Virus record (IMG/VR): IMGVR_UViG_3300027708_000053
Length of the DNA stretch: 64,000 nt
From: an uncultured virus (IMG/VR IMGVR_UViG_3300027708_000053)
Lineage: Duplodnaviria; Heunggongvirae; Uroviricota; Caudoviricetes
Reading direction: 5' to 3' (one strand)
Shown here in pieces: positions 1 to 64,000 of the stretch. The notes beneath the pieces are model-generated. The model had not been told where the DNA came from. It ran no database searches and worked only from the letters and a program-made list of their open reading frames with translations. The translations under genes and the position numbers were made by a program. Every line of letters starts with the position of its first letter. Position 1 is the first letter of the stretch.

Positions 1-971
1 TGGGTTTTTTCTGGGTACCCGAAGAAGTTGATTTGACTCGTGATAGTAAAGACTTTCGTGATCTATCAAAGCATGAACAACATATTTTTACTAGCAATCT
101 AAAGCGCCAAATTCTACTTGATTCAGTTCAAGGTAGAGCACCATCTGCAGCATTTGGTCCTATTTGTTCATTGCCTGAATTAGAGAACTGGATTGTTGCT
201 TGGACATTTAGTGAATCCGTTCATTCACGTTCTTATACACATATCATTCGTAATGTCTATAGTGATCCGTCAAAAGTTCTTGATGGTATCCTTGATATGC
301 AAGAAATTGTTGATTGTGCCAAGGATATTAGTTTATATTATGATAATCTAATTGATCTAAATCAACGTGCTGCTAGCAGTAGTCATGTTCATCTAATTCC
401 AAATTCATATAAACATAAGAAAGCCCTCTGGATGGCGCTTATGTCAGTTAATATTCTTGAAGGCATTCGCTTCTATGTTAGCTTTGCTTGTTCATGGGCA
501 TTTGCTGAATTGAAGAAGATGGAAGGTAATGCCAAGATTATTAAGCTGATTGCTCGTGATGAAAACCTACATCTTGCAAGCACTCAACAACTACTAAAGA
601 TTCTACCTCAAGATGATCTCGATTTTGCGACCATTCGAACCGAGACCAAAGATGAGTGTGTAGCAATGTTCAAGTCTGCTGCCGAACAGGAAATAAAGTG
701 GGCAGAATATCTATTTAAGGATGGATCAATGATTGGTCTGAATAAAGAACTATTAGAAGATTATGTTGAATGGATTACCAATAGACGTTTACAAGCTGTT
801 GGATTGCCATTGATATATAAGACAGGGTCCAATCCACTTCCATGGACACAAAAATGGATTAGTGGTGGAGAAGTTCAAGTAGCACCGCAGGAAACACAGA
901 TCACATCTTACATTGTCGGTGGTGTAAAGAAAGATGTATCAACAGAAAGCATGAAGGGACTTAGTTTATAA
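1..971 (+). CDS. nrdB: Ribonucleotide reductase class Ia beta subunit (5' truncated by window edge)
   Basis: Frame is open from base 3 (GFFWVPEEVDL); di-iron motifs ESVHSRSY, EGIRFY and DENLH; C-terminal VAPQETQITSY. Confidence 0.97.
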   Translation, partial: GFFWVPEEVDLTRDSKDFRDLSKHEQHIFTSNLKRQILLDSVQGRAPSAAFGPICSLPELENWIVAWTFSESVHSRSYTHIIRNVYSDPSKVLDGILDMQEIVDCAKDISLYYDNLIDLNQRAASSSHVHLIPNSYKHKKALWMALMSVNILEGIRFYVSFACSWAFAELKKMEGNAKIIKLIARDENLHLASTQQLLKILPQDDLDFATIRTETKDECVAMFKSAAEQEIKWAEYLFKDGSMIGLNKELLEDYVEWITNRRLQAVGLPLIYKTGSNPLPWTQKWISGGEVQVAPQETQITSYIVGGVKKDVSTESMKGLSL

Positions 972-1844
972 ATGACACAATCTAATACATTAATAGACAA
1001 AGCATCTTTGGTTATAAGTAAATTAGAAAATAAGAAAAAAATAAGTAAAGAACCAGAATATCCCTATATACATTTTAAACATATAGCACCATCTTCTGAG
1101 AATCTTAAAGAAGAACAAGATTTAGAACAATTACCACATGATAGATTACCTACCATTACATCTGGTTGGAGAGAACGTAATGATAATTCTCATATAGGTA
1201 AGAATTCAAATTCGATAACATCTGCTTTAAAAAAAATACCAAAATTAAATAGTTCAGAAAAAGAAGATGTCGAAAGTTATACAGGTAAAAAAGGCCGTGG
1301 AAGTGGTGAAATTAACAATACATTATTAAAGCCTAAGAGTCCAATACATTATAGTCAATATGGATTTGCCAAAAGATTACACAAAGTTACGTCCCAGCCT
1401 ATAGGTCATAATATTAACCTATATTCCGGTGTATATAGCGATCCTAGAAAATGGCAAAAAGAAAGCGATGGGTCAACAAAACTTAGAGCTTTTACATCAT
1501 TAACACATGATAAAAAAACAGCTCATGTATTTGCTCATCAATGGTCTGAAGGAAAAAAAGCATCTCCTGAAGGTAAGAAGGGTAAAATTCATATTATACA
1601 TTTACATGCCAAAGCTAATGATCTAGGTCTTCCTGTGATGAAGCATTCAGATTTTGAGGAACACGAAACGGTTCTTCCACCAGATACACACATTAGACCA
1701 CATCCAGATTATGTTAATGATAAAGGTGTGCATGAACCGGAAATTCATACAGGTTCGGATGGTACAAAAATACATATACATCATTATGTTATTCATAGCC
1801 AGACACACCCGGATAATTATAGACCAGCTAATAAAGTATACTAA
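972..1844 (+). CDS. Putative ADP-ribosyltransferase (VIP2/Alt/Mod-like fold)
   Basis: YTG...SGEINNTL, LYSGV (canonical LYRG), FTSLT (STS-like) and EHETVLP (ExE-like) in the expected order. Confidence 0.65.
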   Translation: MTQSNTLIDKASLVISKLENKKKISKEPEYPYIHFKHIAPSSENLKEEQDLEQLPHDRLPTITSGWRERNDNSHIGKNSNSITSALKKIPKLNSSEKEDVESYTGKKGRGSGEINNTLLKPKSPIHYSQYGFAKRLHKVTSQPIGHNINLYSGVYSDPRKWQKESDGSTKLRAFTSLTHDKKTAHVFAHQWSEGKKASPEGKKGKIHIIHLHAKANDLGLPVMKHSDFEEHETVLPPDTHIRPHPDYVNDKGVHEPEIHTGSDGTKIHIHHYVIHSQTHPDNYRPANKVY

Positions 1845-1856
1845 GGAGAAATAAAA

Positions 1857-2105
1857 ATGGGATGGAGTTCAGGATCGTCACTTTTTAGTGATGTTGCAGA
1901 AATTATTGCAGAAAATGTAGTAGATGATAATGTTCGTAAGCTAATTTATATGGGGCTTATTGAATCATTTCAAAATCATGATTGCGATACATTAGATGAA
2001 TGCATGGATATTGATCCAGTGCTTGATACTTTGCTTGAATCACTGGTTGAAGAAGACGAAGATGAAGAAGATGAATGGCCTGATGGTGGTCGGGAAATGT
2101 TTTAA
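1857..2105 (+). CDS. Hypothetical acidic protein
   Basis: 82-aa ORF with AGGAG RBS. Confidence 0.75.
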   Translation: MGWSSGSSLFSDVAEIIAENVVDDNVRKLIYMGLIESFQNHDCDTLDECMDIDPVLDTLLESLVEEDEDEEDEWPDGGREMF

Positions 2106-2119
2106 GTAAAAATAAAGAC

Positions 2120-2150
2120 CTAAATATGAGGGAATATGGAGTTCCCTCAT
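2120..2150 (+). promoter_or_regulatory. Late-type promoter (CTAAATA) plus hairpin covering the RBS/start of the GIY-YIG gene
   Basis: ATGAGGGAA 2126-2134 pairs with TTCCCTCAT 2142-2150; GGAG lies in the loop. Confidence 0.6.
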
Positions 2151-2565
2151 GTGGCTATATAATGAAAAAGAAATTGATGAATCTTTGCTAGAAGGACATA
2201 TTGGATTTGTTTACAGAATAACAAATCTAAAAACCAATAGAATCTATATTGGTAAAAAACTTTTAAAGTTTAGTAAAACAAAAAAAGTAAAAGGCAAGAA
2301 GAAAAGGTTCCTAGTTGACTCGGATTGGAAACAATACTGGGGATCAAATAAAGTTCTAATTCAAGATGTACTTGACTTAGGTGAAGAGAATTTTACTAGA
2401 GAAATTCTTAGATTATGCAAGATGAGAGGTGAAATGTCTTATTTTGAAGCAAAGTTACAATTTGACTTATGTGTTTTGGAATCTGAACAGTATTACAATG
2501 AGTGGATAATGATTAAAGTTCATAAAGCACATTTAAAAAAGATTGACTTTGTCACAAAAGTATGA
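2149..2565 (+). CDS. GIY-YIG endonuclease (Seg-like)
   Basis: GFVYRITNLKTNRIYIGKK motif, YWGS, FTREIL. Confidence 0.88.
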   Translation: MWLYNEKEIDESLLEGHIGFVYRITNLKTNRIYIGKKLLKFSKTKKVKGKKKRFLVDSDWKQYWGSNKVLIQDVLDLGEENFTREILRLCKMRGEMSYFEAKLQFDLCVLESEQYYNEWIMIKVHKAHLKKIDFVTKV

Positions 2566-2571
2566 TATAAT
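2543..2571 (+). promoter_or_regulatory. Sigma70-like early promoter
   Basis: TTGACT-17 nt-TATAAT. Confidence 0.75.
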
Positions 2572-2590
2572 ACACTCATAGGAGAATACT

Positions 2591-3061
2591 ATGACATTTG
2601 ATATTGAAGAAGTTCGGCAATATATTACTAATTCATCAATGCAATCCAAAATTTATATTGGCGGTGATTCTGAACGAATTAAGTTACCTAATGGTAAGTG
2701 GGTTGCTGATTATGCAACAGTGGTTGTTATCCATATTGATGGAAAGCATGGTGCTAAAATCTTTGGTGAAGTAACTCGTGAGCCTGATTTTGACCATAAA
2801 ATTGCTCGACCATCTCTACGTCTGATGAATGAAGTTTATAAGGTAGCAGATTTATATTATAAACTTGCAGATTCGATTGGTTCGCGTATGGCTGAAATCC
2901 ATTTAGATCTAAATCCCGATGAACGGCACGGATCATCTTGTGTTGTTACTCAAGCAGTTGGATATATACTTGGTACTTGTAATATTAAAGCACAAGTAAA
3001 GCCAAACGCGTTTGCGGCTTCAATTGCAGCTGATAGATTTAAAGCCCTAGCAGCGGCCTAA
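2591..3061 (+). CDS. RNase H-like YkuK/DUF458 family protein
   Basis: KIYIGGDS, RLMNEV, EIHLDLN and KPNAFAASIAAD motifs. Confidence 0.8.
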   Translation: MTFDIEEVRQYITNSSMQSKIYIGGDSERIKLPNGKWVADYATVVVIHIDGKHGAKIFGEVTREPDFDHKIARPSLRLMNEVYKVADLYYKLADSIGSRMAEIHLDLNPDERHGSSCVVTQAVGYILGTCNIKAQVKPNAFAASIAADRFKALAAA

Positions 3062-3090
3062 ATACATAATCAAAAATAGGAGACAAACTC

Positions 3091-3594
3091 GTGTTAAAGA
3101 CCATAATGATTGGTCTTTTGAGTTTGGGCATTTTTATTATAGTCAATACTGACTCAACGTATAGTAATACAACAATTGATGATTCTCATATAGAGGAAGA
3201 GAACAGCAGTCAACAAGCTGCATCCGAATCATTGTCAACTGACGACAATGAAGTTATTGCCCAAATTCAAGAGAACCTGGAAGCTTTTACCGTAAGTGTA
3301 AGGCCGCCACGACGACCAAGATATATAACAGCATCATGGTATCGTCACGGAAAAATAACTGCAAATGGTGAAAGGTTTGATCCGAATGGATTGACAGTAG
3401 CTCATAAAAGATTGCCGTTTAATACCATGATTCGATTCACTAATCCAGAAAATGGTTTATCAATCATTGCAAGAGTTAATGATCGTGGACCATATATAAG
3501 AGGTAGGGATTTTGATCTTAGTGTTAGATCGGCACAACTTCTAGGATTCTACGAAAAAGGAGTTGCAAGACTTGATATGGAAATTATTAGATAA
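3091..3594 (+). CDS. rlpA: RlpA-like lytic transglycosylase (DPBB domain) with N-terminal signal/TM segment
   Basis: ASWY, TANGERFD, TVAHKRLPFNT, RVNDRGPY and DLS motifs. Confidence 0.9.
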   Translation: MLKTIMIGLLSLGIFIIVNTDSTYSNTTIDDSHIEEENSSQQAASESLSTDDNEVIAQIQENLEAFTVSVRPPRRPRYITASWYRHGKITANGERFDPNGLTVAHKRLPFNTMIRFTNPENGLSIIARVNDRGPYIRGRDFDLSVRSAQLLGFYEKGVARLDMEIIR

Positions 3595-3616
3595 ATTGAG
3601 GAGGAATATTATTAAT

Positions 3617-4039
3617 ATGCCAAGACCACATGGAAGTAAGAATAGGCCTAAGACTACAGCAGAAGAACCAATTGAATTTGATTATGAAACATTCGGAAAT
3701 GATGATACATATAATCAAATTATGAATACTTCACAATCTTTTACTACACCTGTAAATCCAAGTGTCAGGGAAATGCCAGTTTCGGCTCCCGAAACATTTT
3801 ATAACAACCCGGAGCTTATTATGTCAGACAAAGCACAACTACTGTATCTAATTGAAGGTCGGGTCCGTATGGATCAAATGGGTTCATCGGAACCTGTTTT
3901 CTCTGATCAAAAGAGACTTGTATGGGCTTATTCTTTTGAGGAAGCCATTGGTAAGTTCTCTAATTATTTTGCAGGTATTTCAACTACTTCTCAGCGCTAT
4001 ACTGTTGTTGGTGCTGGAGGTTCGGAATCAATCAGTTGA
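3617..4039 (+). CDS. Hypothetical protein
   Basis: ATG after GAGGAGGA RBS; N-terminal RPHGSKNRPK basic motif. Confidence 0.7.
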   Translation: MPRPHGSKNRPKTTAEEPIEFDYETFGNDDTYNQIMNTSQSFTTPVNPSVREMPVSAPETFYNNPELIMSDKAQLLYLIEGRVRMDQMGSSEPVFSDQKRLVWAYSFEEAIGKFSNYFAGISTTSQRYTVVGAGGSESIS

Positions 4040-4287
4040 TTGAGGTATATTCAAAGACTGATTGTATCTATTGCAATATGGCCAAGGATCTTTTGGCCTT
4101 CTGTAATATTACATACACAGAACAAACACTTGGAGTGGATTTTACCTTGAATATACTCAAGAATAAATTTCCGGATGCTAAAACTTTTCCAATAATAGTT
4201 GTTGACGGATTCTATATTGGGGGTTATAATCAACTTAAAGAGCATATACAATCCAATAATGATTATCGTAAATTTCTTTCTGAATAA
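4036..4287 (+). CDS. Glutaredoxin
   Basis: CIYC active site, TFP, YIGGY. Confidence 0.92.
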   Translation: MIEVYSKTDCIYCNMAKDLLAFCNITYTEQTLGVDFTLNILKNKFPDAKTFPIIVVDGFYIGGYNQLKEHIQSNNDYRKFLSE

Positions 4288-4299
4288 GGAATATATATA

Positions 4300-4587
4300 A
4301 TGAGTGGTTTATATCAACGAGACACTGTTCTCAAGGATCTTCGTGAACAGGTCATGGAAGTACATTTTGTAAAGACCAATGGTGAGCAACGTATTATGCG
4401 TTGCACTCTTCAGAAGCATATGCTTCCCGAAATGTATCAAAATAGTTATGATGAACAAAAAGAGGAACGTGAGTTCCATCAAAAGAATCCTGATGTAATT
4501 GCTGCATGGGATGTCCAGGAAAATGGTTGGCGGTCATTCAGAATTGATAGTGTATTTTACACACAAACTGTAAACACTGCTGTCTAA
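4300..4587 (+). CDS. WYL-like/SH3-fold phage protein (DUF2693-like)
   Basis: FVKTNGEQRIMRCTL and WDVQENGWRSFRIDSV. Confidence 0.75.
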   Translation: MSGLYQRDTVLKDLREQVMEVHFVKTNGEQRIMRCTLQKHMLPEMYQNSYDEQKEEREFHQKNPDVIAAWDVQENGWRSFRIDSVFYTQTVNTAV

Positions 4588-4599
4588 AGGAATATTATA

Positions 4600-4983
4600 A
4601 TGAGTGAAGAAAAGTTCTGGGGTTATCATGCCATTCTTGATGCCGCCGGTTGTGATCTTGATAAGATGACAAGTTATGAAAATGTTTATAACTTTGCAAA
4701 GCAACTCGTCAAGGATATTGATATGATTGCTTATGGTGAACCACAGATTGTTAATTTTGGTTCCGGTAACAAAGCAGGATATACTCTGATTCAATTGATT
4801 GAAACAAGTAATATCTGTGCACATTTTGCAAATGAAAATCAAGAAATATATCTTGATGTATTCAGTTGTAAGCCATATGATGAACGGATTGTTGAAGATT
4901 TGCTCATTCAATATTTTGGTGCTAAGTCTCTTCGTCGGGCATTTATTAAGCGTCAAGCAGTTCTTGATGTAACCAATACATGA
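4600..4983 (+). CDS. speD: S-adenosylmethionine decarboxylase proenzyme-like
   Basis: GYHAILD, LIETSNICAH (cleavage-site region) and YLDVFSCK. Confidence 0.8.
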   Translation: MSEEKFWGYHAILDAAGCDLDKMTSYENVYNFAKQLVKDIDMIAYGEPQIVNFGSGNKAGYTLIQLIETSNICAHFANENQEIYLDVFSCKPYDERIVEDLLIQYFGAKSLRRAFIKRQAVLDVTNT

Positions 4984-5390
4984 TTGTTGGTTTTACTTGT
5001 GGAGCATTTGATTTGCTCCACCCAGGCCATTTATATCTATTGAAGATTGCCTCTGAACAATGTGATAAACTTATTGTTGGATTGCACACTGATCCTTCAA
5101 TTGAGCGCCCGGAAAAAAATAGACCGGCTCAGACTACACTGGAAAGATATCTACAATTAGCTTCGTTGTCATATGTTAACCAAATTGTGCCATATGACAC
5201 TGAAAATGATCTAATTAATCTCTTATCCATTTCAAATATTCATAAAAGATTCATTGGTTCTGATTACGAAGGTGTTGATATTACCGGCCAATACACCTGT
5301 GAACAAAGAAATATTAAAATAGTTTTTATTCCAAGACTTCATTCTTGGAGTTCCTTAGGATTGCGGCGTAGAATATGTGAGGATTTATAA
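4980..5390 (+). CDS. Cytidylyltransferase-family nucleotidyltransferase (TagD/HldC-like)
   Basis: GAFDLLHPGH (HxGH), LIVGL, GSDY. Confidence 0.9.
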   Translation: MIVGFTCGAFDLLHPGHLYLLKIASEQCDKLIVGLHTDPSIERPEKNRPAQTTLERYLQLASLSYVNQIVPYDTENDLINLLSISNIHKRFIGSDYEGVDITGQYTCEQRNIKIVFIPRLHSWSSLGLRRRICEDL

Positions 5391-5992
5391 TGGTTAAAAT
5401 TATTACTGATTTTCCTATTGCTTATGAGAGTCATGATCATATTGTTCCATGTGGAACAAAGCAAGATAATACCAAGAATGGTGCATATGTAAGAGAACTT
5501 ATTCGTAGGTTCGGACCTGATATGCGGTACATGGATCTTGGTTGTGCCGGTGGTGGTTTTGTTTCTCAATTCTTGAAGAATGGTGTGCTTGCTGTCGGTA
5601 TTGAAGGCAGTGATTATGGTATGAAGAATGACCACGGAGAGTGGCCAAAGATTCCAAATAACTTATTTACTGCTGATATTACCAAGCCATTCCAGGTAGT
5701 TGATGATGAAGGCACTCGGATTGAATTTGATGTTATTTCAGCATTCGATGTGCTTGAACATATCCATGAAGTAGATCTACCACAAGTGCTTACAAACATT
5801 AATAATCACCTAAAGCAAGGTGGTATTTTCACTGCTGGTATTGCCACATTCCCAGATGAAGGTTATCATGTTACCCTTCAGCAAGAGTCTTGGTGGGATG
5901 CTTTACATCATGATCATGGTTTGATCCGAGTCGAACCACTTGAGAACTTTGGTCGATTGACATCTATTAATGCGGTGTATTTAAAGCGGTGA
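5390..5992 (+). CDS. Class I SAM-dependent methyltransferase
   Basis: MDLGCAGG motif I, FDVISAFDVLEHI, LKQGG. Confidence 0.88.
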   Translation: MVKIITDFPIAYESHDHIVPCGTKQDNTKNGAYVRELIRRFGPDMRYMDLGCAGGGFVSQFLKNGVLAVGIEGSDYGMKNDHGEWPKIPNNLFTADITKPFQVVDDEGTRIEFDVISAFDVLEHIHEVDLPQVLTNINNHLKQGGIFTAGIATFPDEGYHVTLQQESWWDALHHDHGLIRVEPLENFGRLTSINAVYLKR

Positions 5993-6975
5993 AACCTGTA
6001 GCTATTGTAACTGGATCATATGGATATATTGGTTCGGTTTTAACCAAGGTACTAAATGAATCGGGTTATTTTGTGGTCGGTATTGACTATAACCCACAAG
6101 CAGAACAATGTTGGACTCGTAATAAAACCAGAACAAAGTACTGTGATGATTTTCTATGTGATGACTTTGTTTCAGAAAAAGCGCTACATATTTTAAAAGA
6201 ATATCCAAATGCTACTGTATTCCATCTTGCAGCAGATAGTCTATTAGGTCCTAGTGCTTACGATCCTTTGAGCTATTATGAAAATAATACTGCAAAGACA
6301 TTAAAGTTAATACAAAATCTTAAGTCTACACATAAACTTGTCTTTGCCAGTACTGCAGCTGTATATGCTGAGACAGATAAAGTTGTCACTGAAAGTAGTG
6401 AAATTGATCCCCCAAATAACTACGGTAGGTCAAAACTTTGGTGTGAACAGATTATTGATTCATGCTATGAGATATTAAAGTTAAAAGCAGTATCATTTAG
6501 ATTCTTTAATGTAATCAGTGCATATGATGATATGGGCCAACTCCCCAATACACCGCATATTATTAATAAACTTTGTGATAAAGCAATTCACAAAGATAGT
6601 CCATTTGTAATCACTGGTGATGATTATGAGACAAAAGATGGTACATGTGTTCGTGATTATCTACATGTAGTTGATGTATGCAGAGCGCTTATTCATGCAG
6701 ATAAGTTTCTTGATGACAAGGATCCTTGTTCACTAAAGTTTAATTTAGGAACAAAAAGAGGAACATCCGTCAAGGAAATAGTTGATCTATTTAATGGTGT
6801 TTGCACATATGTTGAGCATAGAGTTGGTGAAAAACGAAAAGGTGATCCGGCTTTTTTAGTCGCAAATCCCGATAAGTTTATAAAAAAGACCGGATTCAAA
6901 TATCAATATAAAAGTAGTGATTTGGATTTAATGATAAAACAACATTGGAGCTATAGAAATAATGTCAGGCTTTGA
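5989..6975 (+). CDS. galE: NAD-dependent epimerase (UDP-glucose 4-epimerase-like)
   Basis: TGSYGYIGS, FASTAAVY, YGRSK, DGTCVRDYLHV. Confidence 0.9.
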   Translation: MKPVAIVTGSYGYIGSVLTKVLNESGYFVVGIDYNPQAEQCWTRNKTRTKYCDDFLCDDFVSEKALHILKEYPNATVFHLAADSLLGPSAYDPLSYYENNTAKTLKLIQNLKSTHKLVFASTAAVYAETDKVVTESSEIDPPNNYGRSKLWCEQIIDSCYEILKLKAVSFRFFNVISAYDDMGQLPNTPHIINKLCDKAIHKDSPFVITGDDYETKDGTCVRDYLHVVDVCRALIHADKFLDDKDPCSLKFNLGTKRGTSVKEIVDLFNGVCTYVEHRVGEKRKGDPAFLVANPDKFIKKTGFKYQYKSSDLDLMIKQHWSYRNNVRL

Positions 6976-7954
6976 AGAAAATGAAATCTCAGTAAAGTCA
7001 AATGGCGGTACTGAACAAACAAAGCGAATGGTTGCATCTCATTTGCCAGAAGGATTGGCAGATGATTTTCAAATTATTTGTTCACGTGTAAGAAAGATCG
7101 AAGAAGATAAGATTAGAGTTTACTGGTTACACGATCTGCCGAACGATCCCGAGACTAATCATCTAAAAGATTTATCAAGTCGTGACAGATTCCATAAAAT
7201 GGTTTTCTGTGGTCATTGGCAATATAATCAGTATTTAAATCTGTTGGATATTTCTCCTAATAATAAGTGTGCAGTTATTGATACACCTATTGTACCAATA
7301 GAATATAAGGTTAAGTCGACTGATCAAGTTCGGTTGATTTATACTAGCACTCCTCAGAGAGGTCTTGCTCTTCTTATACCGGTATTTGTTGAACTTGCAA
7401 AGACCAGAAAAAATATTCATCTTGATGTGTTCTCCAGTTTCTCAATTTATGGCTGGGATCAGGCAGATGAACAATTTAAGGATTTATTTGAAATCTGTAA
7501 GACTCATCCACAAATTACTTATCATGGATATGCTTCAAATGAAGAGGTAAGAGCAGCACAACAACAAGCACATATCTTTGCCTATCCTTCTATTTGGCAA
7601 GAATGTAATAGTCGTGCATTGATTGAAGCAATGAGTGCTGGTGCTCTTTGCTTGCATCCAAATCTTGCTGGTCTTTCGGATACATCTGGCAACTTAACAT
7701 CAATGTATCAATATGAAGAAGATCACAATGTACATGTGAATAAGTTTTACCATCTGTTAAATCATGCAATTGATTTGGTTCACAAGGAAGATGTACAAAA
7801 CTATCTTCGGTTTATTAAGCAGTATGCTGACACCAGATTTAATATTGTTAAGATTGCTGGTGAATGGGAAACTCTTCTTCTTTCATTAAAAGAACAATAC
7901 CCAACTGTTCAATCACGTTACCTACCAAAGAAAATGTTTAGATACAATACATGA
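6962..7954 (+). CDS. Glycosyltransferase, GT-B/GT4-like
   Basis: GGTE, YTSTPQRGL, FAYPSIWQE...IEAMSAG. Confidence 0.88.
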   Translation: MSGFEENEISVKSNGGTEQTKRMVASHLPEGLADDFQIICSRVRKIEEDKIRVYWLHDLPNDPETNHLKDLSSRDRFHKMVFCGHWQYNQYLNLLDISPNNKCAVIDTPIVPIEYKVKSTDQVRLIYTSTPQRGLALLIPVFVELAKTRKNIHLDVFSSFSIYGWDQADEQFKDLFEICKTHPQITYHGYASNEEVRAAQQQAHIFAYPSIWQECNSRALIEAMSAGALCLHPNLAGLSDTSGNLTSMYQYEEDHNVHVNKFYHLLNHAIDLVHKEDVQNYLRFIKQYADTRFNIVKIAGEWETLLLSLKEQYPTVQSRYLPKKMFRYNT

Positions 7955-8928
7955 TTATTACGTCAACTCCACTTAGAATAAGTTTTTTTGGTGGTGGGTC
8001 TGATATCCCACAATATTATAACAAAAGACCTGGTATGGTTATTTCAACCTCTATTGACAGACAAATACAAATTGCTGTCAATAGGTGTGAGACTCCACAT
8101 ATTAGAGCTGTTTATTCTGAAATGGAAGTGGTTAATAATGTTGAGAATATTAAGCACACTCGTATTAAGGAAGTTCTAAAGTACTTTGCAATAAGTAATA
8201 ATATTGAAATTTGTAGTTTCTCTGATGTCTCCACAAAAGGTACTGGATTAGGATCATCATCAACATTTACGGTTGGTCTACTGAATGCACTTTATAATCA
8301 AAAGAATTATTTCTACAATAGAAAAGATCTAGCCGAAACTGCTTGTGAAATTGAAATTGATAAATTAAAAGAACCTATTGGTAAACAAGATCAATACGCT
8401 GCAGCATATGGTGGATTCAATGTAATACGATTTGATGCATCAAATGTGGATATTACACCAATAAATGTTGGCGCAAATGTATTAAGAAAACTAAATCAGA
8501 ATTTGATGTTTTATTTTACTGGTATAAGTAGAAATACTTCCGATATTCTTTCGGATCAAGTTAGTGGTATTGTTGATAATGGAACAACCGTATTTGATAA
8601 TACTACTAGACTCGTTGATCTAGCAGAAGATGCTTTAAAGTTCTTACAGCAGAATAAACTAAATGATTTTGGTTCACTACTGGGTGATGGCTGGAATATT
8701 AAAAAGAAACTCTCAACCAAAATATCCAATTCTGATATTGATGAGATGTATGATACAGCAATAAATGCAGGCGCTCTTGGTGGTAAGTTATTGGGTGCTG
8801 GCGGTGGTGGATATCTTATGTTTTATGTACCAGAATCATGCCAAAATAAAGTTTCACTTGCAATGTCAAAATACAAAAAAGTAAATTTTAATTTCACGGA
8901 CAAAGGATCTACAGCGACATGTCTATGA
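7951..8928 (+). CDS. hddA: GHMP kinase, HddA-like heptose-7-phosphate kinase
   Basis: PLRISFFGGGSD, GTGLGSSS, GKQDQYAAAYGG, GGKLLGAGGGG. Confidence 0.88.
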   Translation: MIITSTPLRISFFGGGSDIPQYYNKRPGMVISTSIDRQIQIAVNRCETPHIRAVYSEMEVVNNVENIKHTRIKEVLKYFAISNNIEICSFSDVSTKGTGLGSSSTFTVGLLNALYNQKNYFYNRKDLAETACEIEIDKLKEPIGKQDQYAAAYGGFNVIRFDASNVDITPINVGANVLRKLNQNLMFYFTGISRNTSDILSDQVSGIVDNGTTVFDNTTRLVDLAEDALKFLQQNKLNDFGSLLGDGWNIKKKLSTKISNSDIDEMYDTAINAGALGGKLLGAGGGGYLMFYVPESCQNKVSLAMSKYKKVNFNFTDKGSTATCL

Positions 8929-9515
8929 TTACTCATTCTTATCTAAATTATGCAAAAGATTTATATGTTGCTATGAATAGTGTAGCAGAAAAAGATATTA
9001 AAGATGCATATAATATGTTCACGATAAGTTTAGGCAGCCCAGTATATATTTTTGGTAATGGTGGTTCAGCAGCTATTGCTGATCACTTCTGCTGTGACTA
9101 TAATAAAGGTATCTATTATGATACTGGATTAAAAACAAAAGCAATTAGCCTTGCCTCAAATGGTCCTTTGATTAGTGCAATATCAAATGACTTTAGTTAC
9201 TCACATGTGTTTGCAAGACAATTGGAATTTTTTGGTGATGGATCATTTGCTACAGCTATTGCGGTATCATCCAGTGGTAATTCACTAAATATTATTGAAG
9301 GGCTTAGAGAAGCCAAAAAGAAAAATATGTCTACTATGGCTCTTGTTGGTTTTAATGGTGGCCAAGTCGTACGTGATAAGTTGGCTGATTGTATTATACA
9401 TGTAAAAAGTAATAATTATGGTATTGTAGAAGATAGTCATATGGCCATTCTTCATAGCCTCATTCAAATGATTCGAACTGACTATGCTTTAGACCAAGAT
9501 ACCCTAAAATTATAA
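8919..9515 (+). CDS. gmhA: Phosphoheptose isomerase (SIS domain)
   Basis: FGNGGSAAIADH, SAISND, SSSGNS, VEDSHM. Confidence 0.88.
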   Translation: MSMITHSYLNYAKDLYVAMNSVAEKDIKDAYNMFTISLGSPVYIFGNGGSAAIADHFCCDYNKGIYYDTGLKTKAISLASNGPLISAISNDFSYSHVFARQLEFFGDGSFATAIAVSSSGNSLNIIEGLREAKKKNMSTMALVGFNGGQVVRDKLADCIIHVKSNNYGIVEDSHMAILHSLIQMIRTDYALDQDTLKL

Positions 9516-9557
9516 ATAAAAAAAATTGTTGACATTGTGAACTACAAGGTATATAAT
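9511..9557 (+). promoter_or_regulatory. Late promoter (TATAAATA) and early sigma70-like promoter
   Basis: TATAAATA 9511-9518; TTGACA 9529-9534, 17 nt, TATAAT 9552-9557. Confidence 0.7.
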
Positions 9558-9562
9558 ACATT

Positions 9563-9949
9563 ATGAACGCAAATAACATTGTTCTATTTCCGCAAAGAGA
9601 TAACCCTCGAAATATCATGCCTCAAACTATTGAGGAAGTAATCGAGAATATGGATGATGTTAGGCAAGTTCATATACAAGAATCACTTGAAAATATGATG
9701 CCAATGTTGTTTGATAGACTATCTTTGGCAGGATTTAATCTTGATGATGAAGATCCCAATATTACAAAACATGGTGCATTAGTAGTTGAATCGGTAAGAT
9801 CATTTCTGTGCAGAGTATATGGAATGGAACACCCGCTTCAGATCATTGCTAATAATCTATTTGAGACTGATGATGATGGCAATCTAAGTATAGCCGAAAA
9901 CATAAGAATAACTATAACCAATACCAGTGAAACCGAAACAAAGGATTAA
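9563..9949 (+). CDS. Hypothetical T4-like phage protein
   Basis: NNIVLFP N-terminus and HPLQ motif; ATG lies only ~5 nt after the -10 box (possibly leaderless). Confidence 0.7.
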   Translation: MNANNIVLFPQRDNPRNIMPQTIEEVIENMDDVRQVHIQESLENMMPMLFDRLSLAGFNLDDEDPNITKHGALVVESVRSFLCRVYGMEHPLQIIANNLFETDDDGNLSIAENIRITITNTSETETKD

Positions 9950-9953
9950 TTAA

Positions 9954-10808
9954 GTGATTATTCTTGACCTGAGTCAAGTTATGCTAAGTAATATTATGGT
10001 TCAACTTGGTAATCATACCAATGCACAAGTTGAAGAGAATATGGTTAGACATATGTGTCTAAACTCAATTCGTATGTACAAGACCAAATTTGGTCCTGAA
10101 TATGGTGAATTTGTTATTGCTTGTGATAATAAAAACTATTGGCGCAAGTCACTATTTCCATATTATAAAGCAAACCGCAAGAAGTCTCAAGCAGCATCCG
10201 AACTTGATTGGAAGGCTATTTTTGAATGCCTGAATAAGATTCGTGGTGAACTTAAAGAACATTTTCCGTACCGAATTATTGATGTCGAAAGCGCTGAGGC
10301 TGATGACATTATTGGTACTCTTTGTATTGAGTTTGGCAATACCAGTGAAAAGATCCTGATTCTGTCTGGTGATAAAGACTTCCAACAACTCCAGCGTTAT
10401 ATCAATATTCGGCAGTATAATCCAGTGCTGAAGAAGTTCATTACATGTAATAATCCAGATAAGTTTCTTGCAGAACATATTTTAAAGGGTGATGCTGGCG
10501 ATGGAATTCCTAACATTCTTTCTGACGATAATTGCTTTGTATTGGGCAGCCGCCAGAAGCCGATGACACAAAAGAAAATGGATGATCTAATTAATCTTGG
10601 TCTTGATGACAAATTGGATCATCCAAACTTCCGTAATTACAAGCGGAATAAGCAACTTATTGACCTGACTCAAGTGCCCGAATGTATTAAACTTCAGATT
10701 CTTGAGAGTTATGATGCACAAGCAAACAAGAAAAGTTCTAATTTGCTTAACTACTTTATTGCAAATCGTCTTAAAAATTTGACAGAATCTATTGGAGACT
10801 TCACTTAA
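9954..10808 (+). CDS. rnh: T4-type RNase H (5'-3' exonuclease)
   Basis: IILDLSQV, WRKSLFPYYKANRK, EADDIIG, SGDKDF, GDAGDGIPN. Confidence 0.95.
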   Translation: MIILDLSQVMLSNIMVQLGNHTNAQVEENMVRHMCLNSIRMYKTKFGPEYGEFVIACDNKNYWRKSLFPYYKANRKKSQAASELDWKAIFECLNKIRGELKEHFPYRIIDVESAEADDIIGTLCIEFGNTSEKILILSGDKDFQQLQRYINIRQYNPVLKKFITCNNPDKFLAEHILKGDAGDGIPNILSDDNCFVLGSRQKPMTQKKMDDLINLGLDDKLDHPNFRNYKRNKQLIDLTQVPECIKLQILESYDAQANKKSSNLLNYFIANRLKNLTESIGDFT

Positions 10809-11224
10809 TGAAACTTGGTATTGCAGAAATTTTAAAGAAAGCATCAACTATTACTGATGATGCTGCAAGGATTGGTTATCTTCGTCAGAATCAGAGTACA
10901 ACGCTACATATGATTCTTCGTGGCGCATTTGATCCAACAATTAAATGGGCGTTGCCTGAAGGTAATCCTCCATATAAGCCAAATGATTTGGTTGACCAAC
11001 ATCATCGACTATTTACCGAAGCACGCAAGTTGTATTTGTTTGTTGAAGGTGGCAGTCCAAATCTTAAGCAACTCCGTAGAGAAACACTATTCGTCGAGTT
11101 GCTTGAGACAGTTGATCCGGAGGATGCCAAACTTCTTCTTGCTATTAAAGATAAAACACTACCTTATCCAGGTGTAACACTCGACATTGTAAACGAAGCA
11201 TTTCCAGGTCTAATTCCTACATGA
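10808..11224 (+). CDS. Conserved T4-like phage protein (DUF6433-like)
   Basis: LPEGNPPY, RRETLFVELLE; follows rnh. Confidence 0.75.
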   Translation: MKLGIAEILKKASTITDDAARIGYLRQNQSTTLHMILRGAFDPTIKWALPEGNPPYKPNDLVDQHHRLFTEARKLYLFVEGGSPNLKQLRRETLFVELLETVDPEDAKLLLAIKDKTLPYPGVTLDIVNEAFPGLIPT

Positions 11225-11391
11225 GCAAGTCTAAGCCTAAGAACTACAATACTCGTCGTGATGAGTATGAAGATTATGATGACTACCGAGCAGTCAAGAA
11301 GGATCGCTCAGAGAAGAAGTTGAAGAACTTGTTTCGATCAAAAAATGTGCATAAAATTGTGGATGCTTATGAAGACGAGGAATATGAGTAA
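11221..11391 (+). CDS. Small charged hypothetical protein (56 aa)
   Basis: MSKSKPKNYNTRRDEYEDY...; ATGA and TAATG overlaps with both neighbours. Confidence 0.65.
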   Translation: MSKSKPKNYNTRRDEYEDYDDYRAVKKDRSEKKLKNLFRSKNVHKIVDAYEDEEYE

Positions 11392-11597
11392 TGGATAATA
11401 ACAAACCTCTTTTTGAAAATGCCGAACAACTTATTGAAACAGGCATTGCAATGCTTTATAAAGGACTTTTGTTATATCGTGAGGCAGGCGAATATCGAAA
11501 AGAATATGAAGCAATGAGTACATTGAGTGTTATGTTACAGGAAGACCGTAAGTATCTACTGAATACGCACAAGGAAAAAGTCAATGCCGGTTTATAA
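11391..11597 (+). CDS. Hypothetical protein
   Basis: 68-aa ORF with GAGGA RBS. Confidence 0.65.
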   Translation: MDNNKPLFENAEQLIETGIAMLYKGLLLYREAGEYRKEYEAMSTLSVMLQEDRKYLLNTHKEKVNAGL

Positions 11598-11826
11598 CTT
11601 CAAAAATATAAATACCGGTGAGGAATGGACTACTATTATGTCCAATACTGAAAGGGAGGAGTTCCTCGAGCAAAACAAACACATTCAACAACAGTTGAAT
11701 AGTGCTCCTGCTTTGGGTTATTCAATCATCACCAAGAAACCTGATGCCGGCTTTAGAGATCGTTTAAAAGAAATAAAAAAAGCACACTCTAAAGGCCTTA
11801 CAAGGAGTACTGTCAACACTTTCTAG
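11584..11826 (+). CDS. FmdB-like small protein
   Basis: MPVYNFKNINTGE N-terminus; upstream of phoH as is common in T4-like phages. Confidence 0.6.
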   Translation: MPVYNFKNINTGEEWTTIMSNTEREEFLEQNKHIQQQLNSAPALGYSIITKKPDAGFRDRLKEIKKAHSKGLTRSTVNTF

Positions 11827-11838
11827 CAAGAGAGATGC

Positions 11839-12600
11839 ATGCCAGCAAAAATAACTCGTAAGCAACGTCGTGCGGCCAGACAAAATAATGAAGATATAGT
11901 CGAGGTTGAACAAAAAGAAAAGTTCAACCTTAAACTTAAACAAATAAATCCTCTCACAGACAATCAACGAAATGCTTTTGCTGCTTATGAAGATGGTCAA
12001 CATCTTTTATTAGCAGGTACTGCCGGAACAGGTAAATCATTTTTGGGCATATATCTTGCTCTGAATGATATTATTCATAATGAGACTGAACAAAAATTGG
12101 TGATAGTTCGCTCAGTAGTTCCAACAAGAGATGTTGGATTTCTTCCAGGTTCCGCTAAAGATAAAGCAGCTGTGTATGAAGCACCATATGTGGCTATATT
12201 TTCTGAATTATTTAGTCGTGGCGATGCTTATGAGTATTGTGCTAAAAAAGCTATGGTAACATTTATGACCACATCTTTTATTCGTGGCATTACAATCAAT
12301 AATGCTATTATAGTAATAGATGAGATGCAAAATATGATGCCAGGTGAATTACATTCAATTTTTACTCGAGTAGGTAAGAATTGTCGTGTTGTATTTGCTG
12401 GTGATTTAAAGCAGAATGATCTTACAACAAAGAAATATGAGCAATCAGGCTTTAAAGATTTCTTTGCTATCTTAAATAATATGAAATCATTTACAACTAT
12501 TGAATTTACTAGTGCAGACATTGTCAGATCTGGACTTGTAAAAGAGTATATTTTAACTCGTGAACGACTTGAAGATAAAGGTATTGTTGATCCTCTATAA
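11839..12600 (+). CDS. phoH: PhoH-like ATPase
   Basis: GTAGTGKS, GFLPG, FIRGIT, DEMQN, GDLKQND, DIVRSGLVK. Confidence 0.95.
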   Translation: MPAKITRKQRRAARQNNEDIVEVEQKEKFNLKLKQINPLTDNQRNAFAAYEDGQHLLLAGTAGTGKSFLGIYLALNDIIHNETEQKLVIVRSVVPTRDVGFLPGSAKDKAAVYEAPYVAIFSELFSRGDAYEYCAKKAMVTFMTTSFIRGITINNAIIVIDEMQNMMPGELHSIFTRVGKNCRVVFAGDLKQNDLTTKKYEQSGFKDFFAILNNMKSFTTIEFTSADIVRSGLVKEYILTRERLEDKGIVDPL

Positions 12601-12606
12601 AGATGG

Positions 12607-12635
12607 TTGACAATACCAACGATCCGTTATATAAT
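12607..12635 (+). promoter_or_regulatory. Sigma70-like early promoter
   Basis: TTGACA-17-TATAAT. Confidence 0.75.
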
Positions 12636-12699
12636 AGTCTTGACATCATATGGAAACAATATATTATGAATGTAATTGCCCTTACAAGGAAATAATCCA

Positions 12700-13446
12700 A
12701 TGAGATATAGATCAGTTTTTATTTCCGATTTACATCTCGGAACCAGTTCTTGTAAGCATGAACAACTATTGTCTTTTCTAAGACAACTTAGAAAAAACCC
12801 ACCCGATAGTCTCTATTTGGTGGGTGATATTTTAGACTTATGGAAATTAGGTACTGGTGGTACTTGGTCTGATGCTGATAATAATGTATTAAGATCTATA
12901 TTAGATCTATCTCGTCGGGGAATAAGAGTATATTATATCACTGGTAATCATGATGATGTATTAAGAAAATTACCGCAATATTTTATGTTCAATGAAATAC
13001 CTCTATGTGATTTAACAACTTTTATTAGTAAAGACGGAAGACGATTTCTTATTATACATGGTGACCAGTATGATAAGTTTATTAATAATCATAGGTTACT
13101 AGGTATTATTGGTTCGTTCTTTTATGATGCAACCACATATCTGAACAAAACATTGTTTTATATCCAAGATAAACTTGGTCGACCACATTGGTCCTTATCA
13201 AAATATTTAAAACAAAAAGCAAAAGCATTTACTCATGTAATAGATGTATTCGAACATTCGATGTGTGATTCAATAAAAGCCGAAGGCTATAATGGAGTTA
13301 TATGTGGACATATTCATATGCCAAAGATACTTGAACAAGATCAATTCCAATATATGAATTGTGGTGATTGGACTGAGAATTGTACTGCTATTGTTGAGCA
13401 TGATGATGGTACTTTTCACATTTTATATTATAAGGAACAACCGTGA
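12700..13446 (+). CDS. Metallophosphoesterase, LpxH-like family
   Basis: SDLHLG, VGDILD, GNHD, HGD, GHIH, NCGDW. Confidence 0.85.
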   Translation: MRYRSVFISDLHLGTSSCKHEQLLSFLRQLRKNPPDSLYLVGDILDLWKLGTGGTWSDADNNVLRSILDLSRRGIRVYYITGNHDDVLRKLPQYFMFNEIPLCDLTTFISKDGRRFLIIHGDQYDKFINNHRLLGIIGSFFYDATTYLNKTLFYIQDKLGRPHWSLSKYLKQKAKAFTHVIDVFEHSMCDSIKAEGYNGVICGHIHMPKILEQDQFQYMNCGDWTENCTAIVEHDDGTFHILYYKEQP

Positions 13447-13658
13447 AATATTATTGTTTTAACACTTGGAAGACAGACCCAGCTGTTGATTCATATGTTG
13501 AGGTTATGTCTGAGCAAGAAATACTTGATGAATATTATGATCATTGGTATGATGCAATGGTATCCAAGTTTGGTAAAGAAGTGGTGGATGCCGGTTATTG
13601 TGTAGATGATTGTATTGACGAGTGGTGTATTATAAACTATGCGTGGGAATCTAAATGA
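13443..13658 (+). CDS. Hypothetical protein
   Basis: GTG start with AAGGA RBS; coupled to neighbours. Confidence 0.65.
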   Translation: MKYYCFNTWKTDPAVDSYVEVMSEQEILDEYYDHWYDAMVSKFGKEVVDAGYCVDDCIDEWCIINYAWESK

Positions 13659-14110
13659 ATTGGCATGAATACTTCTTGGGCATGGCTGAGTATGTCTCAA
13701 CCAAATCAAAAGATAAAACCAAAATGGGTTGTGTTATTGTAGGACCAAATCATGAAATCCGCACAACAGGTTATAATGGCTTTTGTCGTGGAATAGATGA
13801 TAGCGTTGAATCAAGACATGATAGACCAGAGAAGTATTATTGGGCTGAACATGCTGAACGTAATGCCATCTATAATGCGGCCAGGAATGGGATACCACTT
13901 GAAGGAACTACCGCGTATATTAGTTCTAATGTACCGCCATGTGCTGATTGTACAAGAGCACTTATTCAGTCTGGAATAGTTCAAATAATAACTCGACCAA
14001 TGAAGAATGATAATCCAAAGTGGCAAGAGTCATTCCAACGTAGTCGTGAAATGATGGCTGAGGCAAGAATAGATTTCGGAATATATTATGGAGATAACAA
14101 CAATGAATAA
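13655..14110 (+). CDS. cd: dCMP deaminase
   Basis: TGYNG, HAERNAI, PCADC. Confidence 0.93.
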   Translation: MNWHEYFLGMAEYVSTKSKDKTKMGCVIVGPNHEIRTTGYNGFCRGIDDSVESRHDRPEKYYWAEHAERNAIYNAARNGIPLEGTTAYISSNVPPCADCTRALIQSGIVQIITRPMKNDNPKWQESFQRSREMMAEARIDFGIYYGDNNNE

Positions 14111-14312
14111 AGATAAAATTGAAAAGCTTGTATTGCAAACACACCAAAATCTTTGTAACGCAAGTAAAGAAGCAGAGTTTAACTACAATTTTGCAGATGA
14201 GTTCGCCAGGTTGATTATTATAGAGTGCGCTAAAGTAGCTGATGACAATTATGATAAAGGCTTTTGTCCAGTAGGTGGATTCGTTCTTGAACATTTTAAT
14301 ATTAAACCATAA
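14103..14312 (+). CDS. Hypothetical protein
   Basis: GGAG RBS; FARLIIIEC motif common in phage small proteins. Confidence 0.65.
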   Translation: MNKDKIEKLVLQTHQNLCNASKEAEFNYNFADEFARLIIIECAKVADDNYDKGFCPVGGFVLEHFNIKP

Positions 14313-14314
14313 AA

Positions 14315-14956
14315 ATGTTCGAGCACAATCTATTAACATTTCCAAAACTCACAAGAGTAGATGGACCTAACGGCAGGTTCTATAAAACACCTGATGGCGA
14401 TTTTAAGTCAGTAACAACAATTCTATCCGAACGTCTTGATCATTCTGCTATAGATGCATGGAAGCAAAGAGTAGGACCTGAAGAAGCCAATAGAGTATCA
14501 CAACAAGCATCAAGACGTGGTACTGCTATTCATAATCTTGCTGAGCAATATTTACTGAACAATAAAGACTATGCTAAAGGTGCGATGCCTATTAATGTGC
14601 AAACATTCAGCTTTATTAGATCTATTTTAGATAATAACATTGGCACTATCTATGGAATAGAAGCATTACTTTATTCTAGACTATTAAAAGCAGCAGGCAC
14701 CGCTGACCTATTAGCTGAATATAATGGGATAAATTCTATCATAGATTTTAAAACTTCAAAACGTATCAAGACTGAAGATCAGATCGAGTCATATTTTATT
14801 CAAACTGCCGCTTATAGTTTGATGGCAGCAGAGCACTCTAACTATAACTTCCCACAGATAGTTATTTTAATGATGGTGGATAACGAAGATCCACTTATAT
14901 TCATCAAGAGGGCTCGTGATTATTTCCCACGTGTCAAAGAAGTTTTTATCAGCTAA
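14315..14956 (+). CDS. PD-(D/E)XK exonuclease (Cas4-like phage exonuclease)
   Basis: SVTTIL, RGTAIH, AGTAD, IIDFKTS, Q...AY. Confidence 0.88.
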   Translation: MFEHNLLTFPKLTRVDGPNGRFYKTPDGDFKSVTTILSERLDHSAIDAWKQRVGPEEANRVSQQASRRGTAIHNLAEQYLLNNKDYAKGAMPINVQTFSFIRSILDNNIGTIYGIEALLYSRLLKAAGTADLLAEYNGINSIIDFKTSKRIKTEDQIESYFIQTAAYSLMAAEHSNYNFPQIVILMMVDNEDPLIFIKRARDYFPRVKEVFIS

Positions 14957-15038
14957 CCTAACGAAAAGTTAACAAATCTATCGTTGACTTGACCATGGTT
15001 TTTTGGTATAATTCACTCATAAACAAAGGGATACAAAC

Positions 15039-15197
15039 ATGACCGTTTCCGAACTGATGGATATCCTTCGCGACCGTGATCCGGATGCCAAGGTATATAC
15101 CATGAATTTAATTTCCGGGATATACGTTACTCCTGTCATCGATACCGGTGACACTGATACCGATGCCGTGCTCATCGATTGCGGTGACTACGACTAG
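15039..15197 (+). CDS. Small hypothetical protein (52 aa)
   Basis: MTVSELMDILRDRDPDAKV...; AAAGGGA RBS; fills the gap between two promoter modules. Confidence 0.75.
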   Translation: MTVSELMDILRDRDPDAKVYTMNLISGIYVTPVIDTGDTDTDAVLIDCGDYD

Positions 15198-15293
15198 GTT
15201 ACCAAAAGTTAACAAATCTATCGTTGACATCACCTCACAAACCTGGTATAATCACTTTATAAACCGGCCAATGGCCATACAGGAGATTATCAC

Positions 15294-16157
15294 ATGCCCC
15301 GTGGTGTATATGCCCGCAAGACCAAGACTAACTCAGTCAAGGCGCAAATGGATCGGTTGCTCAATGTGCAGTCGACCCCTCTTGTTATTGAGACTGACGA
15401 AGAGATCGAGACTCGTCTCCGCGAACGATTTGAGGTTCTTGCCGAGATGACTGACATGGCAATTTCGGGCGATGCTCGTGCCATGATCGTGTCTGGTCCC
15501 GCCGGTCTCGGCAAGTCCTTCACTGTCGAGACTGCCCTTAACTCTTGGGATCCGGATGGTATTAATCACCGTATTGTGAAAGGATATGTCCGTGCACCGG
15601 GCCTCTTCAAGCTTCTCTATGCTCACCAGAATGCTGGTCAAGTTCTGGTATTCGACGACGCTGATGAAGTTTTCCTTGACGATACGGCTATTAATCTGCT
15701 GAAGGCGGCTTGTGACACTTCCGACCGTCGTGTCATCTCTTATATTACTGAGGCGACTCTGATCGACGAAGAGACTGCAGAGCGTTTGCCCAAATCGTTT
15801 GAGTTCAAGGGTACTATTATCTTTATCACCAACTACGATTTTGACCGTATGATTGACGGTGGTTCTAAGATTGCTCCCCACCTCGAGGCTCTTGTATCTC
15901 GTGCGCACTACATTGACTTGGCGATGAAGAACCGCCGTGACTATATGATTCGCATCCGTCAGGTGATCAAGGACGGTCTCTTGTCTGGTCGTGGTCTTAC
16001 CGAACTCGAGCAGTACGAGGTTGTTCAATTCTTGGAGACTAACCAGGACAAGTTGCGTGAGTTGTCCTTGCGTATGGCACTAAAGGTTGCCGACCATCGC
16101 CGTAAAGGTGGTGACCGGTGGAAGGTTCGTGCAAAGATCGGTTGCTGCCGGTCTTGA
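15294..16157 (+). CDS. P-loop/AAA-type ATPase
   Basis: Walker A GPAGLGKS, Walker B VLVFDD, IFITN sensor. Confidence 0.85.
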   Translation: MPRGVYARKTKTNSVKAQMDRLLNVQSTPLVIETDEEIETRLRERFEVLAEMTDMAISGDARAMIVSGPAGLGKSFTVETALNSWDPDGINHRIVKGYVRAPGLFKLLYAHQNAGQVLVFDDADEVFLDDTAINLLKAACDTSDRRVISYITEATLIDEETAERLPKSFEFKGTIIFITNYDFDRMIDGGSKIAPHLEALVSRAHYIDLAMKNRRDYMIRIRQVIKDGLLSGRGLTELEQYEVVQFLETNQDKLRELSLRMALKVADHRRKGGDRWKVRAKIGCCRS

Positions 16158-16163
16158 GACTAG

Positions 16164-16415
16164 TTGACTTGATACCAACGACCGTTTACCAGCATATAGG
16201 TGGGTATTGACCAAGGTACCGATCCTAAGTGCTGGTAAACGGTTGTGCAGTTATGCGGAAAGCCGTTATAACTCAACGGTTTAAGTCTGGTTTCGATACC
16301 AAATTTAACAAGCGGCTGCCGTGGTAAAAAGTCAATCAACTCAACGGTTTAGCAGTTATGCGGAACTTAGGTACCTCAGGAAATATGAGGTCCGGTGACG
16401 GATTAACTGACGGTA
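16164..16415. ncRNA. Candidate structured non-coding element
   Basis: Closing stem 16164-16180/16320-16335; perfect 14-bp inverted repeat 16181-16194/16230-16243; further hairpins; two duplicated 14-mers. Confidence 0.5.
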
Positions 16416-16501
16416 ATCCTACATTACCAATTTGTAATAATTTCTTGGTTGACATCGACCGTCATCCGTGGTATAATCCATCTATGATCAAGGAGACAGA
16501 C

Positions 16502-16768
16502 ATGTTCATGAAGCAACAAATTCTGGAATATATCGACTCAGCAATTGAAGAGTGTGATCAACAAATCGAGCATGCATTCAAGCCTGAGAATATTCTCGAG
16601 TATTGGGCGGAAATTCAAATTAACTCCGCATTGGGACGCAAGTTTCAATTGGCAAAATTCCGTGCTTTATTTGATTGCGGCTCGACTCCGAAAGGTAAGG
16701 TTGCTTTTGAATCATATTCCAAGATAATGACTGAGGCGGTGGATACCATCGTCTCGTTTCAAGATTAA
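16502..16768 (+). CDS. Hypothetical protein
   Basis: AAGGAG RBS after promoter; stop lies in the next module's TTAAC. Confidence 0.75.
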   Translation: MFMKQQILEYIDSAIEECDQQIEHAFKPENILEYWAEIQINSALGRKFQLAKFRALFDCGSTPKGKVAFESYSKIMTEAVDTIVSFQD

Positions 16769-16842
16769 CAATTTGTAATAATTTCTTGGTTGACATCACC
16801 CCACAAGCCTGATATAATTCACTTATAAACAGGAGATAAGAC

Positions 16843-17073
16843 ATGCAATTCAAAGCTGAAGATGTTACTCGGATCTATCTGGGTCAGGATCGTATTTGTC
16901 GTTGTGGCTGTAAAGGTAGCTATGTCGAGCGTGGCGAGCCTCTCTTTGATAAGCGAGTCAAGCGGTTTGCCAAAATGTGGTCTACCTATACACCAGGCAA
17001 GCATGATGTGGACTCTAATTACATGAACCTGAGCTATGGCAATGATCGAGCGATGACGGTTTATTTCACATAA
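16843..17073 (+). CDS. Hypothetical protein with CRCGC motif
   Basis: Promoter plus AGGAG RBS. Confidence 0.75.
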   Translation: MQFKAEDVTRIYLGQDRICRCGCKGSYVERGEPLFDKRVKRFAKMWSTYTPGKHDVDSNYMNLSYGNDRAMTVYFT

Positions 17074-17168
17074 TTGCAGCCGATAGGTTAACGCTTTGTA
17101 ATAATTTAATCGTTGACATCACCTTCCATCCGTGGTATAATCCACTTATAAACAAAGGAATACATCAT

Positions 17169-17381
17169 ATGACCTACAAAGTTCGTGAATATACCTGCCG
17201 CGTCCGTGAGGCAGTTGATAAACATCTCCTGAATAAGGATATGCTTATTGACATGCTATTACAGTGGATGTCGGAGTCTGATGTAAAAGCCATGTGTGAG
17301 GCCAACGATATTTGTCTTGATGACGAGGAAGAAGAAGATGAACAACGTCAGTGGTATGATACTTCCGCTGAGTTGTCTTAA
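17169..17381 (+). CDS. Hypothetical protein
   Basis: Promoter plus AAAGGA RBS; WMSESDV motif. Confidence 0.75.
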   Translation: MTYKVREYTCRVREAVDKHLLNKDMLIDMLLQWMSESDVKAMCEANDICLDDEEEEDEQRQWYDTSAELS

Positions 17382-17408
17382 TAGATAAGCACGAAAGGAA
17401 ATAGATCT

Positions 17409-17495
17409 ATGAAATATGGTCAGCAATACGTCATCCGTGACATTCTTGTTGGACTAGTTCTTGGCGTCACTCTCGGCGCTCTTGCTTTCCTCTGA
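17409..17495 (+). CDS. 28-aa membrane peptide
   Basis: MKYGQQYVIRDILVGLVLGVTLGALAFL; AAAGGA RBS. Confidence 0.55.
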   Translation: MKYGQQYVIRDILVGLVLGVTLGALAFL

Positions 17496-17511
17496 TATAG
17501 GAGACCAGATC

Positions 17512-17811
17512 ATGTCCCGTAAAACCATTTCTATTGCTAGTGCTGTGACTGAGTTCAATCGGATTATTCAATTGAGCACTTGCTCTCCTGATATTCGGAA
17601 GGGTTATATGGGAGCGATTGAACATATCCTTCATAGTACTAATAACTATTGTGGATTCCGGTATCTGACTATTGGAAATGTTCCTGATGGTCAATTGCCT
17701 GGTATTAATAAGGATGAGAATGGAGACTTCTATCCTGACTCACCTCACAAGCGCTTTGAAAACACGGATGAAACCCGTGTGTTCTATTTCCTTCCTGCTG
17801 ATCTAAAGTAA
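17512..17811 (+). CDS. Hypothetical protein
   Basis: AGGAG RBS; NNYCGFRYL motif. Confidence 0.75.
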   Translation: MSRKTISIASAVTEFNRIIQLSTCSPDIRKGYMGAIEHILHSTNNYCGFRYLTIGNVPDGQLPGINKDENGDFYPDSPHKRFENTDETRVFYFLPADLK

Positions 17812-17993
17812 TGAATAGTACCAAAAGAAAACTATACGATCCTATAGTTTGGAATATCTTTCAGCAAGTAGACAATGTATATGGCCATCATAATGCATCT
17901 AATCTTTATAAATTCAACGAACATACTGGTAACACAGTTGAACTTGTAAAAGAGCAATTATGGTATGATATAAAGTATAAGTGCAAAAAATGA
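17811..17993 (+). CDS. Small hypothetical protein
   Basis: Coupled 60-aa ORF, AT-rich. Confidence 0.55.
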   Translation: MNSTKRKLYDPIVWNIFQQVDNVYGHHNASNLYKFNEHTGNTVELVKEQLWYDIKYKCKK

Positions 17994-18223
17994 CTACTAT
18001 TAAAGATCAAGTTTATAATCAAGTCAATATTCAAGCCTATTATCAAGTCGAGAATGAAGTATGGAATCAAGTCTATCATCAAATCAAAACTCAAGTCCAA
18101 GATCAAATCAGGCATCAAGTCTATATGCAATTTGAAGAAGATCTATTATATAAATCGAAACTAATTAATTGGCAACGTATTGTGACATATATGGAGAGTG
18201 ATCTACCGGATCTGATGAATTAG
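17990..18223 (+). CDS. Q-V-x-x repeat mini-protein
   Basis: QVYNQVNIQAYYQVENEVWNQVYHQIKTQVQDQIRHQVYMQFEEDL, 4-residue periodicity. Confidence 0.65.
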   Translation: MTTIKDQVYNQVNIQAYYQVENEVWNQVYHQIKTQVQDQIRHQVYMQFEEDLLYKSKLINWQRIVTYMESDLPDLMN

Positions 18224-18370
18224 GTCATAACCATTGACATATAATAGGTCATAGAGTCTGTCCTATTCTTGGATTAACAAAAGTTAACAAAACTACCGTT
18301 GACAGCGATACCGATCTGTGGTATAATCACTTTATAAACAGGGCATAATGCCCAACAAGGAGACAAACAG

Positions 18371-18613
18371 ATGAGCAACTACCCCAACATGTCTTATTGC
18401 GCTTTCGAGAACACTGCCGCGGCTATTCGCCAATTGATTGGCATGATGGCCGATGCTATCGATGAAGGTGAGCCGCGTGACATGTCTAGCCAATATGAAC
18501 AGCGGGCATTTGATGGCATGCAAGAGCTGATCCAGGACTTCCAGGAGACGCTTGAGCAGTACAATGAGCACTTTGCCCTCTATATGGCCACGGACGGCCA
18601 GGCGGAAGGTTAA
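18371..18613 (+). CDS. Hypothetical protein
   Basis: NMSYCAFENT motif; promoter plus AAGGAG RBS. Confidence 0.78.
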   Translation: MSNYPNMSYCAFENTAAAIRQLIGMMADAIDEGEPRDMSSQYEQRAFDGMQELIQDFQETLEQYNEHFALYMATDGQAEG

Positions 18614-18691
18614 CGCTTTGTAATAACTTAGTGGTTGACAGCCGTGTCTAGGCTTGATATAATCCAACTGTAGACAAAAGGATACATCATC

Positions 18692-18916
18692 ATGAACACT
18701 GCCAACATCTGGACCGCCCTTGCCACCTTCGGCAACGCTAGGATCAATATTGATGCGATCGATGCTGACGCCACCGCCTGGAATGTTACATATGAGGTCG
18801 CTGAGCGCTGGATCCGGAATCAGTTGAATTCCGAGGCTAATCTCGAGGGTGTGTCACTCCGGATCAATACGCTGGTCGATGGGCGCCTCGACGTCTACCT
18901 CCGGAAGTTCACCTAA
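18692..18916 (+). CDS. Hypothetical protein
   Basis: Promoter plus AAAGGA RBS. Confidence 0.75.
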   Translation: MNTANIWTALATFGNARINIDAIDADATAWNVTYEVAERWIRNQLNSEANLEGVSLRINTLVDGRLDVYLRKFT

Positions 18917-18990
18917 CCAATTTGTAATAATTTCTTGGTTGACAGTCACCCTCTAGCCTGATATAATCCACTTATAAACAGGAGACAGAC

Positions 18991-19176
18991 ATGACCGACG
19001 CTTACTTTGCCGGCCGCAAGGCCTATCATTTCGGGCTGGCGACCACGGGTAATCCTTACCGGTATTTTACCACCGAGTATCATGATTGGCGTGATGGTTG
19101 GGAGGATGAGCAGTACGAGTCCGATCAGGAATATGATCGGCAGTATGCGATGGCTCTACACGAGGAAGATTGCTGA
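18991..19176 (+). CDS. RMF-like small protein
   Basis: AYFAGRKAYHFG...NPY...WRDGW matches the RMF pattern. Confidence 0.6.
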   Translation: MTDAYFAGRKAYHFGLATTGNPYRYFTTEYHDWRDGWEDEQYESDQEYDRQYAMALHEEDC

Positions 19177-19388
19177 TCGTGCTCTATGGATTAATTGATG
19201 CTGCATACAAAGAAGGATATGCAGCATACCCAGGTAAGGGGCCATGCCCTTACTTAACTATTGATAATGATCCGGAACAAGTATCATTGGAAAAAGCTTG
19301 GTATGAAGGTTGGGATGCAGCATATTCCGATGAGCTAGATGCATATATGACAGGCCTCAGTCGACTGAATGTCGACCATAAGGATTAA
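19170..19388 (+). CDS. RMF-like small protein
   Basis: AYKEGYAA...CPY...AWYEGWDAA. Confidence 0.6.
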   Translation: MLIVLYGLIDAAYKEGYAAYPGKGPCPYLTIDNDPEQVSLEKAWYEGWDAAYSDELDAYMTGLSRLNVDHKD

Positions 19389-19465
19389 CAATTTGTAATA
19401 ATTTCTCTGTTGACATTGCCCGCTGGTGATGGTATAATCCACTCATAGACAAAGGGATACCGAAC

Positions 19466-19849
19466 ATGACCGTTACGACCTACACCTATGACGACCAGAC
19501 CGTTTCCGACCTCCACAAGGATGCCTATGGCTTCCGCCCGGGCGCCGTCTTTATGCAGGCCTGGAAAGGTATGTCCCCGGACGCCAAGCAGGGCATGTGG
19601 GATTTCCTCTGCTCTGAGCTCGAGCGTGAGATGGAACAGGAGAAGTTGGCCCAGCTTCGGTCCTATGAGCTGTGGGTATATCTGATGACTAAGACTGCCA
19701 AAGAGAAGGGTGTGACCTTCGCCGAGGCTGTTCGTCAGGACGTGGCAGAAGCTGACGTGAATGGTGACTATGGCTACTACTGCTTTCAGAATGGCCTCTC
19801 GTACGATCAGGAGCTTCCGATCAAGGCCATTGTGGAATCTGCGGATTAA
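19466..19849 (+). CDS. Hypothetical protein
   Basis: SDLHKDAYGFRP motif; promoter plus RBS. Confidence 0.8.
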   Translation: MTVTTYTYDDQTVSDLHKDAYGFRPGAVFMQAWKGMSPDAKQGMWDFLCSELEREMEQEKLAQLRSYELWVYLMTKTAKEKGVTFAEAVRQDVAEADVNGDYGYYCFQNGLSYDQELPIKAIVESAD

Positions 19850-19923
19850 CTTTAATTAACAAATCTCTGGTTGACAACGGCCTCTGGCCATGGTATAATC
19901 CACTCATAAACAGGAGACAAGAC

Positions 19924-20217
19924 ATGAGCCAAGGCAAATATTCTCCCCGTTGCCCACATGCCGGGGATGTAAAGTATGAGTACATCTATAACAGCCTGGG
20001 TGATGTTCCCCCTGATTATGATCATACCAAGGATGATTTTGATTCGAAGTTGCATTTTGGTAACTATGATGATGAGGGCTATGATGAGTACGGCTATAGT
20101 GCATGGGATGGGAATGGAGATTTTGTGGGCTCTGGCAATGGTGTAGACCGGTTGGGCTACACTGAGATGGAGTATATGGATATGGACTACGATCACTTTT
20201 GCGCATTGGCAGGTTAA
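19924..20217 (+). CDS. Acidic Y/D/G-rich hypothetical protein
   Basis: YDDEGYDEYGY...GVDRLGY; promoter plus AGGAG RBS. Confidence 0.78.
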   Translation: MSQGKYSPRCPHAGDVKYEYIYNSLGDVPPDYDHTKDDFDSKLHFGNYDDEGYDEYGYSAWDGNGDFVGSGNGVDRLGYTEMEYMDMDYDHFCALAG

Positions 20218-20291
20218 CTCTTTGTAATAATTTCTTGGTTGACATTGACGTGCCGGCTTGGTATAATCCACTCATAGACAAGAGGATACCG

Positions 20292-20678
20292 ATGAAGCTT
20301 TATCACTCCATCTATCACTATCGTGGTTGCAACCAGCCTCGGACTCCTCGTGAGGTCAAGGATGCCGTCGAGCGGGATGAATATGTCAAGATCGCCGTTG
20401 TGCAGTGCCACTCCATGGATGAGGCCTTTGCCCTGACTCAGAACATCGATCAGCCATGGACTATTAACCCCGGCGTGGAGATGCGGCCAGTTCCCGGTCC
20501 TTTCAGGTCGACTATGCCTGGGGATATGATCTCGTGCTGTTACGAGGTTTACATTGTCGGCAATAGTGGATTCGTCTACCTGCCGCATAAGGCCTTTAAA
20601 GATCGGCAACGTGCCCGCCGTGCAAAGGCCATGGCTGAGTTTGATCAGTACAACGCGCGCCGGCGAGCGGCCATATAA
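20292..20678 (+). CDS. Hypothetical protein, YodL-like motif
   Basis: DEAFALTQN...RSTMPGDMI; AGAGGA RBS. Confidence 0.7.
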   Translation: MKLYHSIYHYRGCNQPRTPREVKDAVERDEYVKIAVVQCHSMDEAFALTQNIDQPWTINPGVEMRPVPGPFRSTMPGDMISCCYEVYIVGNSGFVYLPHKAFKDRQRARRAKAMAEFDQYNARRRAAI

Positions 20679-20690
20679 GGAGACAAACAG

Positions 20691-21074
20691 ATGCCGAAAC
20701 GTGAAACTGCCGCTGAACGTGAAGCCCGCTATTGTGCGGAAATTCAAGCTGATATTGCAAGGTTCGAAGCTGAAAAGCCCTTGCGGCTGCTTCGAGTTCT
20801 AGCACGTGCTCAAGTGCACGGGATTGCAACATATTTTTATTATGACGAAAAACATGACGATATCGTGGTTCGAATCAAAAACCTTGATGCGGACAATCCC
20901 ATTCATCGTGAATTCTATTATCGCGAATTGAACGAAGTTCACGTGAGCAATATTGAATATGAAATGAATGAACTAGATGAGGAGTTGAAGGCAAAGCAAC
21001 GGCAAGCCGAGCTGGAGAAAGTGGCTTTGTCTAAGTTGACTAAGGAAGAACAACAACTCTTGGGACTTGTATAA
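20691..21074 (+). CDS. Hypothetical protein
   Basis: AAGGAG RBS; C-terminal ALSKLTKEEQQLLGL motif. Confidence 0.78.
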   Translation: MPKRETAAEREARYCAEIQADIARFEAEKPLRLLRVLARAQVHGIATYFYYDEKHDDIVVRIKNLDADNPIHREFYYRELNEVHVSNIEYEMNELDEELKAKQRQAELEKVALSKLTKEEQQLLGLV

Positions 21075-21086
21075 GGAGACAGACAG

Positions 21087-21299
21087 ATGACTCGATCGGT
21101 GTTCGAAGTTCTCGAGATGATCAATGAGAGCATTGTTGACTTGATGCATGAAATCGATCCGTACGAATATGCCCGTGGCGCTGATATTGAAGAGCAGATG
21201 ATTGAACTCAGGTTTTTGCTTGACGAATATCGTAATCTCTATCATGCCTGGGACTTGAGTGTGCTGCACGATCGCATGAAGGAAGCGTATGTGGATTAA
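21087..21299 (+). CDS. Hypothetical protein
   Basis: AAGGAG RBS. Confidence 0.75.
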   Translation: MTRSVFEVLEMINESIVDLMHEIDPYEYARGADIEEQMIELRFLLDEYRNLYHAWDLSVLHDRMKEAYVD

Positions 21300-21374
21300 C
21301 AATTTGTAATAATTTAGTCATTGACAGCCGTGCCCATACCTGGTATAATCCACCTATGATCAAGGAAACAAACT

Positions 21375-21554
21375 ATGAACGTATCCACCATCATCGACCG
21401 GCTCCATGCCGCCGCCTGGGCATCAAAGAATGACCGGGAATCGAATTTCATCTCGGCTCTGGCTAACCGCCTCGAGCATCGGTCGTCCCTCTTCGAGAAG
21501 GATTTGACCAAGGTCGAGATTGCCATGATCAGCCGGTATGCGGGTTTGGCCTAA
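21375..21554 (+). CDS. Hypothetical protein (59 aa)
   Basis: MNVSTIIDRLHAAAW...; promoter plus AAGGA RBS. Confidence 0.72.
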   Translation: MNVSTIIDRLHAAAWASKNDRESNFISALANRLEHRSSLFEKDLTKVEIAMISRYAGLA

Positions 21555-21654
21555 GGTTAACTGTTTGTAATAATTTCTCGGTTGACAATGGCCTCTGGCC
21601 ATGGTATAATCACTTTACAAGGAAGGGCATAGCCCTTCTAAACAGGAAACAAAC

Positions 21655-21921
21655 ATGACGATCAAGTTCAAGGATATAACCATTTTGCAGATTGCTAAGC
21701 TTGGCACTCAGCATGAGGAATATATCTATGATGGAATTCGTAGCGTAAAGATTCGCGAGCCAGGTCCAGCTCGTGTAGCTGCCCTGACTTTGATCCGTGA
21801 AGGTCAACTCACGTTAGGTGGTGACGAACTGATTCGTGAGGAATATATGCCTCTCATTGCGCCTATGGTAACTAAGCACGGTACCATGATTGCATATGCT
21901 TTGCGGATCTTGGAAGCATAA
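21655..21921 (+). CDS. Hypothetical protein
   Basis: Promoter plus AGGA RBS. Confidence 0.75.
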   Translation: MTIKFKDITILQIAKLGTQHEEYIYDGIRSVKIREPGPARVAALTLIREGQLTLGGDELIREEYMPLIAPMVTKHGTMIAYALRILEA

Positions 21922-22005
21922 CCGTAAATTAACAATTTGTAATAAGTCAGTCGTTGACAACGGCCTCTGGCCATGGTATAATCCACTTCTAAACAGGAGA
22001 CAAAT

Positions 22006-22212
22006 GTGACCCAGTACGAAAAAGATACCCTGGCTATGATGACCCCCAAGGAACAGGAGCTTCTGCTTCGTGTCCTGGCCAAGTCTCCTGCCCGTGAGGG
22101 TGGCATTGTCAGTCTGGTGGCTGAACGTCTGCGGGATATGGTGAATAGCGGTCTGATGGATCGCCTCTATCCGGAACTCGAAGTTGAGCCTGCTGCTCCG
22201 GAGGTGTTTTGA
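22006..22212 (+). CDS. Hypothetical protein
   Basis: GTG start with AGGAG RBS after promoter. Confidence 0.7.
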   Translation: MTQYEKDTLAMMTPKEQELLLRVLAKSPAREGGIVSLVAERLRDMVNSGLMDRLYPELEVEPAAPEVF

Positions 22213-22383
22213 ATGGATGAATTGGAAGTCTTGCAAAAGCAATTTGAAGAACTTCAAGAGAAGTTCCGAACGGCTTGTTGGCTATTGCGTGATGCTGCAG
22301 AAGAGTTAGGTAGAATTGATTATCCCGACGTGAACTATCCGCAGAATAGTATTGAACAGTTTTTAAAAGAGAATGATAAGTGA
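22213..22383 (+). CDS. Hypothetical protein (56 aa)
   Basis: GGAGGT RBS; MDELEVLQKQFEELQ. Confidence 0.65.
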   Translation: MDELEVLQKQFEELQEKFRTACWLLRDAAEELGRIDYPDVNYPQNSIEQFLKENDK

Positions 22384-22619
22384 TGACTGATCGCGGAGAC
22401 ACTTACGGCGAGATATTCTGGGTCCGTGCGATGGATGGCAGCTGGCGAAACGCCTCTGCCGGTGAGGCGTGCATCGAGATCACACGATTGCGTGCCGAGA
22501 ACACACGGCTGCGGGAGGCTTTGGAGGATTTGCTGGATGATAGTTGGGTTCGGGATTTCGGCGAATGGTTTGAAGATCGACTGAAACAAGCCCGCGCAGC
22601 TTTGGAGATGAAGCCATGA
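22380..22619 (+). CDS. Hypothetical protein
   Basis: EITRLRAENTRLREALEDL...ARAALE, a typical phage small-protein motif. Confidence 0.7.
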   Translation: MMTDRGDTYGEIFWVRAMDGSWRNASAGEACIEITRLRAENTRLREALEDLLDDSWVRDFGEWFEDRLKQARAALEMKP

Positions 22620-22780
22620 GCGATCGCTATCCAAACTATCCTGTATATCAACCTATCCGTACCGTCTGGACTAGTGGTCCGACCCCACAACAGCCCATAG
22701 GATGTATTTGTCCACCTACTAGTGAACAGACATGTATGAATCCTGTGTGCCCTAGGAAGCCTATTGGTAAAGCACAATGA
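22616..22780 (+). CDS. Cys/Pro-rich small protein (54 aa)
   Basis: GCICPPTSEQTCMNPVCPRK; GGAG RBS; ATGA overlaps at both ends. Confidence 0.6.
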   Translation: MSDRYPNYPVYQPIRTVWTSGPTPQQPIGCICPPTSEQTCMNPVCPRKPIGKAQ

Positions 22781-22959
22781 TGTTAGATATGACTAACATT
22801 CCAGATGTTGTATATCATATGCGTACTTCCATTGTAGTTAAACTTATGTATCAGTATGGCGCCATCCAAGCACTTGGATATATGAATCAGCTTGCGCCTC
22901 TATCTATTGGGCCTATGACTAAACTTCAATTGATGGAGGATTTGTGTAATGTCAGCTGA
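22777..22959 (+). CDS. Hypothetical protein
   Basis: Coupled ORF. Confidence 0.6.
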   Translation: MMLDMTNIPDVVYHMRTSIVVKLMYQYGAIQALGYMNQLAPLSIGPMTKLQLMEDLCNVS

Positions 22960-23161
22960 TCCTTATTGGTCTGGTTATGATGACTATAAGCGTGGTCGGC
23001 ATTTTGCAGATAATCCTTATAACCATGACACTGACTTGAGTCTGCATCTGATGTGGGGAGAAGGTTATCTGAGTGCATATGAAGATGTCATGAAGAGGAT
23101 TGAGGCTATTGGCAATCAGGCACGTGGTCCTGATCGACCGCCGCCTTGGCAGAATCCTTAG
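22949..23161 (+). CDS. RMF-like small protein
   Basis: YWSGYDDYKRG...NPY...WGEGY; GGAGGA RBS. Confidence 0.58.
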   Translation: MSADPYWSGYDDYKRGRHFADNPYNHDTDLSLHLMWGEGYLSAYEDVMKRIEAIGNQARGPDRPPPWQNP

Positions 23162-23264
23162 TATTAACATTTTGTAATAAAATAATTGTTGACATTGACG
23201 TATTCTTTTGGTATAATAGCCATATAAGGAAGGAAAGGCATAGGGCCTTTCAGGAGACATTATT

Positions 23265-23720
23265 ATGAACATCATTGAACGACTCGAAGAACTATATGCT
23301 CGCGCCAGGGATAGTGAAATTGTCACTATCCAGGATGCTATTCGGCTGATTGAACTCTATGATGATGCACTACATACTATTGCTAAGGTAAATCCTGGCT
23401 CCAACGTTGCATTGGATAATGTTGTCCATATGGCAAAGGATACTATTGCACTAGGTCAGCCACAATATAACCGATCCGAGAAGGCTCCTGAGGAAACCGT
23501 TGTAGATCCGAAGGTTTTAGCATTTGATCGTAATCGCCATGGTAGTCTCTATGATCGAGGCAGTGCTGATAGTTATTATGATAGGGCACGGTATCCTCAT
23601 TGGTATCCAAATGGTACTTATAATGGTGACTGTGTTCTTGCTGTAACTGAAGAAGAGATTGCCGAATATATGGCTGGATACGATTGGAACGAGGAATACG
23701 GAGACAAAAAGGGATGGTAA
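23265..23720 (+). CDS. Hypothetical protein
   Basis: HGSLYDRGSADSYY...EYMAGY C-terminal motif; promoter plus AGGAG. Confidence 0.78.
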   Translation: MNIIERLEELYARARDSEIVTIQDAIRLIELYDDALHTIAKVNPGSNVALDNVVHMAKDTIALGQPQYNRSEKAPEETVVDPKVLAFDRNRHGSLYDRGSADSYYDRARYPHWYPNGTYNGDCVLAVTEEEIAEYMAGYDWNEEYGDKKGW

Positions 23721-23941
23721 CTGCAATTCAAGCTTCTAGTGATATAACTTTATTCTCTCATAGGGATCTATACGCGGAATGCACGGCCGCATATATTGAT
23801 CTTGGTACGGCATGGATGCAACCTAGGTACTATTTCACACATGAAGAGCTATTGGATTGGTGGAATTCAGTATATGAATGGGATAATGCCATGGAAGCGT
23901 GGGTTTATACACCAGAAGTACAAAAAGCCCTAGAACGTTAA
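23714..23941 (+). CDS. Hypothetical protein
   Basis: Coupled ORF. Confidence 0.6.
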   Translation: MVTAIQASSDITLFSHRDLYAECTAAYIDLGTAWMQPRYYFTHEELLDWWNSVYEWDNAMEAWVYTPEVQKALER

Positions 23942-23964
23942 CATAAATTTATGATATGTTAAAG

Positions 23965-24018
23965 AAACCCGGTATTGTTGACTTAATCGTTGACAAGTAC
24001 CGGGTTTTTTGTTATAAT
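23965..24018 (+). terminator. Intrinsic terminator hairpin enclosing the -35 of an early promoter
   Basis: AAACCCGGTA 23965-74 / TACCGGGTTT 23998-24007 plus T-run; TTGACA 23990, TATAAT 24013. Confidence 0.7.
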
Positions 24019-24052
24019 AAGACTATAGGAGACATTAGATGATGTATATAAT

Positions 24053-24241
24053 ATGACAATTGGTGAAAAAATCAGTTCTGCATCAGACATGGCCGGCGAT
24101 ATAATATGGAAAGCAGTACGTGTCAAAAATGCTGATTATCATATAGGATTTTACGTCAATAATGAAACAGGATATCAAGTATTAGATCAAGTTCGCGAAC
24201 CTCTATTGGATCAATTTGCCGAAGATCTAGATGATGTCTGA
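24053..24241 (+). CDS. EDL-family mini-protein 1
   Basis: Ends DQFAEDLDDV. Confidence 0.72.
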   Translation: MTIGEKISSASDMAGDIIWKAVRVKNADYHIGFYVNNETGYQVLDQVREPLLDQFAEDLDDV

Positions 24242-24398
24242 TACAGAGAGTAAAATCATGGGTGAAGGTAATCTTTTTCATATTGTATATGAGAATGTCG
24301 GATTTGATATGGTATGTGAGATTGAAGACGAACTTTGGCATGATGATTATTCGAAATCGATTTATTCCCAAATTGAAGAAGATCTAGAAAATGTCTGA
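24234..24398 (+). CDS. EDL-family mini-protein 2 (54 aa)
   Basis: MSDTESKIMG...SQIEEDLENV. Confidence 0.7.
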   Translation: MSDTESKIMGEGNLFHIVYENVGFDMVCEIEDELWHDDYSKSIYSQIEEDLENV

Positions 24399-24576
24399 AA
24401 TTACTGGATGTATTAAAGGATCAATTCAAGATTCACTCGATTTGTATCTTGATGCATTATCCGAGGAAGTACTTGTAGGTGTGACTCTAGGTGATGTTAG
24501 TGCTAAAATTGGACTTGAATTACGATATAACCTTCAAGATCAGATAGATGAGGATCTAGATGTCAATTATAAATGA
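24391..24576 (+). CDS. EDL-family mini-protein 3
   Basis: Ends DQIDEDLDVNYK. Confidence 0.72.
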   Translation: MSEITGCIKGSIQDSLDLYLDALSEEVLVGVTLGDVSAKIGLELRYNLQDQIDEDLDVNYK

Positions 24577-24745
24577 AATCAAATATCAGGTTAGAATTCA
24601 AGCCGGTCATAAGCTCCATGAACACGAAAGTGTTTCCTTGGAGGTTTGGTGTGATGCACGTATTATTCAAGATTATGCTGAGCCCTTACTTATTATGCGC
24701 GGTATAATTCAAGATCAAATGGAAGAGGATCTAGATCTTGTCTAA
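24560..24745 (+). CDS. EDL-family mini-protein 4
   Basis: Ends DQMEEDLDLV. Confidence 0.72.
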   Translation: MSIINEIKYQVRIQAGHKLHEHESVSLEVWCDARIIQDYAEPLLIMRGIIQDQMEEDLDLV

Positions 24746-24932
24746 GAATATACGATATATAATAAAAAGCCAGTGTGCAGAAGAAGCCTCGGGTAGAACA
24801 TGGGATACTACAGATGATGGTACCATGCGCCATATAGCATTGAATATACGTATGGATTTGAATGGTCGTATTCATAGACCGATATTGGATAATGTGTTTA
24901 TACAAGTGGATGAGGATTTACGTGATGTCTAG
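24738..24932 (+). CDS. EDL-family mini-protein 5 (TTG start)
   Basis: Ends IQVDEDLRDV. Confidence 0.7.
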   Translation: MSKNIRYIIKSQCAEEASGRTWDTTDDGTMRHIALNIRMDLNGRIHRPILDNVFIQVDEDLRDV

Positions 24933-25104
24933 AATTGTTGAACGGATACATACTGATACATCGGATACTGCCTGGAAACAAACGGCAATGTCGAGTGGAT
25001 TGGAGGTTCGTAATAAAATTTGGCTTAATCATTTTGTTGTAATTGAAGCTATAATTGAAGATTATATGATCAGTCAAGTTTGGGAGGATTTAGACGATGC
25101 TTGA
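24925..25104 (+). CDS. EDL-family mini-protein 6
   Basis: Ends SQVWEDLDDA. Confidence 0.72.
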   Translation: MSRIVERIHTDTSDTAWKQTAMSSGLEVRNKIWLNHFVVIEAIIEDYMISQVWEDLDDA

Positions 25105-25243
25105 AAAGTTAAATGCTTATATTGACGTTGTTACTCTTACAATTGTAGCAATTGCTATGACTATAACAGGCTTTGCATTGATTGCTGTAGGTATTTTTGG
25201 AGTACACGAATTTATTACAATAATGAGATTGTTATATCAATGA
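25097..25243 (+). CDS. Small membrane protein (48 aa)
   Basis: MLEKLNAYIDVVTLTIVAIAMTITGFALIAVGIFG...; GGAGGA RBS. Confidence 0.62.
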   Translation: MLEKLNAYIDVVTLTIVAIAMTITGFALIAVGIFGVHEFITIMRLLYQ

Positions 25244-25398
25244 ATATAGTCAATAAAATCCAAACCATGCGACATATTGATACATCTGAAATTTGTCCTC
25301 GTTTACAATTTGCTGTCGGTGATAAATTATTGCATGAAATTATGCTTGTTTTGGTCCCATTAAAAGTACAAATAAAAGAAGATCTAGATAATGCTTAG
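25240..25398 (+). CDS. EDL-family mini-protein 7 (52 aa)
   Basis: Ends VQIKEDLDNA. Confidence 0.68.
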   Translation: MNIVNKIQTMRHIDTSEICPRLQFAVGDKLLHEIMLVLVPLKVQIKEDLDNA

Positions 25399-25588
25399 AA
25401 TGAATGAAACAGCACGTAATATCATGGCGGATGATGTATCAGATGCTATTTGGCACAAATCTCAGGGTGTATTTGCTGATGGTATTCGTAGTTATGTGAT
25501 TCGATGGGTTGAACCAGCATTTATAGATGACATTTATACGTTACTCGATGAACAAATCAAGGAAAATCTAAACTATGAAGACTATTGA
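25391..25588 (+). CDS. EDL-family mini-protein 8
   Basis: Ends EQIKENLNYEDY. Confidence 0.7.
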   Translation: MLRMNETARNIMADDVSDAIWHKSQGVFADGIRSYVIRWVEPAFIDDIYTLLDEQIKENLNYEDY

Positions 25589-25754
25589 TGTGCTTTTGAG
25601 TCATGTATTGGATGATTCTATGCGCGAATTGCATAAATCTGTTCGAAAAAACGTTCGGTTTAAGACATATGCTGGGCTACAAATGCCAATTTATGATAGA
25701 TCGTTCAATATAAGTCTAGAGAACCAAGTCGCTGAGGATATTAACGAAAGTTAA
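25575..25754 (+). CDS. EDL-family mini-protein 9 (59 aa)
   Basis: MKTIDVLLSH...NQVAEDINES. Confidence 0.68.
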   Translation: MKTIDVLLSHVLDDSMRELHKSVRKNVRFKTYAGLQMPIYDRSFNISLENQVAEDINES

Positions 25755-25818
25755 CAAAACTGTTGTTGACATGACCATCGGTGTTTGATATAATCTTTTT
25801 ATAAACAGGAGATTTACT

Positions 25819-26154
25819 ATGGATGTTCTATCAGCCTACATAACCCGTATGCGAGACAAAGCCGTGCTCGGTAATCTGAGTCACGAGGTGATGCCGCCTC
25901 TGATATGTCGTGATGGATTCAAGATGTCCGTCCAGGCCAGTTCCTATCATTATTCTTCACCGAGGTCTCATGTCGGCCCGTGGTCTTCCATGGAGGTAGG
26001 TTTTCCTACCAAGCCAGTGCCAGAACTTCGTCAATGGCGCGAGGACATGGGTGATGACCCCTCAGATGAGGACTGTGTTTTTGGCTGGGTTCCAGTCGCT
26101 AAGATATTGGAAACAGTTGAAAAGCATGGTGGTTGTGCTCAGCTAGAAGATTAA
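25819..26154 (+). CDS. Conserved phage hypothetical protein
   Basis: CRDGFKMSVQAS..HYSSPR..EVGFP..KHGG. Confidence 0.8.
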   Translation: MDVLSAYITRMRDKAVLGNLSHEVMPPLICRDGFKMSVQASSYHYSSPRSHVGPWSSMEVGFPTKPVPELRQWREDMGDDPSDEDCVFGWVPVAKILETVEKHGGCAQLED

Positions 26155-26255
26155 CAAAAGTTAACAAATCTTTTGTTGACACGACCCCAAAAGTTTGTTA
26201 TAATAACTATGTTAGCCAGACCAATGATGGTCAAAATTGAAAAGGACATTATATT

Positions 26256-26639
26256 ATGAAGAATATTACACCGTCTATGAGCACAAACTATAATTTGTAC
26301 ATGTTTGTTCTTAAGCAAACACATCTGTCGCGACCGGAGGCCCTTATTAAGGCCGGTCTACTTTTAAATACCGACGATCATAAGACAACAACTGCCGCTG
26401 TGCATAAGTACACAGCATGGCTTAGGCAGTGGAAGGATTATTATGGTTGGGATTTGGGTTCGCGGGGTACTCAACAAGCGCTGCGTGGTATGCCTGCTGA
26501 AATGTCGACTCGGATTAATGTGGAACAAAATAGTGTTCCTGTAACAAATACTCTTGAGACCGCACTCAAGACTGAACTGAATGCTCTTGTAGACAATGCC
26601 GTGCGGGCAATTCTTGCACGGATTACCGTAAAGGCATAA
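26256..26639 (+). CDS. Hypothetical protein
   Basis: Promoter plus AAAGGA RBS. Confidence 0.72.
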   Translation: MKNITPSMSTNYNLYMFVLKQTHLSRPEALIKAGLLLNTDDHKTTTAAVHKYTAWLRQWKDYYGWDLGSRGTQQALRGMPAEMSTRINVEQNSVPVTNTLETALKTELNALVDNAVRAILARITVKA

Positions 26640-27055
26640 TGAAAATGCAACTCCCCACCGAAGGTTCAGTCGTAGAGGTCGTATTGGACAATGCTGCAGC
26701 ACGTTATGCTATGGCTCCATGTTCAGTACATAGGGTACAGCCTACATTGACTCTTCGTGGGGTTGTTGTACCTACTCCTAAGTGGATGACTTCTATTGCA
26801 GATCTTACTATTCTAAATAGTGAGACCAAGGGCTTCAATTATATCCCTATGCATAAAGTCTTGTCGATTGGTGGTGTTACGGTAAAACAACCGAAGGTCA
26901 CTGTCGACAAGGTCTTAAATGTGACTTCATCTAAAACCGGTGAAGTCTATACCGTGCGACAGGATGGCCGCACTAAACGTTGGTCGTGTACTTGTATTGG
27001 ATTTCAATTCCATAAGAAGTGCCGACATGTAACAAAAGCGATGGAGGATCAATAA
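26639..27055 (+). CDS. SWIM zinc-finger protein
   Basis: YTV...WSCTCIGFQFHKKCRHV. Confidence 0.8.
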   Translation: MKMQLPTEGSVVEVVLDNAAARYAMAPCSVHRVQPTLTLRGVVVPTPKWMTSIADLTILNSETKGFNYIPMHKVLSIGGVTVKQPKVTVDKVLNVTSSKTGEVYTVRQDGRTKRWSCTCIGFQFHKKCRHVTKAMEDQ

Positions 27056-27303
27056 TGGCTATTACAGATACCGAAACATTTCGTGCCCTCGTCTCTCAAG
27101 GTCCAACTGTTATTATGGTCGAAAAGACACATATGTTGGCCTTGTTAGACGAACGAGATGAACTACGTGAGGCTCTTACAGCACTATTCACTGTAACAGA
27201 CTGTGCACATCAAGTTGGCCATTTTGTTTCAAAAGGCCATATTACAGACACAGGTAATGCTCTCACTAGAGCCAAAAACATTTTGTTCAAAAATAACCCT
27301 TGA
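27055..27303 (+). CDS. Hypothetical protein
   Basis: MAITDTETF...; GGAGGA RBS. Confidence 0.68.
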   Translation: MAITDTETFRALVSQGPTVIMVEKTHMLALLDERDELREALTALFTVTDCAHQVGHFVSKGHITDTGNALTRAKNILFKNNP

Positions 27304-27356
27304 CTTTTTACTAAAACCATATATAATATCATTATAACCAACAAGGAGACTATATC

Positions 27357-27719
27357 ATGAAGATTATGCGTAACATGGCTGCTCAGGGTGACTTCATTAT
27401 CCTGCGTATTCAGAATATCCCCGAGGGTGTTGTTCCCGTTGCTCCTGAGAATGGCAAGGTAATTGTTGCTCACAGTGAAACTGGGCACAATCACGTGATG
27501 GAAGCAACTCGAGTCGAGGCATTCGAAATTCCTGCCGATAAGTCTAACTCTCAGAATGTTGACTTGTACAAGATGTTCCTTCTTGTCAAGGAAGACACTC
27601 GGATTGACCATCTTCGATCTTTCGATACTCACGAGGCTATTATGGTCCCACCCGGTACCTACGAGATTCGCCGTCAACGTGAATATACTGCCGAAGGTTT
27701 CCGTAAGGCTGCCGACTGA
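27357..27719 (+). CDS. Conserved partner of DUF6745-type proteins
   Basis: QGDFII, AHSETGHNH, HEAIMVPPGTYEIRRQREY; own promoter at 27300-27327. Confidence 0.75.
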   Translation: MKIMRNMAAQGDFIILRIQNIPEGVVPVAPENGKVIVAHSETGHNHVMEATRVEAFEIPADKSNSQNVDLYKMFLLVKEDTRIDHLRSFDTHEAIMVPPGTYEIRRQREYTAEGFRKAAD

Positions 27720-27779
27720 TCTTTGATCTTAGGTTTCATTTTTAGAAGCTTTCCACTTATATAATGTAAAGGTGATAAT

Positions 27780-28646
27780 GTGATTACTAGTTTGAATGAA
27801 GACCAACTGGCGCAAATTCCCGTCTATCGGGACCGCTGGTTGGAAATCGGTCTTCGTACTGAAGTTCTTGACTTTGCTGCAGCTAAGACTGCTCTTGCAA
27901 AGTGCTACACGTCTCGTGATCTTGAAGCACCTTCTAGTGTTTATTATGCTACTGGACCTATGGATGCCTATAAGATCTATAAGTCTGTAAAGCCTAACGG
28001 TACTTCTACTGAATTCATGAACTCTATGATCTATGGTGCTCATGATAGTTCTTGGTTGAGTTTCTATGCTTACTTCAAGGAAGTCTGCGGTCTGGATCTG
28101 GAGATTGTCCAACCGCTGATTGAATATGCGCAAGTTGCTTGCTGGACTTATGTCGACAAGGACTTTGCTATTATTCAAGAGTTCCCGATGTATATCCGAT
28201 TCGATGACCAGAACCGTCTGCATTGTGAGGATGGTCCCGCCATTGAATATCAGGACGGTACCATGGTGTTTGCCTGGCACGGTGTTCGTCTGAGCCGTGA
28301 TAAGTGGTTCTGGATCACCAATAAGCAAGAGTTGACCGCTAAGGCCGCTCTCAAGGAAGACAACCTGGAACTCCGTCGAGTTGCTTGTGAAATCCTTGGT
28401 TGGGTTCATATTCTAAAGGAATTGAAGTCCAAGGTTATTGACCAGGATGAGGATCCGCAGATTGGTACTCTTCTGCAGGTGAATATTCCTGATATTGGTA
28501 AAGAACAGTTCCTGCGTGTTGTTTGTGGTACTGGTCGTGAGTTTGCTATTCCTGTGCCGCCTACTGTCAAGACCGCGTTGGAAGCAAATGCCTGGACTTA
28601 TGGTGTTGACCCCGAGGTGCTTCGAGACTTGGAATTCCGTACTTAA
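27780..28646 (+). CDS. DUF6745-like protein
   Basis: YGAHDSSW, RLHCEDGPAIEYQDG..FAWHGV, NLELRR, CGTGREFAIPVPP, A-EANAWTY. Confidence 0.75.
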   Translation: MITSLNEDQLAQIPVYRDRWLEIGLRTEVLDFAAAKTALAKCYTSRDLEAPSSVYYATGPMDAYKIYKSVKPNGTSTEFMNSMIYGAHDSSWLSFYAYFKEVCGLDLEIVQPLIEYAQVACWTYVDKDFAIIQEFPMYIRFDDQNRLHCEDGPAIEYQDGTMVFAWHGVRLSRDKWFWITNKQELTAKAALKEDNLELRRVACEILGWVHILKELKSKVIDQDEDPQIGTLLQVNIPDIGKEQFLRVVCGTGREFAIPVPPTVKTALEANAWTYGVDPEVLRDLEFRT

Positions 28647-28672
28647 TTTTTAAAACATATTTGGTTTAACTC

Positions 28673-28706
28673 GGAGGGTGGTATTAAGTTATCACCCTCT
28701 TTTTTT
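28673..28706 (+). terminator. Intrinsic terminator
   Basis: GGAGGGTGGT...ATCACCCTCT followed by a T-run. Confidence 0.8.
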
Positions 28707-28719
28707 GTGCATTTTTTTG

Positions 28720-28748
28720 TTGACAGTGATATATGATTGTGTTATAAT
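28720..28748 (+). promoter_or_regulatory. Early promoter of the second EDL array
   Basis: TTGACA-17-TATAAT. Confidence 0.78.
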
Positions 28749-28783
28749 CAGTAATGACATAATATGGATAATATAAAAGGAAT

Positions 28784-28975
28784 ATGAAAATGTATAGTCA
28801 AACCATAACTCAAATAATGGATGATGTTGAGGATACTATTAGGATAAAGGTTAGGAAATATGTAGTATATCATAACTTTATGGAAGTTTTTGAACTTAAA
28901 CATATTGGTCAGATACTTGATTGTGAATTTCATATTAGAGAACAATTTGTGGAAGATGCAGAAAATGAAAGTTAA
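28784..28975 (+). CDS. EDL-family mini-protein 10
   Basis: Ends EQFVEDAENES. Confidence 0.68.
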   Translation: MKMYSQTITQIMDDVEDTIRIKVRKYVVYHNFMEVFELKHIGQILDCEFHIREQFVEDAENES

Positions 28976-29129
28976 AGATATTATCTTTCCACCATCGATA
29001 TGGAATATTGGAATTCCTGCTCATAATCTAATTAAATGCGATGTCTATGATCATAACCAAGTATTATATGATATTATGTTGTATGTTCCACATATTCATG
29101 AACAACTTAGAGACGATTTAGATGATTAG
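28965..29129 (+). CDS. EDL-family mini-protein 11
   Basis: Ends EQLRDDLDD. Confidence 0.68.
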   Translation: MKVKDIIFPPSIWNIGIPAHNLIKCDVYDHNQVLYDIMLYVPHIHEQLRDDLDD

Positions 29130-29310
29130 TTTATGCGCTTACCGTGTTTATTCGAGAAAAGAATGTGAATTTAAAACCAATAAAGAAGTAAAATATCTTA
29201 TTTCAGAAAAAGTAAGAAATGGACTACTCGATGTAGAAGTATTTTCAAAAGTGAGAGTTGCGGCATGGGTGGAAGTTACTCATCAACTCAGAGACGATCT
29301 TGAAGATTAA
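29122..29310 (+). CDS. EDL-family mini-protein 12
   Basis: Ends HQLRDDLED. Confidence 0.68.
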   Translation: MISLCAYRVYSRKECEFKTNKEVKYLISEKVRNGLLDVEVFSKVRVAAWVEVTHQLRDDLED

Positions 29311-29351
29311 AAAATGTTAACAAAAAAGTTTTGAAAACCGCAAAATTTTGG

Positions 29352-29380
29352 TTGACATTACCCCCAAAGTTTGTTATAAT
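29352..29380 (+). promoter_or_regulatory. Early promoter
   Basis: TTGACA-17-TATAAT. Confidence 0.8.
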
Positions 29381-29427
29381 AACTTTATTAACAGGGCATA
29401 TCGCCCATCATATGAAAGGTTTATATA

Positions 29428-30381
29428 ATGGCTCATAATATCGAAATGGTTGACGGTAAGGCTCAGATGGCATATGCCGGTGATGTGCCTTGGCACGGTC
29501 TGGGTACTCGGGTACCCGGCGATCTTACCCCCGAACAGATGCTCGATGCAGCTGGTCTGAATTGGGAGGTCAATAAGGTCCCTGCCTTTGCTAAGGTTGC
29601 CGGCAAGAATGTTAATGTCGGTTGGTCTGCTCTGGTTCGCTCTAGCGATAGCAAGATCGTTGATGTGGTTTCGGATGACTGGAATCCGGTGCAGAACTCT
29701 GAGGCTTTCGAGTTCTTTAACGACTTCATTGCTGAGGGTGACATGGAAATGCACACCGCTGGTAGTCTCTGTGACGGCAAGATTGTCTGGGCTCTGGCTA
29801 AGGTGAAGGATTCATTCGAGTTATTTGGTGGTGATAAGGTTGACTCTTACCTGCACTTCACCAACTTCCATAAGTATGGCTGCAGCACCGATGTTCGGTT
29901 CACTCCGATCCGTGTGGTGTGTAACAACACTTTGACTTTGTCGCTCAATACCAAGGTCGAGCGTATGGTCAAGATCAGCCACCGTCGTGAGTTTAACGGT
30001 GACCAGACTAAGTTGATGCTCGGTGTTGCAGCCGAAAAGCTTGCCCAGTACAAGGAAATGGCTCAGTTCCTCGGTTCTAAGCGCTACAGTGATGAAAACG
30101 TGGTTGAGTACTTCAAGCGTGTGTTTCCTGCCTCGGAAAATGCCAAGCGCTCTGAAATCACCAAGAATGCTCGGACCGCTCTTGGTATTCTTGAGACTCA
30201 GCCTGGTGCCGAATATGCTGCTGGATCCTGGTGGCAGGCGTTTAATGCCACTACCTATATGACCGATCACCTCATCGGTCGCTCTACCGATACCCGGATG
30301 ACTTCAGCCTGGTATGGTTCAAACAAGAACCTCAAGGTTCGTGCTCTTGAGACCGCTATCGAAATGGCGGAAGCGGCCTAA
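29428..30381 (+). CDS. DUF932 (TIGR03299-like) phage/plasmid protein
   Basis: PWHGLG, AGLNWEV, VQNSEAF, TAGSL, TPIRVVCNNTL, W-AFNA-T. Confidence 0.9.
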   Translation: MAHNIEMVDGKAQMAYAGDVPWHGLGTRVPGDLTPEQMLDAAGLNWEVNKVPAFAKVAGKNVNVGWSALVRSSDSKIVDVVSDDWNPVQNSEAFEFFNDFIAEGDMEMHTAGSLCDGKIVWALAKVKDSFELFGGDKVDSYLHFTNFHKYGCSTDVRFTPIRVVCNNTLTLSLNTKVERMVKISHRREFNGDQTKLMLGVAAEKLAQYKEMAQFLGSKRYSDENVVEYFKRVFPASENAKRSEITKNARTALGILETQPGAEYAAGSWWQAFNATTYMTDHLIGRSTDTRMTSAWYGSNKNLKVRALETAIEMAEAA

Positions 30382-30388
30382 ATCAACT

Positions 30389-30413
30389 GGGGAGGGGAAA
30401 CCCCCCCTCTTTT
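30389..30413 (+). terminator. Intrinsic terminator
   Basis: GGGGAGGGG-AAA-CCCCCCCTC followed by TTTT. Confidence 0.75.
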
Positions 30414-30426
30414 GGAGGTTTATTAT

Positions 30427-30720
30427 ATGAAAGTTTCTCGTACTGATCTTGATGACATTTGGGAGAATAGACCTTATGGATTCATGAAGGAATATATCAA
30501 GCGTCACAAGAAGAACAAGAATAATAAGAAGTTCCTTGTTACAACAATTATGAAGAAGACAACCGTTGTGGATAAGATTGAACAGGAAGTTTGGGCTCTT
30601 ACTAATATAAGTGCACAAAGTCTTGCTCATGATCAAAATATTACTGCCCTTCGGAATAAGCATAATGCTGATCGTTGGGATAATACTATTTCATATAGCA
30701 CTGTATCAAAGGAGGTTTGA
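30427..30720 (+). CDS. Hypothetical protein
   Basis: GGAGGT RBS. Confidence 0.7.
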   Translation: MKVSRTDLDDIWENRPYGFMKEYIKRHKKNKNNKKFLVTTIMKKTTVVDKIEQEVWALTNISAQSLAHDQNITALRNKHNADRWDNTISYSTVSKEV

Positions 30721-31052
30721 TGAAGCTTATTTTCTGTGAAAAGTGTCATGATCTAGTGACACTCAGAAAAAACGCGGATAGGACTTGTGAATGTGGCGTG
30801 TCCGGTGGTAGGTATGTTGATGATTTGAATGCTGAAATTTGGGGACCTTGTATCAAGATCGGTTTTGCCAACCATTCATTCACCGCTGCTATCATTGCTC
30901 AGAGATTGAGTGGTGATTCAACTGAGAAGATGGCATATGGAATGGGATATGTTACCAAAGGTCGTGACTTCGAAGCGTTTATCATCCCCGAGAGCGCTAA
31001 GAGCATGAAGAGGGTTGATAAAAAAGTGATTGACAACTCTCATAGTTTATGA
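30720..31052 (+). CDS. Hypothetical protein with CxxC...CxCG (putative Zn-binding)
   Basis: CEKCHD...CECG; AGGAGG RBS. Confidence 0.72.
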   Translation: MKLIFCEKCHDLVTLRKNADRTCECGVSGGRYVDDLNAEIWGPCIKIGFANHSFTAAIIAQRLSGDSTEKMAYGMGYVTKGRDFEAFIIPESAKSMKRVDKKVIDNSHSL

Positions 31053-31079
31053 TATTATAACTTATAAATCGAAAAGGAT

Positions 31080-32204
31080 ATGCCGATGGCCCGGTTGACT
31101 AAACCCAAACCTAAAAAGAATGAACGTGTAGGTAAAACTGCACAATACATTGCTGATTTAAAGTTCATGGGTGAAGAACCGGTAGTCAAGGGTATTGTTG
31201 AACTTGACGATATGACTATAACGAAGATCTTTGGTTGGTATAATTACATGTGTACCAGATCAGATGCTCGTCAGTATCTTCAAGATTTTTTTAAAATTCA
31301 AGGTGAGGATACTAATCTGGAAATGTTGGCAACAGTGCCAGACATTTGGATTAGTGTTACGGCTGCTTGGTATGCACGTATTCTGAATCGTGGTGGTATT
31401 CTTGAAATGCCTCATGTAAAAAAGTTTAGGTTTAGGTTGACGGAGATGTTTTCCAAGTCGACTTTGAATAAAGCATTAGAAGTTTCTGATGAACCAGTCT
31501 CCGAAGAAGTGACTGTTAAAGTTCGTAAACCAAGTGCCAAGATATCTGACTTTATCGGTGAGTTTGAGGAAGCCATAGATAAGTCAGGTTGGACATTATC
31601 CATGTATGAATGGCTGCAGAATAAACAGATTCCCTCGAACCAAGCAAAGATTGTTCAGGAATTTTACGCACCAATCGCCGAAGAGGCTAATCTGTCTCTC
31701 ACCAGCACTAATGTCAAAGAAGGGTATAACCATTACACCAGTGCCGAGTTGAAGAAGAGAGCGGCATTTTACTCGAGTATTGTGGCTGACTGTCAGCGCC
31801 ATGGTGCAAATAAGAAACAAATCGTCCGTAAGAAGAAAGTAATTTCATCCGATAAGAAACTCAAGGATCTAAAGTTCCAAACTGAAAGTAAGGACTTTAA
31901 GGTGGTATCCATCAATCCCGAAAAGATCTTAGGCTCTGGTGAATTACTTACATTTAATACTAAGTACAAGACACTCACACAGTTCATTGCTTCAACCGAG
32001 TCAGGTCTGGATGTCAAAGGAACTACTATCTTAAACTATGATGAAGAAAAAAGTAAAACTTATAAACTCGGCAGAAATGTAGAGGTAAATATTGAAATGG
32101 TCTTCCGCAGTGGTCGTAGGGCATTTCTTAAGAATTTGGAAAAGTTAAAAACAGCAACATTGCAACATCGCATTAACGAAAATACCATCCTTTTGAAAGC
32201 ATAA
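31080..32204 (+). CDS. Conserved T4-like phage hypothetical protein
   Basis: WYNY, SINPEKILG, FNTKYK, RINENTILLK; promoter at 31030-31058. Confidence 0.75.
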   Translation: MPMARLTKPKPKKNERVGKTAQYIADLKFMGEEPVVKGIVELDDMTITKIFGWYNYMCTRSDARQYLQDFFKIQGEDTNLEMLATVPDIWISVTAAWYARILNRGGILEMPHVKKFRFRLTEMFSKSTLNKALEVSDEPVSEEVTVKVRKPSAKISDFIGEFEEAIDKSGWTLSMYEWLQNKQIPSNQAKIVQEFYAPIAEEANLSLTSTNVKEGYNHYTSAELKKRAAFYSSIVADCQRHGANKKQIVRKKKVISSDKKLKDLKFQTESKDFKVVSINPEKILGSGELLTFNTKYKTLTQFIASTESGLDVKGTTILNYDEEKSKTYKLGRNVEVNIEMVFRSGRRAFLKNLEKLKTATLQHRINENTILLKA

Positions 32205-32208
32205 GATT

Positions 32209-32496
32209 ATGGCAAAACAAAACAAAACCAACAACTTTGACTATGTTATTATTGATGGTGAACGAGTACAAGTCCCAGGGTATCGCTATAATAAGAAAGG
32301 CGAGAAGGATGGTCTAGAACCTTCTTATGGTTATTATAAGAGAGTTAAGACACCCTGGGGTGCTATGGAAAAATGCTTCATTGTAACTGTTCCAAGTCTT
32401 GCTGGTGGTAAAGATTCTTATGCTAGTGTCTTTAAGCCAGTCAGTAATCCTGGAGTTCGTTGGTCGGTATTTCAGTTGCAGGAATCTTATAATTAA
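32209..32496 (+). CDS. Hypothetical protein
   Basis: 95-aa ORF. Confidence 0.65.
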   Translation: MAKQNKTNNFDYVIIDGERVQVPGYRYNKKGEKDGLEPSYGYYKRVKTPWGAMEKCFIVTVPSLAGGKDSYASVFKPVSNPGVRWSVFQLQESYN

Positions 32497-32499
32497 TGG

Positions 32500-32528
32500 T
32501 TGACAGCCATTCAAAAGTATGATATAAT
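32500..32528 (+). promoter_or_regulatory. Promoter for the tRNA pair
   Basis: TTGACA-17-TATAAT ending ~10 nt before the first tRNA. Confidence 0.8.
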
Positions 32529-32537
32529 AACTATATT

Positions 32538-32613
32538 GGTTCCGTGGTCTAAGGGATAAGGCATCGGCCTTCTAAGCCGTACGATAGGGGTTCGAATCCT
32601 CTCGGGACCGCCA
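32538..32613 (+). tRNA. tRNA-Arg(TCT)
   Basis: Acceptor GGTTCCG/CGGGACC, anticodon loop CTTCTAA, TTCGAAT T-loop, encoded CCA. Confidence 0.93.
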
Positions 32614-32619
32614 ATATTT

Positions 32620-32697
32620 GGACCTGTAGCTCAGTTGGTTAGTAGCGGACCGCTCATAACGGTTTGGTCGTAGGTTCGAGTCCTACCGGGTCCACCA
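32620..32697 (+). tRNA. tRNA with CAT anticodon (probably Ile2/lysidine type, alternatively elongator Met)
   Basis: Acceptor GGACCTG/CGGGTCC, loop CTCATAA, GTTCGAG, encoded CCA; no initiator features. Confidence 0.9.
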
Positions 32698-32712
32698 TTT
32701 CAAAGGTGATAT

Positions 32713-33123
32713 ATGTTCGAAAAGATTGACTATGATGAATTAGTCTCAAAATATGATTATCAAACCAGGCTAGATATTGCTGCATGGGTTATCAGCAAGA
32801 TTGATGAACACGGAAGAGATCCTGGATCATTCCGATATTTGATTTATGATCGTCTTGGCTTTGATCTTGATGCATACGTACCGCTATATTCAGCAGGTGG
32901 TATGAATATCTCAAATGAGTTGGATTATTCATATCGTGAAAATCTTGCCGATGTTGTCAAAGAACAAAAGATTGATAACAAAGAACTCAAGTCTGCTCTT
33001 TTGATCTGTGACGAACCTGGCTGTTATAATTATGCAAGTTGCGGTTTCCCTACAGATGATGATGGTTATCGTAGAACCTGCCATGATCACAGTGATTTTA
33101 AAACAAATAAGTCGGAGACATAA
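32713..33123 (+). CDS. Hypothetical protein with C-terminal Cys/His cluster
   Basis: GSFRYLIYDRLGF; CDEPGC...C...CHDH. Confidence 0.75.
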   Translation: MFEKIDYDELVSKYDYQTRLDIAAWVISKIDEHGRDPGSFRYLIYDRLGFDLDAYVPLYSAGGMNISNELDYSYRENLADVVKEQKIDNKELKSALLICDEPGCYNYASCGFPTDDDGYRRTCHDHSDFKTNKSET

Positions 33124-33125
33124 AA

Positions 33126-33305
33126 TTGCTTACCACAATTCTTTTTATTACTTTTCTTTTTAATGGAGAAGTTAGAAATATTCATTTGGCTTCAACCACT
33201 CCCAGTCAATGTATTGGTGATGCTGTATCAGCATTGACGGTTTTGGATAATGTAGGTGCTACAGTCATTAGTGCTTTTTGTGCTTTTGAAGGAGAATTTG
33301 AATGA
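33126..33305 (+). CDS. Small protein with hydrophobic N-terminus (59 aa, TTG start)
   Basis: GGAG RBS; MLTTILFITFLFNG...C...C; ATGA overlap with the next gene. Confidence 0.55.
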   Translation: MLTTILFITFLFNGEVRNIHLASTTPSQCIGDAVSALTVLDNVGATVISAFCAFEGEFE

Positions 33306-33937
33306 AGATCTATTTTGGGCCCTACAAGAACTTTATTGGTCCATATCAGATTGCTGAAGGTATTCTTTTTTGGAAAGATAAGAATTCTGATATAGTGGAA
33401 AAACTTGGCGACTGGTTGGCAACGAATAAGGATGGTACTGATTCAGCTCTTTATCGTTTCTGTCGTTGGGTAGATACCTTTAAGGAACGCAAGCTGAATA
33501 TCCACATTGATGATTACGATGTCTGGTCGATGGATCACACACTAGCAATGATTATTGTTCCTATGCTCAGAGAACTCAGTAAAAATAAGTATGGCGCGCC
33601 TTTCATTGATGATGAGGATGTTCCTTTGGAACTTCAGACCATTTCTGCTCCTGTTTTGTCTGAAGATCAAAAGAACTCAGGTGACACAGACGAAAATTGG
33701 TTTCCTCGTTGGGAATGGGTTCTCGGTGAAATGATCTGGGCATTTGAACAGCATATGTCAAATTGGGAAGAGCAGTATTACAGTGGTGAGTCTGATCTTA
33801 TTTTTGAAGATGGTGTTATGAAGAAGGGCCCTAAGGATACTTTTACGGTTGATGAAAAGGGTGTTGCAGCACATCGTGAAAGAATGAAGAACGGTCGCCG
33901 TCTTTTTGCTAAGTATTACGAGGCACTTTGGGACTGA
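33302..33937 (+). CDS. Conserved phage hypothetical protein
   Basis: DVWSMDHTLA, WEWVLGEMIWAF, LFAKYYEALWD. Confidence 0.8.
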   Translation: MKIYFGPYKNFIGPYQIAEGILFWKDKNSDIVEKLGDWLATNKDGTDSALYRFCRWVDTFKERKLNIHIDDYDVWSMDHTLAMIIVPMLRELSKNKYGAPFIDDEDVPLELQTISAPVLSEDQKNSGDTDENWFPRWEWVLGEMIWAFEQHMSNWEEQYYSGESDLIFEDGVMKKGPKDTFTVDEKGVAAHRERMKNGRRLFAKYYEALWD

Positions 33938-34152
33938 TGGCAAAAGAAATTCCAAAGCGCAATAGACTTGGTGGTCTAGCATATCTGTTATTCAGTTTGC
34001 TTTTTGTAGGTGCAATTTATAATACAGCATATCCTTATCTTGCTGGTTATATGTACATGTTTTTTATATGGATATGGTGCTACTATGCATTTGTTCATTT
34101 TTTAGGAAAAGCATTAATTAAATTTTTTCCGGAGTTACTATCTAATGATTAA
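33937..34152 (+). CDS. Small two-TM membrane protein
   Basis: Two hydrophobic stretches. Confidence 0.6.
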   Translation: MAKEIPKRNRLGGLAYLLFSLLFVGAIYNTAYPYLAGYMYMFFIWIWCYYAFVHFLGKALIKFFPELLSND

Positions 34153-34363
34153 GAATGTTAATTTCTCAACCGATATTCGTCAATTATGTGAAGAGAAAGG
34201 AATGGAATTTATTGATGCTGTAATTCATTGGTGTGATGTAAATAGTCTCGAACCAGAATATGCAGCATCACTGATCAAGAAAGATCCTACAATTCTTTCT
34301 AATATCACGTGTGAAGCCGAAAATCTGAATATCCTCAAGAAGACTGCACGACTACCTATATGA
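34145..34363 (+). CDS. 33: Late transcription coactivator gp33
   Basis: FIDAVIHWC, EAENLNILK, LPI; synteny 33-59-32. Confidence 0.88.
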   Translation: MIKNVNFSTDIRQLCEEKGMEFIDAVIHWCDVNSLEPEYAASLIKKDPTILSNITCEAENLNILKKTARLPI

Positions 34364-34938
34364 CATCATTTGAGGTGTATAAAGATTATCTTGCTTTAAA
34401 AAATCATTTTAATTTACTTGGGTATAACTACTTTAGATATAACAGCAAAATAACTGCAAATTTAGAATCTTTTAATAAGCGTAAAGATAAATTTCTTTTT
34501 GAAAAAGTTGCAAAGCATAGAGACGCACATAATCTTATGCTTGCTAATTTTATACAAAATCCTAAATGTTTTATCCGTGAAATAGCTTATGATGAATCAG
34601 CTGAACAAATATATCTTGACTGGTTGAAACGAAGTCAATCATTGACTTATATGATTGCTGGTGACCTTAAGAAACTAAATAAAACATTCAATGAAAATTT
34701 TATAGTAAGAGATAACCAACACCCAATACTAATTAAGCTTTTCTGTAGTGATTCCATATCACCAGAAACTTTATGTGTATTGGTGGATATTTCCAGATGT
34801 TTAAAGCACTGGGATAAAGAACTTAATGATGATGTTGTATGGAATGAGATTAAACTTCTTATCAAGAAATATATACCATTCATTAAGTATGATAGAGAGA
34901 AAATCAAAAAACTATTGGTTGACTTTTTCTCTGTCTAG
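34360..34938 (+). CDS. 59: Helicase loader gp59
   Basis: YLALKNHF...YNYFRY, KRKDKFLFEK, HPILIK, ISPETL. Confidence 0.9.
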   Translation: MTSFEVYKDYLALKNHFNLLGYNYFRYNSKITANLESFNKRKDKFLFEKVAKHRDAHNLMLANFIQNPKCFIREIAYDESAEQIYLDWLKRSQSLTYMIAGDLKKLNKTFNENFIVRDNQHPILIKLFCSDSISPETLCVLVDISRCLKHWDKELNDDVVWNEIKLLIKKYIPFIKYDREKIKKLLVDFFSV

Positions 34939-34952
34939 TGATATTATAAATA
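34919..34952 (+). promoter_or_regulatory. Overlapping early (TTGACT-17-TATTAT) and late (TATAAATA) promoters of gene 32
   Basis: TTGACT 34919; TATAAATA 34945-34952. Confidence 0.7.
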
Positions 34953-35021
34953 GTTATGAGGGTTTACTCTCATATACAAATATACGATCATACAAATATA
35001 CAAAACATACGGAGACTATAC

Positions 35022-35957
35022 ATGGACTTTTCACAACTTAAGCGCAATTCTGGTAAGAACTCACTTGAAAAGCTTACCGCAGAACTTGCCAAACTCAATA
35101 CACAAGGTGAATCCAGCAAGGGCGATGACCGCTTCTGGTATCCTAATGTAGACAAGGCCGGTAATGGCTTTGCAGTCATTCGATTCCTCCCAGCTCCCAG
35201 TGATGAAGATGTTCCTTTCATTCGCATGTTCGAGCATGGTTTCAAGGGCCCTACCGGTCTTTGGTATATCGAAAACTCTCTTACAACTATTGGTAAGACC
35301 GACCCAGTTGGTGAATTGAATTCCAAGCTTTGGAATATTTCCGAGGATGATAATTCACCTACTCGTAAACAGGCACGCGCTCAAAAGCGTAAGTTGACTT
35401 TTATCAGCAATATCTATATCATTCAAGACCAGGCCAATCCTGAAAATAACGGTAAGGTTAAGCTGTTCAAGTTTGGCAAGAAGATTTATGATAAGCTCAA
35501 CGAAGCTATGAATCCTCAGTTTGCGGATGAAGAGCCTATGAATCCTTTTGATCCATGGTCTGGTGCTAATTTCAAGCTTAAGATTCGTAATGTTGAGGGT
35601 TACCGCAACTACGATAAGTCTGAATTTGCCTCTGCTGCTCCTCTTTTTGAAAATGACAATCAAATTGAGGCTATTTGGAAGCAGGAACATTCACTACAGG
35701 CATTCCTTTCTCCATCTAACTTTAAGACCTATGATGAACTTAAGGCTAAGTTGAACAAGGTTCTTAATCTTGATGAAAGTACCCCTGCTGGTTCTCGCCA
35801 GGCTGCAGCCAATCGGAAGCAGAATGATGAGGATGAACTTCCTTGGAAGGAATCGGCGCCTCAACGTGAGGCGCCTGCGCGCTCTGCACCATCCACTAAT
35901 ACAGATGATGATGACGATGGTGAAGATTTAGAATTCTTTAAGCGACTTGCAAGTTAA
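35022..35957 (+). CDS. 32: Single-stranded DNA-binding protein gp32
   Basis: DDRFW, GNGFAVIRFLP, WYIENSLTT, GANFKLK, acidic tail. Confidence 0.97.
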   Translation: MDFSQLKRNSGKNSLEKLTAELAKLNTQGESSKGDDRFWYPNVDKAGNGFAVIRFLPAPSDEDVPFIRMFEHGFKGPTGLWYIENSLTTIGKTDPVGELNSKLWNISEDDNSPTRKQARAQKRKLTFISNIYIIQDQANPENNGKVKLFKFGKKIYDKLNEAMNPQFADEEPMNPFDPWSGANFKLKIRNVEGYRNYDKSEFASAAPLFENDNQIEAIWKQEHSLQAFLSPSNFKTYDELKAKLNKVLNLDESTPAGSRQAAANRKQNDEDELPWKESAPQREAPARSAPSTNTDDDDDGEDLEFFKRLAS

Positions 35958-35960
35958 TAC

Positions 35961-35991
35961 TGAAAAGGGAGACGAAAGTCTCCCTTTTTTT
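35961..35991. terminator. Bidirectional intrinsic terminator
   Basis: AAAAGGGAGAC-GAAA-GTCTCCCTTTTTT between convergent genes. Confidence 0.9.
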
Positions 35992-38158
35992 ATGCAACCA
36001 TACTAAATAATCTATTATATCTAATACTAGCATCAGATGGTTCTAATGGCCCTGGGTTATCAGGATCAATAGGGTTTGCAGAACGCTCAGTTCTTGGTGC
36101 CGGCGTTGCAGGTGTGTCTACAGCTGTCGCTGGCGGTGCTGTTGGTGCTGCAGGTACTGCTCTTTCAGCAATGGCATTTTGTGTGGAAACATCGGATAAT
36201 GTTCTCCCTACACTTACAGATGGTGCTTGTGGTACAGGTCCTGCAGTTTGAGATGATTGTGGGCTTGATGATGAAGATGATGGTACAGGTCTTGCAGTTT
36301 GAGATGATTGTGGGCTTGATGATGAAGATGATGGTATAGGTCTTGCAGTTTGAGATGATTGTGGGTTTGACGTATTTCCCTGATTTACCCTTGAACGCGT
36401 TGATCCCCCACCTTGCCAATTAAGTGGATCTGAACTCCTTGGGCGACGAATTGTTGCCGGTGTTATACTATTAAAAGCCCTTTCGGTATCACTATTAATT
36501 CTCCCGGCTGGCGGTGCACCTCTACCCATCAATTGAGCCGCTGTGGTACCAGCCAATTCAATACGTGCTCTTTGAGCTTGTTGTATACCAGGTATGGTTG
36601 TTTCAGATGGTGCTGGTTCGGGATTATAATTACCGACAGAATTTACTGATATTAATGATGGACTTCTATTATCTTGCTCTCCGGCAAATACACCTCCTTG
36701 TGGTCCTGGAATCGGCGGTAGTTCTGATTCACCTCTTCTTTGTCTAATTAAACGTAGACGTTCAAAAGTACCTTCTGGGGGTGATGGGCGCTCGGAAATA
36801 GGAACATTATTTAATGTTGATAAACTTTGTATAAAACCGTTTTCTAATGCATTTCTTTGTGTCAAATCATGCGGAATGGAAATTCCTTCTACATTATTAC
36901 TAGCGTTCTCTGATGCATCCAATTCATTAAGTGATCGTATATAATTTTCAATAGGTCTTGTGAGTTGTGCTGCTTCACTTAGTTTCTGTTGATTTAATGG
37001 ATTTTCTTCACCAGCAAATGTTCGTCCAGCAGCACCTAAACGCATAGGCTCTGGTTCGGGATTATAATTATTAACATTTGGACTAATAAGTCCTCGTTGA
37101 GCCGGTGGTAAACTATTAAAAGCCCTTTCGGTATCACTATTAATTCTTCCTGCCGGTGGTGCACCTCTACCCATCAATTGAGCCGCGGTTGTGCCTGCAA
37201 GTCTTACACGTGATGCATTTGCCCTTGATGCATCAACTGACATAGGGGTTGGTTCAGGGCTATAATTATTAACATTCGGACTTATTAATCTAGGAGCAGT
37301 ACTTGTATTTGCTGGTGTTGTCACAGTTTTTGGTGGTGTATTTTGGTCGGAACTTTGCTGTTGATCATTCCCAGAATTTCGTAAAGCTGAAACACCTGCC
37401 GCTCCGGCTATTCCTAAACCAACTCCACCTATCGCAAAACCCACCAGTCTTAATAAACTTTTTAAACCATCAAAAAGTCCACCACCGCCACCGATGTTTG
37501 TATTTGGATTATTATTACCCGGTGCTAATGGATTATTATTTCGATTACCTATTATACCATTAAGTATTTCTGTTAAAATAGAATTGGTAGTTCTTTGACT
37601 ACTAACAATACTGGATAAAATTGCAGTTACACCGCTATCCGATGAACGTGTATTTGATTGTGATGTATCATTACTTTTATTTTTATCACCACCACGATAC
37701 ACACCACCTAATAATGCTCCCAATAATGGAAACATTTTATTAAATGCTTTACTGCCTTTACCTAAAATAAAATCCTTAAAAGATTTTTGTGTATTTTCTT
37801 GTTGTTCAAGGTCTCGTTGTTTTTTAGTTTTCTGTTTTGTTTTTTTGACTTTATTTTGTTTATCTATAACGATCGGTTTATCCGTGTCATCGATAGCAGA
37901 TTTTTCATCTGCTTTTTTTAAAAATTCTTCTGTGGCTTTCTCACCAATTTTTTCTTTAATTGCTTTAACCATTGCGGGATTTGCAAGAACTTCATCTGTA
38001 GAAATAGCAGTTTTACTTTTTTTTGGTAATGGCGCTGGCTTTCCTTTACTTTCCGCCAAAGCTGATTCAATCTGAGCTTTTACTATATCACTCATTCCTT
38101 TATACTCGGGACTGTTAACTAAATCAGCTAGAGTTGTAGTTGTTGGTTTCTTTGCCAT
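35990..38158 (-). CDS. Long low-complexity virion/tail protein (tape-measure/hub-associated candidate)
   Basis: 722 aa, internal repeats, one hydrophobic segment; downstream of gp26/gp51. Confidence 0.6.
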   Translation of the reverse strand: MAKKPTTTTLADLVNSPEYKGMSDIVKAQIESALAESKGKPAPLPKKSKTAISTDEVLANPAMVKAIKEKIGEKATEEFLKKADEKSAIDDTDKPIVIDKQNKVKKTKQKTKKQRDLEQQENTQKSFKDFILGKGSKAFNKMFPLLGALLGGVYRGGDKNKSNDTSQSNTRSSDSGVTAILSSIVSSQRTTNSILTEILNGIIGNRNNNPLAPGNNNPNTNIGGGGGLFDGLKSLLRLVGFAIGGVGLGIAGAAGVSALRNSGNDQQQSSDQNTPPKTVTTPANTSTAPRLISPNVNNYSPEPTPMSVDASRANASRVRLAGTTAAQLMGRGAPPAGRINSDTERAFNSLPPAQRGLISPNVNNYNPEPEPMRLGAAGRTFAGEENPLNQQKLSEAAQLTRPIENYIRSLNELDASENASNNVEGISIPHDLTQRNALENGFIQSLSTLNNVPISERPSPPEGTFERLRLIRQRRGESELPPIPGPQGGVFAGEQDNRSPSLISVNSVGNYNPEPAPSETTIPGIQQAQRARIELAGTTAAQLMGRGAPPAGRINSDTERAFNSITPATIRRPRSSDPLNWQGGGSTRSRVNQGNTSNPQSSQTARPIPSSSSSSPQSSQTARPVPSSSSSSPQSSQTAGPVPQAPSVSVGRTLSDVSTQNAIAERAVPAAPTAPPATAVDTPATPAPRTERSANPIDPDNPGPLEPSDASIRYNRLFSMVA

Positions 38159-38169
38159 ATTTTATACTC

Positions 38170-41100
38170 TTACTTTATATTCTTTTTTAAACCAAACGCG
38201 GATTCTAATCTATTACGTAAAGGTACCTCAGTAGCAGATACATTATTTGTTCTAATATTATTAGATGATGCTGATCCCATTTGATTTTGCTGTCCTGGTA
38301 TTCTTAGTATACTGCTTAATATCTCTTGAAAAGTTTTTGCACGACGTTGATCTGCAGCAACCATATTTGTACCAGCTTGAGTTAATCTTGATCCAGTTTG
38401 TGGAACTGATTCTGATCGTGATGTTAAACTTTGTGGTGTTGAACTTCTTTGTACATTTTGCGGTAATGGTACATTTCCATGTTGTCTCTGAAATGTTCTC
38501 ATCCAATTTGCTTGATACTGAGCACTTGTTAAACCACGATTAACAGCTAAAGCCTCTGCCGTCATTCGACCTTGTGCATTACCGGTATACCAAACCAAAG
38601 GCACAACAGATATATCGTTGTTATTTGCTGCTAATATCGAATTAACATAAGCAGCTGCTACAGCATCTTGAATTTCTGGAGGCGCATCAATAGCTCTACG
38701 ATATTCAGTACCTATACCAAATTGTCTAGTGACTCCCCTCCATGTTCTATCAATAAATTGATATGCACCAGATGCAGATCCTACAGGATTTTGAGCGCGA
38801 TAATTATTACCTGATTCTCTAGTTCTTAATGTATACAATATTTGTGAAGTTGTATCAACAGTTGATGAACTATTATTTTGACGCTGTTGTGGTGCTGGTA
38901 TATTTTCTACTTGTTTAGCACTAACCGAACTATTATTAACTGGAGTTGCATCACCACCAGAACCACCATTTTCATCACCACCACCAGATCCATCACTTTC
39001 ATCTTTATTTTGAGTTGCAGGTGTAGCATCAGATGGTTGCTGAACTCCGGATATGCCAATATTTGCCAAAATATTTAAATATGGCGCTTGTCTTTGATTT
39101 TCGGGAATATTTTGTCCGTTACGTAGTCTACGAGCAACATCTTCATTATATTCTTTATCTAAATTTTCGGCCATTTCGATAATACGATCATATTGAGAAG
39201 ATATTTCTGCATTTTCTTCTTTGATTGTATTTTCTAAGTCTTGTATTTTTGTCTGATCTGTTTCATTATCAAATTGATCTAAAAGACCATTATATGCTTC
39301 TAGTCTTCTTATTAGATTATTTAATGTGGTAAAAAATGTCTGTCTATTTCTGACACTTATTGATACTGTTCTAGCTTTAAGTTCAACTAACCCAACATAT
39401 ACGTCATAAACTAAATATACTCCACTAGCTATCCCTAATACTCTAAGTCCAAGCGATCCTAAAATTCTTAAACCTCTTAGACCAAGTCTAATTGATCTGT
39501 AAGGAGTTGATCTTGGTACTCTCGATTCTGATAATGTTGATATTCTTTGTCTTACAACAGGTGTAGCAGGACCTGCAGCCGGAGGCGGTGGTGGTGCTAC
39601 AAGATTTATTGGTCCTGGGGGTCTAGGTATAGCAGCTGGGGGTGGCACAGCAGTTACTGTTGGTGGGATTCTAGGTATTGGTGCAGAAGAAGATGATAGT
39701 GGTGGTAAACTACTAGTTCCTACATTAGGAGTTGGTATACCTCTCCCCGGTACTACGCTCACAGCGGAAGATGGCACAGCACTTACCGTTGGTGGGATTA
39801 ATTGTTCAGCCCGGCGACTCACTAATCTTTGAAGTTGATCAACTTGTTGGGATGTTTGTCTTTGAATTACCCGAGCTCTTTCAACAGATCTTATATTTTC
39901 AAGTGCTTGCCTTTGTGTAGTTCCTAATCTTTCAAATTCAAGATTTTGTATAGCACGTAGTTCTTCAATTGTACTAGCCTGTGCAATTCTTTGACTAATA
40001 CTGAGTGAATTAACCGGTCGTGGTATAGTAGTTGCTGTCCCAGGTGGTGCTGCTGGTCTTGCTGAAACTGGGGGTGTCGCCGGTCTCGGTGGTATATTTC
40101 CTGGTGTTGTTGGTCTTGCCGAGGATCCTCCTGCTTCCGGTGGAGCGCCTGGTCTTGTTCCTGGTTCTACCGCAGTTGGTGTTCTTCCTGCCTCTGGTGG
40201 TGCACCTGGTCTTGATCTAGGCGATGCAGGCCTTGCTGTCCCCGATGGTTCAGAAAGTACTGATGATCTTGTTCTTGGTTCTGTAAGCGCTGGTGTTCCT
40301 GTCGGTGCTGATGGAACACCTGGTCTTGATCCAGGTGGTGCAGGTCTTGCTGTTCCTGACGGTTCCGAAAGTACTGATGGTCTTGTTCTTGGTTCTGTAG
40401 GCGCTGGTGTTTCTACTGCTCCAGATGGCGCACCAGGTCTTGGTGGAGCGCCGGGTCTTGGTGGTGCTTCTGGTGTTGGCGGCGCACCGGGTCTTGATCC
40501 AGGTGCACCAGGTCTTGGTGGTGCTTCAGGTGTTGGTGGTGCACCTGGTCTTGATCCAGGCGGTGCAGGTCTTGGTGTTTCCACTGCTCCAGGTGCCGTG
40601 CCGGGTCTCGATCCAGGTGCACCAGGTCTTGGTGGTGCTTCTGGTGTTGGTGGTGCACTTGGTCTTGGTGGAGCACCCGGTCTTGGTGGTGCTTCTGGTG
40701 GTGCACCAGGTCTTGGTACATTAGTCGGTGGTCTTACAGTTGGGCCTGATCTCGATAGTTTTCTAATTGCATCCCATGTAGAATAACCAGTTGCACCTAA
40801 TCCTGCTATAGTAAGTAAATCATCCAATACACTATTATTGTTTCTATTATTATTTGATGGACCATTACCAGTTCCACCACCTTGATTATTATTCGATGGA
40901 TTATTATTTAATAATGATGGTCCAAGAAAAGTATTATTTGAATTTTTTACTTGCTGTAAAATTTGATTTAATATATCGTTTTGTCTATTCTGATTTTCTA
41001 ATATTTGTCCATACAAATTATTTGTTATTTGTGCGGTAGGTGTCCCTGAAGTCAACGATTGATTTTCATTTGATCCACCACGATATACACCACCCAATAA

Positions 41101-41259
41101 TCTCCCCAACTGTGGGAACATTTTATTGAATGCTTTACTACCTATTCTTAATACTTTTTTGCCACCCTCGCTTTTTGCATTTATACGTGCAGCCGCTTTA
41201 GGTTTTTTTGCTGCTATATTAGCTAGTCTTGTGGCTCTAGGTAAAGATCTTTTTGCCAT
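38170..41259 (-). CDS. Tape-measure/hub-like tail protein with Pro-rich repeats and a lysozyme-like (SLT/Rpf-type) domain
   Basis: RESGNNY..NP.GSASGAYQFIDRTW..A..APPEIQD; a hydrophobic segment; PxPGAP repeats. Confidence 0.7.
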   Translation of the reverse strand: MAKRSLPRATRLANIAAKKPKAAARINAKSEGGKKVLRIGSKAFNKMFPQLGRLLGGVYRGGSNENQSLTSGTPTAQITNNLYGQILENQNRQNDILNQILQQVKNSNNTFLGPSLLNNNPSNNNQGGGTGNGPSNNNRNNNSVLDDLLTIAGLGATGYSTWDAIRKLSRSGPTVRPPTNVPRPGAPPEAPPRPGAPPRPSAPPTPEAPPRPGAPGSRPGTAPGAVETPRPAPPGSRPGAPPTPEAPPRPGAPGSRPGAPPTPEAPPRPGAPPRPGAPSGAVETPAPTEPRTRPSVLSEPSGTARPAPPGSRPGVPSAPTGTPALTEPRTRSSVLSEPSGTARPASPRSRPGAPPEAGRTPTAVEPGTRPGAPPEAGGSSARPTTPGNIPPRPATPPVSARPAAPPGTATTIPRPVNSLSISQRIAQASTIEELRAIQNLEFERLGTTQRQALENIRSVERARVIQRQTSQQVDQLQRLVSRRAEQLIPPTVSAVPSSAVSVVPGRGIPTPNVGTSSLPPLSSSSAPIPRIPPTVTAVPPPAAIPRPPGPINLVAPPPPPAAGPATPVVRQRISTLSESRVPRSTPYRSIRLGLRGLRILGSLGLRVLGIASGVYLVYDVYVGLVELKARTVSISVRNRQTFFTTLNNLIRRLEAYNGLLDQFDNETDQTKIQDLENTIKEENAEISSQYDRIIEMAENLDKEYNEDVARRLRNGQNIPENQRQAPYLNILANIGISGVQQPSDATPATQNKDESDGSGGGDENGGSGGDATPVNNSSVSAKQVENIPAPQQRQNNSSSTVDTTSQILYTLRTRESGNNYRAQNPVGSASGAYQFIDRTWRGVTRQFGIGTEYRRAIDAPPEIQDAVAAAYVNSILAANNNDISVVPLVWYTGNAQGRMTAEALAVNRGLTSAQYQANWMRTFQRQHGNVPLPQNVQRSSTPQSLTSRSESVPQTGSRLTQAGTNMVAADQRRAKTFQEILSSILRIPGQQNQMGSASSNNIRTNNVSATEVPLRNRLESAFGLKKNIK
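40020..40760 (-). repeat. Coding tandem repeats (PRPGAPP/TPEAPP and TEPRTRxSVLSEPSGTARPA)
   Basis: Recurrent CCAGGTCTTGGTGGTGC-like units on the + strand. Confidence 0.85.
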
Positions 41260-41261
41260 TA

Positions 41262-41561
41262 TTATTTACTTGTCGACATTTTTTCTTGACTTCTGCTAAA
41301 AGCATAAACACCAAGAATAGCACCAAATGATAAATGAATTAGTCCGCCATTTGAAAGGGTCAGACTTTCCCATTTAGCATATGGTGCATGAGTAAAAACA
41401 GGTAGAAACATCATAATTAAAGGAAAGATTATGAAATCAAATGCACACATCGCCATGTATAGCCAACCCATTGCTGGACGCCAATACTGTTTAACCCAGT
41501 GCTCATTTTGTATTTCCAGCTGTTGATTTAAAACACTATTATCAATATTACTATCAGACAT
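41262..41561 (-). CDS. Holin-like membrane protein (3TM-holin-like)
   Basis: WRPAMGW motif, hydrophobic segments, GAILGVYAFSRSQEK. Confidence 0.65.
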   Translation of the reverse strand: MSDSNIDNSVLNQQLEIQNEHWVKQYWRPAMGWLYMAMCAFDFIIFPLIMMFLPVFTHAPYAKWESLTLSNGGLIHLSFGAILGVYAFSRSQEKMSTSK

Positions 41562-41736
41562 TACGATTCCTTTGTTCTTCAAGTTCCTTCAGATATTGCA
41601 GGAGCATTTCAACAAAGATATCACGTTCAAAAGGTATTAAATTTTCAACATCTGCAATTGAATATTTATGGTGTTGAACCAATGAAAATAATGAAGTATA
41701 GTAATTTTCTAGTGTATTATGATTTAGCCCAACATA
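41554..41736 (-). CDS. 51: gp51-like baseplate hub assembly segment with no proper start (probably reached by -1 frameshift from gp26)
   Basis: YVGLNHNTLENYYTSLFSLVQHHKYSIADVENLIPFERDIFVEML... Confidence 0.75.
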   Translation of the reverse strand, partial: YVGLNHNTLENYYTSLFSLVQHHKYSIADVENLIPFERDIFVEMLLQYLKELEEQRNRNV

Positions 41737-42434
41737 AAAAAATCGGCGAGCGAAGTCAGCTCAATTACCCTATCTTTTTGATTTTTATTTTTATATTCGA
41801 TCCGATGATAGAGTTTTGGCATGTTGGACATGAATGTTTGAATCTTTTCAAATACATCAACATCTAAATCATTTAAAAATTCTTCTATCTCTTCTCTGCT
41901 GTATTCGGAAGGATCATAAACATCATCACCTTCATAAATCTTATCAATACAACGGAGAATAAGTTCATAAAAAACATCTTCGCCTGAATTTGCAAAATCC
42001 TTGTCATCAAATAGTGATGCAGGTGGGTGTTTCATAACAATGGTGATCTTGTCATCAACCTTGATAATTTGATCCACTTTTTCTGGAAACTTAACTTCTA
42101 TTTTTAAAAGATCAATTTCAAAATCATATACTTCTGTATCTTCATTATCAATATATGAAACCTTTACCATATTGTTGATTGAAACAGCTCTTAATCGTAG
42201 GAACAAATATTCAACATCAAAGATGGCAATCTTATCAATATCAAATGATTTATTAATAGCACAGTTATTGACTACTTGCTTAACTGCTCTTAGAATATCG
42301 CCTTGATCACCTGATGCTTTTGCCATTAAAAGAATTTTCTCCTCGCGAACAAGAAAAGGTCTGAACAATTCCTTTTTTCTTATTGATGGGATTGTGAATT
42401 CATGGATTGGGTGTTTGATTTTAGGTAGTGGCAT
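41724..42434 (-). CDS. 26: Baseplate hub assembly protein gp26
   Basis: MPLPKI, FRPFLVREEKILL, FDVEYLFLRLRAVS, ends LADFFMLG. Confidence 0.9.
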   Translation of the reverse strand: MPLPKIKHPIHEFTIPSIRKKELFRPFLVREEKILLMAKASGDQGDILRAVKQVVNNCAINKSFDIDKIAIFDVEYLFLRLRAVSINNMVKVSYIDNEDTEVYDFEIDLLKIEVKFPEKVDQIIKVDDKITIVMKHPPASLFDDKDFANSGEDVFYELILRCIDKIYEGDDVYDPSEYSREEIEEFLNDLDVDVFEKIQTFMSNMPKLYHRIEYKNKNQKDRVIELTSLADFFMLG

Positions 42435-42456
42435 AATATAACTCCATTGTTAAAGA

Positions 42457-43272
42457 TTATCGTTCATTTTCTAATGCTCTCAGTTGTTCTTGAAGCTCGG
42501 GGGAATAATTATTAAAAGCACTTCCACCACGAATCGCCCAGTTATTTGAACGAATTCGTTGTGCACCTTTATCAAAACCACCTTGATTTATAACAGGTTG
42601 TGGTGTAGGCAATATTGTAACTGGTCTTTCGGGTGCTGCTGCTGGTGCAACTTGACTTGATGCAAATATTCTATCACCAGGTATGTTACCAGATTCATAC
42701 GCAGGAATTGTTTCAAATCCTTCAAAATACCATTCTCTGAAAGTAAAGCCTACATTAATCATCATTAAATTATTTCTATTAGACCAAGACAAATCAACAT
42801 CATTTAATGAAATAGGATAAGCTTCCTTAAGAACTACCACATTAACATTTTCACCTTTATTATTATATACAGTAATTTTAATGGTTGGTGATGTATAGTA
42901 TTGCTTATATTCCGATGTATATTTTATGGTTCCATTTCCACGATCACTGAAATCAAAAATTTCATTAATCCACCAAGCAAAACTTTTCCAAATAAAATTA
43001 CTTTCGGTTTCAATAAACGATATAGTAATATCATTGAAATTTACATTTGTTGGATTTTTTTGTTGAGGTCCTACACCATAACGATATGTACTAAGTACAT
43101 CAAAATTAATACTAGGTATTCTTACATTGGAAGCTCTAAATTCTAATATTCTGTTGAAATCATCATCAGAGAATATTCTCGGTTTTGTTATACTGACAAT
43201 AAATTTGTTATTCTGTAGCGTACCACGTTCATTAATTTTTGTGGAAAATTCAGCTATGTTAAATCCAGCCAT
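42457..43272 (-). CDS. 54: Baseplate tail-tube initiator gp54-like
   Basis: EAYPISL..V.LSW..V.FTFR tube-like fold; synteny. Confidence 0.7.
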   Translation of the reverse strand: MAGFNIAEFSTKINERGTLQNNKFIVSITKPRIFSDDDFNRILEFRASNVRIPSINFDVLSTYRYGVGPQQKNPTNVNFNDITISFIETESNFIWKSFAWWINEIFDFSDRGNGTIKYTSEYKQYYTSPTIKITVYNNKGENVNVVVLKEAYPISLNDVDLSWSNRNNLMMINVGFTFREWYFEGFETIPAYESGNIPGDRIFASSQVAPAAAPERPVTILPTPQPVINQGGFDKGAQRIRSNNWAIRGGSAFNNYSPELQEQLRALENER

Positions 43273-43871
43273 TAGATCATACCTCTTGAATCTTTCCAGA
43301 CTTGTTCTTTAGTTGCTTTTTTGAATTGCTCTGTCGGTAACATTAATGCTGAATCCCAATTTGTAGGTTCAATATTTAGGTAGCTGCTTTGAACATAAGC
43401 ACCAAGATAATGTTTAATACATGGACTAAAATATCGATAACGAGAAGCATTGCTTAGAATACTGTATGATATTTTAAGTTTTGTGGTATCATTATAAGCA
43501 TTGTTATTGATTGTTTGATATATAGCATTCATTAACTTTGCTCTTAGAACGGGTGGTAAGTAATGAAGATTAATACCTAAAAATCCATCTTTTTTTAAAT
43601 CGATCGGAAACACTAAAGGAAACATATCATAATAAGGAAGTGTTTCTTTATGTTTTGGCAAATACGAAAACATATACATTTTACCAATTGATTCGGCATC
43701 AATTGAATTAACCAAATTTTCACGATCATCCAACATCAAATTTTTATTGACTCTTTGTACTTTCTGTGCTGCATTCTGAAACCATCTTCTAGCATCTCTG
43801 CGTTTTGTGGTTTCATTAATACCTTCAGCACGGCCTCTTTCTGATAATTGTTGAAAAATATAAGCTGTCAT
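43272..43871 (-). CDS. 2: DNA end protector gp2
   Basis: GKMYMFSY.PK.K.TLPYYD.FPL, GINLHYL. Confidence 0.92.
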   Translation of the reverse strand: MTAYIFQQLSERGRAEGINETTKRRDARRWFQNAAQKVQRVNKNLMLDDRENLVNSIDAESIGKMYMFSYLPKHKETLPYYDMFPLVFPIDLKKDGFLGINLHYLPPVLRAKLMNAIYQTINNNAYNDTTKLKISYSILSNASRYRYFSPCIKHYLGAYVQSSYLNIEPTNWDSALMLPTEQFKKATKEQVWKDSRGMI

Positions 43872-44299
43872 TTACCGTAAATATCTTTTTCGGTCATTAT
43901 TTGGAATTTCCATCCTCGATTTTTGCAATATTCTTCCGCCGCATGCCATTTTGCAGAATTTACACCCCATGTATATACTTCGTTAATATATCTTTTAGTT
44001 GGAGTCTTTTGTTTCTTGGGTTCAATTGTTTGCGCCAAAGGTTTTACTTCGATCATAATCGTTTCTTTATTCCTTGTATTTATAATAAAGTCGGGAAAGT
44101 AACGATGAATTTTTCCATCAATTGGTGAACGATATTGAACCACATGTTCTTCTGATGACCACCATACCACATTTTGATGCTCATCAAAGTGAGACATGAG
44201 TCGTAATTCCCAACTAGAACGATATACGATATTAGTTGGATTCCCTTTATATTTATGAGGGTTTAAAGGTTTGAAAAAGCCTTGTAGATATTTTGCCAT
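43868..44299 (-). CDS. 4: Head completion nuclease gp4
   Basis: KYKGNPTNIVYRSSWE, HRYFPDF, IEVKP, NSAKW. Confidence 0.94.
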   Translation of the reverse strand: MAKYLQGFFKPLNPHKYKGNPTNIVYRSSWELRLMSHFDEHQNVVWWSSEEHVVQYRSPIDGKIHRYFPDFIINTRNKETIMIEVKPLAQTIEPKKQKTPTKRYINEVYTWGVNSAKWHAAEEYCKNRGWKFQIMTEKDIYGK

Positions 44300-44312
44300 T
44301 TTGAATTATCAG

Positions 44313-44338
44313 TATAAATAAGAATAATCATATTTATT
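44313..44338. promoter_or_regulatory. Divergent late promoters
   Basis: TATAAATA (+) 44313-44320; AATAAATA (-) 44331-44338. Confidence 0.75.
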
Positions 44339-44351
44339 CTAGGACTGGAAA

Positions 44352-45404
44352 ATGGGTATACTTACTACTGCTGCTGGAGGTGCTAGTGTCGTCAGTGCTA
44401 CAGTACAAACTGTCGGTGCGGTTGCAACCGGTGTTGCTGTTGGCGCTGGTGCTTATTTAGCTTATGGTGATGCTCAAAATCTTTATAATTCTAGATCTGA
44501 AATGGCAAATCAATTCCAACAACAAAGTGAATTTCCCAGTGATTTAACCACAACCACCAAATTTTATATGTCATTTCTTTTTCAAGAATATGTAAAAAGA
44601 TCAATTAATAATTCACCATTTTTAAGATCAAAAAGTACAATTAGATTACCTATACCCGATAATTTAAAAGATAATACATCAGTTAGTTATTCAACACCTG
44701 ATATGGATCCTTTAGTTGGTGCCGCTTTGGAACAAGCAGCAATAAATCGAGAACAAACAGGTAGTGCTATTTCTTCACTTCAATCCGTAGCAGATATTGG
44801 AACGTCAGCCTTAAAAGGAGTTGCTGCGGAATTTGTACAGGGTTTACAAGATACTAATGCAGGTAAAGGAATTAGATCATACCTCGGATTAACAGTTAAT
44901 CCGTACCAAACGGTTTTATTTGAACGACCAAATTTTAAATCACATACATTTACTTGGAAATTAATACCTAAAAATGAAATCGAGAGTGGTATTGTTAGAG
45001 ATATCATTACCACTTTTCAATATCATTCATTACCTGGTATAAGTGATGGTATAGGTTTAATATTTTCATTCCCAAGTATGGTAACAGTTAGTTTACATCC
45101 TTCAAGTGAATTTTTGTATAGATTCAAACCTGCAGTTGTTGAAAGTATTTCAGTAAATTATGCACCTGGTTCTGCTCCTTCCTTTTACAGAAGAACTGAT
45201 GCACCAACTGCAGTTACAATTACTATACAATTAAAAGAGATTGAATACTGGACTAATAGAGATTACACATCAACAAGATCAAATGATACAGTTGCTGAAA
45301 ATGCGGCGCCAATACCCGCAAGTCAACTTATTCGTGATGTACAAACCAACAGTGAAGCAATTAATCAAGCCGCACAATTTTCCACAGTACAATTACCAGG
45401 TTAA
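44352..45404 (+). CDS. 48: Baseplate tail-tube cap gp48
   Basis: LPIP, VNPYQTVLF, F.WKLIPKN..E, I.VNYAP, LKEIE. Confidence 0.82.
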   Translation: MGILTTAAGGASVVSATVQTVGAVATGVAVGAGAYLAYGDAQNLYNSRSEMANQFQQQSEFPSDLTTTTKFYMSFLFQEYVKRSINNSPFLRSKSTIRLPIPDNLKDNTSVSYSTPDMDPLVGAALEQAAINREQTGSAISSLQSVADIGTSALKGVAAEFVQGLQDTNAGKGIRSYLGLTVNPYQTVLFERPNFKSHTFTWKLIPKNEIESGIVRDIITTFQYHSLPGISDGIGLIFSFPSMVTVSLHPSSEFLYRFKPAVVESISVNYAPGSAPSFYRRTDAPTAVTITIQLKEIEYWTNRDYTSTRSNDTVAENAAPIPASQLIRDVQTNSEAINQAAQFSTVQLPG

Positions 45405-45422
45405 TAATTAGGAATTTAAAGA

Positions 45423-46325
45423 ATGGCTGAAAAATATTTCGAAAAATTTCCTATTATTAGATATAATGGTGCTCCAGTTCGTAACATTACGGAACGAGTA
45501 AAAACGCTTAATTCTGTTTATAATAATCCTATCTTTTATTATCCATATGATATTCAACAAAATGAACATCCGGATGAAATAGCAAATCGTTATTATCAAG
45601 ATGAATATATGGGTTGGATTCTTCATATAACGAATAAAGTAATTGACCCGTATTATGATTGGTATCTAGACCAAGCAAGTTTTAATGATTTTATTACCAA
45701 GAAATATGGTAGTTTATCAAATGCTACTTCAAAAATAAAGTACTATAGAAATAATTGGTATATTAATGAGGGTACGATTTCTGAAATAACTTTCCAAAGT
45801 TTGTATCCATCACTGAAACGATTTTATGAACCAGTTTATGGTGATATTCTTTATTCCATGACTCCACTTGGTTATAAACGTAAACAGATTGACTGGAAAC
45901 TAACAACAAACGCGGTTGTTCAATATACAGTCGAAGCTCCTGCATTTGTTACGGATGAAATAGTTGATGTATATAATGGTAATACAATTATAGGAAGTGG
46001 TCAAGTTTGTGGAAAAAGTGTTGAGTATATAACAACAAATGGACAAACAAGTGTTTCACCACTTTTAATTCAGCACACATCTGGTAATGTAACTGAAAAT
46101 GGTTCCACACATTATATTATGGGTAGAGAAACTCGAGTTAAAACACTTTATACCAATGCAACTCTTATAACAAATAATATTCCTGTAAATGAAACAACTT
46201 ATTGGAGTCCAGTTTATTATTATGAATATGAAGCTGAAATTAATGAGAAAAATAAGTCAATTCAAGTTTTAAAGAAACAATATTCAACTCAAATTGCAGG
46301 TGAACTAAAGGCTTTGTTAAAATAA
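45423..46325 (+). CDS. 53: Baseplate wedge gp53
   Basis: YFEKFP, EHPDEIANRYY, WILHITN.VIDPYYDW, EINEKNKSIQVLK. Confidence 0.88.
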   Translation: MAEKYFEKFPIIRYNGAPVRNITERVKTLNSVYNNPIFYYPYDIQQNEHPDEIANRYYQDEYMGWILHITNKVIDPYYDWYLDQASFNDFITKKYGSLSNATSKIKYYRNNWYINEGTISEITFQSLYPSLKRFYEPVYGDILYSMTPLGYKRKQIDWKLTTNAVVQYTVEAPAFVTDEIVDVYNGNTIIGSGQVCGKSVEYITTNGQTSVSPLLIQHTSGNVTENGSTHYIMGRETRVKTLYTNATLITNNIPVNETTYWSPVYYYEYEAEINEKNKSIQVLKKQYSTQIAGELKALLK

Positions 46326-47561
46326 ATGGGAAATAATATTTCGATTGGTGATGTACGGGTAGAGAAATTACTTATAACTTCTCCTCGTGGTTCTTTGACA
46401 CTTACAACATCATTTGTATCAGCATCAATTTACGAAAGTATCTTTACACCAGGAATAGTTTGTGATATAACAGTTCTTGACTCACAAGATATTGTCGGCA
46501 ATTTGCGTTTGCTTGGTGATGAATTAGTTGAATTTAATCTAGTAAGTCCAAGTGATGTTAAAGCACATTATAAATTTGCTCTTTATGAACGTGGCGAAGG
46601 TCAACAACTACCAAATCAAAGAGCAAAAATGTATGTACTGAAGTGTGTCAGTATTGAAGCCATGTATGCACAAAATGAATACGTACAAAAAGGTTATGAG
46701 AACGTATTAAATTCACAGATAGTTGAAGATATAGCAAAAACATATCTTCATACTGATAAACAAATAATTACGGAACAAACCAAAGGACCACAAATATTAC
46801 CTGTAAGTAATTTAAGTCCATATAAAGCAATTAATCTTGTAAAATCAAGATCCATATCAGTTGAAAATCAATCATCATCTTATGTATTTTTTGAAACTAG
46901 AAATGGGGATAATCAAATATTCAAATTTGTTACAATTGAAAATTTATTTGCTACAAGCCCGGTTAAAAGTTTTGTACAATCTAGTGCTATAAATGTTAAT
47001 GTACTAAGTCCCGATCTGGATAGAAATATATTATCATATCAAGTACCTACAGCATTATCATCACTTGATCGAGTAACTTATGGTGGCCCAAGAAGGATAG
47101 CAACATTTAATTTTACCACTTGTGAATATAATATTATAGATGTTCCAACAAATGATACTAAATTCAAAGACGGTGGTACCGGGTCAGATGTTTCAGGGGC
47201 ATTTTCTAACAGATACTTAAAACCAAGAATACCACCACAATCATTTATACCCATCGATAATTCACAAAGACCTGTAACCAATATTCCTGAAGGCACTCCT
47301 AATTTAGAAGCATATATAGCATTACTATTACAAAATGCATTAAAGATAAGAGTACCAGGAGATTTTGTATTAACACCAGGTTCTACTATTAATTGTACTT
47401 TCCCAAATAATTCAGCTACAACTGGTACTGTTACGGAAGATCCATTATTATCCGGTAAATTTCTTATTTCAAGAATTCATCATAAAATAGGTCTTGTCGC
47501 AGAAAAACCTAGATATACGTGTATTGTAGAATGTCTAAAAGGTCGCTATCGAGAGGGTTAA
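46326..47561 (+). CDS. Baseplate hub protein (gp27-like)
   Basis: IYESIF, YVFFET, VPGDF, SGKFLISRIHH; lies between gp53 and gp5. Confidence 0.72.
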   Translation: MGNNISIGDVRVEKLLITSPRGSLTLTTSFVSASIYESIFTPGIVCDITVLDSQDIVGNLRLLGDELVEFNLVSPSDVKAHYKFALYERGEGQQLPNQRAKMYVLKCVSIEAMYAQNEYVQKGYENVLNSQIVEDIAKTYLHTDKQIITEQTKGPQILPVSNLSPYKAINLVKSRSISVENQSSSYVFFETRNGDNQIFKFVTIENLFATSPVKSFVQSSAINVNVLSPDLDRNILSYQVPTALSSLDRVTYGGPRRIATFNFTTCEYNIIDVPTNDTKFKDGGTGSDVSGAFSNRYLKPRIPPQSFIPIDNSQRPVTNIPEGTPNLEAYIALLLQNALKIRVPGDFVLTPGSTINCTFPNNSATTGTVTEDPLLSGKFLISRIHHKIGLVAEKPRYTCIVECLKGRYREG

Positions 47562-47564
47562 ATT

Positions 47565-49499
47565 ATGGTTGAGAGAAATCTTGGTCAAAATATGATATAT
47601 TGGATTGGTGAAGTTGTCGATGTAAATGATCCTCATCAATCTGGAAGAGTTAAAATTAGAGTATATGGTCGACACGATGATAGAACCAATATACCTGATT
47701 CCGCTTTACCATGGGCACAAGTAACACAATCTGTAACTTCAGCTGCTATCGGTAGAATAGGATCCGCGCCTGTTGGATTGGTGGTTGGTTCTCGTGTTGT
47801 AGGATTCTGGGCCGACGGTAATGATCTTCAATATCCATTAGTCATAGGATCAATTGGCAAAGCAGGTGATCCTATAGACCATGAAATTCTTAATGGTGCA
47901 CCAAGAATTAATACAAATACTGGTAGTATTCCTCAATCTTCCCAAGGCAATCCTAATAACCCATATTCTTCATTAAATGATAATAGAGTTTCAATTTCAA
48001 ATATTGATTCTGGTACCGCAAGTATTTCTTCTGTAAACAGTAGCCAAGGTGCTAATGTTACAACCGCTGTTCAAAGAAATATGGCAAATGCAGGATTACC
48101 AACAACAGCTTCTGCTAGTAAAGATAATACCAGCGATGTTTTAGACATTAAAAAAGCGGTTGACCCACTCGGAACATTATCATCATTACCATGTTTAAAT
48201 AATAGTCTTATTTCCGTTAATTCGATATTTAATTTTCTTGGCAATACTGTCCAAGGAATTGTTTCAGGTATTGTTAGAACCGCGGTTGGGGCTATCCGTA
48301 ATGCTATTTTATCGTTTGCTAATAAAATAGGTTTATTCAAATTGATGGGGATGCTAAATAAAGCTGTCTCTGGTGTAAAAGCAATACAAGATCTTATTAA
48401 AGCATTAAATATTAGTGTCTGTGGTGTCAATCCTATTAATCAAGGATTATTTAAAGCCGCAGATTTTACTATGGCATCTGTAATTGGTGGATTAAATAAT
48501 ATTGTCGGTACAATTACCGGTGGTCTTAATAATGTAATTAACTTGACAACAGGTGCTGTTACTGCAGCAGGTAATGCCGTTTCAGGTGCGGCAAATTTAG
48601 GAATTAAAACACTACTAAATTCTGTACCTACCATTCCTATAGCCGCAGTAGCTACCGCAACATCATCAAGACCTGCTTCAGCTAGTATTTTACAAACACC
48701 ACCTGATAATTATATTCAGCAATATTATACCGTTGAAAATGATCCACATCCCGGGTATATTGAATGGAATGATCCAGCCACTGGTTTATCTGTTTATACT
48801 TTAAGAAACGGTCAACCTAATTATGCAAACGCACAAGAACATACTTCTTTTGCAACACAAAATCATTTCACAAGTGTAATCGGCAATACATTATTAAGTG
48901 GTGGATCTCTTACATTTAATACATTATCACAAGCTGTATCCAGTAGTCTTAATTTTACACAGACATTTGGTTTATCAAGAATTCTTGGTGCAGGATTTGG
49001 TGGAGCTAATAAAATTGCAACCGTTGCCGCTCTTATCCCAACAATTGCTTCGGGTCTACAATCAATATTTCAAACAAATATCAAAAAAGCAAGATTGGTA
49101 TCTTCACAAGTATCATCAGATGTTGATGAATTTGCTGAAGCACAAGCTGTAGCAGCCAGACAAGATCAAAATTTAAATGCAGGTCTTGCTGGTCGACCAG
49201 CTCAAGGAAGTAGTGAAAATAATACCGCACCTGCTGAAACTCCTGCAGCAACAAATTCTGCTCCTGCTGCTCAAGCACAATCTGTTTATGCCTCGGAATA
49301 TGATAGATTAGCAACTCAATATCAACTTGCCGGGGCAAGAGAAGGTGTATATAGCAGAACAAGCGGTGATGTTGAAAATTACATGCGTGAAAATTATCCT
49401 GATATATATGCAGCGGAACGAGCAAGACGTGTTTTTGAGCAAAATAATATAACAAGAGCTGAACTTGGATTACCTCCTTTAACAAGACCCGGTGGTTAA
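47565..49499 (+). CDS. 5: gp5 N-terminal (OB-fold) baseplate hub protein
   Basis: WIGEVVDVNDP..SGRVKIRVYG.H, LPWA, GSRVVGFWADG. Confidence 0.85.
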   Translation: MVERNLGQNMIYWIGEVVDVNDPHQSGRVKIRVYGRHDDRTNIPDSALPWAQVTQSVTSAAIGRIGSAPVGLVVGSRVVGFWADGNDLQYPLVIGSIGKAGDPIDHEILNGAPRINTNTGSIPQSSQGNPNNPYSSLNDNRVSISNIDSGTASISSVNSSQGANVTTAVQRNMANAGLPTTASASKDNTSDVLDIKKAVDPLGTLSSLPCLNNSLISVNSIFNFLGNTVQGIVSGIVRTAVGAIRNAILSFANKIGLFKLMGMLNKAVSGVKAIQDLIKALNISVCGVNPINQGLFKAADFTMASVIGGLNNIVGTITGGLNNVINLTTGAVTAAGNAVSGAANLGIKTLLNSVPTIPIAAVATATSSRPASASILQTPPDNYIQQYYTVENDPHPGYIEWNDPATGLSVYTLRNGQPNYANAQEHTSFATQNHFTSVIGNTLLSGGSLTFNTLSQAVSSSLNFTQTFGLSRILGAGFGGANKIATVAALIPTIASGLQSIFQTNIKKARLVSSQVSSDVDEFAEAQAVAARQDQNLNAGLAGRPAQGSSENNTAPAETPAATNSAPAAQAQSVYASEYDRLATQYQLAGAREGVYSRTSGDVENYMRENYPDIYAAERARRVFEQNNITRAELGLPPLTRPGG

Positions 49500-49531
49500 A
49501 TTGAAAAATATTTTAAATTATAGGATAAATT

Positions 49532-50269
49532 ATGTCGGATACAAATAACCGTCGTCACCCTCCATCTACTTTCGAAGCCGAATATCCGTATAATCAAGCA
49601 ACGATTACACGTAGTGGTCATGAAATTCATATTAATGATACCCCAGGCAAGGAAAGTTTACGAATTTCACACACCAAAGGATCTTATGTAGAGATTGATA
49701 AAGATGGAAGAACTGTAGTTAACTCTGTCGGTAAATCATATTATTATATGTGCGATGGTTTTTCGACTACAGTTGATGGTCATTATGATTTAAAAGTAAA
49801 AGGTGTAATGAATGTCAATGTAGACGGTTCCGTAAGCGAAGAAACTGCAGGCAATAGATATACAGCAGCTGGTGGTAATTTTGTTTTGGGAGCCGGTGGC
49901 AATTTAATAGAAAAAGTAGTTGGTGATAGGACTGATTTAGTCGGCGGTAAACATACATCAACAATCAAAGGTAATGAATTTAAGGATATAACTGGTAAAT
50001 CCGTAACAAGAATTGGAGATACAAAAACCGAAATAATATCTGGGAATTGGTTTGTAACTTCCAATGGTGATATTGAGATTGTCAGTGATGGTAGTATAAG
50101 ATTCCAATGTAAAAATTTCATTATTGATGCTGAATCAATTACGTTTACAACGGCTGGAGATACAAAACCATCTTCCGGTGATGTCACTATCAACTCTAAA
50201 GGCCAAGTTAATTCAACGTCTGTTGGTAAAACTATTGTTACCGCAAGTAAGATTATTCTAAATGGATAA
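49532..50269 (+). CDS. gp5 C-terminal beta-helix spike protein
   Basis: YPYNQA..TRSGH...NDTPG.E...H..GSY.EI and V.G repeats. Confidence 0.8.
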   Translation: MSDTNNRRHPPSTFEAEYPYNQATITRSGHEIHINDTPGKESLRISHTKGSYVEIDKDGRTVVNSVGKSYYYMCDGFSTTVDGHYDLKVKGVMNVNVDGSVSEETAGNRYTAAGGNFVLGAGGNLIEKVVGDRTDLVGGKHTSTIKGNEFKDITGKSVTRIGDTKTEIISGNWFVTSNGDIEIVSDGSIRFQCKNFIIDAESITFTTAGDTKPSSGDVTINSKGQVNSTSVGKTIVTASKIILNG

Positions 50270-50275
50270 TAAATT

Positions 50276-51370
50276 ATGACAATAAACACTTCTGATATAA
50301 TTAAGGATGTCGGTTGTCCAGACACTCTTTTACCGAAGCCAGGCGATCTTGCTATAGCATTAAAAAAGATGGCTTCATTGCCAGCAATATTGACCGTAAT
50401 TGGTTATAAAGAAATAGCAGATCAAATTAGAATCACATTAAAGTCAATTGATGATTTACTTGGTAATTTTCCTATTTCAGTAACAAAACCTGTTTTTGGT
50501 GCTTTATCAATGCCCGAATATGAATGGGAAATTAAAGCTAGAGCTATTGTATATGAGTTTAAACTTTATGTTCTAGCAAAATGTTTGGAAATTATTGGAT
50601 CAATTATCAATGGATTAGTTACAATCCCTGTACCATTTCTTGGTAATGTAAATATTCTGCAATTATTTACAGACGCCGAATATAGAGCGGAAGTGAAATC
50701 AAGAATAACAAAAAATCTAAATGGTGCTCTTGCAGTAGTTGGTAGACTTGGGAAATCATTTAGTGGTGAATTCGGTCTTGAAGCCCCAGAAATGCAAGTA
50801 CAAGAAATTTGGTCTTGGTTTGTGATGGAAATGACAAACATTGCTACCGGCATATTACACGCGGCGTTCAATACATTAATCGGAATGTTTAATTCAATTT
50901 GGAGATCTCTTGGTTTGCCTTCACTTGTGGCCCTGGTTACTTTAGATATTGAAACAATTATTGAAGATGCAATTGCATCTGTTTCAAAACTTTTACCAAT
51001 TGAACAATATTACAAAATGATAATTGCTACTTTAAAGTCAATAAATATTTTTGGATTTACACTTTTGGATTTATTAGGTGGTGCATATGAGGATGTGACG
51101 GAATCTGCTGAACTTACAATAAATAGATTGATCTCTGCTGCCAAAGATTTTGTTGTTAAGTGGCCACTATACTTAATAGAGAATTGGATGAAACTTGTAA
51201 AAGAGTTTTTCAATCGAATTGGTCTCGGTGCACTATTGACGTATATACCATTTACATTTTGTAGTTTTCTTCAATTAATTGGCTTTCCTTTATCGTTTGC
51301 TGGATTAATACCAGCTACATTACCTGTAACTCAAGAACAAATAACACCACCAGCAAACATATCAGGATAA
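50276..51370 (+). CDS. Hydrophobic baseplate-region protein
   Basis: 364-aa amphipathic ORF between the gp5 C-terminal gene and gp25. Confidence 0.6.
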   Translation: MTINTSDIIKDVGCPDTLLPKPGDLAIALKKMASLPAILTVIGYKEIADQIRITLKSIDDLLGNFPISVTKPVFGALSMPEYEWEIKARAIVYEFKLYVLAKCLEIIGSIINGLVTIPVPFLGNVNILQLFTDAEYRAEVKSRITKNLNGALAVVGRLGKSFSGEFGLEAPEMQVQEIWSWFVMEMTNIATGILHAAFNTLIGMFNSIWRSLGLPSLVALVTLDIETIIEDAIASVSKLLPIEQYYKMIIATLKSINIFGFTLLDLLGGAYEDVTESAELTINRLISAAKDFVVKWPLYLIENWMKLVKEFFNRIGLGALLTYIPFTFCSFLQLIGFPLSFAGLIPATLPVTQEQITPPANISG

Positions 51371-51373
51371 AAA

Positions 51374-51796
51374 ATGTCAACAAGAGCCGATAATTTTACA
51401 CAAACAAAATTAATACCGGATCTCTTTTCAGATTTCCTTGATGATCTTACACCACATCCAATCACAAAAGATGTGGTTCGATTGAAGAATGAACAGTCAA
51501 TAAAACAAGCATTGAGAAACATACTTCTTACAAATCTTGGTGAAAGAAGATTTAATCCTAATTTTGGTTCTGATGTCAATCATGCCCTTTTTGAACCAAA
51601 TGATATTATTCTTCAAGAAAATTTAAGAAATGCAATAACAAATTCTATACGATTTCATGAACCAAGAGTAAATTTACTTTCGGTGCAAATTTACAATTAT
51701 CCAGAGGAAGATCGTTTAGCGGTAAATCTTATTTTTTCCATAATAAATAGCATTACACCACAAAATTTAAATCTGATCCTTAGACGAGTACGTTAA
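51374..51796 (+). CDS. 25: Baseplate wedge gp25
   Basis: SIKQALRNILLTNLGERRFNPNFGS, HEPRV. Confidence 0.93.
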   Translation: MSTRADNFTQTKLIPDLFSDFLDDLTPHPITKDVVRLKNEQSIKQALRNILLTNLGERRFNPNFGSDVNHALFEPNDIILQENLRNAITNSIRFHEPRVNLLSVQIYNYPEEDRLAVNLIFSIINSITPQNLNLILRRVR

Positions 51797-51798
51797 GA

Positions 51799-53610
51799 AT
51801 GGCAAATAATTCAATCAGTCTTGTAAATCTTGACTTTGATACATTAAAATCCACATTAAAGTCTTATCTCAAAAATCAATCACAATTTGCTGATTATGAT
51901 TTTGACGGCTCAAATATGTCTGTATTGCTTGATATTCTGACATATAATACACACATGAATGCTTTTTATACTAACATGGCTGTATCTGAATCATTTCTTG
52001 ATTCTGCCCAATTGAGAAATAGTGTTATCAGTAAGTCAAAAGAATTGAATTATGTTCCAAGATCAGCAAAATCATCTAAAGCAACAATAAACATTTCGTT
52101 CCCTCAGTCAAATTTATCAATATTCCAAATACCATTTGGTACTAGATTTACAGGTAAAAGTGGTAGTAATACATTTACTTTTACTACAAATCAGTCTTAT
52201 ATTTTATACCCATCAGCAGGTAAATTTACATCAGCAATTGACTTATATGACGGCAGTTATATTACAGATACGTTTGTTGTTGATACTTCTGTTGAAGCTC
52301 AACGGTTTATTATGAGTAACGATAATATAGATACGGACAGTCTTACGATCGTTGTTTCACAAGATGGTGGACAAACAAATACTTTATATACACAAGCTAC
52401 AAACCTATACGGACTGACACCAACATCAAATGTGTATTTTATACAAGCAACAGAAGATACCAAATATGAATTGGTATTCGGTGATAGAGTTTTTGGTAAC
52501 TACCCTCTCAATGGTTCCGTCATATATTCAACATATAGAATCAGTTCCGCGGGCGGTGCCGATGGTTCCACCAATTTTATTCTTGATGATAATCTTGGTC
52601 CAATTAATGGTATTGGTTCAATAACATCATCAATTAGTATAACTCAAGTTGCATCAAGCGGATCTACTGCAGAAGATATTGAGTCAATTAGATTTAATGC
52701 TCCTAGACATTATCAGACACAAGATAGAGCAATTACAACCAATGATTTTAAAAATCTTGTAATGATGAATTACAGAGATGTTAAAGCAGTAAATGTTTAT
52801 GGCGGTGAAACGATTAATACGTCAGTTAATTATGGCAGAGTTTATATTGCAGCCGCAACATATTCAGGCGCACCTTTATCAAATTTTGAAAAACAAGACA
52901 TAGAAACTTTTCTGGCGGATAAATGTACTCTAGGTATAGTACCAAAAATGATTGATCCCGATTATCTTTATTTGCTTATAACTTCTTATGTTTACTATAA
53001 TCCAAAAGTAACCGTTAATTCTCCAACAGATATAAAGAATATAGTAACAAACGCAATTAGTAATTATAATTCAAACAACTTAATTAATTTTGATACAACA
53101 TTTAAATTATCCAGATTGGAAGCGGCAATTAACGATTCCGATAAAAGTATTAGCAGTAACGAAACTTACGTTTCACTGAGAAAAAATATAAATCCTCAGC
53201 TTAATACTGATTCCTATATTGATATTGATTTTCGTAATGAAATTACCCCAGGGTCTTTTTCATCAACTGTGTTTATCAGTAACGGCCAAAATTATCAATA
53301 TACCGATTTTAACCCATTAAATATTACTATAGTCCCAGTACAATCTACAAATGGTCAAGTAAATGCTGTAAACAAATCAAAAAATGTATATTTAAAAAAC
53401 ATATCCAAAACAGAAACCTATAGCGTTGCAGGGCAGATAGATTATGCAACAGGAAAAATTGCTTTAAACAAAATTACCGTAAATGGTTTTGTTGATTCAT
53501 CATCAATACAGTTTTTTGCTACACCTAACAATCTAGATATTATAACCAAAGGAAACGATTTAATACAAGTTGATTTACAAAATCTTTCGATCCAGGTAAA
53601 TCCAATTTGA
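51799..53610 (+). CDS. 6: Baseplate wedge gp6
   Basis: LDFDTLK, DYDFDGS, LDILTYNTH, ESFLDSA, QDRAIT. Confidence 0.95.
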   Translation: MANNSISLVNLDFDTLKSTLKSYLKNQSQFADYDFDGSNMSVLLDILTYNTHMNAFYTNMAVSESFLDSAQLRNSVISKSKELNYVPRSAKSSKATINISFPQSNLSIFQIPFGTRFTGKSGSNTFTFTTNQSYILYPSAGKFTSAIDLYDGSYITDTFVVDTSVEAQRFIMSNDNIDTDSLTIVVSQDGGQTNTLYTQATNLYGLTPTSNVYFIQATEDTKYELVFGDRVFGNYPLNGSVIYSTYRISSAGGADGSTNFILDDNLGPINGIGSITSSISITQVASSGSTAEDIESIRFNAPRHYQTQDRAITTNDFKNLVMMNYRDVKAVNVYGGETINTSVNYGRVYIAAATYSGAPLSNFEKQDIETFLADKCTLGIVPKMIDPDYLYLLITSYVYYNPKVTVNSPTDIKNIVTNAISNYNSNNLINFDTTFKLSRLEAAINDSDKSISSNETYVSLRKNINPQLNTDSYIDIDFRNEITPGSFSSTVFISNGQNYQYTDFNPLNITIVPVQSTNGQVNAVNKSKNVYLKNISKTETYSVAGQIDYATGKIALNKITVNGFVDSSSIQFFATPNNLDIITKGNDLIQVDLQNLSIQVNPI

Positions 53611-55385
53611 TGTCTAGAATAGAAAAATTTGTATCATCTTTTGTACCTCAGCAATTCCCTTTATTTTATAAAGATGAGGGCCCAAATTTTATTGCTTTTG
53701 TAAAAGCATATTATGAGTGGCTTGAATCCACAGATCAAGTATTATATCATTCTAGATCATTACTTGATTATGGTGATATTGACACAACTGAAGCAAACTT
53801 TATTCAGTATTTCAGAAACACATATTTAAACTCAATACCAGAAACAGTTTTAGCCGATAAAAAATTATTGGTTAAACATATACTTGATCTTTATAGATCG
53901 AAAGGAACTCCGCGTGCATACGAATTATTATTCAGAATGGTTTTTAACGAATCAATTGAATTGTATATTCCCGGTGAATTTATTTTAAAACCTTCTGATG
54001 GCGATTGGACTGTTCCTAGATACATAGAAGTTTCCGATAGTTTGTATTTAGAAAAATTAATTGGTAAACGAATTTATAATAGCAGTCGTAATGCAAAAGC
54101 TGTTGTTGAATCTGTAAATCAGAAAATTGTTAATAATCGTTTTATGCATATTCTTTATCTATCGTCAATAGAAGGTAGATTCAAATATGGTGAAAGAATT
54201 CTTTCAGAATCAGTTCCAGAAATAACTTTAAGTAACGCCCCTGTTATTCTTGGATCATTGACTGCGGTAGCAATTGAAAATGGTGGTTTGGGATTTAAAA
54301 AAGGCGATATCGTTGATATTTCAGGATCGGGCGTTACCGGTAAAGCTAGAATTGCTGGTATTAGAGATGAGAATGGTAAAGTTCAGTTTAATCTTGTTAA
54401 CGGCGGTAGCGGTTACAGTTTAAACGCTGTAATAACAGTTGCAACCTCTTTGGATCTAGTAGTTTCAGGCACCATTGGGGCTTTTTCTGTAGGCGATACA
54501 TTAACTAGTTCCAATACAACTGCAAACGGAACTATTACATTTTCAAATAGTTCATTTGTTCAAATGATTAATTTTAGCAATAATTTAAATTTTTATGTGG
54601 GTGATAGTGTAACAAATGGAAATGGTGTTTCAGGTACTGTTCTTAGTGTAATCGGTGGCGGTGGAGCTAATGCTACATTTAAGATCGGCGGTCTAGTTAA
54701 TAAAGAAATTCTTTATATTAATACTGATTACATAACAAATTATTTAAATGCAAATTTAAGCGTTAATTGGAATTTTCCTAAGAATCCTGTGGCAAATTTA
54801 AATTCTAGAATATCAGATACTTTATCTTTTGTTACAATTGAGGCTGGAACAATTGCATTTCTTTCACAAATTAATCCTGGTGTTGGTTATTCTTCTAACC
54901 CATATATAGACATCATTGAACCCAATGTTTTAGGTCAAGGATTTCCAGATGGATTTGGCGGGTTTAAAGGACACAATGCTGTTGTAACTTCTGCCGTGGC
55001 TAATGCACAAGGTGTTGCTACAGCTGTTGAACTTATTGATTCAGGGTTTGGATTCTCTCCTGGTGATACTGTTTTCTTGACAACACCAATAAATAAGGGT
55101 GTTGTTGTCACGGGTGCTGCTGTAGTCGATACGGATGGCAAGGGCACTGGTTATTGGAAAAGCAATAAAGGCTTTGTTAGTGATATTATGAAAATTCAAG
55201 ATAGTTATTATTATCAAAACTTTTCATATGAAATTTTGGTCAATAGAATGTTAAATGTATATAAAGGAATTGTGGAAGATTTAATTCATCCATCCGGGAT
55301 TGCCTTATTCGGTCGCTTTAGATTAAAAAATGAACTTACGACCGAGGAATCAGAACCGGAGTTTTTCTCTCTGACACAATCGTAA
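53610..55385 (+). CDS. 7: Baseplate wedge gp7-like
   Basis: FIAFVKAYYEWLE, LYRSKGT, IQDSYYYQNFSY, LIHPSG. Confidence 0.82.
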   Translation: MSRIEKFVSSFVPQQFPLFYKDEGPNFIAFVKAYYEWLESTDQVLYHSRSLLDYGDIDTTEANFIQYFRNTYLNSIPETVLADKKLLVKHILDLYRSKGTPRAYELLFRMVFNESIELYIPGEFILKPSDGDWTVPRYIEVSDSLYLEKLIGKRIYNSSRNAKAVVESVNQKIVNNRFMHILYLSSIEGRFKYGERILSESVPEITLSNAPVILGSLTAVAIENGGLGFKKGDIVDISGSGVTGKARIAGIRDENGKVQFNLVNGGSGYSLNAVITVATSLDLVVSGTIGAFSVGDTLTSSNTTANGTITFSNSSFVQMINFSNNLNFYVGDSVTNGNGVSGTVLSVIGGGGANATFKIGGLVNKEILYINTDYITNYLNANLSVNWNFPKNPVANLNSRISDTLSFVTIEAGTIAFLSQINPGVGYSSNPYIDIIEPNVLGQGFPDGFGGFKGHNAVVTSAVANAQGVATAVELIDSGFGFSPGDTVFLTTPINKGVVVTGAAVVDTDGKGTGYWKSNKGFVSDIMKIQDSYYYQNFSYEILVNRMLNVYKGIVEDLIHPSGIALFGRFRLKNELTTEESEPEFFSLTQS

Positions 55386-55391
55386 AAATTA

Positions 55392-55399
55392 TATAAATA
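55392..55399 (+). promoter_or_regulatory. T4-type late promoter
   Basis: TATAAATA. Confidence 0.8.
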
Positions 55400-55424
55400 A
55401 TAAAAAAGGTATCTGGGCGAACTG

Positions 55425-58400
55425 ATGGCAACACTTACAATTAATCATTATGTAAATCAGGCAAACGGTTTTATTACTGATATTCGTAATAAAAGAAATG
55501 GCTATTATATGTTTGCTTCCAAACCTCAATCGTGGGCTAATAGTTCCGGAGGTGATGACGATACAGCTATATTGAGCACAAATAATTCCGTTGCTCAAGT
55601 TCAACAATACTTATATAAAGATATGCTTTATGGTAAGCTTTTAACATACTCGGATGTTAATAATTTAATACCCAGATATAACTGGACAGGTAATACTGTA
55701 TATAGTATATATGACCAGGACGATGGTGATCTTTATAACAAACAATTTTATGTTGTCACAGACAAATATGAAGTATATAAGTGTATTGATAATAACGGCG
55801 GTGTGGTTTCTTACGTCAAACCAACGCTAACTTCTACTTCTGGTACGTTTAAAACTGGAGACGGTTACGTTTGGAGGTATATGTATACTATTGACTCCGC
55901 TTCCAATACTAAGTTTACTACAGCAAATTATATCCCTGTTAGTACTAATGCTGCTGTTCAAGGTAACACGACTCCAGGTTCCATCGATGTCATTAAAATC
56001 ATCGATGGTGGAAATAGTTATTTTGTTTATGAAACAGGTTACATTGGTGGGATGGTTAACAAATATGTCGTTCAGCTTCCATTAACAGCATCAAATACAG
56101 ATGACTATTATGTAAACTCTTCCATCTATCTGAAATCAGGATTTGGTGCTGGTCAGATTCGAGAGATTGCTGGATCAAACGGAACTTCCAAACAAATTGT
56201 TGTTAATGAACCGTTCGACACTTATACAAGACTAGATCTTGCTAATATATCAGGAACTGTTACTACCGGCTATTATGTAGAACAACCTTATGATATTATA
56301 AACTATCTGTATACTCAAGGTTATTTTAATACTGGTGGAACTGTAACACAGTCCGATACTGGTGCTTCTGGTAAAGTATTGGCGGTGAATACCTCTGTTA
56401 TACAAATAACAAGATACGTAGCAAATACAATTTTTCAGAATGGTCTACCTATCGTCGATACAGCATATTCCGGAACTTTAAAAACTGGTACTGTATCTGT
56501 GGGTAATGTCGGGGCTTGTAATATTGCTTTTATTACATCAAATGGTTCCGGTTATACAGCAAATGCTACAGTGACGATTACAGCAAATGGAACTGGAACC
56601 GGTGCTGTTGCTAATGCTCAAGCCAATAGCACTGGTAAGATTTCAGCTATCAATATTACCACAGCAGGTAATTCTTATTTTGTAGCTCCTTTGCTTACAA
56701 TATCGGCTCCTACTGCACAGACATTCAACTCTAATACTGCAGTGACTGCTGGAACTGGCAGTGGTTCAAATAACGTTATCAATCTTACTCGTTTGGACAA
56801 TATTTCTTTGTCCGGAGGAACCGCTCTTGGGTATAACAATAACGATATCATAACAGTTAAATCGGCAACAACCAACGCCACCGTCACTTTTACGACAAAC
56901 TCAACAGGTGGTAGTCTCACGTTTACAATCGCGAATACTGGCGCAGGTTTTGCTTTATCTGGAACTATTCCAGTATCAAATATAGCTATCACTAACGCAA
57001 CCGGCGGAACAGCTGCTGGTAATACGAACGTAACTTATTTGGTCGCAAACGTAACTTCTGCGACAGCTTTTTATACCGCCAACGATCTGATAACTTATAC
57101 AGTAGCAACTGGTAATACTGCTATTGGTGGGCTTACATCTGGTACAACTTATTATGTTGACTTTGCTAATTCCACAGTTATTGCTTTGAAAGCAACTGCT
57201 GTCGGTTCACGTATTGCTCTAACAAAAGGTGCGAACCAAACAGGTCACAGCTTTCGAGGACAAACAGCTTCGGCTGTTATGTACTGTGATAATCAGATCA
57301 TCTTTGGTTCTGGAACACAACTTAACGACTCAGCCAATGGTTATTCTAATAATGAATACATTCGTATCGGTGCAAACACTACTAGTAATATCCGTAGAGT
57401 TGTTAACACTGTAAACACGACTGCTCTTATCGTCAGCCAGCCTTTTAATAATTCTTTCTCAGCTTCTGCAAACTCTCATTATAAAATGCCGGTTGTCGCC
57501 GAACCTACATCAATTGTGATTTCTGGATCAAACGGATATATATCGAATACCAATCTAACATCTGTTCAGATAGCAATTACAAATTCATCATTATCTGGAA
57601 TTTACTTCTCTGTAGGTGAGAAAGTTGATATGACAGATGTCAGTTTGGTAAACCAAGGCGCAAATGCTGTTGTAGCTTTTTCCAATTCTTCAACTGTTAT
57701 CTTATCGAGTGTGGCCGGAACATGGCAAGCTAATAGTGGCGGGAATCAGTTTTATGTAAGTGGTGAATCTTCTTTACAAAAATCCCAAATTATGTCGGTT
57801 CAAAGTAATCCTAATATTACCATTAGTAATCCTTACGGTGAATTTAAACTTGGTTATCCTGTAACATTTAGAACTACAGCAAACGGTACTTCAAGTGGTA
57901 ATGCAACTTTGATTGCTAAAATATCATTACCAAATGATCAAACAGAATATCAGATTGGACCTACTGTAAAAGTGACAGGTGACGGCTCCAACGTTGTTGC
58001 AATTGCTGTTGTCAATACATCGGCTAATTCAAGTTATAATATTGTTGGTATTAATATAGTAAATCCAGGTACGGGGTTTACACAAGCAAATGTTTCAATT
58101 TATGCAAATACAAATTATGGTATTGGTGCGCAAGCCAGAGCAATTATATCTCCTGTATATGGTCATGGATATGATGCCGTAACTGAACTTGGTGGTAGAT
58201 ATGTTGGTGTTGATGCTGTATTTGATACCATAACAAATGAAAGTTATAAAATACTAGGTTATGGTTCTTATAGAAAAGTTGGTATTCTTCAAGATCCACA
58301 ATTTAAAGACATTAAAGTAACTCTTACAAATTTTGATAGGACAAACTTTACTCTTAATACTTCAAGTTATTCTTCTACAGGTGGTGGATGGACAGCAGGC

Positions 58401-59339
58401 GAAGTTGTTCTACAATCATCAACCAATGCTGCTGGCGTTGTTGTTTATGGTAACTCTTCGTTCCTTCAACTAAAAAGTGTTAAGGGAACATTTAATATCT
58501 CAAATACAATCTATGGATATTATTCTAATTCAACAGCAAATGTAAATGCGGCCAATACAATTTATTTTCCTGTAGGTAATTCTGCAGAAATTATTACTGA
58601 GTCCAATTCAGGGTCGATCGGCATAGTAACCTCAATAGTAAACAATAGTGTATATTTCATGAGTAATGTTGTCGGTCAGTTTGTCGCCGGAGATATTATG
58701 TATGATAGTGTTGTAAATGCTTATGCTACTGTTTCCAGTATCTATACTGCTAACGGTACAACCGATGTATCTTCTAGTTTTGGTATTCATTTTAATCAAA
58801 CCGGAAGAATTACTCTCACGGCTAATACCGGAGCATTTTCCAATAATGAATATGTTCAACAAGAGATTTCACTTGCAAGCGGTAGAATTATTTCAAATAG
58901 CGATGAAAAAGATCTATTGGTTTCCTCTATGAGTGGAACAGTTGCAATTGGGCAGACTGTAACCGATACTACAACAGGTGCTAATGGTATTTGTATTTTT
59001 GCAAACTCTACTTATATAAAATTGACCGCTGTAAGTCAAAGTTTATCTTTCGGTCCAACCCACACTATAAATAATGGATTAGGATCTACAGCAACTATTT
59101 CTTCTGTTTATCCTGTTTTAATTTTGAGCGATGTTTCAGACGTAAATAATTTTCAAGCTGGTTCAAATGCTATCATTGGTCAGACTTCAGGGGCTTCAGG
59201 TACTTGTAATAATTATCTGTTAATTACAAATCCCGATTTGGTTAGAGATTCAGGAAAAATGATTTACGTGGAAAGTTTTACACCAGTTACTCGTTCAACA
59301 ACTTCTAAAGAAGAAGTCAAACTGATTATAAAGTTTTAA
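55425..59339 (+). CDS. 8: gp8-like baseplate wedge protein with large inserted beta-rich domains
   Basis: IPRYNW, FYVVT..YEVYKCIDN, DGYVWRYMYTI, GHGYD, C-terminal SGKMIYVE...EEVKLIIKF. Confidence 0.8.
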   Translation: MATLTINHYVNQANGFITDIRNKRNGYYMFASKPQSWANSSGGDDDTAILSTNNSVAQVQQYLYKDMLYGKLLTYSDVNNLIPRYNWTGNTVYSIYDQDDGDLYNKQFYVVTDKYEVYKCIDNNGGVVSYVKPTLTSTSGTFKTGDGYVWRYMYTIDSASNTKFTTANYIPVSTNAAVQGNTTPGSIDVIKIIDGGNSYFVYETGYIGGMVNKYVVQLPLTASNTDDYYVNSSIYLKSGFGAGQIREIAGSNGTSKQIVVNEPFDTYTRLDLANISGTVTTGYYVEQPYDIINYLYTQGYFNTGGTVTQSDTGASGKVLAVNTSVIQITRYVANTIFQNGLPIVDTAYSGTLKTGTVSVGNVGACNIAFITSNGSGYTANATVTITANGTGTGAVANAQANSTGKISAINITTAGNSYFVAPLLTISAPTAQTFNSNTAVTAGTGSGSNNVINLTRLDNISLSGGTALGYNNNDIITVKSATTNATVTFTTNSTGGSLTFTIANTGAGFALSGTIPVSNIAITNATGGTAAGNTNVTYLVANVTSATAFYTANDLITYTVATGNTAIGGLTSGTTYYVDFANSTVIALKATAVGSRIALTKGANQTGHSFRGQTASAVMYCDNQIIFGSGTQLNDSANGYSNNEYIRIGANTTSNIRRVVNTVNTTALIVSQPFNNSFSASANSHYKMPVVAEPTSIVISGSNGYISNTNLTSVQIAITNSSLSGIYFSVGEKVDMTDVSLVNQGANAVVAFSNSSTVILSSVAGTWQANSGGNQFYVSGESSLQKSQIMSVQSNPNITISNPYGEFKLGYPVTFRTTANGTSSGNATLIAKISLPNDQTEYQIGPTVKVTGDGSNVVAIAVVNTSANSSYNIVGINIVNPGTGFTQANVSIYANTNYGIGAQARAIISPVYGHGYDAVTELGGRYVGVDAVFDTITNESYKILGYGSYRKVGILQDPQFKDIKVTLTNFDRTNFTLNTSSYSSTGGGWTAGEVVLQSSTNAAGVVVYGNSSFLQLKSVKGTFNISNTIYGYYSNSTANVNAANTIYFPVGNSAEIITESNSGSIGIVTSIVNNSVYFMSNVVGQFVAGDIMYDSVVNAYATVSSIYTANGTTDVSSSFGIHFNQTGRITLTANTGAFSNNEYVQQEISLASGRIISNSDEKDLLVSSMSGTVAIGQTVTDTTTGANGICIFANSTYIKLTAVSQSLSFGPTHTINNGLGSTATISSVYPVLILSDVSDVNNFQAGSNAIIGQTSGASGTCNNYLLITNPDLVRDSGKMIYVESFTPVTRSTTSKEEVKLIIKF

Positions 59340-59348
59340 GAGGATAGA

Positions 59349-62300
59349 ATGGCACTAGATACAGACCTTTCACGTAAGCCTTACTTCGATGATTATGATG
59401 TAACGAAGAATTTTTATCGTGTATTATATCGCCCAGCGGCTGCCGTTCAAGCACGAGAACTCAATCAGATGCAAACTATTTTGCAAGATCAGATTGATAA
59501 ATTTGGCCGTCATATTTTTAAAGAAGGTTCTGTTGTTGAGGGTTGTGGATTTACGTTTGATAATGCTTACAACTATGTAAAGATTAAAGATAATTATGCT
59601 AATAATTCTGCTATTTCAAATATAAATGATTTTGTTGGTAAAATTGCTATTAATAATAACGGGTTACAAGCAAAAGTTGTAAATGCATTAGGTGGTTATG
59701 AATCTTCTGATCCAGATTTAAACACTCTTTATTTAAAGTATTTGAATTCTAGTACATTTGCAAATGGTTCTCAGCAAAGTGTATTTGCAAATAGTGAAGT
59801 AATTCAAATTCAAACTTCTTCAAATGTGAATATTGGAAATGTTGTTGTTGCTACAGTTTCCAATTCAACAGGTCAAGGATATGGATTTACCACAACTGAA
59901 GGTGTAATCTTCAAGAAAGGTTTCTTTATTAGAGTTCAGCCTCAAACTTTGGTTGTATCAAAATACAATAATGTCCCCGATAATATTTCCGTTGGGTTCG
60001 ATGCAGTAGAAGAAATTGTTACTCCTGAGATTGATACATCACTTCTTGATAATGCTGCCGGTTCTCCAAATTATGATGCTCCTGGTGCACATCGTTTGAA
60101 ACTTGTTCCTACTCTGGTTACAAGAGCATCTAATACCGTATCAAATACCACTTCATTCTTTTCACTTTGTGACTTCAAGAATGGTCTGCCGGTTTCAATT
60201 AAGAATGATCCGCAATATGCGGCCTTGTCTAAAGATACAGCCCGCAGAACGTATGAAACAAACGGCGATTACATTGTCAATCCGTTTCTACTGAGCACAA
60301 CCAAGAAAATTTCAAATGGTGCTGCAAATACCACATATAATAGTATTGTTGCATCACCAGGTATTGGTTATGTAAAGGGATACAGAGTTGAGTTTATCAA
60401 TAATAATACCGCTGATCTGAGAAAAGGTCTTGACTATGCAACTGTTAACAATCAGATTGTAACAGCCACATTTGGTTATTATCTAAATGTAAATGAATTT
60501 TGTGGGGATTTTAACAACAAAAATGCGACCCAAGTCGATCTACATAGTGTGGCAAAAACAGCTATTTCAGGAAAAACATTTCTAAATACTTCATATTCCG
60601 CCACTACAAAAATCGGTACTGCTTATATTCGTGGTGTTGGTTATGCATCAGGCACTCCAGGTGTTGATGCTGTATATGAAATCTACGTATTCAATATTCA
60701 AATGCTACCAGGTCAAAAGATTTCCGATGTACGAAGCATAATTTATTCAAATGGTAGTTTATTGGCAGTAGCTGATATTATTCTCGATAAAGACTTCAAC
60801 GGTGTTAACGTTGCTAAAATACAAGCTTCAAATGCAGAATTGATGGTTTATCCATTCGGACAAAATGCTATTAGACCTGAAGGATTCTCAACAACAGCTC
60901 AATACGTTTATAGAAATAGAGTCAATTCAAGTTTTGTTGCTGTAAGTGGATCTTTGGCTCTTACAATACCCGCCGTTGTAGGTACAGGTACCGAGTCATT
61001 TAATTATGGTACTGGAACCTTATCACAATCTGCCGAAACATCATTTATTATAATACCTTCTGCAAATGGATATAGCACAACTAAAGCAGGGACTGTATCG
61101 GTCAATACATCATCTACAAATGTTGTGGGATCCTCTACTTTATTCGTATCACAATATCAAGTCGGTGATTATTTTTATTGTAATACAGCTACAAAAAGAA
61201 TTGTAGCTGTTACAAGTGATATTTCAATGACTGTTGATTCCGTATTTGCTTTCACATCTTCCGGTCTTACGCATCAAAAGACCTGGCCGGCCGGTGTTCC
61301 TATTAATTTTGCTTCTCTTTCAAGAACAATTAATATTACTTCAGGCACCACAGCCAATGTTGCTTTAGGTGAGTCAAGTAATGCTGATTTTACGGCATCA
61401 GTATATTTCAATACTTTACGATCAAGTACAGTACCTATCGCTAAGCAAATAAAAAAGTCAACCTATATCAAGATTCAAGCAAATACCAACGCTGGTGGAG
61501 TTACAGGGCCTTGGTGTCTTGGTATTCCAGATGTTCGCAGATTAAATGCCGTTTATATTGATGAAACTGGTGGAACTTATGCCAATACAAATCTTAATAT
61601 TACGGGTTCTTTTGGTTTAAATAATGGTCAACAAGATTCATATTACGGTCTTGCATATATTTCTTCTGGAAGACCAATCGCACCAAATGCAACACTGCTT
61701 GTTTCAGTAGATAATTTTGTTGCATCTCCTTCTCAAGGTGTTGGATTCTTTACAGCCGCTTCGTATCCGATCGACGATGCTAATACATCAAACACTTCCG
61801 CAATTCAGACATATCAGATACCACAATATACTTCAACGATTGGTACTGCGGTTGATCTTAGAGATAGTATTGACTTTAGACCATACGCTGTAAATACAGC
61901 CGTAGCTAATGCTACAATTGTATCCGCAACAGTTAATCCTTCAAATACTCTTACTCTGCAAACATATGGATCCGGTGGAGCTTATCTTGTCTCACCTGAT
62001 ACAAATTATCAGTCCGTTGTTCAATATTACTTACCGAGAAAAGACAGAATTGCTTTAACAACAGCCGGTGAAATTCTTGTGACTGAGGGTGAATCTTTGT
62101 TGGCGCTTGTTCCGCCGAACGAAATTCCTGGTACCATGACTATTGGTTTTGCTACAGTGACACCGTATCCTTCTCTCACTCCAACTGAAGCTAAAACATA
62201 TAATCGTTATGATTATTCTATTCAAACTAGTCTGCTTCAGACAAAACGCTACACTATGGCGGATATTAATAAACTTTCAAAGAGAATTGAAAGACTTGAG

Positions 62301-63842
62301 TATTATACTTCTTTAACACTCTTGGAACAATCGACAAATTCCTTATTGGTTCGTAGTGATGCGACAGGACAAAATCGTTTTAAAAACGGTATTTTGGTTG
62401 ATCCTTTCAGAGATCATTCGATCGGTAATACAAATGATAAAAGCTATAATATTTCAATCGACAGAAATACCACGGAAGCCAGACCAGTATTTAATCAGAT
62501 GACAGCCGATCTTCAGTTTGATTCGGTATCATCAACAGCTGTTAAAACTGGCGACTTAATTCTTCTACCTTATACCGCAAATAACTTAAATCAGAGTCAA
62601 AAATTTGCTTCCAAGTATAGAAACTGTATCGAAGGCAATATATATAATTATCGCGGAACACTTATTTTAAATCCCCCCGGCATTACAGCTCCGGATCTTT
62701 TACAGCGTCCGTTAATTAATTCAACTATTGATAATTATACCAACTTTGTTGGCGGAGGATCAAGTAGTAGACTTGGGACTGAATGGGGCAATTGGACCGA
62801 TGCTGGAAATCCTTCTCTTGTTGGTCAAAACAGTCAAACAAATTTAACTGCCAGTTCTCAGGATTCGCGAACTTTTGCAACCACAACCACGTCAACATTG
62901 GCTCAACAACAAACTCGTGTCGGTAGAACTTTTACGACACAGCCTACTGAAACTACAATTGATAATGGTGATTATGTCACAGATGTTTCAATACAAACAT
63001 TTGTACCATCTAGAGATGTATATTTTACCGCTAAAGGTATGAAACCAAATACAAATCTTTATGTATATTTTGATAGTGTTAACGTAAGTAATTATTGTCT
63101 AAATCTGATTCCGTATGCTGGATCTTGGGCACAAACGGGCGGTAATTATATAACAACAGCCGGTGCTTATACTTATATTGCTTATGATGGAACTGTTTAT
63201 TCACACACTAATAACTGGGGTGGACAAATAACTAGTGATAGTTACGGTAATGTCTATGGTATCTTTAAAGTGCCGGCTAATGTATTTAAAAGTGGTCAAT
63301 TAGAATTTAAACTAACTGATATTTCAAATCTAGCTCAAGGCGAAAGTGCCGTAACTACTCAAGCTACATATAGTTTATTTTGTTCTGCTCTTTCTGTGCA
63401 AAAACAAAAATCATTGTTGACAATAAGATCGGCTCAAATTGTTACACAAGAAGTTTCAGATACTCAAACAATATATCAGAATTCTACAACCACAAATGAA
63501 TGGAAAGTGGCGTTGCCAGTGCTGACAGCCCAAACCCCGCCGGGTGGCGGGTCGCAGCCACCAACAGGTAATACTTCAATAGCATCAACCGATACCACTC
63601 AACCGCCAACTACTCCCATAGATAATACTGTACCGGATATTGGTTATTATGCACCACCAAATGACTATACTGGCGGAACCGTTGATATGGGTTCACCTGG
63701 TAACGGTGGTGAAAGTGACTCTGGCGCGGCCGGACCTGGTCCAGGAGCGGATGCGGCCGCTAGTAGTTCTGACGGTGATTCTAGTGATGGCGCTGGAGGA
63801 GATGCTGGTGGTGATGGTGGTAGTAGTGGTGGTACCGATTAA
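59349..63842 (+). CDS. VrlC/DUF4815-like large structural protein (N-terminal part)
   Basis: PYFDDY, VQARELNQMQ, APGAHRLK, RRTYETNGDY, RYTMADI, RLEYYTSL, RFKNGILVDPF. Confidence 0.82.
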   Translation: MALDTDLSRKPYFDDYDVTKNFYRVLYRPAAAVQARELNQMQTILQDQIDKFGRHIFKEGSVVEGCGFTFDNAYNYVKIKDNYANNSAISNINDFVGKIAINNNGLQAKVVNALGGYESSDPDLNTLYLKYLNSSTFANGSQQSVFANSEVIQIQTSSNVNIGNVVVATVSNSTGQGYGFTTTEGVIFKKGFFIRVQPQTLVVSKYNNVPDNISVGFDAVEEIVTPEIDTSLLDNAAGSPNYDAPGAHRLKLVPTLVTRASNTVSNTTSFFSLCDFKNGLPVSIKNDPQYAALSKDTARRTYETNGDYIVNPFLLSTTKKISNGAANTTYNSIVASPGIGYVKGYRVEFINNNTADLRKGLDYATVNNQIVTATFGYYLNVNEFCGDFNNKNATQVDLHSVAKTAISGKTFLNTSYSATTKIGTAYIRGVGYASGTPGVDAVYEIYVFNIQMLPGQKISDVRSIIYSNGSLLAVADIILDKDFNGVNVAKIQASNAELMVYPFGQNAIRPEGFSTTAQYVYRNRVNSSFVAVSGSLALTIPAVVGTGTESFNYGTGTLSQSAETSFIIIPSANGYSTTKAGTVSVNTSSTNVVGSSTLFVSQYQVGDYFYCNTATKRIVAVTSDISMTVDSVFAFTSSGLTHQKTWPAGVPINFASLSRTINITSGTTANVALGESSNADFTASVYFNTLRSSTVPIAKQIKKSTYIKIQANTNAGGVTGPWCLGIPDVRRLNAVYIDETGGTYANTNLNITGSFGLNNGQQDSYYGLAYISSGRPIAPNATLLVSVDNFVASPSQGVGFFTAASYPIDDANTSNTSAIQTYQIPQYTSTIGTAVDLRDSIDFRPYAVNTAVANATIVSATVNPSNTLTLQTYGSGGAYLVSPDTNYQSVVQYYLPRKDRIALTTAGEILVTEGESLLALVPPNEIPGTMTIGFATVTPYPSLTPTEAKTYNRYDYSIQTSLLQTKRYTMADINKLSKRIERLEYYTSLTLLEQSTNSLLVRSDATGQNRFKNGILVDPFRDHSIGNTNDKSYNISIDRNTTEARPVFNQMTADLQFDSVSSTAVKTGDLILLPYTANNLNQSQKFASKYRNCIEGNIYNYRGTLILNPPGITAPDLLQRPLINSTIDNYTNFVGGGSSSRLGTEWGNWTDAGNPSLVGQNSQTNLTASSQDSRTFATTTTSTLAQQQTRVGRTFTTQPTETTIDNGDYVTDVSIQTFVPSRDVYFTAKGMKPNTNLYVYFDSVNVSNYCLNLIPYAGSWAQTGGNYITTAGAYTYIAYDGTVYSHTNNWGGQITSDSYGNVYGIFKVPANVFKSGQLEFKLTDISNLAQGESAVTTQATYSLFCSALSVQKQKSLLTIRSAQIVTQEVSDTQTIYQNSTTTNEWKVALPVLTAQTPPGGGSQPPTGNTSIASTDTTQPPTTPIDNTVPDIGYYAPPNDYTGGTVDMGSPGNGGESDSGAAGPGPGADAAASSSDGDSSDGAGGDAGGDGGSSGGTD

Positions 63843-63860
63843 TCAAAATTTGTATGTATA

Positions 63861-63868
63861 TATAAATA
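63861..63868 (+). promoter_or_regulatory. T4-type late promoter
   Basis: TATAAATA, 22 nt before the ATG. Confidence 0.75.
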
Positions 63869-63890
63869 TTTAAAACGGAACAAAAAGTAA

Positions 63891-64000
63891 ATGACGAAGC
63901 CAATTGCTCAAACTTTTATTGTAAATGAACCTGACAAAGGTGTTGATGCTGTTTTCTTAACAAAAGTAGATTTGTTTTTCCAAAGCAAATCGTCTACTTT
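63891..64000 (+). CDS. Structural protein, VrlC/DUF4815 C-terminal-like (3' truncated)
   Basis: MTKPIAQTFIV...VFLTKVDLFFQSK. Confidence 0.65.
   Translation, partial: MTKPIAQTFIVNEPDKGVDAVFLTKVDLFFQSKSST

Follow-up and report, generated by a model that had tools for sequence, protein, structure and literature searches.

Small tail-bearing genes in two early operons

The window analyzed here, a DNA stretch of 64,000 nucleotides, comes from an uncultivated freshwater (lake-water) T4-like myovirus and encodes gp33, gp59, and gp32 (whose best matches are ~53% identical) together with the baseplate proteins gp5, gp6, gp7, gp48, and gp54. In its early, hyperplastic region lie nine tandem ORFs of 52-65 aa (24053-25754) that an earlier note on this DNA had singled out for a shared C-terminal motif. 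All nine are present, and they end, 3-5 residues before the stop, in exactly the sequences described there (QFAEDL, QIEEDL, QIDEDL, QMEEDL, QVDEDL, QVWEDL, QIKEDL, QIKENL, and QVAEDI). We found four more members beyond this run (22777-22959, 28784-28975, 28965-29129, and 29122-29310), which brings the number in the window to 13. Family-wide, the proteins are 52-66 aa long, and the pI is 4.05-5.5 in 10 of the 13 members (range over members, 4.05-6.57). The features of the region are as follows.

17981..18223, + strand: possible distant relative, 80 aa, membership uncertain (family HMM E 4.6e-4)
22777..22959, + strand: m0, 60 aa, solitary, ends QLMEDLCNVS
23962..24018, + strand: PeSL-like composite of a stem-loop and a perfect sigma-70 promoter (TTGACA-17-TATAAT with TG), heads array 1
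24053..24241, + strand: m1, 62 aa, pI 4.2, ends QFAEDLDDV; subfamily of 31 sequences
24231..24398, + strand: m2, 55 aa, pI 4.05, ends QIEEDLENV; among the related contigs only in L007
24391..24576, + strand: m3, 61 aa, ends QIDEDLDVNYK
24560..24745, + strand: m4, 61 aa, ends QMEEDLDLV
24738..24932, + strand: m5, 64 aa, TTG start at 24738, ends QVDEDLRDV
24925..25104, + strand: m6, 59 aa, ends QVWEDLDDA
25097..25243, + strand: 48-aa hydrophobic peptide, tail-less, not a family member; variable or replaced in relatives
25240..25398, + strand: m8, 52 aa, ends QIKEDLDNA; missing in L005, L006, L010, and L037
25391..25588, + strand: m9, 65 aa, ends QIKENLNYEDY
25575..25754, + strand: m10, 59 aa, final gene of array 1, ends QVAEDINES
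25735..25794, + strand: conserved promoter cassette (ATTAAC-N4-GTTAAC ... TTGACA-17-TATAAT), closes array 1; repeat families D3, D4, and D8
28673..28748, + strand: terminator-like hairpin (28673-28700) and perfect sigma-70 promoter (28720-28748), head array 2
28784..28975, + strand: n1, 63 aa, ends QFVEDAENES
28965..29129, + strand: n2, 54 aa from the ATG at 28965, ends QLRDDLDD
29122..29310, + strand: n3, 62 aa, final gene of array 2, ends QLRDDLED
29352..29380, + strand: perfect sigma-70 promoter, closes array 2

For the sixth ORF (m6), the start is most likely the ATG at 24925, giving 59 aa, and not the start of the longer 80-aa ORF. The 48-aa peptide that the earlier note had described as a transmembrane interruption of the run is indeed encoded at 25097-25243, its transmembrane character being judged from sequence alone. 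The possible distant relative at 17981-18223 consists of about ten four-residue Q-[VI]-x-x repeats that lead into an internal QFEEDL followed by 25 further residues; its own database search returned itself and one relative.

Each array is one operon flanked by perfect sigma-70 promoters. Between 21 and 31 kb, the plus strand carries nine sigma-70 promoters that match the consensus at 12 of 12 positions and have the TG element, and these bracket both arrays, while no T4-type late promoter (TATAAATA) was found between 11614 and 34945. At the head of array 1, the promoter (12/12 match, 23990-24018) is combined with a stem-loop at 23962-24010 (dG -26.7 kcal/mol, z -6.2), and at the other end of the array the final codons of m10 fall within the promoter cassette at 25735-25794. 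Promoter cassettes of 50-68 nt recur in the region, so that a strong sigma-70 promoter with a stem-loop is repeated between variable small genes, as in PeSL (promoter-early stem-loop) cassettes. Three short, identical contigs from two metatranscriptome runs cover parts of the array; the runs may contain DNA, and these contigs do not show transcription because there was no silent control stretch.

A conserved C-terminal helix on divergent bodies

The C-terminal helix is the sole element conserved throughout the family, which comprises 17 subfamilies when 12 related contigs are counted with the window (17 BLAST-unlinked groups among 211 sequences). The common element is an amphipathic, acidic helix of ~16 residues with the pattern phi-xxx-phi-xx-Q-phi-x-E-D-L-D-x-V, in which hydrophobic residues occupy positions -7, -3, +1, +5, and +8 around an invariant Q; the Q is followed by E/D, D, and L, and the protein ends 8-11 residues past it. 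Over the 17 subfamilies, Q, a hydrophobic residue at +1, E/D at +3, and L/I/A at +5 are each found in 17/17, D at +4 and a hydrophobic residue at -3 in 16/17, and a hydrophobic residue at -7 in 15/17. A six-frame translation of the 64 kb contains the pattern Q..E[DN][LI] 15 times, 10 of them within five codons of a stop and in these cases always on the plus strand. In 300 first-order Markov resamples the mean total was 1.83 (maximum 6) and the mean stop-proximal count 0.56 (maximum 4), so the 10 stop-proximal occurrences are far above chance.

Bacterial beta-clamp-binding motifs have the form QL[SD]LF or QLxLxL. The tail fits them at positions 1, 2, and 6 but not at position 4, which is E/D in 17/17 subfamilies, and we rejected this assignment. 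As a separate observation, the acidic C-terminus of the gp32 in the window (...GEDLEFFKRLAS) has EDLE in common with the tails, a match too short to carry meaning.

Ahead of the tail, the bodies are near-unalignable yet alike in length (43-55 aa before the Q), just as the note had described them. In an all-versus-all profile comparison of the bodies of the 17 subfamilies (136 pairs), the maximum was 30.5% probability. Leave-one-out HMMs built from full sequences ranked the left-out member first to third among 982 ORFs for 9 of the 10 members tested, the tenth (22777) being ranked 109th; when the tail was removed, ranks fell between 7th and 165th with E-values of 1.2-63. By these sequence comparisons, no homology between the bodies is demonstrable. 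The idea of a family whose tail stays constant while its bodies diversify was borne out, with the tail kept at the protein level and the bodies lacking detectable homology.

Structure prediction as a check for a common fold yielded two AlphaFold2 models, both all-helical and both weak (pTM 0.30-0.36). The m9 model has three helices (H3-27, H32-39, and H42-63; mean pLDDT 55) and the m10 model a single long helix (H2-58; mean pLDDT 78); the tail is helical in both, and the models do not distinguish an exposed from a packed tail. An Atlas model of m1 (pLDDT 0.60) gave generic helical-hairpin matches only, and in a language-model search m1 and m10 shared three unnamed viral clusters with scores of 0.88-0.92.

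Database searches placed the family outside named protein families. No match above threshold was obtained with Pfam-A (best E 0.0028, short of the cut-off) or PHROGs v4 (best E 0.029), NCBIfam 20 matched 0/17, and a profile search of PDB sequences gave 0 hits at E<=10. Megablast of the array against GenBank phages found no match, and tblastn searches with m1 and m9 as queries gave no E-value better than 4. An exhaustive profile search of 1.84 billion representatives returned 11 hits at E<=0.001, ten of which are small proteins of the same subfamilies; the eleventh match, which spans 21 residues of a 567-aa protein, was regarded as spurious, unchecked. None of 8000 scored candidates was a longer fused form at E<=1, which is weak evidence against such forms. 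A scan of IMG/VR with a two-tail DNA pattern gave 28 loci, of which five are true arrays, all of this lineage and three of them from related contigs already sampled; the other 23 carry 0-1 tail ORFs each, close to the ~22 expected by chance from a hand estimate. One locus from the metagenome scan (L015) was a false positive that encodes an unrelated 1063-aa protein. As judged from these searches, the family is restricted to one phage lineage. We found no description of such a family in the literature, which is weak evidence since the family is nameless.

Exchange of genes at the tail junction and selection on the tail

The tail DNA together with the overlapping next start is homology at which whole genes enter, leave, and swap between related phages. 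Among the 12 related contigs, gains, losses, and replacements of units have their breakpoints inside the tail-coding DNA, in agreement with the earlier suggestion of recombination at this junction, and the sequence past the tail always tracks the downstream gene, never the upstream body. At least seven unit-level polymorphisms were observed (x1, m2, m4, m6, m8, the m0/x0 swap, and n2/n3), one indel or replacement event having been aligned base by base. For example, L007, L008, L010, L011, L013, and L037 lack m6 between m5 and the gene that follows, and a DNA run (X7) contains a contig joint, 24930>25116, that represents a deletion variant without m6. At the site of m0, relatives carry the unrelated member x0 (ending QVVEDICDED), and the tail DNA of m4 is identical to that of the extra gene x1 of L004. 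Breakpoints within the array lie in the coding tail or the gene overlap; promoter cassettes, which adjoin only the array ends (m10 and n1-n3), contain none of them. Of the database proteins listed, 117 of 120 are intact orthologues; such proteins are encoded on contigs of up to 155 kb.

Comparison of synonymous and nonsynonymous changes within subfamilies indicated that the tail is constrained at the protein level. For the bodies, the pooled values were pS 0.221, pN 0.123, and omega 0.51, while for the six tail codons they were pS 0.264, pN 0.049, and omega 0.155; each subfamily contributes 2-10 sequences to these pooled values, the pairs are nonindependent, and pS could be inflated if paralogues exchange tails. 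Tail pN was lower than body pN in 10/12 subfamilies, and body pN was lower than pS in 11/12. In the m2, m3, and m4 subfamilies, body pN was about equal to pS (omega near 1), which could reflect relaxed constraint instead of an arms race.

At each of the 11 internal junctions, a gene overlaps the one before it by 4-17 nt, and a GAGGA, GAAGA, or GGAGGA tract lies 4-10 nt upstream of the downstream starts; this is the layout of a translationally coupled operon, the coupling itself being predicted. The earlier note had proposed that the E-D codons double as the Shine-Dalgarno (SD) element of the next gene. This holds insofar as GAGGAT or GAAGAT is found 4-10 nt before the next start and GAG is over-used (6/11 versus 23% genome-wide), but the remaining 5/11 Glu codons are GAA, and orthologues switch from one of the two codons to the other. 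The tail Leu codon is likewise biased (CTA in 6/11 versus 10.6% genome-wide), although four synonymous Leu codons are in use at +5, and the window has its five GATCTAGA octamers exclusively in array-1 tails. The codon bias and the confinement of GATCTAGA to these tails indicate that gene conversion or shared descent of the junction contributes to its uniformity.

Could the junction be kept purely as nucleotides, as an SD, termination-reinitiation, or recombination site with the peptide as a by-product? The over-represented GAG and CTA codons, the array-confined GATCTAGA, the purine-rich tract ahead of each downstream start, and the indel breakpoints at the junction all point that way. Nevertheless, an SD-only explanation fails because the tail omega is low, synonymous change in the tail is not reduced relative to the body, and the tail is kept on the array-final genes (25575-25754 and 29122-29310), which have only a promoter cassette downstream and no coupled gene. 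In addition, tail pN is 2.5-fold lower than body pN, and the invariant Q (~20 nt upstream of the next start) and the hydrophobic residues at -7, -3, and +1 lie beyond SD distance with varied codons. The nucleotide-only explanation therefore appears largely refuted, and we consider it very improbable; selection on the protein, and not on the nucleotides, is what these sequence comparisons indicate as maintaining the tail. Scarcely credible is the proposal that the ORFs are not genes and form an open noncoding repeat, for which the lack of Pfam, PHROGs, and NCBIfam hits could be cited: the ORFs stay open as intact orthologues in the 12 related contigs although their amino-acid sequences diverge by 15-50%, nearly all bodies have pN below pS as noted above, the gene overlaps are precise, and an Rfam search of 21-31 kb gave no match.

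Possible roles of the tail and comparison with known systems

In T4-like phages, most hyperplastic-region genes are unexplained ORFans, thought to act in host takeover or counter-defence. Here, 13 such ORFans (17 subfamilies in the lineage) are linked by one protein-level motif, and a single 16-residue helix offers one experimental handle on all of them. We hypothesize that they form a multigene family confined to one lineage, whose small early proteins are helical and mostly acidic and are encoded as translationally coupled cassettes in early operons. The tail would serve as a common interaction helix, by which all members dock on one partner or self- or co-assemble, and the fast-evolving bodies (omega ~0.5, near 1 in three subfamilies) would supply differing specificities, a pattern that may be expected of host-takeover or counter-defence proteins produced in the opening minutes of infection. 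The E-D codons, being purine-rich, would give the next gene an SD-like element as a side benefit and not as the cause of conservation. Taken as a whole, this account of an early, acidic, helical family with a protein-selected tail, junction recombination, and the tail as an interaction helix has, in our judgment, an even chance of being right; within it, we infer that the tail may be a docking tail on host-takeover or counter-defence proteins. The adaptor, decoy, or anti-defence roles that the earlier note had put forward drew no family hit in the searches above and no confident fold in the two models.

The members may instead be ordinary fast-diverging paralogues with one small helical fold, in which the C-terminal helix is simply the most constrained part through core packing or homodimerization and there is no docking partner. 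This is a possibility that we take seriously while doubting it. The similar body lengths before the Q agree with it, as do a weak N-terminal D-x-S-D-x-x-W-type motif in m1, m6, m9, and n1, a Pro that several members have 10-20 residues ahead of the tail, position-matched hits of 15-30% probability in the body-only profile comparison (m6-m9, m9-n1, and m10-m5), the viral clusters shared by m1 and m10, and the all-helical character of both AlphaFold models. However, none of the body matches is significant, either between profiles or with body HMMs, the models are too weak to speak for packing, and a helix of the structural core would not be expected to keep polar Q, E, and D invariant and to sit at a constant distance (8-11 residues) from the C-terminus. 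An improbable alternative is that the tail acts at the C-terminus as an address or processing tag, analogous to the N-terminal capsid-targeting sequence (CTS) of the T-even internal proteins (Ips) and with a phi-x-E|D sequence like the Glu-specific site of T4-type prohead proteases, the proteins being packaged and injected, or otherwise routed, as a counter-defence library. A phi-x-E sequence is present at +1 to +3 in 15/17 subfamilies (D replaces E in the remaining two), T4 IpII and IpIII begin with MKTYQEFIAE, that is, with Q..F-I-A-E ahead of the cut, and T4-type proteases are described as cutting after Glu in the text cited from PMC5694885; in the tails, cleavage after Glu would be putative, and the phi-x-E match carries little information. 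Moreover, the members are acidic (pI 4.05-6.6) and T4 Ips basic (pI 8.9-9.5), the tag is at the opposite terminus, and the arrays have early sigma-70 promoters only with no TATAAATA nearby. PF07068 (head genes) was found in 0/5 records searched, with the control genomes equally negative, a result that is uninformative on the protease motif of this lineage.

The gene exchange described above offers the phage a route to shuffle genes within an operon with reading frames and translational coupling intact, because the exchange site is the conserved gene end. If docking or targeting proves to be the role of the tail, the array would amount to a natural effector library aimed at one hub. A bolder version, which we offer as an unlikely speculation, is that the tail is a portable address tag that routes a changeable effector library to one destination (a hub protein of the host, some phage machine, or, with cleavage after Glu, the prohead) and the tail DNA is the recombination handle, so that early genes with a C-terminal tag would form a counterpart of the T-even Ip/CTS system. 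Since the protein tag and the DNA exchange site would be the same sequence, cassettes captured in frame would be tagged automatically.

The nearest analogues are the T-even Ips and PeSL-mediated shuffling. The T-even Ips resemble the tail family in that both are small, non-essential, diverse T4-type proteins with one short common terminal peptide and polymorphic loci that hold different members. As described in the passages cited from PMC3012670 and PMC12373910, the Ips (Ip1, Ip2, Ip3, and at least 10 in relatives) are specific counter-defence inhibitors that share only the targeting peptide, each blocking a different GmrSD nuclease, and processing at both ends is described for T4 Alt in the cited part of PMC5694885. 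In contrast to the C-terminal tag, acidic proteins, and exclusively early promoters found here, the Ip tag is N-terminal and removed by the prohead protease, and the Ips are basic, packaged, and made late enough for proheads. There is no sequence similarity between the two: the 13 members have no MKTYQEFIAE-type targeting sequence (the T4 N-termini and Ip pI values were read from NC_000866), and their N-termini differ from those of the Ips and from each other.

Segmental amplification of tifA, a small T4 counter-defence gene, as reported in the cited portion of an eLife 2022 article (PMC9391042), is alike in that recombination alters how many copies of small early genes a T4-type phage carries, but it is a laboratory amplification of one gene and not an old, diversified natural family. 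The same genomic setting is that of the PeSL cassettes, for which the cited sections of Arbiol et al. 2010 (PMC2839356) and Comeau et al. 2014 (PMC4122927) describe modular shuffling in the hyperplastic regions of T4-type genomes. In both cases, strong sigma-70 promoters and stem-loops flank small ORFans, and recombination at short conserved sequences produces the indels and replacements seen between close relatives; the arrays are bracketed by such cassettes. A PeSL as described there is an intergenic regulatory cassette, whereas the substrate inside the arrays is the coding tail and the overlapping next start within one operon, with the indel breakpoints falling there and not inside a PeSL. 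Because this exchange substrate is coding, each swapped unit carries or regains the same peptide tail.

Members of the family and their early-region setting

The nine ORFs of the earlier note are present exactly as described, on the + strand at 24053-25754 with lengths of 52-65 aa, and end in QFAEDL, QIEEDL, QIDEDL, QMEEDL, QVDEDL, QVWEDL, QIKEDL, QIKENL and QVAEDI followed by 3-5 residues and the stop; the run (array 1) is broken by a motif-free 48-aa hydrophobic ORF (25097-25243). Six-frame translation of the whole window revealed 15 occurrences of Q..E[DN][LI], compared with a mean of 1.83 and a maximum of 6 in 300 first-order Markov resamples, while 10 stop-proximal occurrences (<=5 codons from the stop), every one on the + strand, compare with a resample mean of 0.56 and a maximum of 4. 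Using a looser pattern and the family HMM, we found four further members beyond this span, the last three forming a mini-array (array 2).

Further members of the family
22777-22959, +, solitary member m0, ends QLMEDLCNVS
28784-28975, +, n1, mini-array of three, ends QFVEDAENES
28965-29129, +, n2, mini-array of three, ends QLRDDLDD
29122-29310, +, n3, mini-array of three, ends QLRDDLED

The pI is 4.05-5.5 in 10 of 13 members. A candidate member, an 80-aa ORF (17981-18223), consists largely of some ten four-residue Q-[VI]-x-x repeats (DQVYNQVNIQAYYQV...) leading into an internal QFEEDL. It scores E 4.6e-4 against the family HMM and has one relative only in the databases; the tail may have begun as the last part of a repeat of this kind.

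The source is an uncultivated T4-like myovirus. The window encodes gp33, the helicase loader gp59 and gp32 (34.1-36.0 kb) and has baseplate genes between 44 and 59 kb, with genes for dCMP deaminase, PhoH and exonucleases lying upstream. Its gp32 is at best ~53% identical to those of GenBank phages, the array is matched at 100% identity by an IMG/VR record, and the sequencing runs containing the stretch are labeled as freshwater or lake-water metagenomes. The stretch from 21 to 31 kb has the make-up of a typical hyperplastic early region. Its + strand carries nine perfect (12/12) TTGACA-17-TATAAT promoters (21295-29390), all with an extended -10 TG; these sigma-70 promoters are arranged as repeated 50-68-nt cassettes, several with a small ATTAAC-N4-GTTAAC hairpin 5' of the promoter, and no T4-type late promoter (TATAAATA) was found between 11614 and 34945. 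A stable stem-loop overlapping the -35 box (dG -26.7 kcal/mol, z -6.2) stands at the head of array 1, which ends at the next promoter cassette, while array 2 has a terminator-like hairpin and a promoter on one side and the next promoter on the other. Successive genes overlap by 4-17 nt. By their layout, the arrays are early operons of genes predicted to be coupled.

Several other features of the region were observed. ORFs ending in ...ED-stop extend into a promoter cassette at m10 (the last member of array 1), at n3 and at a 111-aa ORF (25819-26154, ending AQLED). Upstream of m1, the first member of array 1, the m1 ATG is overlapped by a mini-ORF of five codons (MMYII) that has a good AGGAG (24039-24056). 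Since relatives have in its place an in-frame N-terminal extension of 3-4 residues (MYNMTIGEK...), and one DNA run contains a variant without 2 nt at 24046, the original m1 start region seems to hold a 2-nt insertion in the window copy. The window also encodes a 288-aa DUF6745 protein (27780-28646, E 9.7e-29), for which a literature search on DUF6745 found no paper, a 138-aa early protein with a C-terminal SWIM zinc finger (26639-27055; Pfam 20.7 bits, cut-off 19.6), adjacent tRNA-Arg(TCT) and tRNA-Met(CAT) genes (32538-32697), and a sugar-modification cluster (5989-8928) of a nucleotide-sugar epimerase, a glycosyltransferase and a third conserved protein.

A common tail on divergent bodies

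The bodies had been called nearly unalignable, and both leave-one-out HMMs and body-only profile comparison confine the likeness essentially to the tail. With full sequences, the omitted member ranked 1st-3rd of 982 ORFs in 9 of 10 tested and the solitary m0 ranked 109th of 982; without the tail, ranks were 7th-165th (E 1.2-63). Body-only profiles, built from orthologue alignments of 17 subfamilies (136 pairs), reached a top probability of 30.5%. There are weak colinear body matches at the N-terminus (m6-m9 and m9-n1) and ahead of the tail (m10-m5), as well as a D-x-S-D-x-x-W-like stretch at the N-terminus of several members, and common descent of the whole proteins is possible.

The tail extends beyond six residues. 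Numbered from the Q, which lies 8-11 residues from the C-terminus, it is hydrophobic at -7 (15/17 subfamilies), -3 (16/17), +1 and +5 (17/17 each) and +8 (10/17), with E or D at +3 in all 17 and D at +4 in 16. Such a residue pattern is that of an amphipathic acidic helix, and AlphaFold2, run with orthologue alignments, predicted a helical tail in both members tried: m9 was modeled as three helices (mean pLDDT 55) and m10 as a single long helix (pLDDT 78), both models being too weak for assigning a fold or a shared fold.

To separate protein from nucleotide constraint, the earlier note had proposed a synonymous versus non-synonymous comparison of the tail. Nei-Gojobori-type counts within 12 subfamilies, using DNA of 10 related contigs, gave the values below, which derive from non-independent pairs and few sequences per subfamily and in which tail exchange between paralogues could have raised pS.

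pS, pN and omega by gene segment
Body: pS 0.221, pN 0.123, omega 0.51
Six tail codons: pS 0.264, pN 0.049, omega 0.155
Codons after the tail, overlapping the next gene: omega 0.42

Tail pN was below body pN in 10 of 12 subfamilies, and tail pS, not reduced overall relative to the body, was above body pS in 6 of 12. In the body, pN was below pS in 11 of 12 subfamilies and near pS in m2, m3 and m4. The +5 Leu is encoded by CTA, TTA, TTG or CTT. The ED codons had been proposed to double as the SD of the next gene; a modest benefit of this kind fits, but of the 11 window members with Glu, six use GAG and five use GAA, and orthologues toggle between the two. Moreover, the final gene of both arrays keeps the tail, where a promoter cassette alone comes next. 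The substitution pattern, the codon variety and the array-final tails therefore rule out SD nucleotides as the full cause of conservation. Taken together, these comparisons indicate a tail conserved at the protein level, as a predicted amphipathic acidic helix, on small proteins that otherwise look unrelated.

A nucleotide-level layer is nevertheless present on the tail. For Leu, CTA makes up 6 of 11 codons in the tails as against 10.6% in the large genes of the phage; for Glu, GAG makes up 6 of 11 as against 23%. Array-1 tails (24224-25389) also contain every one of the five GATCTAGA octamers that occur in the 64-kb window. This layer fits shared descent or gene conversion at the junction, plus the modest SD benefit. 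As a separate observation, GAT-CTA-GAT for D-L-D forms an 8-10-nt palindrome (ATCTAGAT; GATCTAGATC in m4) containing GATC and CTAG.

Exchange of units at the tail-coding junction

Twelve related contigs (some partial) carry arrays with differing gene sets. Members m1, m3, m5, m9 and m10 were found in every contig covering their position, while the presence of m2, m4, m6, m8 and the hydrophobic peptide varies, and four additional subfamilies (x0, x1, x35 and x54) occur in relatives only. In some relatives the hydrophobic peptide is present as variants of 40% identity, and in three contigs (L004, L005, L006) an unrelated ~76-aa ORF takes its place (MMNTDAIWLTLG...; L004 6152-6400). At the solitary site, the unrelated x0 replaces m0 with the downstream gene unchanged.

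In every case, the codons after the tail track the downstream gene and not the upstream body. Thus m5 ends in ...GATGTC-TAG-AATTGTT ahead of m6 and in ...GATGTC-TGA-AAAGTTAAATGC ahead of the hydrophobic peptide, and m3 acquires the m4 ending where m4 is absent. Base-by-base alignment revealed that the window m4 bears the tail DNA of x1, the extra gene of L004, which is the product expected from a crossover between the two tails; a hybrid tail in contig L011 has its crossover point elsewhere. One DNA run contains a contig joint omitting 24930-25116, i.e. m6, and a second joint stepping back 189 nt across m1, which we interpret as an additional m1-like unit in tandem. Tandemly duplicated tails in m1/m5 orthologues from other samples (P0030, P0076, P0092; DQFAEDLVDQFAEDLDDV; IQVVQVDEDL) suggest slippage or unequal exchange inside the tail.

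The post-tail codons, the x1 tail on m4, the L011 hybrid and the m6-skipping joint thus support the idea that the arrays expand and contract by recombination at the junction, and contig comparison indicates unit-wise exchange there. Of the earlier interpretation, the family, its constant tail and junction recombination are supported; conservation by the SD alone, which would have refuted that interpretation, is not.

Distribution, possible roles and known systems

The members had no match in Pfam, PHROGs, NCBIfam or PDB sequences, and GenBank phages gave no family match. A word-indexed search, queried by the family alignment, listed at least 120 proteins, unnamed or "hypothetical" save one evident mislabel; they are orthologues of single window members (~65-97% identity), and 117 of the 120 listed have the tail. 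The family-profile search suggested earlier, run as exhaustive HMMER over 1.84 billion representatives, gave 11 proteins at E<=0.001, ten of them small proteins belonging to these same subfamilies; the other, of 567 aa, aligned over 21 residues only and was set aside as spurious. No longer or fused forms were found, although this search is weak evidence on that point. When IMG/VR was scanned for a two-tail DNA pattern, 28 loci matched, of which 5 are true arrays, each from this lineage, and a language-model search returned for m1 and m10 the identical three unnamed viral clusters (scores 0.88-0.92), a lead only. By these searches, the family is new and lineage-restricted.

We propose that the tail would serve as a common interaction helix, either docking to one partner or mediating self- or co-assembly, while selection on the diversifying bodies would be weak or itself diversifying, a pattern to be expected of host-takeover or counter-defence proteins. 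On a plainer reading, likewise compatible with these data, the tail would be no more than the helix best conserved in a single fast-evolving fold. A bolder one, by analogy, would make it a tag for addressing or processing. The phi-x-E of the tail is similar to the sites at which T4-type prohead proteases cut after Glu (PMC5694885) and to the end of the T4 internal protein (Ip) targeting sequence MKTYQEFIAE. Against this, T4 Ips have a pI of 8.9-9.5 and the present members are acidic, the tail lies at the opposite terminus, and the arrays have early promoters only. Separately, the C-terminus of gp32 (34956-35957; ...DDDDDGEDLEFFKRLAS) contains an acidic EDLE akin to the tail EDL[DE], too short to count as evidence and a lead for the idea of tails as gp32-tail decoys.

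Among known systems, PMC12373910 describes at least 10 Ips, T4's three each inhibiting a different GmrSD nuclease. T4 Ips are basic proteins with an N-terminal targeting peptide, whereas the present family is mostly acidic with a C-terminal tail. In genome mechanics, the nearest analogue is modular shuffling mediated by promoter-early stem-loops (PeSLs), as described in PMC2839356 and PMC4122927. The borders of the present arrays fit PeSLs, but the exchange sites inside them are coding, which is new relative to PeSL shuffling: this is known hyperplastic-region shuffling in a new form.
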